Of a stretch of 56,220 bases of DNA, positions 1 to 56,220 are shown piece by piece. Position 1 is the stretch's first letter, and every line of letters starts with the position of its first letter. The position numbers and the translations under genes were made by a program. The DNA lies in NCBI GenBank assembly GCA_016840165.1, contig JAEOSU010000041.1, positions 1 through 56,220 of the forward strand. The letters run 5' to 3'. The notes under the pieces were generated by a model that was not told the origin of the DNA, searched no databases, and saw nothing but the letters and a program-made list of their open reading frames with translations. The DNA is from Promethearchaeota archaeon (GTDB taxonomy: Archaea; Asgardarchaeota; Lokiarchaeia; Sigyniarchaeales; SOKP01).

Positions 1-1
1 A

Positions 2-781
2 ATTCATAAAAATACTAAGAAAAACATAAATGATATCATTCTAATTGAAACTCCAGTGGATATCATTGTAAATGGAAAACCATTAGTAAATATAATTTGC
101 TTGGCTAAAGATCTTAAATATTTAGGCATCGGGTTCTTATATTCAATAGGTATGATCAATTCCTTTCAAGATATTGAAAATATATCGGTAGATGAAGTAG
201 AAAACAAAATCGATATTAGTCTTAAAAAGAATATTGAAGTTGATTTTAGCCTCTTACAAGAAAATCCAGTAAGTAGAGTTATTGATACCAGTTGTGGGAT
301 CTCGTCACCATGGAGAGAGATGATTAAAAGCTCATTAAATAAACAAAAATTAAATTTTCAAAAGAAAAACGATTTTAAAGTAAGCGCAGAGACAATTTCT
401 AAAGCTATCCTTGAGATGCAAAAAAAGACGCCTTTATTTAAAGAGACAGGGGGATGTCATGGAGCTGCGATATTTGACCACACAGGGAGATTAATCAGCG
501 TTTTAGAGGATATAGGTAGGCATAACGCAATAGATAAAATTATTGGTTATGCATTGAGTAATAAAATCGAAATGAGTCATATTTTTTTAACTACAACTGG
601 TCGACTAACGGGAGATTCTGTACTAAAGGCTATAAGAGCAAATATTCCTATATTAGCATCGTTATCAGCAGCAATCGAGTCAGGAGTAAGATTAGCATTT
701 GGATACGGATTAACTTTAATTGGATTTGTACGCGGCAAAAAAATGAATATTTATGCTCATCCTCATAGAATTAAAGTGTAA
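2..781 (+). CDS. fdhD: Formate dehydrogenase accessory sulfurtransferase FdhD (5' end cut by window edge)
   Basis: Motifs TSCGI, F..TGGCHGAA, EDIGRHNAIDK, TTGRL, TLIGFVR. The frame is open from position 2 (IHKNTKKNINDIILIETPVDIIVNG), so the true start is upstream of the window. Confidence 0.92.
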   Translation: MHKNTKKNINDIILIETPVDIIVNGKPLVNIICLAKDLKYLGIGFLYSIGMINSFQDIENISVDEVENKIDISLKKNIEVDFSLLQENPVSRVIDTSCGISSPWREMIKSSLNKQKLNFQKKNDFKVSAETISKAILEMQKKTPLFKETGGCHGAAIFDHTGRLISVLEDIGRHNAIDKIIGYALSNKIEMSHIFLTTTGRLTGDSVLKAIRANIPILASLSAAIESGVRLAFGYGLTLIGFVRGKKMNIYAHPHRIKV

Positions 782-920
782 AATCTATTGTTTTACTAAA
801 AAATAATGTAATCCATAATACATGATTTATTAAAAAATATACTAAGAATTAAATGGAAATATTTATCTAATCAATATAATAACTAATTTACATAATAACT
901 GAAAACCTAATTTAAAAGAA

Positions 921-1532
921 GTGAACAAAATGGAGAATAAAAAGTGGATTTTATTAACTTTGATTGGCGGCGTATTAATGATAATAGGCTCAGCAGTTGG
1001 AAGCATAGCCTTTTATGAGTTTTTGTATAATATATTAGCAGATTATGTTGCTGAAGACTTAAAACCCTTAATTTCGGCAATTTTAGCTATTATAAGCTTT
1101 TTAGCAGCGGGAGGAGGTTATACCGTAATTGCAGGTCTAATTCTCTTCATGATTAAACAGTATAGACTAGGCAGAATTATTATATCTTTCGGAACGGGTT
1201 TTGGTTTAATTGGAATAATAGTCTATATTACTTATTATATAGTAAATGTCACTGGAATAATAACTAATCCAACTGTGCTCGCTTATTTAACGCAAATATA
1301 TGGATTATTCTCATTTAATTCTGGCTTCGGATTCGCAGGTACAATCCTCGCAGTTATCGGGAGAATGGGTTTGAAAAAACCAAAGACAATAGTAAAAGAA
1401 GAACCAGTATCAGAGGAGGAATCTGCAGAAGTAATTGATACTCAAATAAAATATTGTCCTAATTGTGGAAATGCGATACCTCTTAATGCGAATTTTTGTA
1501 GCGAGTGTGGCGCAGATTTTGAAGAACGATAA
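921..1532 (+). CDS. Four-TM membrane protein with C-terminal zinc ribbon
   Basis: Four hydrophobic segments, then CPNCG...FCSECG. Paralogous to the next ORF. Confidence 0.8.
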   Translation: MNKMENKKWILLTLIGGVLMIIGSAVGSIAFYEFLYNILADYVAEDLKPLISAILAIISFLAAGGGYTVIAGLILFMIKQYRLGRIIISFGTGFGLIGIIVYITYYIVNVTGIITNPTVLAYLTQIYGLFSFNSGFGFAGTILAVIGRMGLKKPKTIVKEEPVSEEESAEVIDTQIKYCPNCGNAIPLNANFCSECGADFEER

Positions 1533-1545
1533 GGAGGAATGATAA

Positions 1546-2058
1546 ATGCAACATAAAACTGGATTTATTCTTTTATTTATTGGTGGGATATTAATGATTA
1601 TTAGTTGGACTGTAGGAACTATAAAAGTGTTTGATTTTTTATACAATGTTATCGTAAACCAATGGCCACAATCTCAACCAATCGCATCAATAGTATTAGA
1701 TATATTCCAATGGATCGCAGATTTAGGAGGAGTTGCCGTTATCGTTGGAGCATTTTTAATACTATTGGGCGCTGTAAGACTAGGTAAATTCATAATATGG
1801 ATTGGATTAGCTTTTGGTTTGTTTGCATTAATAATTTGGGTTGTAAGTCAGATTGTTAATCTAACAGGAATTATCACTGATCCAATCATCCTTACTTATT
1901 TAAATCAACTTTATGCTCAATTCAGTTATGGTTCGGGATTATCTTTCATGGGGGTTGTAATCGCAATTATAGGACGAGCATTTGTACGAAAAGTAAAGAA
2001 GAAAGAACCAGAGAAGTATGAAGTAATCGAAGGATTCGATGCAGAAGAAACGATCTAA
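1546..2058 (+). CDS. Four-TM membrane protein, tandem paralog of 921-1532 without the zinc ribbon
   Basis: Shared motifs IGG.LMII..VG.I, RLG..II..G..FGL, IVN.TGIIT.P..L.YL.Q.Y. AAGGAGG ribosome-binding site upstream. Confidence 0.8.
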   Translation: MQHKTGFILLFIGGILMIISWTVGTIKVFDFLYNVIVNQWPQSQPIASIVLDIFQWIADLGGVAVIVGAFLILLGAVRLGKFIIWIGLAFGLFALIIWVVSQIVNLTGIITDPIILTYLNQLYAQFSYGSGLSFMGVVIAIIGRAFVRKVKKKEPEKYEVIEGFDAEETI

Positions 2059-2230
2059 ATTAAAGCTATTTCTTTTTATTATGATATACCTTCTTTTTTT
2101 CTTGTTTTATTAGTAATAACAATGAAGCAAGTCTATGAACTTATTTACCAAATTTTTTAATAAAGTTAGTATTTAACCATTTAATATTATTACAAATTAC
2201 ATTTAAATTTGAAATGGTGAAAAGAAAAGA

Positions 2231-3631
2231 ATGCCTATACCTGTAGCGTTTATGCAGTTATCATCGTGCTGGGGATGCCATCAGAGCCTATTGAACGCTC
2301 ATTTAGGGTTGCTTCCTATCTTACCCGAATTAGATATTGTTTATTGGCCGGCTGTGGTAGATTTTAAGCATGAATCCTTAGTTAAAAGAGAAGATGGAAG
2401 TATTGTGGTTGGATTCATTGAAGGCGTTGCGAGAACTAAACAAGACACTGCAAATATTAAACTAATGAGAAAAAAATGTACAATTATTGTTGCAATTGGA
2501 GCATGCGCCTGTTATGGAAGTGTAAAGGGGCTAGCTAATTTATATGATAAAGAGGAGTTAATTAATAGAAAATTCAAGGAAGTAGAGTCGATCACTGATG
2601 AAGACCCTCAAGAACCAACTGTTAATGTACCGGGAATAGAGGATTTTATTATTAATGTAAAGGATATTGTAGATGTAGATGTATTCATTCCGGGTTGCCC
2701 TCCAACAACTGAAAATATCATTGCTGCGATTTCCTATCTATTATCGCTAGTAGGAGAGGGACCAGAATCGCTCGATAAGAGTAAAACAGTATGCGATACA
2801 TGTAAGTTATTTGAGAAGGGGTGTTTTCTAGATCAAGGAAAACTCTGTTATGGTCCAATCACAGCTGCAGGATGCGAACTTATGTGTCCTCACAATGGAG
2901 ATGTGTGTTATGGATGCTTTAAACCTAGTAATAAACCAAGTAAGAAAGCAGAGCAACTGCAAAAATTACTTCATAATATAGAAGTATTAGATAATGAATC
3001 GGCAGCGAGTCTGCAACATTTTCTTGATTTATACTTAGGAGTTGCCAATATCACGAATTTTTATTTTCGGGGTGATTTACTCCAGCGTCTGGCGTATGAG
3101 CCTGATAGTTTCGAAGTAAAGGAAATTGAAACAGATAATGGTCCAAAATTAGTATTAGATACGTCTACCACTGGAAATAAAATAATGGATAATATTGTTG
3201 GGTATTCATTATATTTACTAAAAAATGATCCTCTCTTTAAATTTAGCTCTAAAACTGTATGCAGTCATTGCGAGCGTGAAGTAGCAGATAAAGTTCCAAC
3301 TGATTTAAAGCGTGATTATCAGGGATTACCAACCATGGATAAATGCTTTTTAGAACAAGGATATATCTGTTTAGGACCAGTAACTCAAGCGGGATGCGGA
3401 ACAATCTGTCCGAATAAAGCAAATGCACCATGCCTTGGATGTTATGGTCCACCAGTTGGAATTGAGGATCAAGGGTCAAAATTTATCAGCACTCTTGGCT
3501 CTTTATGTGCGGATAAGGATCCATCAGAAATTATGAAACTAATTAAAGATCCCGCAGGCTTATTTAATAGATTCACCTTAGCAGATAGTATTTTAGGTCA
3601 TAAATATCATGATAAAATGGAGGAGAAATAA
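2231..3631 (+). CDS. vhuG: F420-non-reducing [NiFe(Se)] hydrogenase small subunit (VhuG/MvhG), extended by a duplicated Fe-S domain
   Basis: SSCWGC, GACACYG and IPGCPP motifs. Two copies of TVC..C...CFL.QG..C.GP.T.AGC...CP......C.GC. Confidence 0.9.
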   Translation: MPIPVAFMQLSSCWGCHQSLLNAHLGLLPILPELDIVYWPAVVDFKHESLVKREDGSIVVGFIEGVARTKQDTANIKLMRKKCTIIVAIGACACYGSVKGLANLYDKEELINRKFKEVESITDEDPQEPTVNVPGIEDFIINVKDIVDVDVFIPGCPPTTENIIAAISYLLSLVGEGPESLDKSKTVCDTCKLFEKGCFLDQGKLCYGPITAAGCELMCPHNGDVCYGCFKPSNKPSKKAEQLQKLLHNIEVLDNESAASLQHFLDLYLGVANITNFYFRGDLLQRLAYEPDSFEVKEIETDNGPKLVLDTSTTGNKIMDNIVGYSLYLLKNDPLFKFSSKTVCSHCEREVADKVPTDLKRDYQGLPTMDKCFLEQGYICLGPVTQAGCGTICPNKANAPCLGCYGPPVGIEDQGSKFISTLGSLCADKDPSEIMKLIKDPAGLFNRFTLADSILGHKYHDKMEEK

Positions 3632-3633
3632 AA

Positions 3634-4938
3634 ATGGTAAAGGAAATAGAAGTTGAACCTGTCACACGATTAGAAGGCCATGGAGGTTTGCGAATAGTAA
3701 TAGGAGACGATGGGAAAGTAAAGGATGCCCAATTTAATGTTACCTCAACTCGATTTTTCGAGAAGTTCTGCGAAGGACGGTACGCGGAGCATGTACCCCG
3801 TATCACCCCTCGAATTTGTGGTATTTGTCCTATTCCTCATCATCTGACGCCTACTAAAGCGGTGGAAGATGCATGGGGCGTGGAAATTCCCGAGTCCGCG
3901 TATAAATTGCGTCAATTGTTAATAAATGCGAAACAATATTCCTCGCATGTCCTGCATTTCTACGCATTAGCGGCACCTGACTTTCTCTTAGGACCGTTTG
4001 CCGATCCTGCCTTACGAAATGTTGTTCACGTGATTAACAAGATGCCCGATGTGGGAGCAATGGCGTTAAAGATGATGGATTTCGGCCAGAAACTTTGTGC
4101 AGAAATTGGTGGGAAATCAGTCCATCCTATTTCCGCTATTGTAGGAGGAATGAAGAAGCCGATGGATGAAGATGCCCGAGACAGATTCTTAAGGCAAGTA
4201 GACGAACAGATCGAGTTTACAAAAAAGACAGTAGATATTGGCTTGAAAGTGGTTGAAGATTATTGGGATGTGGTGGCAAACGTCGGAGTGGTTCCCACAT
4301 ATTATCTTGGTATGACTAAAAACGGTATCCATGATATTTATGATGGGGATATTCGAATTGTCACTCCTGATGGGGAAAAGCTTGATTATGATGTTCACAA
4401 ATATTTGGATGTACTTGGAGAGCACATCCCAGAGCATTCATATGCAACTCACATGTACTATAAGCCCGCAGGATATCCAGAAGGTATTTATCGGGCCAAT
4501 ACCTTAGCGATGATCAATGCCGCTGACAAGATGGCGACACCTTTAGCAGATGACGCTCTAAAAGCATTTCGAGATAAAATTGGTCCAATTTCGCATCATA
4601 CGTTTGCATATCACTGGGCACGCCTAATTGAAACGGTTGAGGCAATCGAACTTATCAAAAACCTACTAGAGGATCCTGATGTTGTCAATCCTGATTGTAA
4701 AACATTAGACATCGAGCCAAAAGAAGGTGTTGGAGTAGGAGTCACCGAAGCACCTCGAGGACTTCTGTTATATAATATCTGGAGCGATGCTGAAGGAATT
4801 TGTAAGAAACTAAATTTACTTGTTGCAACCAACCACAATATTGCGGGCATTGAAAAGTCATTAATGCATACCGCTAAGCAAGTATTTGAAGACAAGGCGT
4901 TAGAAGGACTTAAATTACCAGATCCTTGGATAAAATAA
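3634..4938 (+). CDS. vhuA: Group 3c hydrogenase large subunit, split type lacking the C-terminal metal-binding motif
   Basis: PVTRLEGHG, L1 motif RICGICP and EAPRG are present. The protein ends at LPDPWIK with no DPCxxC L2 motif, which is supplied by 6477-6629. Confidence 0.92.
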   Translation: MVKEIEVEPVTRLEGHGGLRIVIGDDGKVKDAQFNVTSTRFFEKFCEGRYAEHVPRITPRICGICPIPHHLTPTKAVEDAWGVEIPESAYKLRQLLINAKQYSSHVLHFYALAAPDFLLGPFADPALRNVVHVINKMPDVGAMALKMMDFGQKLCAEIGGKSVHPISAIVGGMKKPMDEDARDRFLRQVDEQIEFTKKTVDIGLKVVEDYWDVVANVGVVPTYYLGMTKNGIHDIYDGDIRIVTPDGEKLDYDVHKYLDVLGEHIPEHSYATHMYYKPAGYPEGIYRANTLAMINAADKMATPLADDALKAFRDKIGPISHHTFAYHWARLIETVEAIELIKNLLEDPDVVNPDCKTLDIEPKEGVGVGVTEAPRGLLLYNIWSDAEGICKKLNLLVATNHNIAGIEKSLMHTAKQVFEDKALEGLKLPDPWIK

Positions 4939-4994
4939 TTATTTTTTAAATTAGAAAATATTGAAAATGAATAAGAAAGAAGTGGATAAAAAAA

Positions 4995-5492
4995 ATGGTA
5001 AAGGTTGACTATGAATTTAGAAAAAGAATAATGGACGCTCATATCATTGACACGTTAAAATATTGCTATCAATGCAATCGCTGTACTGATGTGTGTCCGA
5101 TTGCTAATATTGCCCCTGATAGATATAACCCAAGGAGTCTTATCTTAAATTCATTTTTAGGGTTTAAATCGACAATTTTTGACAACGAGGATAATTTTTT
5201 CATTTGGGGGTGTACTGTATGCGATACATGCGATGAGGTCTGTCCCCAGAAAATTGAACTCACTGAAGTGTTTACGGTTTTAAAAAATATATCAATAGCC
5301 GAGGGAAAAGGTCCTGACTATTATACCACTCAAGCGTCAGCCATATATGAAAGTGGTAAAGCAATTCCCTCCCAACCCGCTATTGAAAGACGAAGAGAAC
5401 AAATGTCTCTTCCCCAAATTGAGCCACCGAATGTTGAGGAGGTTCAAAAAATTTTAAATCAAACAAAATTAAATAAAATTATAAATAAATAA
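4995..5492 (+). CDS. hdrC: Heterodisulfide reductase subunit C
   Basis: CYQCNRCTDVCP and WGCTVCDTCDEVCP ferredoxin motifs; lies directly upstream of hdrB. Confidence 0.9.
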   Translation: MVKVDYEFRKRIMDAHIIDTLKYCYQCNRCTDVCPIANIAPDRYNPRSLILNSFLGFKSTIFDNEDNFFIWGCTVCDTCDEVCPQKIELTEVFTVLKNISIAEGKGPDYYTTQASAIYESGKAIPSQPAIERRREQMSLPQIEPPNVEEVQKILNQTKLNKIINK

Positions 5493-5508
5493 AAATGAGG
5501 AAGTAATT

Positions 5509-6399
5509 ATGGCAAAAGCTGAATCGGAATATAAACTTTTTCAGGGCTGTACCATCGGTAATCGTATTCCATTTATTGAAGCTAGTGCGCGTAAGGTTTT
5601 TGATAAATTAGGGATAAAAACCTCAGAGGGTCCTTTCGCTTGTTGTCCCGATCCGGTAGGATTCAATGCTGTGGATCATACCAGTTGGTTAGCAATGGGG
5701 GCGCGAAATCTCACGATAGCTGAAGCAGAAAATAAAGATATCGTTTCTCTCTGCAATGGGTGCTTCCAAACTCTTAAAGCGGTAAATCAAGAGTTGAAAC
5801 ATAATGAACATGAAAAGCAAAAGATAAATGATATTCTAAAAACAGTGAAACGTGAATTTAAGGGATCTATTAATGTGAAGCATTTTGTTGAGGTGTTATA
5901 TGATATTGGAGTCGAGAAAATTAAGGAACAAGTGAAAAAGGAGTTAACTGGTTTAAAAGTTGCATGTCATACGGGTTGTCATTATAATCGGCCATCAGAG
6001 GTAATGCAAACTGATGATCCAATGAAACCAAAGAAACTTAGAGAATTAGTAGCTGCAGTTGGAGCTACACCAGTAGATTATGAAGAGGAGATGCTTTGCT
6101 GCGGAGCTGGGACTGGAAATGCTGAAGAGGAACCCTCGATGCAAGTTTTAGCAAACAAATTTAATAGCGCATTAGACGCAGGAGCAGAAATATTCGTAGT
6201 AGTGTGCCCAGCGTGTTTTCAGCAAATGGATACTAACCAAAAGAAAGCAGGAGAGCAATCAAACAACACTTATAACATACCAATCTTATATCTCACCGAA
6301 TTATTTGCATTAGCATTTGGAGAAAATCCCGATGATTTAGGACTGAAATTTCATCGAAGCAGACTCACATCATTCTTAGAAAAATATGGATTCAAATAA
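5509..6399 (+). CDS. hdrB: Heterodisulfide reductase subunit B
   Basis: FQGC, CCP, ARNL..AE, CNGC, HTGCH, CCGAG and CPAC motifs (two CCG domains). Confidence 0.92.
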   Translation: MAKAESEYKLFQGCTIGNRIPFIEASARKVFDKLGIKTSEGPFACCPDPVGFNAVDHTSWLAMGARNLTIAEAENKDIVSLCNGCFQTLKAVNQELKHNEHEKQKINDILKTVKREFKGSINVKHFVEVLYDIGVEKIKEQVKKELTGLKVACHTGCHYNRPSEVMQTDDPMKPKKLRELVAAVGATPVDYEEEMLCCGAGTGNAEEEPSMQVLANKFNSALDAGAEIFVVVCPACFQQMDTNQKKAGEQSNNTYNIPILYLTELFALAFGENPDDLGLKFHRSRLTSFLEKYGFK

Positions 6400-6476
6400 A
6401 AAATAACAGTTAGTTTTTTTAATAATAACTAAAATAATCAGATTATAGAAAGTAATAAGATTTATGAGGATATGTC

Positions 6477-6629
6477 ATGAGTGAAGAAGTACCTGAAGGA
6501 GTGGTAAATCTTTTAGAAATGATAGTTCGTTGTTATGACTGTTGACTATCGTGTGCCGCGCACATCACGGTTGTTGATGAGGAAGGCACGGAGATTTACT
6601 CTCGTAAGTTAAATGTTGGCTTAGGATGA
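6477..6629 (+). CDS. vhuU: Selenoprotein VhuU (C-terminal peptide of the split [NiFeSe] hydrogenase large subunit); not in the ORF track
   Basis: Hand translation: MSEEVPEGVVNLLEMIVRCYDC-U-LSCAAHITVVDEEGTEIYSRKLNVGLG*. TGA at 6543-6545 occupies the first metal-ligand position of the L2 motif. GAGGA lies upstream of the ATG and a SECIS-like hairpin sits at the 3' end. Confidence 0.93.
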
Positions 6630-6665
6630 ATATCTAATAAAAATAAGAGATTGGATATGACTGCC
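6618..6665 (+). promoter_or_regulatory. Eukaryote-like (Loki-type) SECIS element
   Basis: AUGA-A (6626-6630), stem UAUCUAAU (6631-6638) pairing with AUUGGAUA (6650-6657, one G-U), loop AAAAAUAAGAG, then UGAC (6658-6661). A lower helix GGC..AG/CUGCC is possible. Confidence 0.85.
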
Positions 6666-6739
6666 CTGTGCGGGTAAAAGCTGACACATACTCTTTTTCT
6701 TTTTGAAGATGTTTTAAGATAAATAAGATAAAAAAATGA

Positions 6740-7624
6740 TTATTTTTGTACAATTCGATATACTTTCTTAGCAAATTCGGGTTGATACTTAAAAAAATTA
6801 TTGGAATCAAATGTAATTAAGCGAAAAGTAACTTTGATAAAGCTATATAATCCTGAAATACGATATCGTGGTTTAAATCCAAATTTTTCTTCATAATCTT
6901 CGCAAAGTTGGTCAATCTTTTCAAGCTTCTTTCTAAATTGAGGGAAATAAAATTCATTTGTAAATACAAAATTATGGATTTTTGGATTTTCTTTTCGTTT
7001 AAATGCCGACTCGAAAACATTTCTTAAGTATGATTCCTTATTCCTTTCCAAATCTTCTTCTACAATCGGAGGATATCCTTCTTGCTCTGCTTGATCTATT
7101 TTCTTTTTAAATTGAAGAAAATCTTTGATATTTTCAAGTTTCAACGAGTATTTAACGATTTTTGCGGAAATAACATCAGAATTTGAAATTTCAATAAAAA
7201 TGTTATCAAACGTTTCAATAGTAGTTTTAGTTAAATTTATTTTTCTTATAGCTCCATAAGCATCTCCAATACTTACAATATCGTCGAGTTCAAAAGGGTC
7301 TAATATTATTAACGCGATTCCAGAGACTAAATTCTCAAAAATTCCACTTGAGGCAAATGCAATAGCAACGCTTACAGAGCTAGTTATAATTGCTACATAT
7401 TCAGCTGGCAGTGTTTGAAAGAATGGTAGCCCTTCAATCAACAAGTATACAATAATTAAGACTACAAATAATCTAAGAGAGAACCTAAGAATTAATTTCC
7501 TTTTTGGAGATATATTTTTAGTCTTTTTTACCGTTGAACTAATTAATTTATAAATTAATAATACAATAGCAGTAACGATTCCTACAATAAGAAGATCAAC
7601 AAAAAGATTATTTGTGAACGCTAT
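6740..7624 (-). CDS. mscS: Small-conductance mechanosensitive channel family protein; probable ATA start at 7624 (ORF track start 7444)
   Basis: FENLVSGI.L....PFELDDIVSIG...G.I.KINL.KT MscS signature. The frame stays open 60 codons upstream of 7444 and encodes two more hydrophobic segments. GAGGTGA precedes the ATA. Confidence 0.82.
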   Translation of the reverse strand: MAFTNNLFVDLLIVGIVTAIVLLIYKLISSTVKKTKNISPKRKLILRFSLRLFVVLIIVYLLIEGLPFFQTLPAEYVAIITSSVSVAIAFASSGIFENLVSGIALIILDPFELDDIVSIGDAYGAIRKINLTKTTIETFDNIFIEISNSDVISAKIVKYSLKLENIKDFLQFKKKIDQAEQEGYPPIVEEDLERNKESYLRNVFESAFKRKENPKIHNFVFTNEFYFPQFRKKLEKIDQLCEDYEEKFGFKPRYRISGLYSFIKVTFRLITFDSNNFFKYQPEFAKKVYRIVQK

Positions 7625-8589
7625 TAGAAATCACCTCTTTGCTTTTTATCAATCATTAGATCTACTGGAAAGTCGCCATCCCAATTTTCGAAGACTTCTT
7701 CGCTGTATAATTTATATAGCAAATCTTTTAGAAATTCGTTTACATGTAAAACGATTAATTTTGGATTTTCACATATTAATTGGATGGTGACACTACATCC
7801 AGAAAAAGTTGTGAAATTCACGTAGTAAATCGGTCTAAATCCTAACAGTGGTTCATATTTATCAAAAACTACATCAAGTAAATGATGCAACTTATCGGGA
7901 TCAATGTTTGGTCGAACCTCAATAGTTTTAATATAGCGCGTGATTTTATTTCCTTTTGAGATGAGCCGAGTTAATTTATCTCCATATTTCTCAAAAAATC
8001 CTCGGTCTTCCTCACTTAAATTTTCATTTTTATCGAGCAAAGTTTTATATGTAAATTTCGTTATCTTCGAATTGAAAACTAATTGATTAGGTAGTAGAGT
8101 TAAGATTCCATTAAACTGACGAATTTGAGTATAATTAAGAGAAATATCTTCAACTATTCCTTGAACACCATTCGTTTCAATTAGATCTCCTACATCAAAG
8201 CCTTCTGCTAAAATTATCATAGCACCTGAGACAATATTATTGATTCGATTCCGAAAGGTTAATGATATAGCTACGATTAAGAAGGAAGTTATTGCCAGAC
8301 CATAATTCTCATCAAGTGAAAAAATAAGCCATAATACAAAACCAACCCATATTAAATTAATTACTACAGAAAAGAGGAATTTTGATACCTTACCTTTCAT
8401 AGTGGAATTAATAATGCCTAAGAAGATCGTTCTTATAATATATACAACTATATTCACGATAATTGGAAAAAGATAATTACTCCAAAGTAATTCTCTGTTG
8501 AGCCAGAGGTCAATTGGTAAATAAAAGAAAGCACTTATTATTAGGACTAAAACAGCTGCCCAGATTAAAATTTTATATATTTTTTTCAT
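7624..8589 (-). CDS. mscS: Small-conductance mechanosensitive channel family protein
   Basis: INNIVSGAMI...F.VGDLIE..GVQG.VEDISL.YTQIR......LPN signature after several TM helices. Confidence 0.88.
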   Translation of the reverse strand: MKKIYKILIWAAVLVLIISAFFYLPIDLWLNRELLWSNYLFPIIVNIVVYIIRTIFLGIINSTMKGKVSKFLFSVVINLIWVGFVLWLIFSLDENYGLAITSFLIVAISLTFRNRINNIVSGAMIILAEGFDVGDLIETNGVQGIVEDISLNYTQIRQFNGILTLLPNQLVFNSKITKFTYKTLLDKNENLSEEDRGFFEKYGDKLTRLISKGNKITRYIKTIEVRPNIDPDKLHHLLDVVFDKYEPLLGFRPIYYVNFTTFSGCSVTIQLICENPKLIVLHVNEFLKDLLYKLYSEEVFENWDGDFPVDLMIDKKQRGDF

Positions 8590-8686
8590 ATCTCATTATA
8601 TTTATACGCAAAATTTAAGCATTACTCCTAGAAAATATTTATTTAAGTTAAAAAAGCAACTATTGTATTATCTATTCAGATTGACT

Positions 8687-10000
8687 TCAATTTATAACTC
8701 CAAATAAGTTGAAGCCCTCTACTCTTTTTATTTTAACTTCCAAAAAAGTCCCAAATTTTTTATTGAAATTATCAATAAAAACATTTTTATAAGCAATATT
8801 TCTTCCGAAAGCTTGTTTGGGTTGTTCACCTGGATGCAAAACTAAGACTTCTCCTTCCCATCCTTCCCATTTTAAATTCATATCAATTAAACTTTCTCTA
8901 AATATACGTGAAAGTCTTGATGACCTTTCTTTTATGATTTTACTATTGAGTTGTTTCATTTTTTTCGCTTTTGTCCCTGGTCGAGGAGTAAATTTGGAAA
9001 CGTTTAAGATTTCAGGTTTTACTTCCTTAATGATTTGGACGGTTTCATTAAAGTCTGATTCAGTTTCGCCAGGAAAACCACAGATTATGTCTGTAGAAAA
9101 ACTTAGGTTTGGAACATTCTCTTTTAATTTTTTAAGATTTTGAAGCACAGGTTTAATTCTATAGGTTCGATTCATTTTCTGAAGGATATTATCACTCCCA
9201 GATTGAATCGGCATGTGAAATAATTTATACACCTTATCAAAGTTAAAGATAGTTATAAGTTGATTTAAATTTTCAACTATAAATTGTGGATTAACCATTC
9301 CCAACCTTAAGTAGAACTTTTCCTCTAAATTGACAATATTCTCAATTAGATTTGCCAAATTTATATTCCCATATTCATACACACTACAATCTTGAGAAGT
9401 CAAGTAAATTTGTTTTATACCTTGTTTCAATTGGGATTGGACATTCTGAATAATTGATTGAGGTTTATAGCAATATAGTCGACCTCTTGCGTTTTTAACA
9501 CAACAGTAGGTACAGGCTCCTAAACACCCTTCAGAAATTGGAACGATTCCTGTCATTTTTCCTTGAGGAAGGCGAACTTGAAACTTGGATTTATCTATTG
9601 AATGTGAAGCTTTAAAAATTAGATTGCGTTTTCCTTCCTTTAGTTCACCTAAAATTTTTGGAATCTCATGAATGTTATTGAGATCAATAATTGCTCCGAA
9701 ATTTGGTACTAACTTTTCAATGACTTTAATGTAATTCGGTGCGATATGAGGTAGACATCCAGCAATTATTAGATATTTAGTTAGATCTCCTTTATAACGC
9801 TCATAGAGATTACGCAGTCGTCGCTTAATTTTATTTTCTGTCTGTTGTTTTACAGCGCAAGTATTAATAATAACAAATTGTGCACTATTTAAAGCAGTTT
9901 GAACATAATTTGAGTCAACCAACACAGTAGAAATTATGTGGGAATCTGCCTTATTTGAGGCACATCCATATGTTTCGATATAAAATGAATTTTTTATCAT
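8687..10000 (-). CDS. tRNA methylthiotransferase, MiaB-like archaeal (e-MtaB/CDKAL1) type; likely start MIKN at 10000
   Basis: ETYGC..N, INTCAVK, AGCL, radical SAM motif GCLGACTYC, YLRLGMVNP, TDIICGFPGET and a C-terminal TRAM-like region. Confidence 0.9.
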   Translation of the reverse strand: MIKNSFYIETYGCASNKADSHIISTVLVDSNYVQTALNSAQFVIINTCAVKQQTENKIKRRLRNLYERYKGDLTKYLIIAGCLPHIAPNYIKVIEKLVPNFGAIIDLNNIHEIPKILGELKEGKRNLIFKASHSIDKSKFQVRLPQGKMTGIVPISEGCLGACTYCCVKNARGRLYCYKPQSIIQNVQSQLKQGIKQIYLTSQDCSVYEYGNINLANLIENIVNLEEKFYLRLGMVNPQFIVENLNQLITIFNFDKVYKLFHMPIQSGSDNILQKMNRTYRIKPVLQNLKKLKENVPNLSFSTDIICGFPGETESDFNETVQIIKEVKPEILNVSKFTPRPGTKAKKMKQLNSKIIKERSSRLSRIFRESLIDMNLKWEGWEGEVLVLHPGEQPKQAFGRNIAYKNVFIDNFNKKFGTFLEVKIKRVEGFNLFGVIN

Positions 10001-10137
10001 GCGAGATTCAGTGGAATGTAATTTACAGAGATTTATATAACCTTGAGACAAATAGTTCTTTAGATTTCAAAAATTTTTTTAATTAAAAGACTCTATTATT
10101 AAAATTAATCAGCTCGAAAATTTAAGGTAAAAAATTT

Positions 10138-10593
10138 ATGACACAATATTGGTATTGTAAGAAATGCAAAAAAGAAGTTGAAACACCCATTCGAAAACCA
10201 ATGAGGACCTTTCATAAAGTTATTTGGGTAATTGTCATCATTGCATCGGTGGGAATTGCCGCTCTCGTGTTTGCAATATATTATTATAATCGAAAAAAGG
10301 TATATTGCCCAGTGTGTTTCTCAAAATTAGACGTCTCAAGCAAACCTTTTGAAAAAGAAGGAGAGGAAGAAGAATCTATCCCAAAAACTCCTAAAGAAAA
10401 GATTTTAAAAAAAGCTGGGAAAGAAATTCCCGCTAAAAAACGACCTAAAGAAGAGAAAATCGAAGAGATTGAGGAAATAGGGGAACAAGAACGAATAAAG
10501 CCGGAACAAACGTTCTGCCCTTATTGCGGAGAAGATATTAAGGTCGGAATTCGCCGTTGTCCTTATTGTGGCAGTTCCTTGAAAGGGCTATAA
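10138..10593 (+). CDS. LITAF-like membrane-inserted zinc-finger protein with a C-terminal zinc ribbon
   Basis: CKKC...VET, about 25 hydrophobic residues, then VYCPVC; charged linker; CPYCG...CPYCG. Confidence 0.65.
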   Translation: MTQYWYCKKCKKEVETPIRKPMRTFHKVIWVIVIIASVGIAALVFAIYYYNRKKVYCPVCFSKLDVSSKPFEKEGEEEESIPKTPKEKILKKAGKEIPAKKRPKEEKIEEIEEIGEQERIKPEQTFCPYCGEDIKVGIRRCPYCGSSLKGL

Positions 10594-10731
10594 TAAACTA
10601 ATTTACATTTTTTTATCAATCACCTAATATTTAAATAGCCAAAATATTCAAATAAACATAAATTAATAATAAAATAATAGAAAATAGAAATTCTAATTTA
10701 AAATTTAAATTCTTTAGTAGATGATATAATT

Positions 10732-11511
10732 ATGCCAAGAAAAGCAAGAAGAGCACCAACCAGAGCACCCGATCCTTTAGATGAGTTTTCCACATGGGAT
10801 ATACGAATCGCAAAATTAATTTATTATGGGATAATTCTCGCCTCAGCAATAACAATTCTCGGAATATGGCTTACTTTCATAGGAGTTTTAATTGAATCAG
10901 ATGTATGGTTAGAATTAATAAACTTAAATCCGGGAGTTTTAGCTTTAATCATAGTTGGAATTGTTGTTGCCCATTTGTTTTTACTTGTCTTGTTTTACAC
11001 CCTTTTCCGTGGTGGAATCTTGAAACTATGCAAAAGGCTGTTTAAAGATAGGCTTTTAGCTAAAAAGTATGAAGACTACACTACTTTGAGGTTATTATTA
11101 GCTGTTGCGTTAGTAAGTGCATACATTTTTCTTATCACATTATTCGTGGTTATACTCCCTTCGGTATTTTGGGAAGTGGTCGCAAATATCTGGACTGTTT
11201 TCTTTACTAATTTCTTACTTGTTTATCCAGGAGGATGGGTTTTATTTATAGGTCTTTCTATGTTTATAATACTTCTAATAGTATATCTTGGATTCGTTAT
11301 CTGGAATCACGGAGTATTTTTCGTCCTTAAACGGGTGAAACGCATCGAAGAAGAATATGAAGTTGAAGAAGAACTTGAAATAGAAGAGCTACGTCAAGCA
11401 GATGAGGAGACTCTCCAGAATTACTATGAAAAACGGACTGGGAAAAGAGCCATTTATCGAGGCAAAGAAACTAAAGGATATATTGCTTGGAAAAAAGAAA
11501 TCTTGGGCTAA
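10732..11511 (+). CDS. Hypothetical four-TM membrane protein with acidic C-terminal tail
   Basis: 259-aa ORF with four hydrophobic spans. Confidence 0.75.
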   Translation: MPRKARRAPTRAPDPLDEFSTWDIRIAKLIYYGIILASAITILGIWLTFIGVLIESDVWLELINLNPGVLALIIVGIVVAHLFLLVLFYTLFRGGILKLCKRLFKDRLLAKKYEDYTTLRLLLAVALVSAYIFLITLFVVILPSVFWEVVANIWTVFFTNFLLVYPGGWVLFIGLSMFIILLIVYLGFVIWNHGVFFVLKRVKRIEEEYEVEEELEIEELRQADEETLQNYYEKRTGKRAIYRGKETKGYIAWKKEILG

Positions 11512-11567
11512 AATAACTAAATTATAAGAATAAAAAAGGTTTTTTAAATTTTTTTAAATTTTTTTTT

Positions 11568-12515
11568 TTACCTACGCATCATTCTTGGATTCCTAAAGAG
11601 ATCTAATTCTTGTTTTGGTGGTTTGTAGATCGTGGTACCCGTGTTTTTCATTTGCTTATATAACTTTTTAACAATTTTCACAGCACCATCCATAAAATTA
11701 CATGCACATCCAAAAAGCGTCATATAACGAAGGAAAGTCTTATCTTTAGCATAATCTTCATCATAGATTTCTATTTCAAACTCTTTTTGAATTGGATGAC
11801 CATCAACTCGAGCAATTAATTTCTTACCAATATACAGTTTGTAGTTTCTACCTGGTCCAACAACTCCCCGTGCAAGAACAATTTGTAATTGATCCTCTTT
11901 ATCTTCTGGAAGTAATGGAAAGGACCATCTTGAACCAATTAATCTCCAACCACGAACAAGCTTTACTAAATTAATGATCCCGGGAACTTGTAAGAAAAAT
12001 ACTGGTGCAGGATGTTTAATTTCATAACTTTGAATTAAAGAATGAGTTACGCTTAGCTCCACACCTCCTTTGAAATTACCCCCTTTTGCTTTGGAATCGA
12101 GAGTTTCTTCCATAATAGTAAAGTAGCGGCATACTAACCGTTTTTCTTCTAAGGGGTCTTCCTCCCATTGCTCCTTATTAAAAGCTATGATGTGTTTTTT
12201 CTCGTCATCTTCTTCAATCACCCCTTCTATATCAAAATTCTTTGAAAACCATCTTGTTTTAGCCTGATACTTAAGTTGTTGATGAACACCAATTTCTTCG
12301 TCATGGAGCCTCGTGCGCCAGAAGTTTACTTTAATCTTTTTATATACAGTTTGCTTTGGTGCTTTTGGTTCTTCAGGTTTTGCAGCCTCTGTCTTCTTAG
12401 TCGTAGTTTTCTTTTTCTTCGCCGGAGTTGTTCGAGCTTTCTCTTTTGGCTTTTTCTTTTTAGCCATTTCTTCAATCTCTTCAACTGGATCTTCTTCAGT
12501 CATATTAATTTTCAC
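11568..12515 (-). CDS. Hypothetical protein, possible tubby/LURP-one/scramblase-like C-terminal fold
   Basis: Charged N-terminus. C-terminal pattern NYKLY..KKLIARVD...KEFEIEI...hydrophobic helix resembles LURP-one/tubby ends. Fold call is tentative. Confidence 0.55.
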   Translation of the reverse strand: MKINMTEEDPVEEIEEMAKKKKPKEKARTTPAKKKKTTTKKTEAAKPEEPKAPKQTVYKKIKVNFWRTRLHDEEIGVHQQLKYQAKTRWFSKNFDIEGVIEEDDEKKHIIAFNKEQWEEDPLEEKRLVCRYFTIMEETLDSKAKGGNFKGGVELSVTHSLIQSYEIKHPAPVFFLQVPGIINLVKLVRGWRLIGSRWSFPLLPEDKEDQLQIVLARGVVGPGRNYKLYIGKKLIARVDGHPIQKEFEIEIYDEDYAKDKTFLRYMTLFGCACNFMDGAVKIVKKLYKQMKNTGTTIYKPPKQELDLFRNPRMMRR

Positions 12516-12698
12516 TTATTTAGTTATACTATTATAATTTTTTCTTATGATATCAAATTTTTTGGATTGTATATATTCTTTTCCTAATTAGGAATTATTA
12601 ATGATCATAGCATTATAGATTTATAATTTTGAGGGTTATTTTAAAATGGATAATTCTAAAGAATATCCTTACTAAAAATAAGAAAAAAAATCTAAATC

Positions 12699-14933
12699 CT
12701 ATAAATGAACCTCACACTTATCGGAATCACAGAAACGTTCTCCAATAGCCCTATCTCGCGTCTCATCGAGATCTAAAGGCTTTAGATTAGCGATTTTATT
12801 TTCATACTCTTCTTTTGAAATTTCTTCATAAGGCGCTTGTTTATACCCATGTTCTTTAATGGGCAAAAAACTTATACTTTTTAATTTATCCTCACAGAAT
12901 TGTAGTATTCTTTTAATTTCTTTTGCTTCTTCCTTCTTAAAGGTAACAGTAATAGATACTTGATTATCACTCCATAATCCTTGATAGTCTATCGCATTCG
13001 CAACTTGCTCCCATATCGAAACTTCATTTTTTGAACGGTCAAAATATTCCTCATGAACCGGAAATTCTGCAACTACGGTATTAGGAGAGTAGGAATCTTC
13101 CTCAACATAATATCCTGCTTTTTTTATTGGATTAATTAAATCAGAGTTTTTTGAGAGTCGAATTCTTCGAATATAATATTCTGAATGAGGATAATGAATC
13201 CCAGGAGGCACTCCAGGAAGGAGACTCACAGTTCCACTGGGTTTCACAGTAGTTATTTTTATGGACTTCGGAATACAGAGCCAATCGGAATATTGCTCAT
13301 CTAACTGTCGTAGATAAGTATAGGCTTTATCGCACCATTCAAGCATATTCCTTCTACCATGTTTCACAAATGCTTCAATTATACCAGTTTGAGAAATCCC
13401 CATTCGCCGATTCTTCAACATAACCGCGTTCGTTTCTTTCCAGTGCGTATTTACTAATGTCACGCTTTTTGAGTATAAATAAGCATACTTTAAAGTATCT
13501 TGAAATTCCTTATAGGATTCATGTCGTGATGGAAATGTCTCTACCAAACAGCATAATTCAAAACTCTCTAGTGACTGCTCTCCACAAGGGTTCACACCCG
13601 CTACTTTCTTATCCTTATAATCTGGTTTATCTCCCATACGAGAATATTCCCTTGCGTTCTCTAACCAAAAGATTCCCGGTTCACCATTCACCATAATCTG
13701 ATCAGCAATAAAGGAATAATCTAGCCCTTTCACAGCAAAAACACTATTATTACTCGCCCACCTATGCGAATATAATTTTTCTTGATCTTGCTTGCATGTG
13801 ACAAATTCAAGATCCGTGGGATCTCCCAATGCAATTTCTGCACTGCGTCTTACGTTTCCTGCCACTACACATCTGCCAATAAGGTTCATGATATCGACGA
13901 TATCCACCGATGTGATAGCTTTTCCAATTCTATTCTCTAAAATACCTTGGATATCAATCAACATTTCCTTTAATGGTCCGGGTCCGGAGGCAATTCCTCC
14001 AAATCCTCTAATAGGTTCTCCAGCAGGTCGGATCAAATTAAAGTTAAATTTAGGGATCTGCTTTCCGAGGAAAAAAGCTTCTAAAACCAACTTTAAAGAT
14101 TCTACCCATCCTTCTCGACTGTCCTGAATCTCAAAGTCAAAATAACCCTCTTCTGGTTTTTTGATAGTTATCTTTCCTGCACCCTTAGTGTCAAAACCAA
14201 CTCCAACACCTAACATAAGGGCATCCATGACAAATTCAAAGGCTTTTGAGTGTTTTAGGTCGATATCTGCAGTGGAAGCAAATCCACAATTATTAAGAGA
14301 CATGGAGCCATGTCGTGCGATGAATTCAGTTCCCATCATCCAAAGCCCTCTTCCAGGAGGGGAGAATTTGAAGTCCCAGATTTTTTGAAACATAGTCTGT
14401 GCCGAACTTTGAGCTTTATCATCACTCCAAGGCAAACTTAGCTTAATACAGTGTTCCTTTTGTATGGAATAGCATCCTTCAACCACTCGACGCACCGTTT
14501 CCCAGAATTCTTCTTTTCGATTTTCTTTTTCGATCATTCGTGCATAAGTTCTTTTATAGGTTATATATCCTAAAGGACCCCAATCTGGCTGCTTATTTTT
14601 AAATTTCTCAATAAAAGCTTCATCTAATTTAAAACTAATATTTTCCAGATTAATGGCACGAGCAAATAAATTTCTATATTTATTCATACCCCGCTGTGTG
14701 AGTTCCACACAAACCAATTCTCTGATATAATTCGTTGTTATTTCATCTATGCCTAAACCGATAATTTTTCTAATTACATCCGTTGCCACTTCCTCAGCAA
14801 TATGAAAATCTAAACCAGTTTCTTTATTAAGAATCTTTGCAATATTGGTTTCATCAAATGGTTTCTTTTCGCCCTTGGAATTTATAACATACTTTGGATA
14901 TAAATCCGCTAATGAAAATGAATTATTGGTCAT
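12699..14933 (-). CDS. nrdJ: Class II (B12-dependent) ribonucleotide reductase, RTPR-like, with N-terminal ATP cone
   Basis: YKRTYAR, PPGRGLW, LNNC, GVGVGF, VVAGNVRRSAEI, NPCGEQ...CCLVE, KPSGTVS and C-terminal FCDSDKC. Confidence 0.93.
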   Translation of the reverse strand: MTNNSFSLADLYPKYVINSKGEKKPFDETNIAKILNKETGLDFHIAEEVATDVIRKIIGLGIDEITTNYIRELVCVELTQRGMNKYRNLFARAINLENISFKLDEAFIEKFKNKQPDWGPLGYITYKRTYARMIEKENRKEEFWETVRRVVEGCYSIQKEHCIKLSLPWSDDKAQSSAQTMFQKIWDFKFSPPGRGLWMMGTEFIARHGSMSLNNCGFASTADIDLKHSKAFEFVMDALMLGVGVGFDTKGAGKITIKKPEEGYFDFEIQDSREGWVESLKLVLEAFFLGKQIPKFNFNLIRPAGEPIRGFGGIASGPGPLKEMLIDIQGILENRIGKAITSVDIVDIMNLIGRCVVAGNVRRSAEIALGDPTDLEFVTCKQDQEKLYSHRWASNNSVFAVKGLDYSFIADQIMVNGEPGIFWLENAREYSRMGDKPDYKDKKVAGVNPCGEQSLESFELCCLVETFPSRHESYKEFQDTLKYAYLYSKSVTLVNTHWKETNAVMLKNRRMGISQTGIIEAFVKHGRRNMLEWCDKAYTYLRQLDEQYSDWLCIPKSIKITTVKPSGTVSLLPGVPPGIHYPHSEYYIRRIRLSKNSDLINPIKKAGYYVEEDSYSPNTVVAEFPVHEEYFDRSKNEVSIWEQVANAIDYQGLWSDNQVSITVTFKKEEAKEIKRILQFCEDKLKSISFLPIKEHGYKQAPYEEISKEEYENKIANLKPLDLDETRDRAIGERFCDSDKCEVHL

Positions 14934-15357
14934 ATTTTTCCTCTTTTAGATACCTAATTTTTTAAAGTTTTAGATATAAATCGTGAATTTTGAAATACCT
15001 CAACATACCTTATATAAAATTTTTTGCAATAATATAAAGTTATCTTTCTAATTTATTAGTGTATTGATTGATCTCTCTATTTTGCTGCAGTATAAATCTT
15101 ATCATGTTCATGAGATTAATAGTAACACAAATTTTAATTTTTTACGGTTTCTTTTTATAATTTTTTATTGTCGAAATAATGTCGTTGTACTAATAAATAT
15201 CTAGTATTATCCCTATTTAAACAAAAAGAAACTGTGTGTTTTATTATTTATAATTTATTTACAACCATTTAGAATTTAGGATTTATAAGTGCAAATTTTA
15301 AATTTCTGCTCTATAATCTTTACTTAATTTGAATTAGTTACGAAAAAGGATGATTAT

Positions 15358-16185
15358 ATGGTAACAGTAGAAAATATGCTACTAGCTCTTGGTATCGCAA
15401 GTATTGTGCTGTTTATTTACATAATTATAGCATTTATCGTCTGTACTATTAAGAAAAATAATGGACTTATGGATGTCTTTTATGGACCAGGCTACGTGGT
15501 GACCTCATTAACCGCATTGATCGTGAGCGTACTCTTAGGCAACTCGTTAAACATTCGACATATCGTTATGAATCTTTTAGTTATTTTTTGGGCAATAAGA
15601 TTAGGATCTTATGTTTATATCCGAAATCACGGAAAACCAGAAGATCGGCGTTATGCTCGAAGGCGCGATGAATGGAAACACTTCTTACTTCAAAGTTTTT
15701 TCCGACAATTTCTTTTTCAAGGAGTAGTCATAATTATTGTAGATATTCCCGTCTGGTTTGTTAATATTATCGATAATCCACCATTCACGAGTCTTCTTGA
15801 TTTCTTTGGAATTACTATATGGTTAGGAGCAATTATTTGGTTTATTGGGTTCATATTCGAAACATTAGGAGATTGGTCTTTATATAAGTTCCTACAGAAA
15901 GTAGAAAACAGAGGAAAGGTGATGGATAAAGGCGTATGGAAATATACTCAGCATCCCAATTATTTCGGGGAGGTTACGCAGTGGTGGGGTTTATTTATAA
16001 TTGCTCTAGCTGTTCCATTCGGATTTATCACCGTTATTGGACCAGCCTATATTACCTTTCAAATTATAAAAGTATCAGGTGTGCGACTTCTGGATAAACA
16101 TTTTGAAGGAAATGAAGAATATCAAGAATATAAGAGAAGAACAAGCTCATTTATCCCGTGGTTTCCAAAAAAAGACAAAGCATAG
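15358..16185 (+). CDS. DUF1295 (steroid 5-alpha-reductase/ICMT-like) membrane protein
   Basis: WAIRLG.Y...R..GK.EDRRY, GVWKYTQHPNYFGE...WWG, Y..YKRRTSSFIPW. Confidence 0.9.
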   Translation: MVTVENMLLALGIASIVLFIYIIIAFIVCTIKKNNGLMDVFYGPGYVVTSLTALIVSVLLGNSLNIRHIVMNLLVIFWAIRLGSYVYIRNHGKPEDRRYARRRDEWKHFLLQSFFRQFLFQGVVIIIVDIPVWFVNIIDNPPFTSLLDFFGITIWLGAIIWFIGFIFETLGDWSLYKFLQKVENRGKVMDKGVWKYTQHPNYFGEVTQWWGLFIIALAVPFGFITVIGPAYITFQIIKVSGVRLLDKHFEGNEEYQEYKRRTSSFIPWFPKKDKA

Positions 16186-16309
16186 AAAAGAAGACTCTAA
16201 GATAAATCCGAATATCGAATATTGCATAAGTATATAATATATATCAACAATTTTTTATTTTCAAATTATATTTTTCTAACATCACATCTGTGTTTAAATA
16301 ATTTAGATA

Positions 16310-17245
16310 TTGGGATCTAATATGGGAGTATCCATTAAACCAGAAGAGAAAAAAGAAAATCCAGAAAATGCACAAATAATTAAAGAAGAAATTAATCTGC
16401 AATATCATTGGTATATGGCAGCGTTTTTTATGATCTTTTTTGGCTCTATCATTATTCCCGCACTTCTATTAATTATGTATGTCCAATTTTTTTATCTCCC
16501 ATATTTCTTAAACTCAGACAGTATTATTTCAATATTCAACAATTTAGCACCATTATTAGCTTCGGTTCTTATGCCTTTCGTTCTGATTGGTTGCTATTTA
16601 ATTCATATCTTTTTTGTCGGGCTTATTACTCGTTGGTTTTGGCATATCACTGAAAAGCGATCTCCCTCAAAAGATGGAATTATTCCCCGTAACATTCCTA
16701 GTAAAACGCTCAACTATTATCATGTCCGTTCGTTTATGATTAAGTATCCACGAAATGCAGTCCTTCGTGGTCCATTCCCATGGCTGATTAATTGGCTTTA
16801 TAACTTTATAGGATCCAATAAAATTGGTAAGGGAACTACGATAGAGGAACAATTTGGGGCAGATAAATTCGTGGAAACGGGAGAGAATTGCTACATCGGG
16901 GTAAATTCCGGATTTAGCAGTCATGCTGTAGAAGGGATATTTGGTAATATCAGTTATGCCAAAATTAAGCTTGGAGATAACGTAACCACCGCGGGATTAA
17001 ATTGCCTCGCGCCAGGTGTAGAAGTTAAAGATAACTCTGTTTTGTTCCCACTCGCAGGAGCTACTAAATATAGTACCCTCAAAGAGAATAATTTCTATTT
17101 TGGTGTTCCTCTAAGAAAAATCTTTACGAAAAAAGTCCTAACTTACCTAGATATTGGTGAAGAAGATTTAAAACTAATTGAGCAACCTCAAATCGAAAAA
17201 ACCGAGAACGTAAGTAATAAAAAACAAAACCAAGAAAAATCATGA
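16310..17245 (+). CDS. Two-TM + left-handed beta-helix (hexapeptide) protein, type A, cassette 1
   Basis: Two TM helices, SPSKDGIIPRNIPSKT..YYH.RSFMIKY, then KIGKGTTI..ETGENCYIG..KLGDNVT hexapeptide repeats and FGVP. Confidence 0.85.
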   Translation: MGSNMGVSIKPEEKKENPENAQIIKEEINLQYHWYMAAFFMIFFGSIIIPALLLIMYVQFFYLPYFLNSDSIISIFNNLAPLLASVLMPFVLIGCYLIHIFFVGLITRWFWHITEKRSPSKDGIIPRNIPSKTLNYYHVRSFMIKYPRNAVLRGPFPWLINWLYNFIGSNKIGKGTTIEEQFGADKFVETGENCYIGVNSGFSSHAVEGIFGNISYAKIKLGDNVTTAGLNCLAPGVEVKDNSVLFPLAGATKYSTLKENNFYFGVPLRKIFTKKVLTYLDIGEEDLKLIEQPQIEKTENVSNKKQNQEKS

Positions 17246-18168
17246 ATGACAAAGTACAGACAAAAGAGGATGAGGCGTTCCTATCCGACGCTGAAGACGA
17301 AAAGAAGGAAAAGGATTATGCCATTAATTTTGTAACCAGTAGTGCAATCAATCGAATTAGTTTAAAATTCTTATTATTATATATTCCTATCTTATGGTTT
17401 AGCGGGTATATGGCTTTAGCCATTTTTTTCGATATATCAAGACTCATAAATAACTGGCTTATTACTGCCCTGTTAATTCCTGTATGGTTATTCGGACTCT
17501 ACTTCATTTTGGTGTTTGGATTAGCGATTTTTACCCGTGCTATTCTTGTAATTATCAATATGATTCATAAACCGAAAGAAGGTATATTTAAGGCAAAAGA
17601 AGGATGCCGAGATTTTGAATTCTGGCGCTTGAGAACTGAGCTTAAGAAGCTGGCTCTCTGGTTCATGAATAAAGGTCCGTTACCTTGGATTGTTCCTTGG
17701 GGATTTCGCTGGTTTGGAGTATGCATTGACTTCTCAAGTCATCTTCAAGACGCCTGGGTTGATGTGGACTTTATTGACTTTGGCAGAAAAGTCACTGTGG
17801 GTCAGGGTGCGGTAGTTATGAGTTCCATGATAGTGGGACAATACCTCATTATTAAACGAATTATCATCGATGATTATGCGGTAATCGGGGGTGTATCCAA
17901 TATTTCTCCTGGAACGATATTTAAGAGAGACACAGTGGTTGGCGCGTTTTCAAGTACGAATTTTGATCAAATTCTGGACGAAGGATGGATCTATTTTGGA
18001 ATCCCCGCAATTAAGCTCAAACCTAATAAATACGCTGAAGAGCGCCGGGATAAGATCATTAGAAGAGATGTGGAACGCCAAATTAAGTATGAAGAGCCCC
18101 ATAAAATCAATATTGACGAGGATAAGAAGAATTTAGTTAACAATAATCATAAAAAGGAGAAATTATAA
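17242..18168 (+). CDS. Two-TM + left-handed beta-helix protein, type B, cassette 1
   Basis: FVTSSAI.RI, HKPKEGIF..EFW..R, DAWVD..FI.FGRKV.VGQGAVVMSSM, YFGIPA. ATGA overlap with the upstream gene. Confidence 0.85.
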   Translation: MNDKVQTKEDEAFLSDAEDEKKEKDYAINFVTSSAINRISLKFLLLYIPILWFSGYMALAIFFDISRLINNWLITALLIPVWLFGLYFILVFGLAIFTRAILVIINMIHKPKEGIFKAKEGCRDFEFWRLRTELKKLALWFMNKGPLPWIVPWGFRWFGVCIDFSSHLQDAWVDVDFIDFGRKVTVGQGAVVMSSMIVGQYLIIKRIIIDDYAVIGGVSNISPGTIFKRDTVVGAFSSTNFDQILDEGWIYFGIPAIKLKPNKYAEERRDKIIRRDVERQIKYEEPHKINIDEDKKNLVNNNHKKEKL

Positions 18169-18171
18169 ATC

Positions 18172-19023
18172 ATGTCGATTCCCTCAAGTTTAACAGCAGG
18201 TCCATTCGTCTCATTGGTATTGATAAAAAAAAGATATCTAATATTCTATATATATCTTATTTGGGTAAGTTTATTCACGATTCAATTAGAGTTTTGGTGG
18301 TACTGGGATTTGCTCTATGAATCGAAATTCATCCATTTCATTACATTTTTACCACTCCTCATTTTTTTAATGTATCTCACACTGGTTTTTGTTTCACTTC
18401 TCAATGCAAAATTACTCTTAGTTATAGTTAATCTCATTCATAAACCAAATGAAGGGGTTTTCATGCGTAAATCAAATAATAAATTTGGAAAGGATTATCG
18501 CTATTGGTGTATGCGTAGCGTTATTAAGCGATGGCCTATATGGTTGTCTCATAAATTCCCTCTTCCTTTTCTTGACAATATTTGCTTCAAACTTTTTGGA
18601 ATTCGAACAAAATATTCAAACTCGTTGTTCGAGGCATGGGTAGACACTGAATTTCTTGAATTTGGGAAAGAAGTGGTATTAGGACAGGGGAGCATAATTC
18701 AATCATCGGTTATCATGGGTAACTTACTTATCATTCGGAAGACAATTATTGAGGATAACGTGAAAATTGGAGCTCATAGTGTTGTCATGCCTGGAACAAT
18801 AATCCGCAGAAATGCCATATTAGCCGCAAGTTCGATGACAACTATCGGACAAGAACTTGAGGATGATTGGATTTATTTAGGAGTCCCTGCCAAAAAGTTT
18901 AAGGAAAATGTTTTTTATGAGGAAAATTTGGAAGAAATAATCGAAAAACAGATGCATGATGTAGAAAAAATCAGAAAAGAATATGAAAAATTATATACTA
19001 AAAGATATGACAAAGATCTATAA
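18172..19023 (+). CDS. Two-TM + left-handed beta-helix protein, type C, cassette 1
   Basis: MS.P.S...GPF, KDYRYW, WL.HKFP.PFLDNIC, NSLFE.WVDTEF.EFGK, IEDNVKIGAHSVVMPGT. Confidence 0.85.
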   Translation: MSIPSSLTAGPFVSLVLIKKRYLIFYIYLIWVSLFTIQLEFWWYWDLLYESKFIHFITFLPLLIFLMYLTLVFVSLLNAKLLLVIVNLIHKPNEGVFMRKSNNKFGKDYRYWCMRSVIKRWPIWLSHKFPLPFLDNICFKLFGIRTKYSNSLFEAWVDTEFLEFGKEVVLGQGSIIQSSVIMGNLLIIRKTIIEDNVKIGAHSVVMPGTIIRRNAILAASSMTTIGQELEDDWIYLGVPAKKFKENVFYEENLEEIIEKQMHDVEKIRKEYEKLYTKRYDKDL

Positions 19024-19062
19024 TTAATATTTTAATATAATAATAAAAAAGATGTATTATAA

Positions 19063-19533
19063 ATGGAAGTTGTAAAATTACCAGAGATGAATGAGAAAGA
19101 GATTAAAGAAGCTCTTCAGAGTAATCATTTATGTAGGATTGCGTTTATCGATGAGGATTATCCCTATATTTCCCCATTTCAATATGCATATATAAACGAG
19201 CGAATGTATTTTCACTTCACAGATTATGGAAAGAAAATGAGAATTATTGAACAAAATAATCATGTGTGTGTCTCTATTGAGAATTTTGAACACGATTTAA
19301 AGAAGTACTATTTCATTTCCCTGCAAGGGGAACTAATTGCTGTCAAAGATGATGAAGAAAAGAAACAAGTACTTTTAAAGATGATTTCCGATGCAAAGGA
19401 TAAATACTCACGAAATTTCCTTGCAGCTCATGGGTTTAATAAAGAAAAAGGGTGGGATGCATTCGAATTAAAAAATCAACTAATTTATACTCTATTACAG
19501 AAAAAGAAAGCAATCGGATTAAAGTCCGCATGA
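19063..19533 (+). CDS. Pyridoxamine 5'-phosphate oxidase-like / NimA family flavin-binding protein
   Basis: CRIAF....PYISP..Y......YFH....GKK...I..N..VC. Confidence 0.85.
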   Translation: MEVVKLPEMNEKEIKEALQSNHLCRIAFIDEDYPYISPFQYAYINERMYFHFTDYGKKMRIIEQNNHVCVSIENFEHDLKKYYFISLQGELIAVKDDEEKKQVLLKMISDAKDKYSRNFLAAHGFNKEKGWDAFELKNQLIYTLLQKKKAIGLKSA

Positions 19534-19616
19534 AAATTATCATTAGACAACCTTAGATTAAGATTTATGATTTATAAAGTAATATTTTTTAAATTACATA
19601 TCTATATGCTATTATA

Positions 19617-20483
19617 ATGACGTCGCAAATGAATAAACCTTTATTGGTGGATAATAAAGGGGTTATCAAGGAAGAGGTTAATCTCCAGTATCATTGGTAT
19701 CTCTTCTTATTCTTTATTGTATATTTAACTTCATTTTTACTTCCGAGTAGTATTTTTATGTTTTATATCTGGTATGCCTTTCTGCCTAACTTTTTAAAAG
19801 TATCAAACATCATCTCGGTTTTTACCAATTGGAATTCACTCTTATCCTTGTTATTTATGCCAGGAATCATCTTGGCTTGTTATATAATTCATTTATTTTT
19901 TATCGCATTTACCACACGGTGGATGTGGGCAATCACTGAACGGAAATCTCCCAGTAAAGACGGGATAATCCCTCGAAATATTCCCAGTAAAACGCTAAAC
20001 TATTATCACATCCGTTCATTCATGATTAAATACCCAAAATATGTTTTTAGTAAAGGGCTTTTTCCTTGGCTTTTAAAATGGCTCTATAATTTCGTAGGAA
20101 CAAACAAAATTGGAAAAGGAACTACACTTGAAGAGGAGGTTGGGGCTGATAAGCTCGTAGAGATCGGTGATAACTCTTATATTGGAGTAAACACTATTAT
20201 TACCTCTCATGTAGTTGAGGGAATATTTGGCAATATTTCATATTTTAAAGTTAAGTTAGGAAACAATGTGACTTGTGGAGGGATGAATGGTTTTGGTCCA
20301 GGATCTATTTCAAAAGACAATGCATACTTACTACCTTTTGCGACGGCAGGGAAATATCATCAGCTTAAGGGGGATAATTATTATTTTGGAATTCCCATCC
20401 GTAAAATTTTCCCTAAAAAAGTTATGGATTATTTAAAGCTTACTCCAGAAGATCTAAGAAAAAATAAGGATAAGGATGATTAA
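19617..20483 (+). CDS. Two-TM + left-handed beta-helix protein, type A, cassette 2
   Basis: Paralog of 16310-17245: NLQYHWY, SPSKDGIIPRNIPSKTLNYYH, SH.VEGIFGNISY. Confidence 0.85.
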   Translation: MTSQMNKPLLVDNKGVIKEEVNLQYHWYLFLFFIVYLTSFLLPSSIFMFYIWYAFLPNFLKVSNIISVFTNWNSLLSLLFMPGIILACYIIHLFFIAFTTRWMWAITERKSPSKDGIIPRNIPSKTLNYYHIRSFMIKYPKYVFSKGLFPWLLKWLYNFVGTNKIGKGTTLEEEVGADKLVEIGDNSYIGVNTIITSHVVEGIFGNISYFKVKLGNNVTCGGMNGFGPGSISKDNAYLLPFATAGKYHQLKGDNYYFGIPIRKIFPKKVMDYLKLTPEDLRKNKDKDD

Positions 20484-20486
20484 GAG

Positions 20487-21386
20487 ATGACAAAAGATCA
20501 ACAAGCAGGCAATGACCCAGATTTAACCATAGATTTTATAACTAGTAGTGCGATAGGTCGAATTAATCTAAGATTCCTCTTAATTTACATTCCTGTTTTC
20601 TGGTTAGGAGGGCTAACTGTTATGATCTATGCCGTATCTTTTGTTCCAAAAGTAAATATTTGGATTGGTTCATTATTATATTTACCAGCTTCAATATTTT
20701 TTATGATTTGTTTATTTATATTTGGCTGCGTATTTTTCTCTAAATTATTTCTTATACTGATAAATTTACTCCACAAACCTAAAGAGGGTATCTTCAAAGC
20801 AGAAAAAGGAAATAGAGAATTTGAGTTTTGGCAAATTCGTATTCAGCTAAAAAAGATAGCTATTTGGCTATTAAATAATTGTCCGTTACCTTGGATGAAC
20901 ACTTTGGCTTTTCGATGGTTTGGAGTCAAGGTTGATTTCTCAAGTCATATGATCGATGCTTGGGTGGACACAGAGTTTATCAGTTTCGGAAGAAAGGTTA
21001 TGGTTGGTCAAGGAGCAGTGGTTATGAGTTCTATGATATTAGGAAAATATCTAATCATAAAGAGAGTATATTTAGACGACTATACAGTAGTTGGGGGTCA
21101 AACTTCTGTCTCACCAGGCACTATTATCGGTCAAGACACCGTTCTTGGAGCACTTTCTACCACAACCTTCAATCAGGTTTTAGAACAGAGTTGGCTTTAC
21201 TTTGGTTTCCCAGCTAAAAAACTTAAAGTAAATAAATATGCTGAAGTGAAGCCAGAGGCTATAAAAAGGATTGACGTAGATAATGCGATAGCATATGATG
21301 TCAAATTCGATATAAATATCGATGAAGACAAAAAAGATTTAATTAATAATCATAATAATAAAGATAAATTTAAAGAGGAGAAATAG
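20487..21386 (+). CDS. Two-TM + left-handed beta-helix protein, type B, cassette 2
   Basis: Paralog of 17242-18168: TSSAI.RIN, HKPKEGIFKA, DFSSH..DAWVD, INIDEDKK. Confidence 0.85.
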   Translation: MTKDQQAGNDPDLTIDFITSSAIGRINLRFLLIYIPVFWLGGLTVMIYAVSFVPKVNIWIGSLLYLPASIFFMICLFIFGCVFFSKLFLILINLLHKPKEGIFKAEKGNREFEFWQIRIQLKKIAIWLLNNCPLPWMNTLAFRWFGVKVDFSSHMIDAWVDTEFISFGRKVMVGQGAVVMSSMILGKYLIIKRVYLDDYTVVGGQTSVSPGTIIGQDTVLGALSTTTFNQVLEQSWLYFGFPAKKLKVNKYAEVKPEAIKRIDVDNAIAYDVKFDINIDEDKKDLINNHNNKDKFKEEK

Positions 21387-21390
21387 AAAT

Positions 21391-22308
21391 TTGTCGGTAC
21401 CTTGTTCACTACGCGTAGGACCTTTTACAAGTAATATATTGCTAAAGAAACGGTTTATAGCTATTTATATCGCAATAATATGGCTCAGCTTTATACCGGT
21501 GTTAATGGAATTGTGGCTTTATTGGCAGCTATTGTGGAGTGAGACAAATGCTCTTTATTTTTATTTATTTTTACCTCTTTTTGGACTTTTAGCGTACGTT
21601 TCACTGGTCTTTAGCGGATTATTTGTTGCAAAAATATTTCTCATTGTAATAAATGCCAATCATTCCCCGAAAGAAGGTATTTTCGAGCGTTCTTATTCAG
21701 ATAAAGACTATCGCTATTGGAATATTCGTTTAATCGTAAAAAAATATCCTATATGGATAGCTCATAAATTTCCATTTCCATTTTTGGATAATATATGTCT
21801 CAGGTTATTTGGAACGAAAACTGGATTTGGAAATTCGTTATTTGAAGGATGGGTGGACACAGAGTTTATTGAATTCGGAAAGAATGTTATAGTGGGACAA
21901 GCTAGTATCATACAATCATCAGTTGTTATTGGAAATCTCTTAATTGTCAAGAAAGTAATCATCAAAGATAATGTTAAGATTGGTGCTCACTCTGTTGTTA
22001 TGCCAGGCACAATAATCGAAGAGAATTGTATACTTGCTGCCCATTCATTAACTACTGTTGATCAACATCTTGAAAAGGACTGGATTTATGTAGGAATTCC
22101 CTGTGAGAAATACAAAATCAATGGTTTTAACCAGGATGGCTTAGAAGAACTTATTAATTTAAATATTGATATAGACGGCATTCGAGAAAAATATGAAAAA
22201 TTATATGAGAGGGGAGAACGTATTCACGTAGGGTTGCTTCAACGCAAAAAGGAAAAGGAAGAAAAAATTCAGCAAGAAAAACAAAGATGGCAAAAAGTAC
22301 CCACTTAA
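21391..22308 (+). CDS. Two-TM + left-handed beta-helix protein, type C, cassette 2
   Basis: Paralog of 18172-19023: KDYRYW, HKFPFPFLDNIC, NSLFEGWVDTEF. Confidence 0.85.
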   Translation: MSVPCSLRVGPFTSNILLKKRFIAIYIAIIWLSFIPVLMELWLYWQLLWSETNALYFYLFLPLFGLLAYVSLVFSGLFVAKIFLIVINANHSPKEGIFERSYSDKDYRYWNIRLIVKKYPIWIAHKFPFPFLDNICLRLFGTKTGFGNSLFEGWVDTEFIEFGKNVIVGQASIIQSSVVIGNLLIVKKVIIKDNVKIGAHSVVMPGTIIEENCILAAHSLTTVDQHLEKDWIYVGIPCEKYKINGFNQDGLEELINLNIDIDGIREKYEKLYERGERIHVGLLQRKKEKEEKIQQEKQRWQKVPT

Positions 22309-22314
22309 TTTCTC

Positions 22315-23208
22315 ATGAAAATTGGATATCCGTGTATTAATCTCTCCATGGACTGCCGTAGTAGTCGAACTTTTCGCTTGAAAAATTATTCCGAATCCAA
22401 ACTTATTGAGACTGTGAAAGGAAATTTGGATTGTTTACAAAAGATTCTTGAATATAATCTTGATCATAATTTGTATTTCTTTCGTATAACTTCTGACTTA
22501 ATCCCTTTTGCGTCTCATCCTATTATGAAATTTGACTGGCAGGATTATTTTAAAAATGAATTTCGCAAAATTGGTTCATTTATAAAAAAGCATGACATGA
22601 GAATTACTATGCACCCAGGACAGTATACTGTATTGAACTCAATAAATAACCGAGTATTTCAAAATAGTATAAAAGATTTGGAATACCATGTTGAAGTACT
22701 CGATCTTATGGGATTAGATAAAACGGCAAAAGTACAAATACACGTGGGGGGAATATATGGGGAGAGAGAAAAAAGCCTCCAAAGATATATTTCAAGATAC
22801 AAGATTCTGCAGAATAATATTAAGAAGCGATTGATAATTGAAAATGATGATAAGAGCTATAATTTGAAGGAATGTTTGAGAATTCATGATAAAACGCAGA
22901 TCCCTATTGTATTTGATGTTTATCATCATGAATGTTTAAATTCAGGTGAATCAATAAATCAAGCATTTGAGATTTTTATCAAAACATGGCCCCCAGAGGA
23001 TGGAATACCAATTGTTCATTATAGTTCAGAACACCCTTTAAAGGGAAAACCTGGACATGCAGAACATATTAATATGAATGATTTTAAAAACTTTCTTGAT
23101 AAAACAAGTAATTTTGATTTCGATATTATGTTAGAAATTAAGGATAAGGAAAAAAGTGCTTTGAAAGCATTTGAAACTTTAAGAACAGATCCACGTTTTT
23201 TCAGATAG
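22315..23208 (+). CDS. uvsE: UV DNA damage endonuclease
   Basis: MKIGYPCIN, FRITSDLIPFASHP, MHPGQY..LNS, IHVGG.YG, IENDD, FD.YHH, DIMLE.K.KE. Confidence 0.95.
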   Translation: MKIGYPCINLSMDCRSSRTFRLKNYSESKLIETVKGNLDCLQKILEYNLDHNLYFFRITSDLIPFASHPIMKFDWQDYFKNEFRKIGSFIKKHDMRITMHPGQYTVLNSINNRVFQNSIKDLEYHVEVLDLMGLDKTAKVQIHVGGIYGEREKSLQRYISRYKILQNNIKKRLIIENDDKSYNLKECLRIHDKTQIPIVFDVYHHECLNSGESINQAFEIFIKTWPPEDGIPIVHYSSEHPLKGKPGHAEHINMNDFKNFLDKTSNFDFDIMLEIKDKEKSALKAFETLRTDPRFFR

Positions 23209-23333
23209 TAAAATCTATAATAGTTATATAATATAATTTGCTAAGTACTTTCTGGATTAACAATTGACTTTAAAATAAAAAATATAGCTAAAAATCATCT
23301 TGATTCCCTTTTTATTTGAAAAATATATAAAAT

Positions 23334-23723
23334 ATGGTAATTCTTAGATATATTATAATGAGTCAATCTTTTGATAATTTACTCCAATTTCTTAAGAAAG
23401 TTCCTTCAATATTTGGTTCACTAAGTAATGGTATCAAAGAGGGGTTATGGTGGGTGAAATTTAGAATAGATATACAACACCCTTTAGCTTGGAATGTCAT
23501 TCAAGAATTTGGATACGTACTTAATGATTTATCCTTAAAAGAAAAATTACCTACTGTTTTCATGCCTATTTCGCCACCTCCATATATGAATGGAGGGCCT
23601 TATGAGTTTTTATCTTGGGTGATTGAATCCAAATCTAAAGAGTTTACTCCAAATGATGCTGTGGATTGGTTAAAAAATCGGTTACCAGATCCTGTCAATA
23701 ATATAAAAAAGTGGAAAGTTTAG
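23334..23723 (+). CDS. Conserved hypothetical protein
   Basis: Conserved-looking core WWVKF.IDI.HPLAW.V.QE.G.VLN.LS..E.LPTVF.P.SPPPY.NGGP..FLSWVIE. Confidence 0.75.
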   Translation: MVILRYIIMSQSFDNLLQFLKKVPSIFGSLSNGIKEGLWWVKFRIDIQHPLAWNVIQEFGYVLNDLSLKEKLPTVFMPISPPPYMNGGPYEFLSWVIESKSKEFTPNDAVDWLKNRLPDPVNNIKKWKV

Positions 23724-23827
23724 GAATAATTAAGATGATAAAAAATAAGCTTATTTAATTTCTATAGATATCCACGTTCTATTCATTCTATTTAGATAAA
23801 TTCCTTTTTTTATTTTATTTTTCATTG

Positions 23828-25459
23828 TTATTGCAAGACGTAGAGAGGCCATTTTTTTAGAATTCCTTTTGGTATTTCTCCAGATTTTACCTTCTTTAAC
23901 TTAATTTCGCGAGATTCCCAAAAATCAACTGGTTGATCATCAATCAATTCGATCATAATTGTATTACCTTCAAATAACTGATGAAAATCCACCATATCTT
24001 TGCTTTCTGTTATATTATCTTTAATAATTTTTGCATTCTGGCAAGAAGAGCTGTAAGGTAAAATGAGTCTATATTTATCCTTTTTGTTATTTTGAGATAT
24101 TAATAGCATCGAATCGGTTTTGAACTCACAATTTTCTTTTAAAAAAAACAAAAGCTTTCGAGGTTCTTTAATATCAAATGTGTTAAATGTAAAAAAATCG
24201 CCCGCATAGAGATCAAAAGAACGAGGAGTCATAATTTTATTAGATAATTTAATAGGATATTGCAATTTAAAACTTGATCGTAGAATTTTTCCTTCAATAA
24301 GAGGGAGTCCATTTTTATTATCTAAAATAGAAATTACATCCCCTAAATCAATATTAATAAGGGCGTCTTTCTCATCCATTCTGGAAACAAATAGTTTTCC
24401 ATATCCCGAGGTTATCTGAGATATTGGGTAAACCTTGGACTTTATTTCTAATGCAGCTATTGAGAGGGGAAAGACAAACATATCGTTAAAATGAGTATTA
24501 ATATAATCTTTTTTAGCAATACTGGCAGCAAAGGGTCCTATCTCTGAAATTACATAAAGATTGGTAAATTTTTCTTTTCCTTTTTCCCAGTTCATAAAGT
24601 TTCGAATTAGATTCCAATTATCTTCTGAGAGTGAACTAATACTAAATACTATTGTGGCATCTGATAATTTTTTTGAGAGTCTTTCTTGAATGATTCTAGA
24701 AGCCTCCTCAAGACCCTTTTTTTTAATAATAGTAATTAACTCCTGTAATGCAGGATCAGGGTTCTCTGGGATTCTTTGGAGAGATGCAGCGATCCCAACC
24801 TTGAGTTTATCCTGATTTGCCCAACCAAGTATAGTTAATGCAGGTGCGGAAACTACTGCAATATTCTCTAATTGGAGCATTTTAGCGATTACTTCTAAAT
24901 TCTTTGCATTTTTATACTCATAAAATAGATATGAACGTGGTTTAACTACTGAGAGCATTATCCTTTGAGAAAATTCGGATGAATATAAGGAGATATAATC
25001 TTGTCCATTAGAAGTTTGCAAGCCATCATACTTTATTCTAGAGGGCACAAAAATTATTGCAGATTTTTTGTTTGTTAATCCACTTGATTCAAAAATAGCT
25101 TGCATCCCTGGAGCCCAGTTTCTTTCGACGACCTCCTTCGACATAAAGAACCATTTAAGTGCAGATAATTTGCTATTGGTCGTTCCAGAAGTATGGCAAA
25201 CGGTAGGAATGAATGAGTTATCATAATTTTTGAGGAAATTTTCTAAATTGAGTGAAAAATGTCTACTTTGTGTTTTAACTCTTTTAATTTTATCAAAAAG
25301 ATCACTTACTGAATCTAATCCTGAATTTTTCAAGCATGCTTCTTCAAATTCTTGAGGAGAGAGCAGTTCAAGCCATTTCTTCCAATTAAGTGGTGAAATA
25401 TCACCAAAATTATCATTTAAAATATCTTGAACATTTGTATCGAAATCGAATTTAGTCAT
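23828..25459 (-). CDS. GH3/PaaK/LuxE-like adenylate-forming (ANL superfamily) enzyme
   Basis: P-loop-like HTSGTT....K, Y..SE.G (NLYVISEIG) and LGDV (IDLGDVI) in the order seen in GH3 acyl-amido synthetases. Confidence 0.65.
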   Translation of the reverse strand: MTKFDFDTNVQDILNDNFGDISPLNWKKWLELLSPQEFEEACLKNSGLDSVSDLFDKIKRVKTQSRHFSLNLENFLKNYDNSFIPTVCHTSGTTNSKLSALKWFFMSKEVVERNWAPGMQAIFESSGLTNKKSAIIFVPSRIKYDGLQTSNGQDYISLYSSEFSQRIMLSVVKPRSYLFYEYKNAKNLEVIAKMLQLENIAVVSAPALTILGWANQDKLKVGIAASLQRIPENPDPALQELITIIKKKGLEEASRIIQERLSKKLSDATIVFSISSLSEDNWNLIRNFMNWEKGKEKFTNLYVISEIGPFAASIAKKDYINTHFNDMFVFPLSIAALEIKSKVYPISQITSGYGKLFVSRMDEKDALINIDLGDVISILDNKNGLPLIEGKILRSSFKLQYPIKLSNKIMTPRSFDLYAGDFFTFNTFDIKEPRKLLFFLKENCEFKTDSMLLISQNNKKDKYRLILPYSSSCQNAKIIKDNITESKDMVDFHQLFEGNTIMIELIDDQPVDFWESREIKLKKVKSGEIPKGILKKWPLYVLQ

Positions 25460-25528
25460 TCACTCTTTTACCACAGAAATTGTTATTCTATATAGTATTA
25501 TTATTGCTTTTATTAATTAAGCTTATAA

Positions 25529-26110
25529 TCAAAAAGTAAAAAGAAAATAAAATGGAATGGTACTAAGGTAGATAGTGTGTATTACTATACCATATTCCCC
25601 GGTTAGTCCATCTTGGAATAGTGGTAAATGCGGAGGAAAATACGTGAACAAGATAAAAAGTAGCCCAATAATAACCAATCCTACTAGCGAGACTATCGAC
25701 ACTGACTTTTTTAATCGCTTCATTGTAAGAATTTTATAGCTTACAAACTGTGCTAGGACAACTGCGAGGCCAAAACTTAGAATGTCAAGAAATAAGACCT
25801 CTTCACCTAAAATTGGTGTATATGAGTAAAAGAACACTATAATGAACACAATAATCACTAAAGAAGCCGCTAATTTAGCGAGAAAAATGTTTTTAGCTTC
25901 ATCTTTAATGAAATTATATTGAATTAAAGTAAAAAATATTAATGGCCAGTATCCTAATTTTAGATGCTCCCACACACTCTCATTTACTGCTGCTATTGCA
26001 CCAATTGGAGCCCAATATCCTGTAAGTTCGAATAGGAAATGCATAAACGAGCCGAGGAATAGTATAAAGAACATACCACCAATTTCCCAGTATAAAATTT
26101 TTTTATTCAT
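25529..26110 (-). CDS. DUF6512-like membrane protein
   Basis: LGS..HF.FE......AVNESVWEHLKL...P, FTYFPPHLPLFQD..TG.YG. Confidence 0.75.
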   Translation of the reverse strand: MNKKILYWEIGGMFFILFLGSFMHFLFELTGYWAPIGAIAAVNESVWEHLKLGYWPLIFFTLIQYNFIKDEAKNIFLAKLAASLVIIVFIIVFFYSYTPILGEEVLFLDILSFGLAVVLAQFVSYKILTMKRLKKSVSIVSLVGLVIIGLLFILFTYFPPHLPLFQDGLTGEYGIVIHTIYLSTIPFYFLFTF

Positions 26111-26298
26111 CTTAGTATCACAGATTTGATTAATTTAAAAGGGAATATGAATCGTAAAATTTAATCAAATTGGTTAGAGATTATAAATAATCTTGCCATA
26201 ACACCTTTTTAAGGTCTGCAAATTAGTCTGGTACTTTATAATTTATGAGACATAATCTTAGTAATTACTTTTAAAAGTATAAAAAAAATCAATAATTA

Positions 26299-27321
26299 TT
26301 GCTTATTATGAAAGCAGCAGTCTTTAATGGAAATGATTTAGTAATTAAAAATGTAGATACTCCAACTTTAACTCCATCCCAAGTCTTAATTCAAGTAAAA
26401 GCTGTTGGGTTATGTGGTACTGATTTAGCTATTATTGAAGGTCATCTACCAACTCCTACTCCAATTATTATTGGACATGAATTTTCAGGCATCATCGTAG
26501 AAGTGGGTGAAAGTGTAGATTCAGCATGGATTGGAAAGCGAGTTGTTTCTGAAATTAATAGCAATATTGACTTTTCGTGCTATTATTGTGAAAGGAATAT
26601 TTTTACTCAATGTATATCGAGGAAAGCTATAGGAATCGATATTGATGGAGCATTAGCAGAATATATCGCTATTGAGTCCTATTTAGTTCATGAAATCTCA
26701 GATTCTCTCTCATTAAATGACGCAACATTTGTCGAACCATTAGCTGCTGCTTACCAGACGTTCGAGATGATGCCTTTAGAAGATGATGATAAAACTATTG
26801 CTATTTTTGGTCTAGGGAAATTAGGCTTATTAATCCTCCAAATTGCAGTATTTAAAAATTTTAAAGTTATCGCTATTGACGGATCTGAAAAAAAATTAAG
26901 ATTAGCTGAAGAATTCGGAGCATCAAAACTAATTAATCGTTTAGCAGTCAATAATATTTCTCAAAAGATCAGAGAATCCACGAATGGTTTAGGTGCAGAT
27001 ATAGTCATTGACTGCAGTGGGAATCCAAATGCTCTCGTTAATGTTGTTTCATCATGTAGGACACGAGGAAAGATTCATATAAAAAGTACTCATGGATTAG
27101 GCACTCCACTAGACTTAACTGATTTAGTGGTAAGAGAGATAACTATATACACAAGTAGATGTGGACCATTTAGAAAAGCAATTGAAGGATTGGAAAAAAA
27201 CCATGTTTCTGTAAAAGAGTTAATTTCGGATATATATAAATTTGAAAAGATCAAAGATGCTTTTGCTAACTATAAAAAGGATCGAGATATAATAAAAATT
27301 ATCATCTCATTTGAAAGTTGA
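26299..27321 (+). CDS. Zinc-dependent medium-chain alcohol dehydrogenase (threonine/sorbitol dehydrogenase-like)
   Basis: GLCGTD, GHEFSG, EPLAAA, GLGKLG and SRCGPF motifs. Confidence 0.9.
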   Translation: MLIMKAAVFNGNDLVIKNVDTPTLTPSQVLIQVKAVGLCGTDLAIIEGHLPTPTPIIIGHEFSGIIVEVGESVDSAWIGKRVVSEINSNIDFSCYYCERNIFTQCISRKAIGIDIDGALAEYIAIESYLVHEISDSLSLNDATFVEPLAAAYQTFEMMPLEDDDKTIAIFGLGKLGLLILQIAVFKNFKVIAIDGSEKKLRLAEEFGASKLINRLAVNNISQKIRESTNGLGADIVIDCSGNPNALVNVVSSCRTRGKIHIKSTHGLGTPLDLTDLVVREITIYTSRCGPFRKAIEGLEKNHVSVKELISDIYKFEKIKDAFANYKKDRDIIKIIISFES

Positions 27322-27515
27322 ATCAAATACGTCTAATCTTTCCGTAATTTTCATAAGCTTGAGAATATAATCTACGTTTTAGCGGGGATCTCATCAAAAA
27401 AACAGGCTTTTTTTTATCAATATAAGTTTAAAAGATAAAAAACATAACTATTAAAATAAAATATAAACCGAAAATCAATTTGATTTAAAGAGTAATAAAA
27501 AAAATATTTGATCAA

Positions 27516-29393
27516 TTGATATTTATGACAAAACAAGATATTGCTTATGAGCAACCTTCTGTAGTGAATCCCCCTAAAGAAGTAATGAGAGAAGATATAA
27601 ACATGCAATATTCTCTTTATATAACAGTATTCCTATTGATCTATTACGGATCATGGCTCATTCCAGGAATCGCTTTTTTCACCTATGTATTAAATTTCTT
27701 TGTACCATACTTTTTAGAAGTGAGTAATTTCTTCTCCTTGTTTACTGACTTATATTCATTAATAATGTTAGTTACCTTTCCATTGGTGTTAATTGGGTGC
27801 TATTTGATACGACTTCTTTTCATTGGAATTATAACCCGAATTTTTTGGAGGATAACCGAAAAAGTTTCACCATCTAAATCGGGTATAATCCCACGTAATA
27901 TTCGTAGTAAGACAGCGAACTATTATCATTTACGTTCATTCATGATAAAATACGGAAAAAACGTATTCACCAAGGGGGCATTTCCCTGGTTATCAAATTG
28001 GTTTTTTCGATTTGTAGGTTCAGCCAAAATAGGAAAAAAAACCACGATAGAAGAATCAGTAGGTAATGATAAGTTTTATGATATCGGAAATAATTGTTAT
28101 CTCGGTGTAAATTCAACATTAGCCAGTCATTTAGTTCAAGGAATCTTTGGCAACATATCATATTTTGAAATAAAGGTGGAGGATAATGTAACAACTGCTG
28201 GGATGAACCAGCTTGGACCAGGCTGTGAACTTCATGATAACACATATCTATTACCCTTAGCTTCCACGAGTAAACACAGCATTTTAAAAGGCGGACATAA
28301 TTATTACTTCGGGATTCCTCTTCGAAAAATCTTTAAAAAGAAAATTATGGAATATTTAGGAATCACAAGAAAGGATATCGAAAGAAACGAGAATCTTGAA
28401 CAGGCAATTAAAGAGCTTGAAGCAAAGAAAAAGAAGAAAGTGAAAGAGGAGGACAAAAGTGAATTAATAGAGGAAATCGAGGAATCAGAAGAAGATGAAG
28501 ATGAGGATGAGGAAGAAATTGAGGTTAACGAAGAGCTTAAAGAAGAGGAACTTAATATTGATTTCACAACGAGCAGTGCGATTAGTAGAATAAATTTAAA
28601 GTTTTTAGCGGTATACTTACCTATATTTTGGCTAGCAGGGTTGACGATATGTATTTATTGGTATGAGTATACTAAAGAGGGTGTTGAATTATCTACTCTT
28701 TTGTTTTTACCCATTTCTATCCTTTTTATGATTTATATCTTTATTTTCGCTTGTTTACTTTTCAGCAAGTTGATCTTAATTTTAATTAATTTAATTCATA
28801 AACCAAAGGAGGGAATATTTTTAGCAGAAATCGGTGATACGGATTTTGAGTTCTGGAAGGCAAGAACAGAGATAAAAAAGATAGTTCTATGGTTATTACG
28901 CAATTCTCCTTTAACTTGGCTAGACATGCTCGCTTTTAAAGCGTTAGGATTAAAAATGGATTCAGGAAGTCACCTCAATGATGCTTGGTGTGATGCTGAA
29001 TTCGTAGATATAGGTCGTAAGGTTTTAATAGGGCAAGGAGCAACTGTGATGTCGTCGATGGTAATTGGGAAATATTTAATTATAAAGAAGGTTATTTTTG
29101 ACGACTATTCGATGGTAGGTGGCCACACAACCATAGCCCCAGGTACGATAATCGGGCATGATAGCGTAATTGGCGCTGTAAGTTCAACATCCTATTGTCA
29201 AGTGTTAAAAGACAAATGGATATACTTTGGATTTCCTGCCATACCTCTAAAAGAAAATAAGTATGCGGAGGAAAGAAGGGATCTTATTATTAAACGAGAT
29301 GTAGATGACGAAAAGAAGTTTGAAATGGACCACGATGTTAATGTTGATGAAGACAAGAAGGATCTAATAAAACTTAAGGAGGATGAGGAGTAA
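27516..29393 (+). CDS. Fused type A + type B two-TM/left-handed beta-helix protein, cassette 3
   Basis: N-half matches type A (GIIPRNIRSKT, SHLVQGIFGNISY) and C-half matches type B (FTTSSAISRIN, HKPKEGIF, NVDEDKK). The halves are joined by a Lys/Glu/Asp-rich linker. Confidence 0.87.
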   Translation: MIFMTKQDIAYEQPSVVNPPKEVMREDINMQYSLYITVFLLIYYGSWLIPGIAFFTYVLNFFVPYFLEVSNFFSLFTDLYSLIMLVTFPLVLIGCYLIRLLFIGIITRIFWRITEKVSPSKSGIIPRNIRSKTANYYHLRSFMIKYGKNVFTKGAFPWLSNWFFRFVGSAKIGKKTTIEESVGNDKFYDIGNNCYLGVNSTLASHLVQGIFGNISYFEIKVEDNVTTAGMNQLGPGCELHDNTYLLPLASTSKHSILKGGHNYYFGIPLRKIFKKKIMEYLGITRKDIERNENLEQAIKELEAKKKKKVKEEDKSELIEEIEESEEDEDEDEEEIEVNEELKEEELNIDFTTSSAISRINLKFLAVYLPIFWLAGLTICIYWYEYTKEGVELSTLLFLPISILFMIYIFIFACLLFSKLILILINLIHKPKEGIFLAEIGDTDFEFWKARTEIKKIVLWLLRNSPLTWLDMLAFKALGLKMDSGSHLNDAWCDAEFVDIGRKVLIGQGATVMSSMVIGKYLIIKKVIFDDYSMVGGHTTIAPGTIIGHDSVIGAVSSTSYCQVLKDKWIYFGFPAIPLKENKYAEERRDLIIKRDVDDEKKFEMDHDVNVDEDKKDLIKLKEDEE

Positions 29394-30345
29394 TTTGTCT
29401 GTTCCAAATACTATGAAAATAGGGCCATTTGTTCCAAGTATACTTGCGAAGCGCCGTTATTTGATTTTTTATTTCTATATAGTGTGGGCAAGTATTATCC
29501 CTCTGATACTTGAATTTTGGGTATACTGGCGCTTACTATGGAATTTTGATAGACCGATTCACTTTTACACCTTTCTTCCATTATTATTTTTTGGATTATA
29601 TGTAAGTTTAGTTTTCTCAGCCATCTTTTTTGCCAAAATAGCGTTAGTTGTTGTAAACTGGATACATAGACCAAGAGAAGGGGTTTTCTTAAGGCATCCA
29701 GCCGATAAAGATTTTCGTTATTGGAGCTTAAGAAATACTATAAAGAGATGGCCTATTTGGGTTGCCCATAAATTTCCCTTTCCATTTTTAGATAATGTTT
29801 GCTTTAAAGTTTTTGGAACAAGAACAAAGCTTGGAAACTCACTCTTTGAGGGTTGGGTGGATACAGAATTCATTGAATTTGGAAAGGATGTCGTGGTTGG
29901 TCAAGGTGCTATAGTTCAATCTTCGGTAATCATCGGAAATCTTATTATCATTAAAAAAATCGTAATTGAAGATGAGGTAAGGATAGGTTCTCATGCAATC
30001 ATCTCCCCTGGCACTCATATTGGAAAAAGAGCAGTTGTCGCATCAAATACAGTAACCATCGTCGATCAAGAGCTAGAAGAAGGTTATATTTATATAGGAA
30101 TTCCTGCGAAAAAGTACAAGAAAAATTGGTTTTTCGAAGATGGACTGCAGGATAAGCTAGGTCAAGTAAAAGATATAGAAGAGTTGATTGAAAAGTATGA
30201 AAAGATCTATATAAGACGGTATGATAGCCAACCAGGGTACAAAGAGCGTAGAGAACGTAAAAAAGAAAAGAAGGAAGTGGAGAAACAGCGTTTTGATGCT
30301 GCAGAAAAGGAATGGGAAGAAGTAGACGATGGATTTAACATATAA
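29383..30345 (+). CDS. Two-TM + left-handed beta-helix protein, type C, cassette 3 (likely TTG start at 29395)
   Basis: SVP....GPF, KDFRYW, HKFPFPFLDN.C, NSLFEGWVDTEF. Confidence 0.85.
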   Translation: MRSNLSVPNTMKIGPFVPSILAKRRYLIFYFYIVWASIIPLILEFWVYWRLLWNFDRPIHFYTFLPLLFFGLYVSLVFSAIFFAKIALVVVNWIHRPREGVFLRHPADKDFRYWSLRNTIKRWPIWVAHKFPFPFLDNVCFKVFGTRTKLGNSLFEGWVDTEFIEFGKDVVVGQGAIVQSSVIIGNLIIIKKIVIEDEVRIGSHAIISPGTHIGKRAVVASNTVTIVDQELEEGYIYIGIPAKKYKKNWFFEDGLQDKLGQVKDIEELIEKYEKIYIRRYDSQPGYKERRERKKEKKEVEKQRFDAAEKEWEEVDDGFNI

Positions 30346-30977
30346 AATATTCTTCAATAGTGATTTATATTAGAATTTCCTAATAAAAATGAATTGAAAA
30401 TCCACTATGAAGTCTGTGGAATAGAACATTCATTCCTTAATTATCCTATAAACTATATTTTGATTCTAAATGAAATAATTTATTATGAAAATTTAAATAA
30501 ACAATTAACTTAATAAAATGATTGTAGAATTAAGTAATTGATTTGATGATAGCGAAAAAGAGTACTGGCGCAATTTTATTTTTTTAACCTTCTTGTTTTT
30601 TAATTTTTATTAAATCTATTCCTTGAGTGGCAATTTATCATTGCTGTTCACTCAACAATGATGCTAAAATGTAATTTTTAGATATACCTTCGAAAGAAAC
30701 TACAAAGTTCGAATATTTTTATCTCATAGGAGGAGAATTATAGACCAAAATAAGTTGATTAAACTACTAATATAGTATATTTAATGAGAATAAGTACTTG
30801 ATCTTCTTTATTGTCAAAAAAATAGACATTATTTGACATTATAAATAACATAAATTGATATTTAGATTGAGGTTCTAAACTTTATACAAAATTCGAATAT
30901 TGATATTTTTGTAAGTATTTATTCTATGATAAAAAAGAAAAAAAGAATATAAATGACTTAAGGAAAAGATTGGTAAA

Positions 30978-31685
30978 CTATTTGAGAATAAAATAAATTC
31001 TCCGATTATCTTTTCCTTTATTTACGGTTTTAATTATTTCAATTTGACCAATTTCATTAAGATGATTTATATGAGTCCCACCATCTACTTGTTCATCGAT
31101 ATCTCCTATTTTGACGATTCGATATTCTTTAATATTTTCCGGTAATCCCACTGCTAGTCGCGCAAGTTCGGGTTTATCCATAACTTCTTCTCTTGACATA
31201 TAATCAATTGTAATTGGTAAATCTCGTTTTATAATATCATTTGCTTCTACAACAAAATCACGTAATTTTTCAGGAGCGTAATCCTTCATTGAGAAATCTA
31301 TTCTTGTTTTTTCTAACTCGATTTGATTTCCTGTTATTTTGGCATTAGCCCTTCGATAAAGAATGTTGGATATCAAATGAGCCGCAGTATGATAGCGCAT
31401 AAAGGTATAGCGTCGTTCCCAATTAAGTTTGCAGTGGACTTTATCTCCTACCTTTAAGCCCGGTTTATCGACTTCATGGCTTATTTGTCCAGAAAATTTC
31501 CCAACATACACAACATTATAGGTATTTCCATTACTGGATATTATTCCTTCGTCAAATGGTTGTCCTCCACCTTTTGGATAAAAAGCAGTATTATCAAGGA
31601 TAATATATTTATCATCTTTTACATCCGTTACGTTTGCATCCCATTCTTTTAAATAGGAGTCATCCATGTATAAAGCTTTGGTCAT
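30978..31685 (-). CDS. alaX: Free-standing alanyl-tRNA editing protein AlaX-M
   Basis: LY..DSY, TAFYP.GGGQP.D.G, MRYHTAAH, DGGTH. Confidence 0.93.
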   Translation of the reverse strand: MTKALYMDDSYLKEWDANVTDVKDDKYIILDNTAFYPKGGGQPFDEGIISSNGNTYNVVYVGKFSGQISHEVDKPGLKVGDKVHCKLNWERRYTFMRYHTAAHLISNILYRRANAKITGNQIELEKTRIDFSMKDYAPEKLRDFVVEANDIIKRDLPITIDYMSREEVMDKPELARLAVGLPENIKEYRIVKIGDIDEQVDGGTHINHLNEIGQIEIIKTVNKGKDNRRIYFILK

Positions 31686-31740
31686 AAATCAAATAAAGAG
31701 GGGTGTCTTAAATTCTTAATCTTCAATAGTTTTCATTCTA

Positions 31741-31896
31741 TTATTTATGTTCATATAACTCACTATCGGGTTTAGAACCACAAAAAGCCTCAATCATAAA
31801 GAATTTCTTAATTTTACCGCAATTTTCGCAATAATATTCTCCCGGATCCTTCTTTTCAATTGAATAACCACATTCCTTACAAACTACTGTTTTCAT
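31741..31896 (-). CDS. 51-aa zinc-ribbon microprotein (not in the ORF track)
   Basis: Hand translation MKTVVCKECGYSIEKKDPGEYYCENCGKIKKFFMIEAFCGSKPDSELYEHK*; CxxC-x13-CxxC. Confidence 0.72.
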   Translation of the reverse strand: MKTVVCKECGYSIEKKDPGEYYCENCGKIKKFFMIEAFCGSKPDSELYEHK

Positions 31897-32113
31897 AAAC
31901 TAATATGATTGAATAAGGTTATAAAAGCTTCAGTCTTTAATTTAAAGCAAGAAATAACGAATTGCATAAATCTTATAATTGATTTATCAAATGTAGATTT
32001 AATTCAGAAATCAAGTCCAAAAGTTCCCCTTGCAGGGTTGTCAGCTTACATCTCCTTTTTTCATGGAAGCTTCATTCAGTAATTTTGAATTGATTTGATT
32101 CTATTTGCGTTTA

Positions 32114-32224
32114 TCATTTAAATCGAAAAGGGAAGAAGTAGCTAACTTTACTACATGTTTTACAATAATAATATCCTTCCCTATTTCCATCGATGATATT
32201 TCTGCAATTAATACATACAATCAT
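32114..32224 (-). CDS. 36-aa zinc-ribbon microprotein (not in the ORF track; alternative ATG at 32233)
   Basis: Hand translation MIVCINCRNIIDGNREGYYYCKTCSKVSYFFPFRFK*; same CxxC-x13-CxxC spacing as 31741-31896. Confidence 0.65.
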   Translation of the reverse strand: MIVCINCRNIIDGNREGYYYCKTCSKVSYFFPFRFK

Positions 32225-32400
32225 ATTATTCATTTAGATAAACTATGGACTCATATTAAAGTTTAAACTTATAGAAAATAATTGGCTAATTACGATTTAA
32301 AAATCAAATCATTGATTAAAATAAAGATAAATTATTTATGCTAAAGAATAAATATTATTCAGAGAGATTTTTTTTACAAAGGTTAATCCTTGTAAGTTAG

Positions 32401-33444
32401 GTGAATTTCTTGAAATTTGTGGAAGTACGTGGCGAGAAGTTCGAGATCAAAAATAACTTTTTAGATTTGGGCTTATTGGAGATAGAGGAGATATCTGATA
32501 TTGTAAATTTGGATAAGATAAATGTGAAACATCTTGAATTAAGTTCAAATGATATAACTGAGATAAAAGGGTTAGAGCAATGTAAAGGCTTAGAGATTTT
32601 AAATCTAAGTAATAATAGTATAAAAGAAATTTCAGGCTTAGACGAATTAAAGAATATAGAGATTTTACATTTAGCATCGAACCAAATAACTCAGATTGCT
32701 GGGTTGGACAACTTATCAAATTTGAAAGAAATTTACTTACGAGGGAACCAAATAGAAAAGCTGGAAGGATTTGAAAATCTAGGTGCTCTTAAGAAATTAG
32801 ATCTTTCATGGAACCTTATACAAAAGATTGAAGGATTAGATTCATTAGAAAATTTGGAAGTGTTATGGATAGCGGGAAATCAATTAAATAAGATAACCGG
32901 TCTTGACAATTTGAGAAACCTTATAGTATTAAATATCGCGGGAAACAATATTGCAGAAATTAATGGACTTGAACAATTAGAAAAACTTAAGGAGTTATAT
33001 CTCAATGATAATAAGATAAGTAAAATCGAAAATCTAAAAACTCTCACGAACCTCGAAACATTATGGATAACTTCAAATCAAGTTAAAGAAATTGAAGAAT
33101 TGGAAAATTTAGCAAAATTAAACGTATTAAATCTTAAAAATAATCAAATTGATGATATTAAAGGATTATATCGATTGATTAATCTTAAAAAATTATTCCT
33201 TTCTGAAAATAAGATTGAAATTATTAAAGGTCTTGAAACACTCCATGATTTAGAAACTTTAGATTTAAGTGAAAACAATATTTCAAAAATAACTGGATTG
33301 GAATCACTTCTGAACTTGAAGGATTTATGGCTTATTGGAAATAATTTCGATCAAGATCTTCTTGAAACACTTGGAGGATTAGACTCTAGTGGCTGTGCTT
33401 TAGATGCGTTGAAGTTTGTTCAATATTGTTTAGTTAATCTGTAA
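32401..33444 (+). CDS. Leucine-rich repeat protein (SDS22/internalin-type 22-aa repeats)
   Basis: About a dozen LxxLxLxxNxIxxIxGLxxL repeats. Confidence 0.93.
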   Translation: MNFLKFVEVRGEKFEIKNNFLDLGLLEIEEISDIVNLDKINVKHLELSSNDITEIKGLEQCKGLEILNLSNNSIKEISGLDELKNIEILHLASNQITQIAGLDNLSNLKEIYLRGNQIEKLEGFENLGALKKLDLSWNLIQKIEGLDSLENLEVLWIAGNQLNKITGLDNLRNLIVLNIAGNNIAEINGLEQLEKLKELYLNDNKISKIENLKTLTNLETLWITSNQVKEIEELENLAKLNVLNLKNNQIDDIKGLYRLINLKKLFLSENKIEIIKGLETLHDLETLDLSENNISKITGLESLLNLKDLWLIGNNFDQDLLETLGGLDSSGCALDALKFVQYCLVNL

Positions 33445-33511
33445 GGTATTATTTAAATGCAATAAAATTTTCTCTTACATGGTTTTTTATAATAATTATA
33501 GGTGAGTCTAA

Positions 33512-34771
33512 TTGCTACCGCGACCAAACCCATATGAGACTCGAAAAAAACAGCTCCAGATCGCAGCTGAGCTTCTTGATTTACATCCAAATACCATTGA
33601 ATATTTGAAGCGTGTGGAACGAGTTTTGATTGTAGCGATACCAATTATCATGGATGATGGAAGCCTTGAAGTATTTGAAGGATATCGAATCCATCACTCT
33701 ACTTTACGCGGTCCCGCTAGAGGGGGAGTTCGATATGCCCCAGATCTGAATATTGATGATGTTAAGGCGTTAGCATTCCTAATGACCTTTAGAAATGCAC
33801 TATTAGGACTTCCACTTGGAGGATCAAAGGGAGGAGTCCGGGTAGATGTCAAGAAGATCTCTAAAGAAGAGTTAGAAAAGCTTACAAGAAGATATACTGG
33901 AGAGATTATAAATATTATCGGTCCTGATATTGATATACTCTCTCCAGATTTGAATACAGACGAACAGACAATGGCTTGGATTATGGATGTATATTCAATG
34001 CAGAAAGGGCGGAGCGTACCAGGAGTAGTGACCGGGAAACCACTTGAAATTGGTGGAACGGTCGGGAGTAATGAGGCGAGTGGTACGGGATTATATTATA
34101 TTATTCAAGCATTATGTGAAAAATATCATTTTAATCTAAAATCCTTTTCCATAGCAATTCAAGGCTTTGGAAAGGTTGGAAGTGTAATTGCGAAGTTATT
34201 ATATGATTTTGGATGCAGAATACTGGCAATAACAGAATCGGTAGGTGGTCTTTATAGTAAAGAAGGATTAGATGTTGATAAACTTCTGAAATGGAAAAAA
34301 GACACCAATAGCCCATTAGAAGAATTCGCTGATCAAAATCTAAAAAAGATCACCAATGAAGAATTGTTTAAAATTAAATGTGATATCCTTATTCCCGCAG
34401 CTATTGAAAACCAAATAACAAGTAAAAATGTGAATGATGTTGATTGTAAAATCATCGTAGAAGGAGCGGATGGACCAGTTACTAGTAAGGCTGATAAAGT
34501 TTTAGAAGAAAGAGGAATAATAGTAGTACCAGATATCCTTGCAAACAGTGGAGCCGCTTGTGTTTCATATTTTGAATATATTCAAGATATTCATGCCTAT
34601 TTTTGGACACTTGAGAGAGTTTATAGAGAAATGAAGCGAATAATGCTGGAAGCCTTTGAAAAAGTATGGAATTTATCAAATGAAAAAAAAGTATCGCTAA
34701 GGAACGCAGCATATATGCTAGCAATTTCATCTGTGGCTAAAACACATGAATTAAGAGGTTTATTTCCTTAG
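33512..34771 (+). CDS. Glu/Leu/Phe/Val dehydrogenase family protein with an altered active site
   Basis: Overall GDH pattern (FEGYR..H, GGSKGG, VVTGKP, QGFGKVG, IPAAIEN, VPDILAN) with several substrate-site substitutions. Confidence 0.9.
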   Translation: MLPRPNPYETRKKQLQIAAELLDLHPNTIEYLKRVERVLIVAIPIIMDDGSLEVFEGYRIHHSTLRGPARGGVRYAPDLNIDDVKALAFLMTFRNALLGLPLGGSKGGVRVDVKKISKEELEKLTRRYTGEIINIIGPDIDILSPDLNTDEQTMAWIMDVYSMQKGRSVPGVVTGKPLEIGGTVGSNEASGTGLYYIIQALCEKYHFNLKSFSIAIQGFGKVGSVIAKLLYDFGCRILAITESVGGLYSKEGLDVDKLLKWKKDTNSPLEEFADQNLKKITNEELFKIKCDILIPAAIENQITSKNVNDVDCKIIVEGADGPVTSKADKVLEERGIIVVPDILANSGAACVSYFEYIQDIHAYFWTLERVYREMKRIMLEAFEKVWNLSNEKKVSLRNAAYMLAISSVAKTHELRGLFP

Positions 34772-34783
34772 ATAGTTAATTTT

Positions 34784-35557
34784 CTAATCTAATAGCTCTG
34801 CAAGGAAGTTTTTAACCTCAAGATAACTTTTCGAATCTATAGGCAAATCGATTATTGGTTTTCCTTGTAAGTCAAATTCAATTATTTTTTCATCTTCAGG
34901 AATGAGCCCTAATAATTCAAAATTTAAAGATTTAATTTTGTCTACAATACTCGAAATATTACCCCTTACTTTATTAATGATAATACCCAATTGCTTGTAT
35001 TTAGTAAACTTATCGGCACTTGATCTAATTGACTCAGCAGTGTCTATTCCTCTTATAGAAATATCAGTCACAATTATAATTATATCAACAGATTGGATAA
35101 CTAATCGGTTAACTATTTCAAGACCAGCCTCGCAATCAATCAGAATTATATCAAAATCTTTAGAGATTGATTCGATCACTCTTCTCAGGATAGCATTCGA
35201 GGGACAGAAACATCCAGGGCCTTCAGGCTGACCGATTGAAAAAAGACTAAATTGCTTACTCTCAACAATTGCATTATACACATTGAAATCAACATTTTCC
35301 GCGATAGATTCAGTTGAACGTTCCTTGCTAAGAATAGAATTGATTAAATCAGCTCGTACTTTTTCTATACTTTTTTTTGGATTTAACTTTACCATTTTAC
35401 TGAGATGTGGATGTGTTGGATCGGCGTCAATGAGGAGAAGCTTAAGATTATAATCTAAAGATATAGTTTTGGCCATAAGAGTGGTAATAATCGATTTCCC
35501 AACTCCGCCCTTACCTAAGATTGCAATAACTAATGGATGTTCGATAGTATGTATCAT
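34784..35557 (-). CDS. cooC: CooC/AcsF-type nickel insertion ATPase
   Basis: GKGGVGKS, IDADP, GPGCFC (CxC Ni motif), DCEAGLE. Confidence 0.88.
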   Translation of the reverse strand: MIHTIEHPLVIAILGKGGVGKSIITTLMAKTISLDYNLKLLLIDADPTHPHLSKMVKLNPKKSIEKVRADLINSILSKERSTESIAENVDFNVYNAIVESKQFSLFSIGQPEGPGCFCPSNAILRRVIESISKDFDIILIDCEAGLEIVNRLVIQSVDIIIIVTDISIRGIDTAESIRSSADKFTKYKQLGIIINKVRGNISSIVDKIKSLNFELLGLIPEDEKIIEFDLQGKPIIDLPIDSKSYLEVKNFLAELLD

Positions 35558-36328
35558 TCATATTTCCTCTTTTCTATTTCGAGCCACCATGACCTTTTTA
35601 ATTTCATAACATTCTACTTGATACGGACATATTTCACAGCCCCATTCATAATCGCAATCAATCCTTTTTTTCCAATCATCTAATTTTTTTAACCAGTTCT
35701 CCTTTAACTTGAGAGTGAGCTCAGAGGAGACTATTAGGAAATTCTCGATGATATCTGGATAAGAATTAATCAAGATTATTTCCATAGCCTCTAATATATC
35801 AGTAAACTTTGTCCTATAAAGATATAAGATTGCATTTGCGAGGAGCTGGAAACTAAATCCCTTTTTAAGTACCTTTGTACTTATTCTGCTCCAGAATCTA
35901 CGAGGAACAGAGCGAATTGAGAAACCTTCGATACTACTTGATATAAAGGTAAATGAATTTAACTGCTTTAATTCTTGACTTGATTGATCTTTAAGACTAA
36001 TTAACAACAAGAGTCCAAAATCAATAGATTTTTGCTTAATGAATTTGATTTCTGGACCAATAAGAGTGATATTGCCATCTCGAAGTAAATTTTTTTCCTT
36101 CATTGGATAAATCAACAGAAATGACTCCTTATTCATCCCTCCAAGTTCAAGTCCCGTCTCTTCTTGAAGTATTACTTCCTTATATGTATCCAATTCCACT
36201 CCAATCTTATTTTTTTGAAAGTATTGGGTTGCATCTTCACATTCATGATATAAATTAACTTCGATATTAGCATTCTTTTGGTTAATGATAAAGGTTCTTA
36301 ATTTATCGATTGTGCTTTCATTCGACAT
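35558..36328 (-). CDS. Short CdhC/acetyl-CoA synthase beta-related protein with Cys-rich C-terminus
   Basis: ELGG....SF, DG.ITLIGP, IEGF..R......W.RIS.....KGFSF and terminal CDYEWGCEICPYQVEC; abuts cooC. Confidence 0.7.
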   Translation of the reverse strand: MSNESTIDKLRTFIINQKNANIEVNLYHECEDATQYFQKNKIGVELDTYKEVILQEETGLELGGMNKESFLLIYPMKEKNLLRDGNITLIGPEIKFIKQKSIDFGLLLLISLKDQSSQELKQLNSFTFISSSIEGFSIRSVPRRFWSRISTKVLKKGFSFQLLANAILYLYRTKFTDILEAMEIILINSYPDIIENFLIVSSELTLKLKENWLKKLDDWKKRIDCDYEWGCEICPYQVECYEIKKVMVARNRKEEI

Positions 36329-36478
36329 TTGTATTTTTTATGAATTGCTCTTTTATCTGAGCATATAGTTTGTGCTATATCCTCTAATTATACAATATTC
36401 TATAAACAATTAATTATTTATTGAGTAAAGTCAAGATAAATTTTATATTAATACTAATTAATTAAAAATAAAAATATC

Positions 36479-36901
36479 ATGATATCGATACAAAAAGGCG
36501 AAGATCTTTTATCCATCACGCTTAATAATATATTAAGCTTCAGAAAGGATGAGGAAGAGTTTATTAATCTTGTAAATGGCTGGAACAAAAATATCATAAT
36601 TGAGATTATACATTTTTACCCTATTGAGGTGATATTTATGGGGATTCAGATAACTTTTAAAACTAATAATTTTGATAAAAAAATTCATTTAAAAGTAAAG
36701 TTAGACTTGCAAACTTTTTTAGATATCGCATATGGAAGAATTAATCCTATTTCCGCAGTATTGAAAGGGAAATTAAAGATTAAGGGATTATTGAAAATAA
36801 GAACCTTGCTCAAGTTTATGAAAATCTTTTTAAAAAGCATGAAAATGGTGGCAGCGAACCCAAATCTGAATTATTATGAGCAAAACAAAAAAATAAGGTG
36901 A
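36479..36901 (+). CDS. SCP2 sterol/lipid-binding domain protein
   Basis: TFLDIAYGRINPISAVLKGKLKIKG SCP2 C-terminal signature. Confidence 0.8.
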   Translation: MISIQKGEDLLSITLNNILSFRKDEEEFINLVNGWNKNIIIEIIHFYPIEVIFMGIQITFKTNNFDKKIHLKVKLDLQTFLDIAYGRINPISAVLKGKLKIKGLLKIRTLLKFMKIFLKSMKMVAANPNLNYYEQNKKIR

Positions 36902-36911
36902 GATTATTAAA

Positions 36912-38387
36912 ATGACTGAGACAAAAAAAAGAAAGATTTATGATAGAGTAAGTAAAGAAGAAGTAGAGGAAAAACTAATTGAGATCTTCGGATCAGAAAG
37001 TGTGACAAGTAAATCAGTTGATTTGTATCCCTACTCTTATGATATGACTGAATGTGAAGCCCATATGCCTGATTTTATTGTTATTCCAGAAAATAATGAT
37101 CACCTCGTCAAATTAGTTAAGTATTGTAATACTAATGCTATTCCCATTGTTCCTTATATATCTGGGAATAATGTCGGAGGTCTAACTATACCGGAAAAAG
37201 GGGGTATCGTTGTTGATTTTGGAAAAAAGATGAATAAGATACTGCATATCGATGAAAATATGATGTATGCTTTAGTTGAACCGGGAGTTACCTTCGGCCA
37301 ACTACATAAATATTTGGAAGCAAATTATCCGCAATTAAGATATAGCTATCCTTTCGCACCGCCGTATGCAGGAGTTGTAGGCAATGCTATCTTAAGTGGA
37401 ATGAATAATTTATCATGTAAAATTGGATCCATGGGCGATTCGATTAATGGCTTAGAAGTAATTACTGCAGACGGCTCTATTACGCGAATTGGAAGCTGCT
37501 TTTACGGCAAGGACCAAGCAGATGACGATAGTTGGTGGTGCCGATATCCTATGCCTGATCTCATGGGACTTTTTATTAACTGGCAAGGAATGACGGGCTT
37601 AGTAACTAAATGTGCTGTGCAACTATGGCCAAACCCACCAATCAAAAAAACTTATTTAGCCATTGTGTTTGGATTAGAAGCCATTGCTCCTGTAATGAGG
37701 GAAGTAGGAAAGACAGAAATTGTAGATGATATTTCTGCGGTAAGTATAGAAGTGGTAAAAATGGCAGTTGAAATACCTGAACCTGAAAAAATAGAAGGGG
37801 AACCTGATTTTGCGGCATTATTCCCAATGTCCGCTAGCACTGAGAATCAAATGAAAGCTAAAAAGGAGATTTTAGATTTAACTATTAAGAAATTACAGGA
37901 TCAAGGAATTAAAGTTATTTTAGTTGATGTAGATGAATTTACCAAATTATTTAATTTAAGAGTTCGTTGTTATCTCGACTTACCCTCAGTAGTGCTTACA
38001 TTGGTAGAATATTCAGGATTAACATGGTTTGGCTCTTATGCGCCCACTCATAAACTCGAGGAATTAATATCTAAGGTTTATCCTATATTTATAAAATACA
38101 AAGTTCCACCTTTCATTTATATGAAAATCATGAAAAATTCGCATTATGGGATTTTCCGTCCTATTATTCGATATAAAAAGTTCGAAGACGAGGAAAAGAT
38201 TCATCAACTCTTAAATGAAATCACGGAACTTTGCATCAATAAAGGATGTATTCCATATAAAACTCCAACCTGGATGACTGAAAAAATGCGTAAATTGATT
38301 AACCCTGGTTGGCTCCAACTTTTCGATAAGATCAAAAAATGTATGGATCCAAATAATATATTTAATCCTGGCAGGTGGAATACGTAA
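36912..38387 (+). CDS. FAD-binding oxidoreductase (GlcD/D-lactate dehydrogenase, VAO/PCMH family)
   Basis: PD..V.P, GGIVVD..KMNKI, VEPGVT, GLEV...DG, G.VTK, K...DPNNIFNPG. Confidence 0.88.
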   Translation: MTETKKRKIYDRVSKEEVEEKLIEIFGSESVTSKSVDLYPYSYDMTECEAHMPDFIVIPENNDHLVKLVKYCNTNAIPIVPYISGNNVGGLTIPEKGGIVVDFGKKMNKILHIDENMMYALVEPGVTFGQLHKYLEANYPQLRYSYPFAPPYAGVVGNAILSGMNNLSCKIGSMGDSINGLEVITADGSITRIGSCFYGKDQADDDSWWCRYPMPDLMGLFINWQGMTGLVTKCAVQLWPNPPIKKTYLAIVFGLEAIAPVMREVGKTEIVDDISAVSIEVVKMAVEIPEPEKIEGEPDFAALFPMSASTENQMKAKKEILDLTIKKLQDQGIKVILVDVDEFTKLFNLRVRCYLDLPSVVLTLVEYSGLTWFGSYAPTHKLEELISKVYPIFIKYKVPPFIYMKIMKNSHYGIFRPIIRYKKFEDEEKIHQLLNEITELCINKGCIPYKTPTWMTEKMRKLINPGWLQLFDKIKKCMDPNNIFNPGRWNT

Positions 38388-39565
38388 TGGTTGAAGTTGA
38401 TGATTCATTACTTGGAAAAGAATTTCTCGAAATGGCATTTGATCGATGTATTAAATGTAGCACGTGTAAATATGGATATAAAAACTTTGATAAAATATGC
38501 CCTTCAGGGGAGAAGTTTTTATTTGAATCCTACTGGGCTTCCGGACGGATAAGAATAATACGAGGAGTCCTTTCGGGGGATATAGAATGGTCTGATGATT
38601 TAAAAGATCCAATTTTCGCATGCCCAACATGCGGAGCGTGTATCGATTCTTGTCAAGCACCTCATGCTGATTATATAGTCGATATGATAGAAGCGTTAAG
38701 AGAGTTAGCGGTACGACACATAGGTCCCGCTGATAAACAAGAGTTATTAGTCTCTCGATGTGAAGAAAACTGCAATCCTTATGGAGAGATGAATTCTAAT
38801 AATGAAGATTTAAAGAAACAGTATAATCTTCCCGATAAGGCAGATTGGGTTTACTTTATTGGATGTACAAGTAATTATCGCCAGCAATCCTTAAGAGACG
38901 CTACTTTAAGGTTCTTGAAGAAAGCGGGTATTGATTTTACGCTTATTGATGAGCATTGCTGTACTAGTCCTATGATAAGAACGGGGCAAACTAGCATTGT
39001 AAAGGAATACATGAAATATAACATTTCTCAAATTCAAAAAACAGGAGCATCGAAAGTAATTACTTCCTGTGCGGGATGCTATCGAACTTTAATGAAAGAT
39101 TTCGAAAAGTTCGGAGAATCATATGAATTTGAGGTGTATCATTCTCTCGAGCTTGTAAAAAAATTACTGGATGAAGGAAAACTTAAATTCAAATCTTCTT
39201 ATGATAAAAGAGTCACTTATCATGATCCATGCCATTTAGGAAGGCATATGGGAATCTATGAGCTGCCTCGTGAAATATATAAGCAAATTCCGGGACTAAA
39301 ATTGGTTGAGATGAGAAGAAATCGGAATTTTGCTTGGTGTTGTGGCGCAGGGGGTGGAGTAAAGATTGGATATCCTGATTGGTCTATAGAAATCTCAAAA
39401 GAACGATTGGAGGAGGCAAAAGAAACTGGTGCCGAAATAGTCACATCTACGTGTCCTTTTTGTAAGACTAATTTAAGTGATGCTAACCAAAAATATGATT
39501 TTGAATTTCAAGTACTCGATCTAATGGAAATTTTAGATCAAATAGAGATTGAAATATTAAAATAA
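38387..39565 (+). CDS. GlcF/HdrD-like Fe-S oxidoreductase (two ferredoxin motifs + two CCG domains)
   Basis: CIKCSTC..CP, CPTCGAC..C, FIGC, HCC, SCAGC, YHDPCHLGR, CCGAGGG, CPFC. ATG at 38387 overlaps the upstream TAA. Confidence 0.9.
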   Translation: MVEVDDSLLGKEFLEMAFDRCIKCSTCKYGYKNFDKICPSGEKFLFESYWASGRIRIIRGVLSGDIEWSDDLKDPIFACPTCGACIDSCQAPHADYIVDMIEALRELAVRHIGPADKQELLVSRCEENCNPYGEMNSNNEDLKKQYNLPDKADWVYFIGCTSNYRQQSLRDATLRFLKKAGIDFTLIDEHCCTSPMIRTGQTSIVKEYMKYNISQIQKTGASKVITSCAGCYRTLMKDFEKFGESYEFEVYHSLELVKKLLDEGKLKFKSSYDKRVTYHDPCHLGRHMGIYELPREIYKQIPGLKLVEMRRNRNFAWCCGAGGGVKIGYPDWSIEISKERLEEAKETGAEIVTSTCPFCKTNLSDANQKYDFEFQVLDLMEILDQIEIEILK

Positions 39566-39587
39566 AAAATGCACACTATATCCTATT

Positions 39588-41753
39588 ATGAGTAAATATC
39601 GGCAATTAAAAGATTTAATTCTCAGATTAAAAGCTCGAAAATGGTCTCCGTGGTGGAAATTACCTCGATTATGTTTATATATATTTGGTATTGTAAGTTA
39701 CTTTTGGTATTTTTGGTGTGTAATTGGTTTAGTAATAGGGTTTTTATATTTCATATTCTTCCAAGACCGCGGTTGGAGAAGAAATGGGTTAGTCCTTGCA
39801 TTCGCTATTGGGTTCATAAATGTGTTAGTGTTCTTTTATAAAGCGTATTCTCCACTTAATTTGGTTATTTGGTCAGGATTAGGTATTTTTCTTTCGTATA
39901 CTGTTCTGCTCGGTATAAACAGTCTGTTAAAAAAGAAAACAGAGATTATCTCTAAGATAAAATTAAGAATTGATAAGAAATTAATGAGGGTTCCCAGAAA
40001 AATCGGCTTCGGTTTAAAATTCATGGTTGTTTTAATTCCTATTATTTCTTGGTCTTCAGTAAATCTCGATTTTGGAGTAATGTTCGATAATAATCCACGA
40101 TTGCTATGGATCCATGCACCTTCTAATGTGAATATAGCAGAATCATTTGATGTCACGGTCGAGGCATGGGATGCGTTCGAAAGATTAAGTGCAGTTTATT
40201 CAGGTAGAGTACAATTCTCCCTTCGTTCTTATAATCTTACCAACTATAGCCTCATAACTAATCCTGTTGCAGTCTTACCTGCAGCATATACTTTCACTGG
40301 ACAGCTTTTTGGGTCAGATATTGCCTATGAAATAAAGGATGGGAAAGATAATGGTCTACATGCCTTTTCGATGCAAATTGATACTCCCGGAATTCATTAT
40401 ATATTAGTCAATGATAGTTGGACTCAAAATACGTATTTTAGCAATCCGATTATTGCGGATTCCTATGATCCTTCAGATTCCCGAATATATTGGGGTGATA
40501 TTCATACTCATTCAGAATTATCGGATGGAACTGGAAGCGCAGAACATTCATACTATTACGCAAGACAAATTGCTTGTCTTGATTATAATGCGTTAACTGA
40601 CCATGGCGAAATTATGCTTTTCAATCCTTTTTCTCTAGATAATTTAGAAACGGCAACCAATAACGCTTATGAACCAAATGAGTTTGTTACTTTTCATGGG
40701 ATTGAATGGACCAATGTGGTTACTGGTCATTATATTTGTATTTTTAGTGGTGATTCTTTATTAAAAAATCCAGTCATTTCCTATTTAACAGTCCCGAAAC
40801 CTCAAGACTTATGGAATGTGTTGGACAGTTTTACCTCTCAGACTGGAGCTAGAGCATTAGCATTTCCGCATCATACTACAAAGAGAGCATATATGGAGGA
40901 TTGGACCTATATTAATCCAAAGTATGTAAAGTTGGCCGAAGTCACTTCTGTGCATGGAGAATTTTTATTTGAACAAAGGCATGAGCTGAATTATCGGGGT
41001 GCGATTGATCCCCCACCAGAATATACTCATGGATCATCAATCGTTGATGCTTACAAAATGGGATATCGTTTGACGCTATATGCAGCGAGTGATGAACATG
41101 ATGGGCATCCAGGTCACAGTCTTAGTCATACCAGAGCTTATATAGGACATCAACGTCCATATAGTCTATGGCATACACGCAATGAGCATCCTTACCCAGG
41201 CGGAATTAGTGCAGTTTATGCTGATAATTTAACGAGAGAAGGAATTTTTAGTGCCATTGAACAGCAAAGGATTTTCGGATGCTCCGATCATGGCAGACCT
41301 ATACTTGATTTTACAATAAATGGTACTCGTGTAGGTGATGGATCGACTCTCGTTGTAGATAATCAGAGTTCTCATCGTCAACTAAATATATTTCTTGCTC
41401 AAGATGGCGCTCCAATAGGACGAAAACATATTTCAGCATCAGTTCATCCGAATTGGATTCCAAACTGGAATGTTTCACTTGAGATCATCAAAAATGGAGA
41501 GTTGTGGGATACAATACAAACCTCGAGTCCTGTTACCAATGTTACAATAATAGATACGGAATTAATTACAGGAACTTCCTTTACGCCCTATTGTGTGGAA
41601 ATCGATGGCCAATGGTATATTAACCAATATAGTGACAATCCAATAGATCCTTCTAATCTTAATACGGGAGGATTTGACTTCTATTTAGTGCGTGCAGTTT
41701 GGGAAAATGGGAGAGCTGCTTTTATCGGACCAATTTGGGTCGAATATCCCTAA
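39588..41753 (+). CDS. Membrane-anchored PHP-like metallohydrolase (DUF3604/CehA-McbA-like)
   Basis: N-terminal TM helices; YWGDIHTHSELSDG, LTDH, G.EWT....GH, PHH, SDEHDGHPG. Confidence 0.82.
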   Translation: MSKYRQLKDLILRLKARKWSPWWKLPRLCLYIFGIVSYFWYFWCVIGLVIGFLYFIFFQDRGWRRNGLVLAFAIGFINVLVFFYKAYSPLNLVIWSGLGIFLSYTVLLGINSLLKKKTEIISKIKLRIDKKLMRVPRKIGFGLKFMVVLIPIISWSSVNLDFGVMFDNNPRLLWIHAPSNVNIAESFDVTVEAWDAFERLSAVYSGRVQFSLRSYNLTNYSLITNPVAVLPAAYTFTGQLFGSDIAYEIKDGKDNGLHAFSMQIDTPGIHYILVNDSWTQNTYFSNPIIADSYDPSDSRIYWGDIHTHSELSDGTGSAEHSYYYARQIACLDYNALTDHGEIMLFNPFSLDNLETATNNAYEPNEFVTFHGIEWTNVVTGHYICIFSGDSLLKNPVISYLTVPKPQDLWNVLDSFTSQTGARALAFPHHTTKRAYMEDWTYINPKYVKLAEVTSVHGEFLFEQRHELNYRGAIDPPPEYTHGSSIVDAYKMGYRLTLYAASDEHDGHPGHSLSHTRAYIGHQRPYSLWHTRNEHPYPGGISAVYADNLTREGIFSAIEQQRIFGCSDHGRPILDFTINGTRVGDGSTLVVDNQSSHRQLNIFLAQDGAPIGRKHISASVHPNWIPNWNVSLEIIKNGELWDTIQTSSPVTNVTIIDTELITGTSFTPYCVEIDGQWYINQYSDNPIDPSNLNTGGFDFYLVRAVWENGRAAFIGPIWVEYP

Positions 41754-41968
41754 GTATTAGATTAAATATTTCTCACTTTATTTTCTTTAATCTCAAAACT
41801 TTTCAAATCAATTTACAAGTTATAAATTTTCGATATAAGAAAGTTATTATTCAGTCTATTTTTAACCTAAAATTTAATAATTTCTAAGGAGAAGCATTTT
41901 GAATCTAAAAAGCTTAGATAAAATAATAGTAATTATTCTGAAAAAAAAATTAACATAAGATCAGAACC

Positions 41969-43195
41969 ATGTTAAGATTTAGTATAAAGAATGCATTTCG
42001 AAAAAAATCTACTGCTATACTCTCAAGCGCGGGAGTAGGGATAGGTTTAATGCTAGTTTTTGTAATTGGGGCATTTACAGCGGGAGTAAATGCTCAATTT
42101 CAAGAAAACCTTACTGAAACTGTAGGACTTGTGGAAGTAGTTGAGAAAGGTAATTTAGGAGCGAATTCGCATTTACCATTAACTATCGTAGATTCTCTAT
42201 TTAATACTCCTGAAGTAGGAGATTTTATTGCAGGTTATAATGTAGAAACTCAAGCCCCAGCGACTTATACTCTTGAATATAACGATGATTTAAATAATCT
42301 TGGTGATTCTCTTACGCTTATTGGAATAAACAAAAGTTTAGATCAAGCGTGGGGAGGCCCTACAAGTAAAATATTGAACGGTAGAGCATTTAATTTAAAC
42401 GCCAATGAAACTATTATCGATGCACGCCTTCTGGAGGCAGCTCAATTTCCTGTTGATACTGGTGATGAAATTACGATCGATCTAGGATTTAGCAATGTAA
42501 ATTTAACAATTGTAGGAATTTATGATCAAGAAGATAATGGAGCTCCCGATTTTGTTCCAAGAGAATATTTTCTCTATACTGACATTCAAGATATTTGGAA
42601 TTTTTTAACTATATCAGGAGACGAAACTAACATCTATACACAAGTTGCATTGCGATTCAATGTAGAAACTTCAGAAGCCACTAATATTTTTGTAGACAAA
42701 ATTAATGAATATTCAGAATCTGGTGGATATTTTCCTATAGAAGTTTCAGCTTTTTCACTTTCTGCGTTTTTTGAGTCAATTGAAGAGACATTTGCAATAT
42801 TTGATGGATTTGCGGGAATTATCGGTTTTATTACTGTGCTTGCTGGAGGGACAGCAATAGTAGTAACTCAGTTAATGTCGGTGACCTCAAGATTAAAAGA
42901 ATTTGCAATACTGAAATCAACGGGCTGGAAAAATCGACACATATTTACAAATGTAATCTATGAATCTCTTACACTAGGATTCTTAGGTGCAGCGATAGGA
43001 CTAGGACTAGGAGCCATTTTAGTATTTTTCCTTAGCAGTGGAGGGAGTCCATTTGGAACTGCTTCAGCAATTATTACCTTCGAAGGAATAATAGAGGTAG
43101 TTGCTTATGCCCTGGGATTAGGAATTCTGGGAGGTTTATACCCGGGAATTAAAGCATCAAGAGTAAGACCTGTAGTGGTCTTAAAAGGAGAATAA
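41969..43195 (+). CDS. ABC transporter permease (MacB/FtsX-like)
   Basis: One N-terminal TM, large external domain, SV..R.KEFAILKSTGW, GGLYPG.KASRV.PV.VLKGE. Confidence 0.9.
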   Translation: MLRFSIKNAFRKKSTAILSSAGVGIGLMLVFVIGAFTAGVNAQFQENLTETVGLVEVVEKGNLGANSHLPLTIVDSLFNTPEVGDFIAGYNVETQAPATYTLEYNDDLNNLGDSLTLIGINKSLDQAWGGPTSKILNGRAFNLNANETIIDARLLEAAQFPVDTGDEITIDLGFSNVNLTIVGIYDQEDNGAPDFVPREYFLYTDIQDIWNFLTISGDETNIYTQVALRFNVETSEATNIFVDKINEYSESGGYFPIEVSAFSLSAFFESIEETFAIFDGFAGIIGFITVLAGGTAIVVTQLMSVTSRLKEFAILKSTGWKNRHIFTNVIYESLTLGFLGAAIGLGLGAILVFFLSSGGSPFGTASAIITFEGIIEVVAYALGLGILGGLYPGIKASRVRPVVVLKGE

Positions 43196-43208
43196 GGAGG
43201 TTAAAAAA

Positions 43209-43916
43209 ATGTCACTTATTACTTTAAAGAATGTAAGTAAAATCTATGGAGAAGAGCGAACCCAAATTAAAGCACTTAACAATGTAGATTTGGAAATCGA
43301 CCAACAAAAGATTGTAACGATTATGGGTCCTAGTGGAAGCGGGAAGAGTACCCTACTAAATATTCTTGGTGCTATGGATTCTCCGTCATCTGGTACGGTG
43401 ATAGTAAATAATTTAGCAATTGGAAATTTAGCGGAACGAAAATTATCTAGCTATCGAAAAAATACAGTTGGATTTATATTTCAAAGCTTTTATTTGCTAC
43501 CTAATCTCGATGTTATGGGAAATGTCCTAATTCCTTTGATTCCTTATGGAATAAAGGATAATGATCGTCAGCGTGCTCAAGAAATCTTGGATAAAGTAGG
43601 ATTGGGAGATAGAGGACATAGCAAGGTAGGCAAATTATCAGGTGGCGAATCACAGAGAGTTGCAATTGCTCGAGCCCTAATAAACAATCCTAAAATCATA
43701 TTAGCAGATGAACCAACGGGAAATTTGGACTCAGAGACAGGAAAATCAATAATTGAACTCTTGATCAAACTTGCTGAGGATGGGAAAACAATTATCATTG
43801 TCACCCACGATCCACGGATAGCTCAAGTCGTATCAGAGCATCCATTAGGCAAGAATATCTGGATAAAAGATGGTCAGTTGAGTGAAAAACCCACCTATGA
43901 TATGTATTGCTGGTAA
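43209..43916 (+). CDS. ABC transporter ATP-binding protein (LolD/MacB-like)
   Basis: GPSGSGKST, LSGGESQRVAIARAL, ILADEPTGNLD, VTHD. Confidence 0.96.
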   Translation: MSLITLKNVSKIYGEERTQIKALNNVDLEIDQQKIVTIMGPSGSGKSTLLNILGAMDSPSSGTVIVNNLAIGNLAERKLSSYRKNTVGFIFQSFYLLPNLDVMGNVLIPLIPYGIKDNDRQRAQEILDKVGLGDRGHSKVGKLSGGESQRVAIARALINNPKIILADEPTGNLDSETGKSIIELLIKLAEDGKTIIIVTHDPRIAQVVSEHPLGKNIWIKDGQLSEKPTYDMYCW

Positions 43917-44012
43917 AAATTAAGTTTTAACAAAATTTTTTCTATAAATCTTTTTTTTAAAGATTCTAATTGATTCATTGAAATAAAAAAAGAGAAAAAA
44001 ATAAAATTTTAA

Positions 44013-45116
44013 TTATATGAGATGATGACTTTCGGCATCCACTTTAATGTGTCCGGTTACCGTGGATAATGTGAAAGTATATTTATATAGTGCTGAGTTA
44101 TAGTTGCTTGATGTAAGAATTCCATTAATTCTACTGAACTCTAAAGTATTGTAGTCGTAGTCAATAGCACCTGTGGTAAATGTGCTTGAAAATCTAGTGC
44201 CAATACTTGACATATCATTGACATATACGATATTAACCCACCCTGTGGTTATTAGAAAATTACACGTAACATTAGCGCCTAAGTCTTCATATTGGATGAT
44301 ATTGCCATTTATATCGCCAGTAGTAGTCTGTAAATTTATAGAACTGTCTTGTGTAAAACTAAGATTGTATGTATTATAGATAATAGCACCTGTAGTCACT
44401 ATTCCTACAAGGTCATGGCTTAAAACACAATTTTCAAGATAAAGGTTTAACTCCCCCGTGGTTACTCCAGAACTAAAACCATAAGTATAGATTGTGTTCT
44501 GACCTATAACACTAGCACTTCCAGTGATACTTTGAACACTCAATGTTCCTTGAAAATCCGTATTGGGTGAAGTATCCAACAGAACGCCTCCCGTGGTTAC
44601 TTGTAGCAGAGTATCATTCAAAATCACATCTTCTGGAACATTCATTTTTAAAGATCCGGTAATGGTATGTGCCTTAATATCATAGACAACATCTGTTCTT
44701 AAGGTAACTATGATATCGATATTGTAACTCTTAAACCAATGGGAGGGATCGAACCATGTTTCGGGTAACACATCCATCTCAAACGAAGTTGGAGTAGATA
44801 TATTATCCCACCATTCTGTGTAAGGATTAAAAAAATCCAAATAGGTTGTCTCGGTCATAAATAAGCCTGAAACTGCTATTGAGACCTCGATTTTCGCATA
44901 ATAAGGGGTGTCTGACGAATTATATTGAATTTGAACATCACCAATATCAACATTTACTAATAATTCTTCTATAGGAGCAGGAGAGCTTGGTTCATAATAG
45001 AAATTAAAAGATTCTTGAAACGAACCTGAGGTTGCAAATCCAGTTATGATGAATCCAAGGGTTCCGCCTACTAACAATGCGCCGATAAAAATCGCAATAA
45101 TAGCTACTTTTTTCAT
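44013..45116 (-). CDS. Secreted/anchored DUF4097-like beta-strand repeat protein
   Basis: N-terminal signal/TM segment; recurring (T/I/V)TG(S/G/A/D)(I/L/V) repeats. Confidence 0.7.
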   Translation of the reverse strand: MKKVAIIAIFIGALLVGGTLGFIITGFATSGSFQESFNFYYEPSSPAPIEELLVNVDIGDVQIQYNSSDTPYYAKIEVSIAVSGLFMTETTYLDFFNPYTEWWDNISTPTSFEMDVLPETWFDPSHWFKSYNIDIIVTLRTDVVYDIKAHTITGSLKMNVPEDVILNDTLLQVTTGGVLLDTSPNTDFQGTLSVQSITGSASVIGQNTIYTYGFSSGVTTGELNLYLENCVLSHDLVGIVTTGAIIYNTYNLSFTQDSSINLQTTTGDINGNIIQYEDLGANVTCNFLITTGWVNIVYVNDMSSIGTRFSSTFTTGAIDYDYNTLEFSRINGILTSSNYNSALYKYTFTLSTVTGHIKVDAESHHLI

Positions 45117-45241
45117 TTAAAAATCACTCTTTTCATTTTTAATAATTTCCTTATTTATGATAGCAATTCATCTACAATATTTAAATCAAATTTAGACTGA
45201 TTTTTAACTTAAATTTAGTAAAAAATATTTTAATTCTACTT

Positions 45242-46144
45242 TTATAGGGATAGATTGAAGAACTTAACAGCATTCTTAACAGTTATTTCACTTACTTCTT
45301 TTTGAGAAATATTATGCGAGTAAGCAATTGCTGCTATGGAATATCTTACATTTGATGGAACATTTACCGGACCTCGTAAAAATGGATGTTGATAATAGCT
45401 GTCAGTTTCAGTGAGTAAATTTTTGAGTGGTACTTTTTCAGTATTTCTCCGCCATTTCTTATTACCATACGCAGAGCTTGGAACTGAAAACATAAAACCT
45501 TGTTTAGATAGTGGTAAGGAGTATTCTTCTGGTCCAGAAAAACAATGCCACATAACCATATTGGGACTAATATTAAATTCATTTAAGATGTTAAGAATTT
45601 CCTTTGTAGCCCCATCACCTTTATTATAGGGATGCTTTGGATTATTCTGATCCATTTCATGCTTAGCGGCGTTTCTTACATGCAAAACATATGGTTTTTT
45701 GTACTGTTTCGTTAATTCAAATATTTTTCTAAGTTCTGAGACTTGCTTCTCTCGTTTTTCAAGTGATTTCGCATGATGAAAATCTAGGCCAATCTCACCA
45801 AACGCTAAAACTTCTGCATAGCTTTCCTCGATAAATTTAGCCCATTTTTTCCATTCTCCATTATATTTATTCTTAGGGGTATAGGTGACTGTTTGAGGTG
45901 CCCATCCGCAAGTAAACCCATAATTATTTTTATCCTTTGAAAAATTTAACGTAATATTCAGAGTATGGTTATCAATAGTGCTTGCAATAAGATACTTTCC
46001 ACCCAATTCAAAAAATTCCTTGTATTGTTCCGTATCGGGAGGTAGTTTATCATTCTTCGTCGGTCTTGGAAATGGCAGATGACAATGAACGTCAATGAAT
46101 TCAAGATTTTCTTCTGGTTCTGGTATGGTTATTTTTTTTGTCAT
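45242..46144 (-). CDS. tatD: TatD family hydrolase/nuclease
   Basis: IDVHCHL, GEIGLDF, VLHVR, WHCFSG, LLTETDS. Confidence 0.9.
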   Translation of the reverse strand: MTKKITIPEPEENLEFIDVHCHLPFPRPTKNDKLPPDTEQYKEFFELGGKYLIASTIDNHTLNITLNFSKDKNNYGFTCGWAPQTVTYTPKNKYNGEWKKWAKFIEESYAEVLAFGEIGLDFHHAKSLEKREKQVSELRKIFELTKQYKKPYVLHVRNAAKHEMDQNNPKHPYNKGDGATKEILNILNEFNISPNMVMWHCFSGPEEYSLPLSKQGFMFSVPSSAYGNKKWRRNTEKVPLKNLLTETDSYYQHPFLRGPVNVPSNVRYSIAAIAYSHNISQKEVSEITVKNAVKFFNLSL

Positions 46145-46271
46145 GACTATATTCTAAGATTGGTTAAGTTTCTTTTATTAAGAAATTATTTGGAAAATTT
46201 AACTTTAAGCTTAATAGAACAGATTTGATTTAAATAAATTTTTATATAATTTCTATTAATAGAAGTTTATA

Positions 46272-46682
46272 ATGATTGATCAAATTAAATCGCTATTAAA
46301 AGAATTAGAAAGTCGTAGAAATGAAGTTCAACCAAAAATCGATAATATTGAGACCAAGCGGCAAGAGGAACTTGCTGAGGTTAACAAGAAATATGATCAT
46401 TTAGTTGATGAGGTAAGACATGAAGTTAAACATTTAGAAGAAAACGTTATGAACAAAATGATCGATATTTTTGAGGAGGTTATAATGAATGAATTTGATG
46501 CAAAAAGAAGTACAAGTGATTATATACTAACAGACAATATTAAAGATTTTAGGGATGAAATATCTGATATTGATATGTTTCCAAAAGAATTAGTTGAGCG
46601 TTTGGATAAAGCTATAAATGGTGATCCAATAGAAAAAATAGCGTATGATCTTGAGAAAATAAAGAATAAATATAAAGTCTAA
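46272..46682 (+). CDS. Hypothetical coiled-coil protein
   Basis: 136-aa helical, charged ORF. Confidence 0.75.
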   Translation: MIDQIKSLLKELESRRNEVQPKIDNIETKRQEELAEVNKKYDHLVDEVRHEVKHLEENVMNKMIDIFEEVIMNEFDAKRSTSDYILTDNIKDFRDEISDIDMFPKELVERLDKAINGDPIEKIAYDLEKIKNKYKV

Positions 46683-46846
46683 TTTTGAATGGAAATGCGT
46701 TTAAATTGAAGAATAATTTATATCCTATTTTTGTATGTTTTATATTTTCAATAATTTCTTTTTCTTACATAGAATAATTGAGAGTAATATCGCGATATTA
46801 GAATCTTACTTATCAGTTATTTTCTCTTTAATGATTAATCAATGAT

Positions 46847-47005
46847 ATGGGTTTTCTAATCATGGAACTAATAGAGGAAGAGATTGAGATATATAATTCA
46901 AAAATGCGATTATTAAGCTGGTTATATGACGAGATTAAGATTCAAAAAGATTTCTCCAAGGATGTTCTTAATGAAAAAGGACAAAAGCTTCCACTCAATC
47001 TATAA
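46847..47005 (+). CDS. Putative 52-aa small protein (alternative ATG at 46862; not in the ORF track)
   Basis: MGFLIMELIEEEIEIYNSKMRLLSWLYDEIKIQKDFSKDVLNEKGQKLPLNL*; purine-rich, coding-like composition in an otherwise empty gap. Confidence 0.45.
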   Translation: MGFLIMELIEEEIEIYNSKMRLLSWLYDEIKIQKDFSKDVLNEKGQKLPLNL

Positions 47006-47063
47006 AATTTTATTATTAAAAAAGAATAGAAATAAAAAAATAAGAAATACTATAACTGTGATT

Positions 47064-47483
47064 CTACTCGGTTATCTTTTGTTTTAATTTTTCATCCATG
47101 ATTTTTTCTAATTGCTTCTCTAACTTTTTAATGTCTTTGTCTAGTGCCTTTATTTTTGTCTTTTTTTCTTTATCAATACTGATTAGAAGGTCTTTTAAAT
47201 CTTTATCTTTACCCTTCATGTATTTATCAAATTGGATTTTTAAAGATTTTACTTCTACTGTGAGTTTATCTCTTTTCTTTACCCATTTATCTGCTTCTTC
47301 TACTGCTTCTTTTAATTCAATTTCTGCTGCATCTAATCGTGTTTTTGTTTCGTTAATTTTATTATCCCAAACACCCTCAATCTTTTTTTCTGCTCCAGCT
47401 TCCTTTTTCGCAGCATCCTCTTCAATTCGGGTGATATCATCTTTTCTATCACTTATTTCTGTTCGAATTTCTTCTTCAGACAT
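47064..47483 (-). CDS. Hypothetical Lys/Glu-rich coiled-coil protein (likely start MSEEE at 47483)
   Basis: Continuous heptad-like charged sequence. Confidence 0.75.
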   Translation of the reverse strand: MSEEEIRTEISDRKDDITRIEEDAAKKEAGAEKKIEGVWDNKINETKTRLDAAEIELKEAVEEADKWVKKRDKLTVEVKSLKIQFDKYMKGKDKDLKDLLISIDKEKKTKIKALDKDIKKLEKQLEKIMDEKLKQKITE

Positions 47484-47627
47484 ATACAGTTCCTTTTTTA
47501 TTTTACTTATTCTATTAGGCTTTGTTATGTTTATTGTGTTAAAAATTTTGTTTCTCAAATTTAAAAAGTGATTAACTATAAATTGTTTAAAATTTAAATC
47601 TTAATCTATTAAGAAAATAATTGTAAA

Positions 47628-49010
47628 ATGGATTTTTCTATGAGTAAAGAAACGATTTTAAGTGATTTAGAAGAGATTGTCGGTAAGGATTTTGCCTCAA
47701 ACAAAAAGGAGGATTTATTCATCTATTCCTTGGATCCGGGAGCATCTCTTCCAAGAGAGGTGGATTATGTTGTTATGCCTAATTCTGTTGAAGAAGTACA
47801 GAAAATAGTAAAACTTGCGAATAAAGAAAGAATTCCCATAGTTCCTATGGGAGGGGGTTTAACCTTGAGTGGATTGGTGATACCAGTAAAGGGAGGGATA
47901 GTGTTGGATATGAAAAGGATGGATAGGATAGTCGAAATCAACGAATATAGTAAATATGCACTTATAGAATCCGGAGTTACCACGGGTCAATTACTTGCTT
48001 ATTTAAATGAGAATTATCCCGATCTGCAACCACCAGTCCCCGATGCACCTGCTGCTGCCACTGTTGCTGGAAATGTGTTAATTCATGGATCAGGATATTT
48101 ATCACAGAAATATGGTGATCATGGATCAATGATAAATGGATTAGAGGTAGTTCTACCCAATGGAGATATTTGTAAAGTGGGCTCTTGTTCCCTCTCTAAA
48201 TATTGGTTTACGAGAGGTCCAATTCCTGACCTAATTGGATTATTTACTAGTTCTTTTGGGACTTTAGGAATTGTAACAAAACTTTCCGTTAAATTATTTT
48301 ATAAACCCAAATTCAGAGAAGTTGTATTTGGATTGGCAACCGATTTTGATGATCTTCCTAATATTTTGTCAAAAGTCATCGAATCAGGTTTAGCAGAGGA
48401 TGTGTTACTTGGAATGCAGGACAAACCCGATTGGATGAAGGGCTATATTTTTGTCATAGTATATGTTACCGGGGAATCACAAGATGAAATAGATACTAAT
48501 ACTAAAGTACTAAAAAAGATTTATCGTAAAACGAACGCAAGATATATGAAAACACCTCCCAGAATACGAGAAATTTATATGGAGAAACCGATTTTTGCCG
48601 CAACTGCCGCAGATTTTAGAAAAGGAGGCGGTTTTGAGTACGTTGGAGCTTTTATACCTTTAGAGAACATACCTGAAGCATATAAAGGAGGAGTGGAAAT
48701 CTCTAAAAGGCATGGTATTATTCCAACGATTGGATCACGTCTTATCGGGCAAACTCATACTGTTATGGTTTTTTTCTCATATTCTTTCAATCGAGCCGAT
48801 CCTGAGGACATGAAGAATGCGAGAGACGCTCTTCATGAAACAAATATTTTAGCGCTAGAATTGGGAGGAATTCCATGGAAGGCAGAAATAGCTGGTCAAA
48901 AGCTTATCCTTGAAAAAATGGACCCTAATTTTAAAAAGTTATTTAAAACCATACGCGATATATTGGATCCTAATCATATTATGAATCCAGGAAATTGGGA
49001 GGTAGAATAA
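47628..49010 (+). CDS. FAD-binding oxidoreductase (GlcD-like), paralog of 36912-38387
   Basis: VVMP.S.EEVQ, GGG..LSG, GGIVLDMKRM, GLEVVLPNG, GTLGIVTK, DPNHIMNPG. Confidence 0.88.
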   Translation: MDFSMSKETILSDLEEIVGKDFASNKKEDLFIYSLDPGASLPREVDYVVMPNSVEEVQKIVKLANKERIPIVPMGGGLTLSGLVIPVKGGIVLDMKRMDRIVEINEYSKYALIESGVTTGQLLAYLNENYPDLQPPVPDAPAAATVAGNVLIHGSGYLSQKYGDHGSMINGLEVVLPNGDICKVGSCSLSKYWFTRGPIPDLIGLFTSSFGTLGIVTKLSVKLFYKPKFREVVFGLATDFDDLPNILSKVIESGLAEDVLLGMQDKPDWMKGYIFVIVYVTGESQDEIDTNTKVLKKIYRKTNARYMKTPPRIREIYMEKPIFAATAADFRKGGGFEYVGAFIPLENIPEAYKGGVEISKRHGIIPTIGSRLIGQTHTVMVFFSYSFNRADPEDMKNARDALHETNILALELGGIPWKAEIAGQKLILEKMDPNFKKLFKTIRDILDPNHIMNPGNWEVE

Positions 49011-49013
49011 CTG

Positions 49014-50189
49014 ATGACTGTCCAGAATGAAAAAGATTGGAAGGATATTATCCATAGATGTTTCAGATGCGGTTATTGTAAGTTCACCTATGATTATTCC
49101 GATTTTAATTGTCCAAGTTATAAAAAATTTCGATTTGAAACGTATAGTACAGGAGGACGAATGTGGCTTACTTTTGGTGCTATTAATGGCGATATCGAGT
49201 GGAGTGAAGGTATTGCCAATGTGCTTTATGCCTGCCCCACCTGTGGTAATTGTATGGAGAACTGTCGATTTGAAAAATTCAACTTTATGCTTGTTGATTT
49301 TATAGAAGCTGCTCGAGCAGAAGCAAATAAGAACGGTTTTTGTCCTGAGAATCAAAAATTCCTATTGGGACGTACCACGAATAAATCCTATTTTAATCCA
49401 TATGCTGAGAAAAATTCTGATAATGAAGATCTTAAAATAAAACATGATCTGCCTGATGAAGCGGAATGGGTTTATTTTATTGGATGTACAAGTAATTATC
49501 GTCAGAAAGATCTGAGAGATGCCACTTTACGATTTCTGAAAAAGGCAGGAATCAATTTCACACTATATGATGAACATTGCTGTACCAGTCCATTAATAAG
49601 AACCGGTCAACTTTCTCCAGTAAATGATTTCATGAACTATAATATTCAAAAGATCAAAGCAGTGGGAGCTAAAAAAGTTATTACCTCATGTGCGGGATGC
49701 TATCGAACATTGAAGAATGATTTTGCCAAACATGGTGTAGATCATGATTTAGAGATTTATCATACTTCAGAATTGATATTACAACTTCTAAAGGAAGAGA
49801 AATTGAAATTTTCATCAGAATTTCATAAGAAAGTAACATATCATGACCCTTGTCATTTAGGAAGACACTCTGGTTTATATGAAGAACCAAGAGAAGTCTA
49901 TAAGCAAATACCTGGAATTGAATTTATTGAAATGAAACGAAATAGGGAAAATGCGTGGTGCTGCGGTGCAGGGGGAGGAGTAAAGATTGGATATCCTGAT
50001 TGGTCAATTGAAATCTCCAAAGAACGGTTAGAAGAAGCTAAAGAAACTGGCGCGACCATTGTATCATCCACATGTCCTTTCTGTCGAACTAATTTAAGTG
50101 ATGCTAATAAGGCATTCGATATGGGATTTGAAGTTTTAGATCTCGTAGAAATTATAGATCAACTAGAATATGAGGTAATAAAAGAATAA
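49014..50189 (+). CDS. GlcF/HdrD-like Fe-S oxidoreductase, paralog of 38387-39565
   Basis: CFRCGYC, CPTCGNC, YHDPCHLGRH, WCCGAGGGVKIGYPDWSIEISKERLEEAKETGA. Confidence 0.9.
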   Translation: MTVQNEKDWKDIIHRCFRCGYCKFTYDYSDFNCPSYKKFRFETYSTGGRMWLTFGAINGDIEWSEGIANVLYACPTCGNCMENCRFEKFNFMLVDFIEAARAEANKNGFCPENQKFLLGRTTNKSYFNPYAEKNSDNEDLKIKHDLPDEAEWVYFIGCTSNYRQKDLRDATLRFLKKAGINFTLYDEHCCTSPLIRTGQLSPVNDFMNYNIQKIKAVGAKKVITSCAGCYRTLKNDFAKHGVDHDLEIYHTSELILQLLKEEKLKFSSEFHKKVTYHDPCHLGRHSGLYEEPREVYKQIPGIEFIEMKRNRENAWCCGAGGGVKIGYPDWSIEISKERLEEAKETGATIVSSTCPFCRTNLSDANKAFDMGFEVLDLVEIIDQLEYEVIKE

Positions 50190-50199
50190 AAAAAAGAAA

Positions 50200-51222
50200 T
50201 TAATAATCTAGCTGTTCTCCAAGAGCCATTCGACAAAGATCACTTAACAAATAATTTTTTAATCCTTTTCTCTCTACTCTTGAACCCATGGTTTCCCAAC
50301 AAAATGGACAATTATAAAAACATATTTCAGCACCATGGTCAATCATATCCTGAATATTTTTGTCTTGAACTTTTCTCATCTCTTTGGATCGGCTAAAAGC
50401 TGAGAGAATCCCAGCACAACATAAGGCATTTTCCCGATCGTATTTCCTTTCTACTCGTTCAACCCCAATTAACTCACAAATTTTATCAATCCACTCATCT
50501 ATTTCCGGGCTAAATCGATTGGAGCAAGGTCGTTGATATGCTACTTTTTTATTGAGTTTTTGAATCTCCGATTCATGTTCTTTCAAGTAATTATAGAGAT
50601 ATTCAAATAAATGTATAGCTTTAAAATCTGGAGGGAGTTCAATATTATTGCGGGGACAATATGAATTATAGAATCCATAACATTCATCATGGAAACAAAT
50701 CATTTCTTTTATTCCTTGTTGTTTTATTGCATCAATGATAATTGGTGCTCGTTCCATTATTACTGAATCTCTAGCATAATGATGGTAGACTAAGTTACAG
50801 AAATAATTGAGTCCAGCGACATATTGTAAATTCTCGAATATAGGTCCTTGCATATTTCTAGCATGAGATTTAGGAAAAGCACATTTATTTAACACCGGTT
50901 TGTTGGGATCGATTTCTTTAAGGCGCAACTCATCATAAGGTTTGTATCTTCTCACTATAGCTTCTACACCAGCAGGGTTGGCAGGTAAAGAGTTATATTT
51001 TTCTTGAAGTCCTGTAATTAAATCAAATGGATGAGAATCATAAGGACAATATTCATCACATGCAAAACATGTGATACATTCGCTTAGGACTCTTGACTCC
51101 TTTTCCTCAATCATTTTAGCTATTTCTAATCTTGCTTGCTCCGTATTTTCAAAATCAATCCATTGACACCTGGATAAGCAATCTACATTTTTACATTCTA
51201 CACAATGCGATTTATCAAACAT
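50200..51222 (-). CDS. Fe-S binding protein with CCG domain
   Basis: CVEC...C..RC, CITCFACDEYCP, YQRPCS, LCCAG, CPFC. Confidence 0.85.
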   Translation of the reverse strand: MFDKSHCVECKNVDCLSRCQWIDFENTEQARLEIAKMIEEKESRVLSECITCFACDEYCPYDSHPFDLITGLQEKYNSLPANPAGVEAIVRRYKPYDELRLKEIDPNKPVLNKCAFPKSHARNMQGPIFENLQYVAGLNYFCNLVYHHYARDSVIMERAPIIIDAIKQQGIKEMICFHDECYGFYNSYCPRNNIELPPDFKAIHLFEYLYNYLKEHESEIQKLNKKVAYQRPCSNRFSPEIDEWIDKICELIGVERVERKYDRENALCCAGILSAFSRSKEMRKVQDKNIQDMIDHGAEICFYNCPFCWETMGSRVERKGLKNYLLSDLCRMALGEQLDY

Positions 51223-51313
51223 TATTTTTTCAATTTTAATTGTGTCATTTATGAATAATTATCAAAAATGAGAAATAAGTAATAAATCAAATGATTTAGT
51301 AGTAAGATACTCA

Positions 51314-51857
51314 TTAATCCTCTAAAATAAACTCCCAAGCACAATAATATTCTTTAGGATGAGAATCAGGAGGACAACAAATACAATTGGTTTTGATACG
51401 AGGATCAATGGTTTTCGCAAAATCGCCATATTCTATAACACCTACAGGTTTACAGGGAAAATCAGGAAGATTTCTAGTATTACGAGCATATTGAACCCGA
51501 CAATTATTCATGCGGAATACACATCGCTTCTCGGAAATCTCTACGATTTCTTGAACATTAATATTGGCATATACGCGATATTTTAGCGCTTTTACCAAGG
51601 CAGGAATACCTCCATGTTCGGGGATATTAAATCGCTTCATAATACGTTTCGCTTCAATTATGGTAAATCTTTTCCATTGGTCTACGTCTAATTCTATTGC
51701 CTTTTCTAATCCATATTCTTTCTCGACTGTCTGGAACCAGGTTATGGTTTTAAAGGTATCTTTAATAATTTCCATCTATTGCCAGCCAGTTTTTAGAAAG
51801 ATCTTCAATATAATCGAGCAATTCCTCTTTCGTTAGTCCAACTAAATCTTCTCTCAT
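51314..51857 (-). CDS. DUF6125-like protein, 171 aa, in two exons (51770-51857 and 51314-51741)
   Basis: Exon 1 MREDLVGLTKEELLDYIEDLSKNWLAIDG and exon 2 TWFQTVEKEYGLEKAIELD...CRVQ.AR....LPDFPCKPVG...C..CPPD.HP..YYCAWEF join into a W.A.DG.WF motif once 28 nt are removed. Confidence 0.82.
51742..51769 (-). other. Candidate 28-nt bulge-helix-bulge (BHB) mRNA intron
   Basis: Intron ATTATTAAAGATACCTTTAAAACCATAA. Central helix AUGG/CCAU with 3-nt bulges AAA and AAC, intron stem UUAAAG/CUUUAA, exon-exon helix with 8 of 10 pairs. Canonical cleavage restores the frame. Confidence 0.8.
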
Positions 51858-51963
51858 ATACTTATATCCTATTATTTGATAGATTAGAAAATATACTACA
51901 GCAAAAAAAGATTTTATATTTTGAATATATAAAAATTAAAGAAAAAAAAGAAGCTTTGATTTA

Positions 51964-54255
51964 TTAAGGTGTATGTGTCCCGTCGCCATCGTAAATTGTC
52001 CAACTAAACGTATCCACAATGTATTGTCTCGCGTCAGCGGGAGCACCGGGTGATGTACAGTGAGAATTTCCCGCATTGAAAGTCACCCCGTTTTGTAAGA
52101 TTAAACTCGACCACCCGAGTAATAAGCTGTCATAATTCGCGGTTGATAATGTAACCCCATTAAGCATGCCATCCATACTAGTTACTTGCGAAACATTCCA
52201 GCTTCCCAAATCTTGATCGAAAGATGATGCTCCAGAGAACATATATTGCAAATTTTCTACACCGGAAACATCCCAATCACCTATATCTTGATTAAATACT
52301 CCAGCATGGTCAAACATCATATTCATGTTTTTAACACTAGATATATCCCATTGTCCGATATCTTGATTAAAGGAGGTCGCAAAAGCAAACATCGAGTTCA
52401 TATAAATTACATTGGAAACATCCCATCCTCCTATATCTTGATCGAAGGAGGACGCTCCAGAGAACATATAGGTCATATAGTCCACATTGGATACATCCCA
52501 ATTGCTAATATTTTGATTAAAGGATTGATCTCCCATGAACATATACCTCATATCTGTGACACTAGATACGTTCCAATTATCAATAGACCCATTAAAATTA
52601 GTTTCTCCAAACATCCACAGCATTTTAGTTACTTTAGAGACATCCCAATTATTCAAATTCTGGTTGAAGCTATCAGCATGATAGAACATTGAACTCATAT
52701 GAGTTACATTTGATACATTCCATCCTCCAATGTCTTGATTGAACACATAAGCATTATCAAACATACCAAACATATTTATGACATTTGAGACATTCCAATT
52801 ACCGATATCTTGATTGAAAATTTCAGCACGCTCAAACATAGAGCCCATATCAGTAACACTTGAGACATCCCAATCGCTAATACTTTGATTAAAGGAAGCA
52901 GTACCCTCAAACATGGAGCTCATATCAGTAACACTTGATACATCCCAATTACCAATAGCGCCATTAAATAATCCAGCACTAGTAAACATATAACTCATAT
53001 CAGTGACACTTGAGACATCCCAATTGTTAAGATCTTGATTGAAAGCGGAAGCTTCATAGAACATACGATTCATATCAGCCACGCTTGAAACATCCCAATT
53101 GTTAATACTTTGATTGAAAGAATCAGTATCCTCAAACATTTGAGACATATCAGTAACACTTGAAACATTCCATCCTCCAATATATTGATTAAAGGATACG
53201 GTAGCCCTGAACATATCGTGCATACTAATAACACTTGATACATCCCAATCTCCAATATCTTGATTAAATGTATCAGCATTATTGAACATCCCGTACATAC
53301 TAGTAACACTTGAGACATCCCAATCTCCGATATCTTGATTGAATAGATCAGCCCCTTCAAACATACCAAACATATTTATGACACTTGACACATTCCATCC
53401 TCCAATATCTTGATTAAAGGAAGTTGCATAAGCAAACATAAACATCATATCCTCGACACTTGAAACGTCCCAATCACCAATATTCTGGTTAAATGACGTA
53501 GCCTTAGAGAACATATGATTCATATCAGTAACACTTGAAACATCCCAATTGCAAATATCTTGATTAAATGCTTCAGCGTAATCAAACATATAGCTCATAT
53601 CCCTTACGCTTGAAACGTCCCAATCTGCAATATCTTGATTGAAATTTTGGGCTCTAAAAAATAAACCAGCCATATTTATTACACTTGAGACATCCCATTC
53701 ATTCATATTAATCAATTCATTAATATTAGAGCAAAAGGAAAAGGCATATTCCAAATTGGTTGTCTCATTTAAATCTAAAATATCGGTCGCACTAATATTA
53801 AGATTTTGACATCCATAAAAATATCTTCCAGAATTTCCTAATCGTAAATCACCCCATTGTTTAATTTCAATCAATTTTAATTTATCTCCTTCACTATTGA
53901 ATCGCCAACCAGCGATCTGTCCTAATATATTAATAGTGTAGACCCCCTCTAGATGATAAGTATGTGTCACTTCTACTTGATCCCAACTTGTAATCGTATC
54001 GGAAGTTTCATCACCCCATTCTATATAGAAATTATACATTCCTGAAGATTCCAGAGGTAACTTTACTTGATTGCTATTACTTGATCCCGAATTAGTTAAT
54101 GTCGTATTCCACACAGATATAAATGGATTCCCAGTTATAGGTCCATTATCATTTCCTCCACCAGGAGGTTGTATAAAAGCAAATAATAATCCAACGGAAA
54201 TGCCAGCTACAATTAAAACGGGGACAATTAGCGCAAGAATTTTTTTCTTATTCAT
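51964..54255 (-). CDS. Membrane-anchored BspA/DUF285-type repeat surface protein
   Basis: N-terminal signal/TM, PKD-like WGD segment, QWG, 21 counted W(D/N)(V/I)S repeats (FNQ.I..WDVS.V..M..MF), NYD.LL.GW. Confidence 0.9.
52180..53705 (-). repeat. Coding tandem repeat, about 75-bp (25-aa) period, about 21 degenerate units (boundaries approximate)
   Basis: Recurrent plus-strand acttgagacatcccaat...atcttgattaaa...aacat units. Confidence 0.85.
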
Positions 54256-54334
54256 TTAAATCATCTTTTATGTTTTATTTTTTAAAGTGATAATTAAGAA
54301 AAGGTCAATTTTTCTCTCTCTTATGGATATAGAT

Positions 54335-54358
54335 GTGAAAATTTCATGAAAGTTTCAC
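54335..54358. promoter_or_regulatory. 24-bp near-perfect palindrome; possible operator or RNA hairpin
   Basis: GTGAAAATTTCA|TGAAAGTTTCAC (one mismatch), 80 bp upstream of the surface protein start. Confidence 0.4.
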
Positions 54359-54422
54359 GCATAAATATGAGAGTTGAAACTTATTTAGAATAATTCAGAT
54401 AAAGATGAATTCACAATATATT

Positions 54423-55712
54423 CTATAGCAATGTTTGAGCAAAAAGCTTGATCTTCTCTCGGATTATCTTCTCTGAAGCAAATCGCGCATCTCCCACATC
54501 TACATCTATTAAAAGCATAGGAATTCCCACTTCATCTCTTAAGGCCTCCCTAAGGATTTGAGGGACACTCCCAAATTGTTTACACCCAATATGAGACGTG
54601 AAGATAAAGCAGTCTGCAGAGTAATCCTTGGCTAATCTTACACAATCATCAATAAACGGATAATAAAATTCTGCGGATTGCTTAGTCATAGGAGCCTCCA
54701 TTGCCTTTTTAGCCATACCATAAAACATCGTATCGTCATCGGATTTGGTATCAACGAGATCCGCAAAATTGTAATTGAAAATATCAAACAATATGGACAT
54801 TCCCAACTCTCGATCAGCCCATTCACATAGTGCTAGGTCAAAGAAAATTATCATGTAGGGCCAGATGCTACGAATTTTTTCCTCACCACCGTAATGAACT
54901 CCTCTCTTATACCTCTTTTTCGCGATATCGAGCATATCTCTATAGAAGTTAAGTTTTTCCTCCCTTCCAGAGAGATAAATTGCCGCTGCGGCTGCCATCG
55001 CATTAAACATATTCTCTACAGGTGAGGGTACCGCCTTTTTCAGCTCGAACAATTCTAATTGCAGAGTAGTGACATTGTTTTCTATCTCTAAAACTTTCCT
55101 AAGGCGTTCATAATCTGGTTCTTGCCCTATAACTTCGCCTAACTTTTCCAAACTGAGTCTGATTTGTTCGCCATGATAATGATAGCTTTTCTCTTCTTTC
55201 AAAAAAGGAAGGTCAGGTGCAAGGAGCGGAATTTTCTTATGGTATTGGAAGAAAGGATATGAGGCATATGTATTATCACATGGTGCGGTAGGTGTGATAA
55301 TCGCATCGAATTTAAATAAATCGTCCAATGTCATGCCAAGAACGCCCTTCTGACTCGAGCATGTATGGAAGGGATGTCCCCAGTTAGTAATTAGATCATA
55401 AAACGGTTCTGAGCCATGAGGTAGCAATGCTGCTAAAAGATATGAGGTTGCTTCAATACAAACGGGAACGCAATCAAAGCAGTAAAGATATTCGGTAGGA
55501 AAAGAGAAATGGTGGCCAATAATTGGTAAACCCTCTCCTGATTTGTCTATAAAGTCTTTCATAACAGTTTTGATATATTCTAATCCTATTCTAAGTGAGG
55601 GAATTCCAGTTTCAGGCAGAATACCTTTTACTAATCCATGAGTACCCTCAATTGCTTCGTAAAGCATCTTATATGGTATTATCCGGTTCTCTAATAATTC
55701 CCTAATTGCCAC
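54423..55712 (-). CDS. 2-hydroxyacyl-CoA dehydratase subunit (HgdA/B, FldB/C family)
   Basis: P.E....FD..P...E, TCS..KG, APCD, HIGCKQ, GIPML.ID.D.GD.R. Confidence 0.88.
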   Translation of the reverse strand: MAIRELLENRIIPYKMLYEAIEGTHGLVKGILPETGIPSLRIGLEYIKTVMKDFIDKSGEGLPIIGHHFSFPTEYLYCFDCVPVCIEATSYLLAALLPHGSEPFYDLITNWGHPFHTCSSQKGVLGMTLDDLFKFDAIITPTAPCDNTYASYPFFQYHKKIPLLAPDLPFLKEEKSYHYHGEQIRLSLEKLGEVIGQEPDYERLRKVLEIENNVTTLQLELFELKKAVPSPVENMFNAMAAAAAIYLSGREEKLNFYRDMLDIAKKRYKRGVHYGGEEKIRSIWPYMIIFFDLALCEWADRELGMSILFDIFNYNFADLVDTKSDDDTMFYGMAKKAMEAPMTKQSAEFYYPFIDDCVRLAKDYSADCFIFTSHIGCKQFGSVPQILREALRDEVGIPMLLIDVDVGDARFASEKIIREKIKLFAQTLL

Positions 55713-55812
55713 TTTGTTCCAATCCCAACTAATTTTTTTAAAAAATAAAGTATCTTATATTCCTATTGTATTATTAGTTATTAGATTTTCTTAACTTATT
55801 AAAAATAGCCTC

Positions 55813-56220
55813 TCAAAGGTTAAAAAGAGATCCGATACCAAAAAACGAATTTCTTGAAAAAAACTCGAGTCCATTCTTAACGGTGAATCCTACATCTAAT
55901 TTCTTTGACGGATTCAGCATTGTTAAAACGAATGACATTGGTTTTTCAATACTAGACATGAAATATTCAAAATTGGATTTCGGCTTAAAATATATGTTTT
56001 TTATTTCATCCGGGACTACATACTTGGCATCTCTAAACAAAGGATTAGTTTTCTTGTTGCCAACCATTAAATCATGAAATGCCTCGATTCTTGTTCTAAG
56101 TCCTTCAAAACCAGAACTTCCATCAAGACTAATATGAATGTGGGGCATGTAAAACTTGTCCATGTTTTTCTCAGCTTCTAACATTCCCATGAGGGATATT
56201 TCAGGCATGCAAGTAAATGG
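55813..56220 (-). CDS. C-terminal part of a 2-hydroxyacyl-CoA dehydratase/activase-associated protein (cut by window edge)
   Basis: Frame open to the edge: PFTCMPEI...ISLD..SG.EGL.TRIEAF.DL. Confidence 0.72.
   Translation of the reverse strand, partial: PFTCMPEISLMGMLEAEKNMDKFYMPHIHISLDGSSGFEGLRTRIEAFHDLMVGNKKTNPLFRDAKYVVPDEIKNIYFKPKSNFEYFMSSIEKPMSFVLTMLNPSKKLDVGFTVKNGLEFFSRNSFFGIGSLFNL

Follow-up and report, generated by a model that had tools for sequence, protein, structure and literature searches.

The nine membrane-anchored beta-helix units that we find in a 56,220-nucleotide stretch of a Promethearchaeota archaeon genome (the window) are best explained, with a probability of roughly 55%, as the parts of three pseudo-threefold acyltransferases, each embedded in the membrane, built from the A, B and C units of one gene cassette and holding a single active site to which the acyl group is delivered in trans. 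In such an enzyme each subunit would consist of a hairpin of two membrane helices, a linker, probably cytoplasmic, and a left-handed beta-helix (LbH), in this order. Hexapeptide acyltransferases consist of three LbH packed side by side, and the three beta-helices of a cassette would pack likewise, as they also do in the modelled Pls/PosA domain discussed below. The A unit alone would supply a general-base histidine. B and C, conserved as well, would have no catalytic role; they would close the ring and probably line the single active site from its other side. The activated acyl group would be passed to an acceptor that presumably resides at or in the membrane. The three cassettes of the window and their paralogues on contigs C15, C34 and C30 of the same genome may then be isoenzymes with different substrates.

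The units follow each other in the order A-B-C three times over (Table 1), and each combines two membrane helices, a conserved linker and an LbH. A preliminary description of this DNA had proposed nine such units in three cassettes, and open reading frames at exactly these positions, with two long hydrophobic segments N-terminal to the beta-helix in every unit, bear out the architecture. The order and positions of the cassettes stand as well, but the third consists of two genes rather than three, with A3 joined to B3 by an acidic linker (approximately residues 300-345). Genes within cassettes either overlap at stop and start or lie 3-6 nt apart; the start of B1 overlaps the stop of A1 by 4 nt, C1 begins 3 nt after the stop of B1 in an unchanged frame, and the start of C3 overlaps the end of A3-B3 by 11 nt. 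Identity within a type is 50-58%, as against 33-38% for B versus C and 20-29% for A versus B or C, so that each type is closer across cassettes than inside one, in line with the earlier claim. Pairwise E-values among the units range from 1e-9 to 1e-128, and chance similarity is therefore excluded.

Table 1. Cassette genes and neighbouring genes in the window
Feature	Position (nt)	Strand	Remarks
DUF1295 membrane protein	15358-16185	+	steroid-reductase/ICMT-like clan
A1	16310-17245	+	2-TM + LbH; His-bearing (putative catalytic) type; His205 at nt 16922-16924
B1	17242-18168	+	2-TM + LbH; Ser at catalytic-His position; TIGR02353 E 3e-7, residues 48-267
C1	18172-19023	+	2-TM + LbH; Ser at catalytic-His position; Hexapep 36.7 bits
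A2	19617-20483	+	His-bearing; His198 at nt 20208-20210
B2	20487-21386	+	His-less; TIGR02353 E 1e-9
C2	21391-22308	+	His-less; TIGR02353 E 6e-11, residues 37-241 on profile 18-213
543-aa Asgard orphan	23828-25459	-	GH3/PaaK-type adenylate-forming (ANL) fold; HTSGTT motif
DUF6512 membrane protein	25529-26110	-	
Zn-dependent alcohol dehydrogenase (Zn-ADH)	26299-27321	+	immediately upstream of AB+C cassette
A3-B3	27516-29393	+	natural fusion, one 625-aa ORF; A3 His205 at nt 28128-28130; TIGR02353 E 6e-14, two stretches
C3	29383-30345	+	His-less unit
AlaX-type tRNA-editing gene	30978-31685		downstream of cassette 3

Invariant in all units are the G of a P-x-E-G motif, an R, a P-G pair and the closing G-x-P. 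The linker segment P.EG.F...W..R, which had been ascribed to the units in general, holds for B and C (P-K-E-G-I-F...W..R), whereas A carries a different motif, S-P-S-K-D/S-G-I-I-P-R-N...Y-Y-H-x-R. The Pfam family PF00132 scores above its cut-off for C1, C2, C3 and A3-B3 and more weakly for the remaining units, and short strands with LbH periodicity appear in the AlphaFold2 (AF2) secondary structure of an A-B-C chain (mean pLDDT 51). By their hexapeptide repeats, which form an LbH, the units belong to the hexapeptide (trimeric LpxA-like) superfamily.

What are the closest relatives of these units outside the Asgard archaea? TIGR02353 is the top NCBIfam match for B and C, and its alignments, which begin at profile positions 8-37, reach into the membrane and linker part. 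The scores of the eight window proteins (11.8-51.2 bits) lie far below the curated cut-off of 423.1 bits, which was passed in none of 31 related genomes. In the opposite direction, a search with a profile built from the units finds proteins of three repeats, among them NRPS-linked ones and one above the TIGR02353 cut-off. Aligned by hhalign to a profile of 30 repeats, the unit profile matches with a probability of 99.8% (E 1e-28) over 162 columns, from the P-K-E-G linker to the end of the helix; homology in the linker is seen only with this 30-repeat profile, and hhalign against the single sequence P0266 aligned the LbH part only. As a control, the soluble LbH proteins of the genome score at most 21.6 bits, with the match confined to the helix. 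These comparisons, in both search directions, show that the units are homologous to the Pls/PosA repeats beyond the generic hexapeptide region, and the likeness first suggested by the preliminary description is upheld.

The C-terminal domain (TM1-6, C1-C2-C3) of epsilon-poly-L-lysine synthetase (Pls) and delta-poly-L-ornithine synthetase (PosA) has the same repeat as the Asgard proteins: a pair of membrane helices leads into a helix-containing linker with the P-x-G-aromatic...R pattern, which is followed by an LbH of about five turns that closes with G-x-P-A. Three such units make up the functional module in Pls/PosA and, as we propose, in the Asgard cassettes. In the published Pls/PosA model, three LbH are packed over six membrane helices (PMC10522769). 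A sequence search of the PDB for a solved Pls terminal domain matched only soluble LbH enzymes. Unlike Pls/PosA, which is one polypeptide, the window has three genes (cassettes 1 and 2) or two plus one (cassette 3) for each module, and retains the histidine in one of three units. The cassettes also lack the fused adenylation and thiolation (PCP) domains of Pls/PosA, as had been noted before; no such domains are found in or near them.

The tree gathers every Asgard unit in a single clade (100/99), to which no bacterial or fungal repeat belongs. It follows that A, B and C have diversified independently of Pls C1, C2 and C3 and are not their orthologues. On this phylogeny the Asgard units appear as a sister lineage of the Pls/PosA repeats, and the expression "split Pls" has to be abandoned in its evolutionary sense. 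Stand-alone proteins of three units, each with two membrane helices and an LbH, also occur in bacteria and in a chytrid fungus (P0206, P0228, P0253 Elusimicrobiota and P0262 Obelidium mucronatum). Similar to the cassettes, these uncharacterised proteins of 650-809 aa have three units without adenylation or thiolation domains, and several keep the histidine in one repeat; unlike the cassettes, they are single chains, fall in a separate clade and score 157-264 bits against TIGR02353, compared with at most 51 bits. The unit appears to be an ancient free-standing building block that has putatively become heterotrimeric more than once. To our knowledge, few catalytic modules of non-ribosomal peptide synthesis are understood as poorly as the polymerisation domain of Pls/PosA. 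The Asgard cassettes, as a module of this type in separate subunits, would offer a natural dissection of the repeat that performs the chemistry from those that serve as scaffold.

The distribution of the histidine points to a division of labour between the subunits. It is invariant in the A type (52 of 52 units) and aligns with the catalytic His115 of E. coli LacA and with the MAT histidine. The H115A variant of LacA loses about 90% of activity (PMC12775004). Serine occupies this position in all six B and C units of the window; in the wider comparison, of 57 B and 47 C units, at least 80% have it. Judged from these alignments, the putative general base at the LacA His115/MAT position is a property of the A type only. 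Each of the Asgard cassettes examined contains the histidine, with one exception in a single unit only. This is so in the C15 and C34 cassettes, in the lone C30 unit and in five of six two-unit cassettes of other families; the exception is the sixth, which carries it in both units. Several bacterial three-repeat proteins likewise keep it in just one repeat. The A type resembles the LacA/MAT/WcaF O-acetyltransferases (E. coli LacA, PDB 1KRR) in its LbH with the His115 position, followed by a loop and terminal coils, and these enzymes use an acyl-CoA donor, as proposed here for the Asgard cassettes. Unlike the proposed cassette enzymes, they are soluble, form homotrimers whose three sites are identical, and lack both the membrane hairpin and the P-K-E-G linker.

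Absence of the catalytic histidine from two of three subunits would also fit complexes that are no acyltransferases but have a structural or transport role, with an LbH trimer as the core of, for instance, a membrane channel or an anchor for another machine. LbH proteins of the gamma-carbonic-anhydrase type are among the sequence matches, and coiled-coil proteins adjoin two-unit cassettes, both of which would suit such a role. We nevertheless regard it as very unlikely, given that the A-type histidine is invariant at the catalytic position of LacA/MAT and that the best relatives are enzymes. A gamma-carbonic-anhydrase-like heterotrimer is part of mitochondrial complex I. Its plant and protist form parallels the proposed enzymes, in that membrane-attached LbH paralogues assemble with active-site residues not present in all subunits; it differs in its chemistry and its mode of membrane attachment, and the sequence similarity is distant only.

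Whether A, B and C act together can be judged from gene order. The genome encodes 15 units, and the six beyond the window lie in a 2+1 cassette (C15), a two-unit cassette (C34) and as a single unit (C30). A-type genes are present in 123 of the 135 genomes of the host's GTDB family, and a genome may have as many as five cassettes; this genome-wide count was made for A, and the co-occurrence of A, B and C was judged from inspected loci. The A-B-C order recurs in almost every one of about 30 loci, which come from about 25 genomes. The A-B fusion seen in A3-B3 recurs in many genomes, fusions of the B-C type occur (P0121/P0122), and P0127, from another Promethearchaeota MAG, is a natural three-unit fusion of 797 aa. 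The paralogous cassette of the C15 type reads C'-A'-B', a cyclic permutation of A-B-C that keeps the ring order. Independent occurrence, which would speak against a joint complex, is seen for related unit types only, in single and two-unit cassettes; A, B and C themselves occur together. AB fusions without an adjacent C (L040, L042, L043 and L048) imply that the stoichiometry is not always 1:1:1 in cis. Taking the fixed order, the fusions, the cyclic permutation and the one His-bearing type per cassette together, an obligate heterotrimer is plausible.

Possibly, A, B and C instead form separate homotrimers, of which that of A alone is the enzyme and those of B and C are regulators, scaffolds or enzymes of different chemistry, operon and fusions serving co-localisation only. 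Single-unit relatives (C30 and many one-unit proteins) imply that homotrimers are possible in this family, and the AB fusions lacking C, as well as the long flexible linkers between fused units, can be read in the same way. Yet there are exactly three types in a fixed order, which the paralogous cassette keeps in cyclically permuted form, the three-unit fusions mirror the single-domain Pls/PosA model, and B and C are conserved as strongly as A despite having no histidine, which makes separate homotrimers quite unlikely. An AF2 model of a read-through A-B-C chain (L054:1501-4323, translated through its single in-frame TGA, with an alignment of 11 paired read-through rows) has a mean pLDDT of 51 and a pTM of 0.42, too poor to judge packing. 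A mixed alignment of 59 rows for the same model was discarded, as MAFFT had aligned B units with the C repeat. An AB fusion with its linker of 40-50 residues could also build separate trimers of A and of B.

Which donor would the proposed heterotrimeric acyltransferase use? The genome (99.7% complete) contains neither a carrier protein (PF00550) nor a phosphopantetheinyl transferase (PPTase, PF01648), and it encodes 15 genes of the AMP-binding acyl-CoA-ligase type. Because carrier protein and PPTase are absent, an acyl-CoA thioester is the more likely donor, rather than an amino acid tethered as in Pls, and the polyamide product considered in the preliminary description is weakened by the same lack of any carrier system. 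Still, the closest characterised relatives polymerise diamino acids, and the cassettes might be true poly(amino acid) or polyamide synthases like Pls/PosA that extrude a polymer through the six-helix bundle, with the donor activated in trans by a GH3/PaaK-like enzyme (as acyl-AMP), another ligase or an aminoacyl-tRNA.

A candidate for such an activating enzyme is encoded between cassettes 2 and 3. The AF2 model of this 543-aa protein (pLDDT 89) has a two-domain adenylate-forming fold and matches BT_0428, JAR1, GH3.15 and PaaK1 in Foldseek (probability 1.0, E 3e-11 to 1e-8), and its H-T-S-G-T-T motif, of the P-loop-like S/T-S-G-T-T type, is invariant. Neither Pfam nor NCBIfam gives a sequence match, and the assignment to the GH3/PaaK branch of the ANL enzymes is therefore at fold level only. 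Of the 17 f1 genomes that carry its gene, 11 have a cassette no more than 10 kb away from it, and this, together with the AlaX-type gene downstream of cassette 3, fits a polyamide synthase. However, among 25 sampled f1 genomes, all with cassettes, 16 have the GH3/PaaK-like gene, and in family f21, G070 and G167 it occurs with no unit nearby, beside UvdE and a PNPOx-like gene; this distribution and synteny rule it out as an obligate partner. With carrier protein and PPTase missing and the Asgard units in a clade separate from all NRPS-linked repeats, a polyamide synthase is in our view unlikely.

A single-protein scan recovered the family from MAGs of the Promethearchaeota type only, plus one probably mis-binned "Nanopelagicaceae" contig, and literature searches for a description of such a system in Asgard archaea or under TIGR02353 returned no paper. 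The family is large and restricted to one lineage. Its members would be membrane enzymes, and the chemistry of the membranes and surfaces of their hosts is relevant to eukaryogenesis. More speculatively, and with a low probability, the cassettes may be Asgard-specific, acyl-CoA-dependent acyltransferases of membrane lipids or lipid-linked surface precursors, expanded as isoenzymes to 15 units per genome, or may make a polyamide independently of carrier proteins. If the former were true with a glycerol- or polyprenyl-lipid acceptor, the archaeal lineage nearest to eukaryotes would have a way of making ester-linked or acylated lipids that has not been seen before.

Finally, the genes around the cassettes were considered as a clue to function and set aside, since none is universal: across loci they include DUF1295, Zn-ADH, DUF6512, UvdE, PNPOx-like, acyl-CoA dehydrogenase, MFS, GT4 and coiled-coil proteins. 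Neighbours also vary between cassettes, which we counted against our preferred explanation. Of 12 genomes inspected, counting the window, 7 have a DUF1295 gene next to an ABC cassette. DUF6512, the 543-aa gene and Zn-ADH form a conserved trio beside the AB+C cassette in several genera, and Zn-ADH is the most consistent neighbour of this cassette.

Here, we show that the A-B-C cassettes of the window, which is contig C19 of a 3.6-Mb Asgard MAG (99.7% complete; all close homologues carry Promethearchaeota-type labels), form a real, strongly conserved and lineage-restricted system. We predict that it is a membrane left-handed beta-helix (LbH) enzyme of three paralogous subunits, one of them putatively catalytic; it is a separately evolved homologue of the polymerisation module of the poly(amino acid) synthetases Pls and PosA. 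A literature search found no publication describing this Asgard system.

Eight plus-strand ORFs between 16310 and 30345 encode nine homologous units, arranged as three A-B-C sets as proposed in the preliminary description, except that cassette 3 consists of two genes instead of three, its A and B units being fused. Identity is 50–58% within a type, against 33–38% between B and C and 20–29% between A and the others. Every unit runs from two long hydrophobic helices through a conserved linker (P-K-E-G-I-F...Y-W..R in B and C; S-P-S-K-D-G-I-I-P-R-N...Y-Y-H-x-R in A) into hexapeptide coils and a closing G-x-P, and neighboring genes inside a cassette overlap or are spaced by 3–4 nt. Six additional units lie elsewhere in the genome: a 2+1 cassette on contig C15, a two-unit cassette on C34 and a single unit on C30.

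Coordinates of the cassette genes, their neighbors and features of related loci (L and G numbers denote loci and genomes, G000 being the genome of the window)
Feature	Contig or locus	Position	Strand	Remark
Class II ribonucleotide reductase	window	12699-14933		744 aa
A1	window	16310-17245	+	cassette 1
B1	window	17242-18168	+	cassette 1
C1	window	18172-19023	+	cassette 1
PNPOx-like FMN-binding protein	window	19063-19533		interleaved with cassettes
A2	window	19617-20483	+	cassette 2
B2	window	20487-21386	+	cassette 2
C2	window	21391-22308	+	cassette 2
UvdE UV-damage endonuclease	window	22315-23208		interleaved with cassettes
543-aa gene	window	23828-25459	-	no Pfam or NCBIfam match
A3-B3 fusion	window	27516-29393	+	cassette 3; 625 aa, acidic linker
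C3	window	29383-30345	+	cassette 3
Coiled-coil protein	C34 (L008, G000)	13219-14109	+	adjoins two-unit cassette
Coiled-coil protein	L158	6297-7418		adjoins two-unit cassette
Coiled-coil protein	L161	5544-6350		adjoins two-unit cassette
~131-aa ORF	L040	7747-8142	opposite	upstream of AB+C
~131-aa ORF	L042	7333-7770	opposite	upstream of AB+C
~131-aa ORF	L043	7127-7522	opposite	upstream of AB+C
~131-aa ORF	L046	8017-8415	opposite	upstream of AB+C
~131-aa ORF	L051	9124-9516	opposite	upstream of AB+C
~131-aa ORF	L053	8768-9163	opposite	upstream of AB+C
~131-aa ORF	L044	17404-17799	opposite	between AB and C
Ribonucleotide reductase	L049	11485-14928		1147 aa
Open frame spanning AB match	G235:C162	3497-7102		1222 aa

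Do A, B and C function together? A synteny survey over Asgard genomes found the A-B-C order almost invariable at about 30 loci drawn from about 25 genomes, all within the same GTDB family; A-B fusions are frequent among these loci, and two-unit fusions that include a C unit (594–598 aa) also occur. Across the family, 123 of 135 genomes carry the A type, in 1–5 copies each. With B2 as query and a threshold of E 1e-30, matches were obtained in all 25 sampled genomes of the family and in one of two from the sister family, and in no further family of the phylum sample. Independent occurrence of the three types, regarded in the preliminary description as evidence against an obligate heterotrimer, is seen in part: four genomes carry an AB fusion between ribonucleotide reductase and DUF1295 genes with no C adjoining, and two-unit cassettes are found in other families of the order. 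A heterotrimer would be the most economical reading. AF2 modelling of A, B and C as one chain, with the sequence of a related locus read through its single in-frame TGA, reached a pLDDT of 51, the alignment being too shallow.

At seven related loci of the same genus (L054-L058, L061, L083) a TGA stop closes the AB fusion, and C starts 3–6 nt later in frame, such that read-through would yield a single A-B-C chain; other loci have a TAA stop and in-frame gaps of 6–18 nt. Retrieval of this sample was biased towards in-frame cases, and the pattern may be meaningless. The open frame in genome G235 may run on into a second AB match and could represent a four-unit fusion or a missing stop codon. A C-type gene with 54% identity to the window's lies on a contig labeled 'Candidatus Nanopelagicaceae bacterium' (L153, DATKTW010000040.1), most likely a mis-binned Asgard contig.

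The proposed likeness to the Pls terminal domain was borne out. Pfam matches of the units are to hexapeptide repeats only, and TIGR02353, the NCBIfam model of that domain, is the best NCBIfam match of every B and C unit, with alignments that begin in the membrane part. Its scores for the window proteins are 12–51 bits, far under the 423-bit cut-off, and in 13 of 14 control genomes it picks up ordinary LbH proteins as well; specificity was therefore checked by other means. Searching 1.84 billion representative proteins with a profile of all 15 units in this genome gave 146 matches below 1e-30, including Asgard units and proteins with three tandem matches. Among the latter are a Desulfobulbaceae 'peptide synthetase' fragment (P0266; TIGR02353 612 bits, over the cut-off), NRPS-type proteins with an adenylation domain and three repeats (P0256, P0272), and stand-alone three-repeat proteins (650–810 aa; P0206, P0228, P0253, P0262) encoded by Elusimicrobiota and a chytrid fungus. 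When the Asgard units were compared with 30 such repeats, profile against profile, the match had a probability of 99.8% (E 1e-28) over 162 columns, from the P-K-E-G/K-P-G-I-Y linker motif through the G-x-P-A end, whereas this genome's other LbH proteins, searched with the unit profile as a control, scored no more than 21.6 bits, in the helix part only. The PosA model describes a unit of a helix pair, two helices plus a strand and a five-turn LbH, three such units packing with approximate three-fold symmetry (PMC10522769); this is the same unit as in the Asgard cassettes. PDB searches found no solved structure of the Pls/PosA terminal domain. The chytrid protein (P0262, 809 aa) is a stand-alone three-repeat Pls-like membrane module of Obelidium mucronatum, and P0274 (6612 aa) ends in nearly identical repeats.

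Homology does not make the cassettes a split Pls, as had been suggested. Across 48 units and repeats, maximum-likelihood analysis gathers all Asgard units into one clade (100/99), apart from every bacterial or fungal repeat. The types A, B and C thus do not correspond by orthology to Pls C1, C2 and C3; their three-fold differentiation arose independently in the Asgard lineage. The clade splits into a B/C-like group and a His-bearing A-like group holding A1-3, the middle unit of the C15 cassette, the C30 singleton and the middle repeat of P0127, a natural triple fusion of 797 aa from Promethearchaeota. The C15 cassette and P0127 have the order C'-A'-B', a cyclic permutation of A-B-C that preserves neighbor relations in a ring.

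The His of the A-like group occupies one helix column in 52 of 52 A units; the same column holds Ser in all six B and C units of the window and, in a comparison of 57 B and 47 C units, in at least 80%. In a PDB profile search the A-type His lines up with His115 of E. coli galactoside acetyltransferase (LacA) and with its counterpart in maltose acetyltransferases. The H115A mutation in LacA removes about 90% of activity (PMC12775004). A single His-bearing unit is also found on C15 (middle unit), C34 (first unit) and C30 (the singleton); two-unit cassettes of other families have one in five of six cases and His in both units in the sixth, and several bacterial three-repeat proteins retain it in one repeat only. 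These patterns point to A as the single predicted catalytic subunit of a cassette. Invariant polar residues at the helix start (F-S-S-H-L-x-D-A-W in B, F-S-N-S-L-F-E-G-W in C) could form a wall opposite the A site.

What might supply the donor? Acyl-CoA is the default donor of LbH enzymes. The genome contains 15 AMP-binding ligase genes and gave no match for a phosphopantetheine-attachment domain or an ACPS-type transferase, both of which match in most control genomes, which makes a Pls-like carrier-tethered donor unlikely. The family of the 543-aa gene between cassettes 2 and 3 numbers about 295 Asgard proteins annotated as 'hypothetical', and the AF2 model of the gene product (pLDDT 89) has a GH3/PaaK-type adenylate-forming fold. 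The gene lies in a block conserved across genera: ribonucleotide reductase, an AB fusion in some genomes, DUF1295, an ABC cassette, the PNPOx-like gene/UvdE, the 543-aa gene, DUF6512, Zn-ADH, an AB+C cassette and AlaX. Its distribution (found in 16 of 25 sampled genomes, against cassettes in all 25) and its separate synteny speak against an obligate partnership: elsewhere it accompanies UvdE and the PNPOx-like gene, not cassettes, as in genome G167, where it directly adjoins both away from cassettes, and in another family it occurs with no unit nearby. It is a possible, non-obligate supplier.

The UvdE and PNPOx-like pair stays together in other genomes with or without cassettes, so both are probably passengers unrelated to them. 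Neighbors of the paralogous cassettes are mixed, including an acyl-CoA dehydrogenase, an MFS transporter, an ADP-forming acyl-CoA synthetase-like protein, GDPD, GT4 and coiled-coil proteins. Long coiled-coil proteins directly adjoin two-unit cassettes in three genomes, at L161 with a CPBP/Rce1-like protease in between. The opposite-strand ORF of about 131 aa lies just upstream of the AB+C cassette at six loci and between AB and C at L044; no such ORF lies at the corresponding place in the window. The class II ribonucleotide reductase adjoining the cassettes is longer at L049 than in the window and may hold an intein or other insertion there.

What the first reader, a model, noticed from the sequence alone, without database searches (positions are those of the whole stretch)
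51731..51785. Canonical bulge-helix-bulge intron inside a protein-coding gene of a probable Asgard archaeon
Seen in sequence: the minus strand reads CUGGCAAUAG-AUGG-AA^A-UUAUUAAAG-AUAC-CUUUAAAA-CCAU-AA^C-CUGGUUCCAG. This gives a 4-bp helix (AUGG/CCAU) flanked by two 3-nt bulges, an intron hairpin (UUAAAG/CUUUAA) and an exon-exon helix with 8 of 10 pairs. Cutting after the second base of each bulge removes exactly 28 nt (51742-51769) and yields ...AUA GAU GGA ACC UGG UUC (IDGTWF). That fuses a 29-codon upstream ORF with the downstream ORF into one 171-aa protein; unspliced, the frame stops after 31 aa (IDGNY*). Established: archaeal tRNA splicing endonuclease (EndA) cuts BHB motifs at these positions and RtcB ligates; the classic mRNA example is crenarchaeal cbf5. 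Inference: this is non-spliceosomal mRNA splicing in the lineage closest to eukaryotes, in a gene family where I know of no described intron. A random insertion is unlikely to give both correct BHB geometry and exact frame restoration.
Basis: partly seen in the sequence, partly recalled or inferred. Interest (0 to 1): 0.95.

Follow-up and report, generated by a model that had tools for sequence, protein, structure and literature searches.

The report
tRNA-type mini-intron splits Asgard DUF6125 gene
A 28-base insert shaped like a tRNA intron interrupts a conserved gene of unknown function in a Lokiarchaeia (Asgard) archaeon. Comparison with relatives indicates that it must be cut out of the mRNA before the protein can be made, which published work shows inside a coding sequence only for the crenarchaeal cbf5 gene.

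Summary
On the minus strand a DUF6125 (PF19620) gene is split by 28 nt (51769-51742). The insert folds as a 4-bp helix (AUGG/CCAU) between two 3-nt bulges, with an intron hairpin and an exon-exon helix.

Cutting after the second base of each bulge gives a 171-aa protein. Its junction, AIDG-T-WFQ, is the invariant sequence of more than 100 intronless 171-aa homologs.

The same insert (28 or 29 nt) sits at the same site in about 18 distinct Lokiarchaeia sequences:
- Every full-length carrier keeps an intact spliced reading frame.
- Both exons are under purifying selection (dN/dS 0.11 and 0.07).
- The intron hairpin shows compensatory changes.
- Carriers prefer synonymous codons that pair in the exon helix.
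- Carriers are scattered in the gene tree, and an intronless allele is 97.7% identical, which implies repeated precise loss or gain.

The genome encodes two EndA paralogs and RtcB. I also verified similar inserts in its aEF-2, RNase HII and mevalonate kinase genes.

No spliced RNA has been seen, so splicing itself is inferred. I found no paper on Asgard mRNA BHB introns. This scan has flagged the same kind of intron before, in other Lokiarchaeia genes on other DNA. Verdict: a real, new member of a known kind.

The parts
51770..51857 (-). Exon 1 of the DUF6125 gene: ATG at 51857, 29 codons (MREDLV...NWLAIDG) plus the first base (A, 51770) of the Thr junction codon
   Evidence: Matches Pfam PF19620 profile positions 3-24. 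dN/dS is 0.11 among carriers.
51742..51769 (-). 28-nt BHB-type intron, which carries an in-frame TAA as its third codon in the exon-1 frame
   Evidence: Homologous 28/29-nt inserts lie at the same site in about 18 distinct sequences. There is no related copy elsewhere in the genome.
51314..51741 (-). Exon 2 of the DUF6125 gene: CC of the Thr codon, then WFQTVEK...EFILED and the stop codon
   Evidence: Matches PF19620 profile positions 26-164 of 164, E 2.5e-68. dN/dS is 0.07.
51772..51775 (-). Central helix H, 5' strand (AUGG). It is exonic and overlaps the codons GAU GG
   Evidence: Pairs with 51744-51747. 94.4% of cells are paired across 18 carriers.
51744..51747 (-). Central helix H, 3' strand (CCAU), intronic
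   Evidence: G-C changes to G-U at one pair; the outer A-U pair is broken in 4 of 18 carriers.
51769..51771 (-). 5' bulge AAA, with the predicted cut between 51770 and 51769
   Evidence: Geometry. The first two bases are AA in all 18 carriers.
51741..51743 (-). 3' bulge AAC, with the predicted cut between 51742 and 51741
   Evidence: AAC is invariant in 18 carriers. It is a 3-nt bulge in the minimum-free-energy fold.
51748..51768 (-). Intron hairpin h': 2 bp, one bulged A, 6 bp, and the loop AUAC
   Evidence: 96.5% of cells are paired, and 4 of 8 pairs have changes on both sides (U-A/G-C/A-U, A-U/G-C, U-A/C-G). RNAalifold recovers it independently.
51776..51785 (-). Outer exon helix h, 5' strand (CUGGCAAUAG)
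   Evidence: 8 of 10 positions pair in the window, but only 61% of cells pair across carriers. Carriers prefer synonymous codons that pair here.
51731..51740 (-). Outer exon helix h, 3' strand (CUGGUUCCAG)
50200..51222 (-). Downstream neighbour: a CCG (HdrD-like cysteine-rich) domain protein, which is the conserved partner of DUF6125
   Evidence: The same neighbour is present in L001-L006.
54423..55712 (-). Upstream HGD-D (2-hydroxyacyl-CoA dehydratase D-component-like) gene of the conserved cluster. In this genome it is separated from DUF6125 by a DUF285 repeat gene (51964-54255)
   Evidence: for the usual gene order.

Best explanation
The 28 nt at 51769-51742 are a bulge-helix-bulge (tRNA-type) intron inside the coding sequence of a DUF6125 gene.

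Proposed mechanism:
1. The pre-mRNA folds so that exonic AUGG pairs with intronic CCAU.
2. This places a 3-nt bulge on each strand, next to an intron hairpin and a short exon-exon helix.
3. The host's two-subunit splicing endonuclease EndA cuts after the second base of each bulge.
4. RtcB joins the exons and probably circularises the intron.
5. The ligated mRNA reads ...AUA GAU GGA ACC UGG UUC... and encodes the full 171-aa protein.
6. Unspliced RNA would give only a 31-aa peptide, because a stop codon lies three codons into the intron.

Shown here: the motif, the exact restoration of the conserved junction, conservation and covariation of the insert, selection on both exons, and the presence of the enzymes.

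Inferred: that EndA and RtcB actually act on this RNA, and how efficiently.

The intron is old within one Lokiarchaeia family and has been lost precisely, or regained, many times.
For: 1. Junction. Exon 1 matches PF19620 profile positions 3-24 and exon 2 matches 26-164. More than 100 homologs are 171 aa with contiguous NWLAIDGTWFQ. I27, D28, G29, T30, W31, F32 and Q33 are invariant in 20 diverse homologs.

2. Recurrence.
- Protein-level searches found 28/29-nt inserts at the same site in G000, G142, G114, G131, G095, G084 and a second copy in G110, and in L001-L006.
- A DNA pattern scan added 14 metagenome contigs; 20 other pattern hits were unrelated chance matches.
- Inserts of 28 and 29 nt restore the frame only if the whole insert is removed.

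3. Function retained. All full-length carriers give intact 171-177-aa spliced ORFs. Among carriers dN/dS is 0.11 for exon 1 and 0.07 for exon 2.

4. RNA structure.
- Hairpin: 96.5% of cells paired, with changes on both sides at 4 of 8 pairs.
- Central helix: 94.4% of cells paired.
- Covariation score 0.210 against 0.109 for shuffles (0 of 500 reach it), and it is best at slide 0.
- RNAalifold recovers the hairpin, three central-helix pairs and the 5' bulge on its own.

5. Exon bases that pair are selected in carriers. Carriers versus intronless:
- Ile ATA 10/13 vs 9/70
- Thr ACC 9/13 vs 8/70
- Leu NNG 8/13 vs 4/70
- Ala GCC 8/13 vs 6/70
Fisher p is about 1e-5 for each; the sequences are not phylogenetically independent.

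6. Machinery. The genome has two tRNA_int_endo paralogs and one RtcB. Asgard archaea are reported to have (alpha-beta)2 EndA with the L1 loop that confers broad specificity (PMC5829648).

7. Not an isolated case. In the same genome, aEF-2 (the only hit), RNase HII and mevalonate kinase carry 30-31-nt inserts. Removing them restores TDSD|DEEQERGIT, GIDEAGR|GPVIGP and ILFGE|HFVVYG. The aEF-2 and mevalonate kinase inserts have 4-bp helices and 3-nt bulges at the right positions.

8. Precedent. The cbf5 pre-mRNA intron is cut by EndA between the second and third bulge residues and was lost in some lineages (PMC2738675).
Against: - No transcript, circular intron or peptide evidence was available, so splicing itself is unobserved.
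- The motif is thermodynamically weak: almost all pairs are A-U, and the constrained BHB energy is about -1.7 kcal/mol.
- The outer exon helix is poorly conserved (61% of cells paired).
- In carriers with the Ala codon GCC, RNAalifold prefers a shifted outer helix, which turns the 3' bulge into a 5-nt internal loop.
- The outer A-U pair of the central helix is broken in 4 of 18 carriers.
- Only about 6 of 110 class genomes that have the gene carry the insert.
- A genome-wide BHB-plus-ORF-fusion scan showed no excess over decoy cut positions. Such motifs are not statistically detectable without homology.
Confidence: 0.87

Rival explanations
1. Pseudogene: a 28-nt insertion inactivated the gene, and the resemblance to a BHB motif is a coincidence.
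For: The gene is interrupted and gene callers split it. One carrier copy, the first copy in G110, really is truncated at 103 aa.
Against: About 16 diverged carriers keep both exons intact, with dN/dS 0.07-0.11 while dS exceeds 1. The insert itself is conserved, with compensatory changes. Carriers show their own codon bias at the pairing exon bases.
Confidence: 0.03
2. No splicing: exon 2 is translated alone from an internal start (the ATG inside AUGG gives the 153-aa ORF at 51775-51314), and exon 1 is a separate small ORF or leader.
For: In the 28-nt carriers the ATG of the central helix is in frame with exon 2, and databases hold the 153-aa call.
Against: - In 29-nt carriers that ATG is out of frame and hits a stop. 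Gene callers had to use TTG or non-standard starts there.
- Exon 1 is under purifying selection in its own frame.
- Exon 1 carries invariant domain residues W24, I27, D28 and G29 that belong to the Pfam profile.
- This reading does not explain the conserved hairpin or the codon bias.
Confidence: 0.04
3. Translational recoding: ribosomes bypass or frameshift across the insert, as in T4 gene 60 or the mitochondrial 'byp' elements, so that no RNA cutting is needed.
For: There is a short insert with a hairpin and a stop codon just after the take-off region. From my own knowledge, gene 60 bypassing uses a GGA take-off codon.
Against: - There is no matching landing codon: no GGN lies before ACC UGG.
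- 28-nt and 29-nt inserts would need different frame changes.
- What is conserved is the set of positions that define a BHB: a 4-bp helix with AA at the start of both bulges.
- The same genome has in-frame inserts with the same geometry.
Confidence: 0.03
4. Assembly or sequencing artefact, or a DNA-level mobile mini-element that is excised from the DNA.
For: Nothing specific. The window comes from a metagenome-assembled genome with 6.3% estimated contamination.
Against: Homologous inserts are found in independent NCBI, JGI and ENA assemblies. The insert sequence is single-copy in the genome. It has no terminal repeats beyond AA.
Confidence: 0.01

Closest known systems
cbf5 (pseudouridine synthase) pre-mRNA intron of Crenarchaeota (Watanabe 2002; Yokobori 2009, PMC2738675)
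   Same: - A short BHB-type intron inside a coding sequence.
- Predicted cuts between the second and third bulge residues.
- Often a relaxed motif, handled by a hetero-oligomeric EndA.
- Sits in a highly conserved protein motif.
- Patchy distribution, with lineage-specific precise loss.
   Different: - A different gene (DUF6125, function unknown) and a different phylum (Asgard/Lokiarchaeia).
- Splicing of cbf5 was shown by cDNA and in vitro cleavage; here it is inferred.
- Presence and absence alternate among very close alleles (97.7% identity), with at least 6 changes on the gene tree.
- The host genome carries further interrupted genes.
Archaeal tRNA and rRNA BHB introns (hBHBh' motif, Marck and Grosjean 2003)
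   Same: The same motif geometry and presumably the same enzymes. The host is rich in tRNA introns: ARAGORN recognises only 13 tRNA genes in a 99.7% complete genome, 8 of them with introns. This agrees with bioRxiv 10.64898/2026.10.13.758758 on Asgard tRNA genes.
   Different: The substrate is an mRNA. Exon sequence is constrained by coding as well as by pairing, and removing the intron changes the reading frame.
BHB intron in the 5' UTR of Haloferax volcanii HVO_1309 mRNA (PMC7714728)
   Same: An mRNA processed by EndA, confirmed in vitro; the authors call it a new mRNA substrate.
   Different: That intron lies in the 5' UTR and does not interrupt the coding sequence.
HAC1/XBP1 unconventional mRNA splicing in eukaryotes (IRE1 cut, RtcB or Trl1 ligation) - recalled from memory, not tested here
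   Same: Works alike in outline: a very short non-spliceosomal intron (26 nt in XBP1) whose removal shifts the reading frame. RtcB is the ligase in metazoans.
   Different: The endonuclease is IRE1, not EndA/TSEN. The recognition motif is two stem-loops, not a BHB. That splicing is stress-regulated, and no regulation is shown here. This is an analogy only.

Membership tests
Archaeal BHB (EndA-dependent) intron | [quoted passage not shown] | tested here: met
   AUGG/CCAU with bulges AAA and AAC in the window. The central helix is 94.4% paired in 18 carriers, and its outer pair is broken in 4 of them.
Archaeal BHB (EndA-dependent) intron | Cutting after the second bulge base on each strand yields the functional product | tested here: met
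   This gives a 171-aa ORF whose junction AIDG-T-WFQ equals the invariant sequence of intronless homologs. The same rule restores the frame for the 29-nt variants.
Archaeal BHB (EndA-dependent) intron | Flanking helices: intron helix h' and exon helix h | tested here: inconclusive
   h' is met strongly (96.5% paired, 4 of 8 pairs covary). h is 8 of 10 in the window but 61% across carriers, and an alternative register exists. Codon bias supports pairing. In several carriers this is a relaxed motif.
Archaeal BHB (EndA-dependent) intron | The host encodes the splicing endonuclease and an RNA ligase | tested here: met
   Two PF01974 paralogs (C14 and C4) and one RtcB (C64).
Archaeal BHB (EndA-dependent) intron | Cleavage by EndA and ligation are demonstrated (spliced RNA, circular intron) | not testable with these tools
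   No RNA data were within reach. The exact spliced protein could not be looked up, because it has no reference and long sequences may not be typed in.
DUF6125 (Pfam PF19620) | A match to the family profile above the gathering score over its full length | tested here: met
   Exon 2: 229.6 bits (cut-off 27), profile 26-164 of 164. Exon 1: profile 3-24, 17.4 bits on its own. The two together cover the profile without a gap.
Translational bypass element (T4 gene 60 type) | Matched take-off and landing codons flanking the gap | tested here: not met
   The take-off codon would be GGA, and no GGN codon precedes ACC UGG at the 3' end.

The most novel reading that the evidence does not exclude
The DUF6125 intron is one member of a lineage-wide set of EndA/RtcB-spliced mini-introns in Lokiarchaeia protein-coding genes. 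The set would include essential genes such as aEF-2, mevalonate kinase and RNase HII. Its members would be gained and lost rapidly, and would persist at invariant protein motifs because half of the splicing motif is exon sequence. If so, the closest archaeal relatives of eukaryotes routinely depend on enzymatic pre-mRNA splicing, and some of these introns may act as frame-switching expression gates.
Probability: 0.55. Interest if true: 0.9.

Novelty: new member of a known kind. Interest (0 to 1): 0.78.

Why it matters
In the papers I could search, a BHB intron inside an archaeal coding sequence is documented only for cbf5 of Crenarchaeota; PMC7714728 said so as of 2020.

This case extends that kind of intron to Asgard archaea and to a new gene family. 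Its comparative support is unusually complete: covariation, selection on both exons, codon-level selection for exon pairing, and presence/absence polymorphism among near-identical alleles.

Practical consequence: gene callers mis-annotate these genes as truncated proteins of 143-160 aa. Several such entries are in public databases.

Conceptual consequences: together with the interrupted aEF-2, RNase HII and mevalonate kinase genes of the same genome, it suggests that mRNA splicing by the tRNA-splicing machinery is a regular part of gene expression in some Lokiarchaeia. That bears on how introns spread and are lost in the lineage nearest to eukaryotes. It can be tested directly in cultured or enriched Lokiarchaeia.

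Tried and rejected
1. Strict de novo genome scan (4-bp central helix, at least 2 bp in each flanking helix, ORF fusion). It gave 23,804 raw candidates. The true intron scored only -1.7 kcal/mol, so energy ranking does not discriminate. The scan also missed the aEF-2, RNase HII and mevalonate kinase inserts, because their exon helix is only 1 bp.

2. Relaxed scan compared with decoy cut positions shifted by 1-2 nt. About 2,870 ORF junctions were found for the canonical geometry and for each decoy alike. There was still no excess after also requiring A-rich bulges. A census of mRNA introns cannot be made this way; it needs homology or RNA data.

3. Mobile-element idea. The 28-mer has no relative elsewhere in the genome at up to 3 mismatches, and only chance-like hits at 5-6.

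4. Rfam gave no hit in the window at gathering thresholds.

5. Search for a spliced transcript in public protein collections. The nearest 171-aa entry (P0129, 167 of 171 identical) lies on a 3.7-kb contig with genes on both strands, so it is probably genomic DNA of an intronless strain. Its DNA could not be fetched.

6. Reverse-transcriptase idea for intron loss in G110. The 4.5 kb between its truncated carrier copy and its intact intronless copy encodes an SNF2 helicase and a SWIM protein, not a reverse transcriptase.

7. Seven literature searches found no report of BHB introns in Asgard mRNAs. The library lacks most subscription journals, so this is not proof that none exists.

Full report
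**The observation**

The minus strand between 51857 and 51314 holds a gene in two pieces.
- An ATG at 51857 opens 29 codons ending ...NWLAIDG. Read on unspliced, this frame stops after two more codons (31 aa).
- A second frame runs from 51741 to a stop at 51316-51314.
- Between the pieces lie 28 nt (51769-51742).

Unconstrained folding of 67 nt gives the same 4-bp helix, the 3-nt 3' bulge and the hairpin. The energy is only mildly better than shuffles (z -1.98), as expected for an almost pure A-U structure in a 32% GC genome.

**The gene**

Exon 2 matches Pfam DUF6125 (PF19620) at profile positions 26-164 of 164 (E 2.5e-68). The 29-aa exon 1 matches positions 3-24, so the two pieces abut on the profile.

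A search of the large protein collection returned more than 2,000 relatives. The best 120 are nearly all 171 aa, from Promethearchaeota/Lokiarchaeota and related Asgard bins. They read NWLAIDGTWFQ without interruption. I27, D28, G29, T30, W31, F32 and Q33 are invariant in 20 diverse members.

Cutting after the second base of each bulge joins GGA-A to CC-UGG. This gives exactly that sequence and a 171-aa product.

**Recurrence**

A few database homologs were oddly short (143 or 160 aa) and began with unrelated residues that ran into TWFQ. Their contigs show a 29-nt insert at the same place.

A protein search of 161 genomes of the class found the gene in 110. In six of them (G000, G142, G114 and G131 in the window's genus; G095 and G084 in another genus), and in a second copy in G110, the match starts at residue 27-30. 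All of these have a 28- or 29-nt insert between GAUGGAA and C-N-UGG.

A DNA pattern scan of metagenome contigs added 14 more carriers among 34 hits. The other 20 hits were unrelated chance matches.

All 80 best genome loci are intronless and contiguous.

Two insert lengths that differ by one base both restore the frame only when the whole insert is removed. Simple frameshifting cannot account for that.

**The gene is still in use**

Every full-length carrier gives an intact spliced ORF of 171-177 aa. The only exception is the first G110 copy, which is truncated.

Among 15 carriers, dN/dS is 0.11 for exon 1 and 0.07 for exon 2, with synonymous divergence above 1. Exon 1 is therefore translated in its own frame as part of a constrained protein, in lineages that have carried the insert for a long time.

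**The RNA structure is under selection**

On 18 distinct carrier sequences (A4):
- The intron hairpin is paired in 96.5% of cells. Four of its eight pairs have changes on both sides; for example, one pair is U-A, G-C or A-U.
- The central helix is paired in 94.4% of cells.
- The covariation score is 0.210 against 0.109 for shuffles (0 of 500 reach it), and it peaks at slide 0.
- RNAalifold, with no guidance, recovers the hairpin with its bulged base, three central pairs and the 5' bulge.

The exon half of the motif cannot covary freely, but its synonymous sites can. Carriers versus intronless genes:
- Ile ATA: 10 of 13 vs 9 of 70
- Thr ACC: 9 of 13 vs 8 of 70
- Leu codons ending in G: 8 of 13 vs 4 of 70
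- Ala GCC: 8 of 13 vs 6 of 70

ATA and ACC create the two pairs next to the 3' bulge in the canonical register. GCC favours a shifted outer helix, which RNAalifold prefers.

The outer helix is thus real but variable. Several carriers have a relaxed motif rather than a textbook one. That fits the report that Asgard EndA is the (alpha-beta)2 type with the L1 loop associated with broad specificity (PMC5829648).

In 17 of 18 carriers a stop codon lies three codons into the intron in the exon-1 frame (read).

**The machinery and the genomic setting**

The genome (3.6 Mb, 99.7% complete) has two EndA-domain paralogs and one RtcB. ARAGORN recognises only 13 tRNA genes, 8 of them with introns. This is consistent with the heavily interrupted tRNA genes described for Asgard archaea (bioRxiv 10.64898/2026.10.13.758758).

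Earlier notes of this scan pointed to other interrupted genes in the same genome. I tested three.
- **aEF-2.** The only hit (C1:7785-9965) has an in-frame TAA.
- **RNase HII.** The only gene has two in-frame TAA codons.
- **Mevalonate kinase.** The match starts at profile position 11.

In the sequence, inserts of 30, 30 and 31 nt separate TDSD from DEEQERGIT, GIDEAGR from GPVIGP, and ILFGE from HFVVYG. The aEF-2 and mevalonate kinase inserts have 4-bp helices (UCAG/CUGA, GGCG/CGUC) with 3-nt bulges at exactly the frame-restoring positions.

Across 98 high-quality genomes of the class, one EF-2 paralog has in-frame stops in at least 15. I did not inspect those individually.

An essential single-copy gene that is interrupted in this way argues strongly that these inserts are removed from the RNA.

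**History**

On a maximum-likelihood tree of 53 proteins the 16 carriers are scattered. Well-supported branches force at least 6 changes, and the most parsimonious count is 10.
- The window's protein is sister to the intact intronless copy of G110.
- An intronless database entry is 167 of 171 identical to the predicted spliced product.
- Within one 90%-identity cluster, both carrier calls (153 aa) and intronless calls (171 aa) occur.

The inserts are clearly homologous and sit at one site. The simplest history is therefore one old gain followed by repeated precise loss, or replacement by intronless alleles. Repeated gain at one site cannot be excluded.

The insert is single-copy in the genome.

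**Rivals**

- Pseudogene: contradicted by selection on both exons and on the structure.
- Separate translation of exon 2: fails because the in-frame ATG exists only in the 28-nt variants, and because exon 1 is constrained.
- Translational bypassing: lacks a landing codon and would need two different frame changes.
- Artefact: excluded by the independent assemblies.

**What is known**

PMC7714728 states that, besides a 5' UTR intron in Haloferax, only the crenarchaeal cbf5 mRNA has a reported BHB intron. PMC2738675 describes that intron as follows:
- the motif is relaxed;
- the cuts fall between the second and third bulge residues;
- the intron lies inside the catalytic codon;
- it was lost in some lineages.

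The present case matches that description point for point, in a different phylum and gene. Seven literature searches found nothing on Asgard mRNA introns.

Other agents of this scan have reported the same kind of mini-intron in other Lokiarchaeia genes on other DNA: lsrF, RNase HII, a PurM-like gene, an E1-like gene, a GTPase and a zinc-binding protein. I did not test those reports, apart from finding the RNase HII insert in this genome.

**Limits**

Splicing is inferred; I had no RNA or peptide data. My attempts to count such introns genome-wide without homology failed, because background ORF fusions swamp any signal.

**Verdict**

This is a real feature, very probably an EndA/RtcB-spliced pre-mRNA intron. 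It is a new member of a known but very rare kind.

Noticed in passing
own genome G000:C1:7785-9965 (outside the window): The only aEF-2 match in the genome has a 30-nt insert with an in-frame TAA between TDSD and DEEQERGIT. Its geometry is BHB-like: helix UCAG/CUGA, bulges AUU and AAG, and a 5-bp intron stem. In 98 high-quality genomes of the class, one EF-2 paralog has in-frame stops in at least 15.
   Followed up: partly
own genome G000:C100:6666-7295 and G000:C87:6180-7062 (outside the window): RNase HII is interrupted by 30 nt with two TAA codons inside GIDEAGR|GPVIGP. Mevalonate kinase is interrupted by 31 nt (helix GGCG/CGUC, bulges AAA and AAC) inside ILFGE|HFVVYG.
   Followed up: partly
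own genome, whole: ARAGORN finds only 13 tRNA genes in a 99.7% complete genome, 8 of them with introns. Most tRNA genes are probably too interrupted for it to recognise.
   Followed up: no
L096 (G110:C180:2500-8600): One contig carries three things in a row: a truncated intron-bearing DUF6125 copy (103 aa when spliced), then about 4.5 kb with an SNF2 helicase and a SWIM zinc-finger gene on the other strand, then an intact intronless copy with its own promoter region. This looks like an intronless allele replacing a decaying carrier copy.
   Followed up: partly
window 51964-54255 (-): A 763-aa DUF285/BspA-type repeat protein (PF03382, E 8e-211) sits between the HGD-D gene and DUF6125. In other loci the order is HGD-D, HGD-D, DUF6125, CCG protein, so this gene looks like an insertion into a conserved cluster.
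   Followed up: partly
alignment A4, columns 27-29 (window 51764-51762): In 17 of 18 carriers a TAA or TGA lies exactly three codons into the intron in the exon-1 frame, overlapping the hairpin stem. Unspliced mRNA would therefore give only a peptide of about 31 aa.
   Followed up: no
public protein databases (P0017, P0025, P0099, P0123, P0124, P0127, P0132): Carrier genes are annotated as 143-, 153- or 160-aa proteins whose N-termini are translated intron or out-of-frame exon 1. This is a systematic mis-annotation caused by the intron.
   Followed up: yes
window 47628-50189 (+): An FAD-binding oxidase gene (PF01565/PF02913) is followed by an Fe-S/CCG protein (Fer4_8 plus two CCG domains), a glycolate-oxidase or D-lactate-dehydrogenase-like pair. 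They are convergent with the DUF6125/CCG genes.
   Followed up: no
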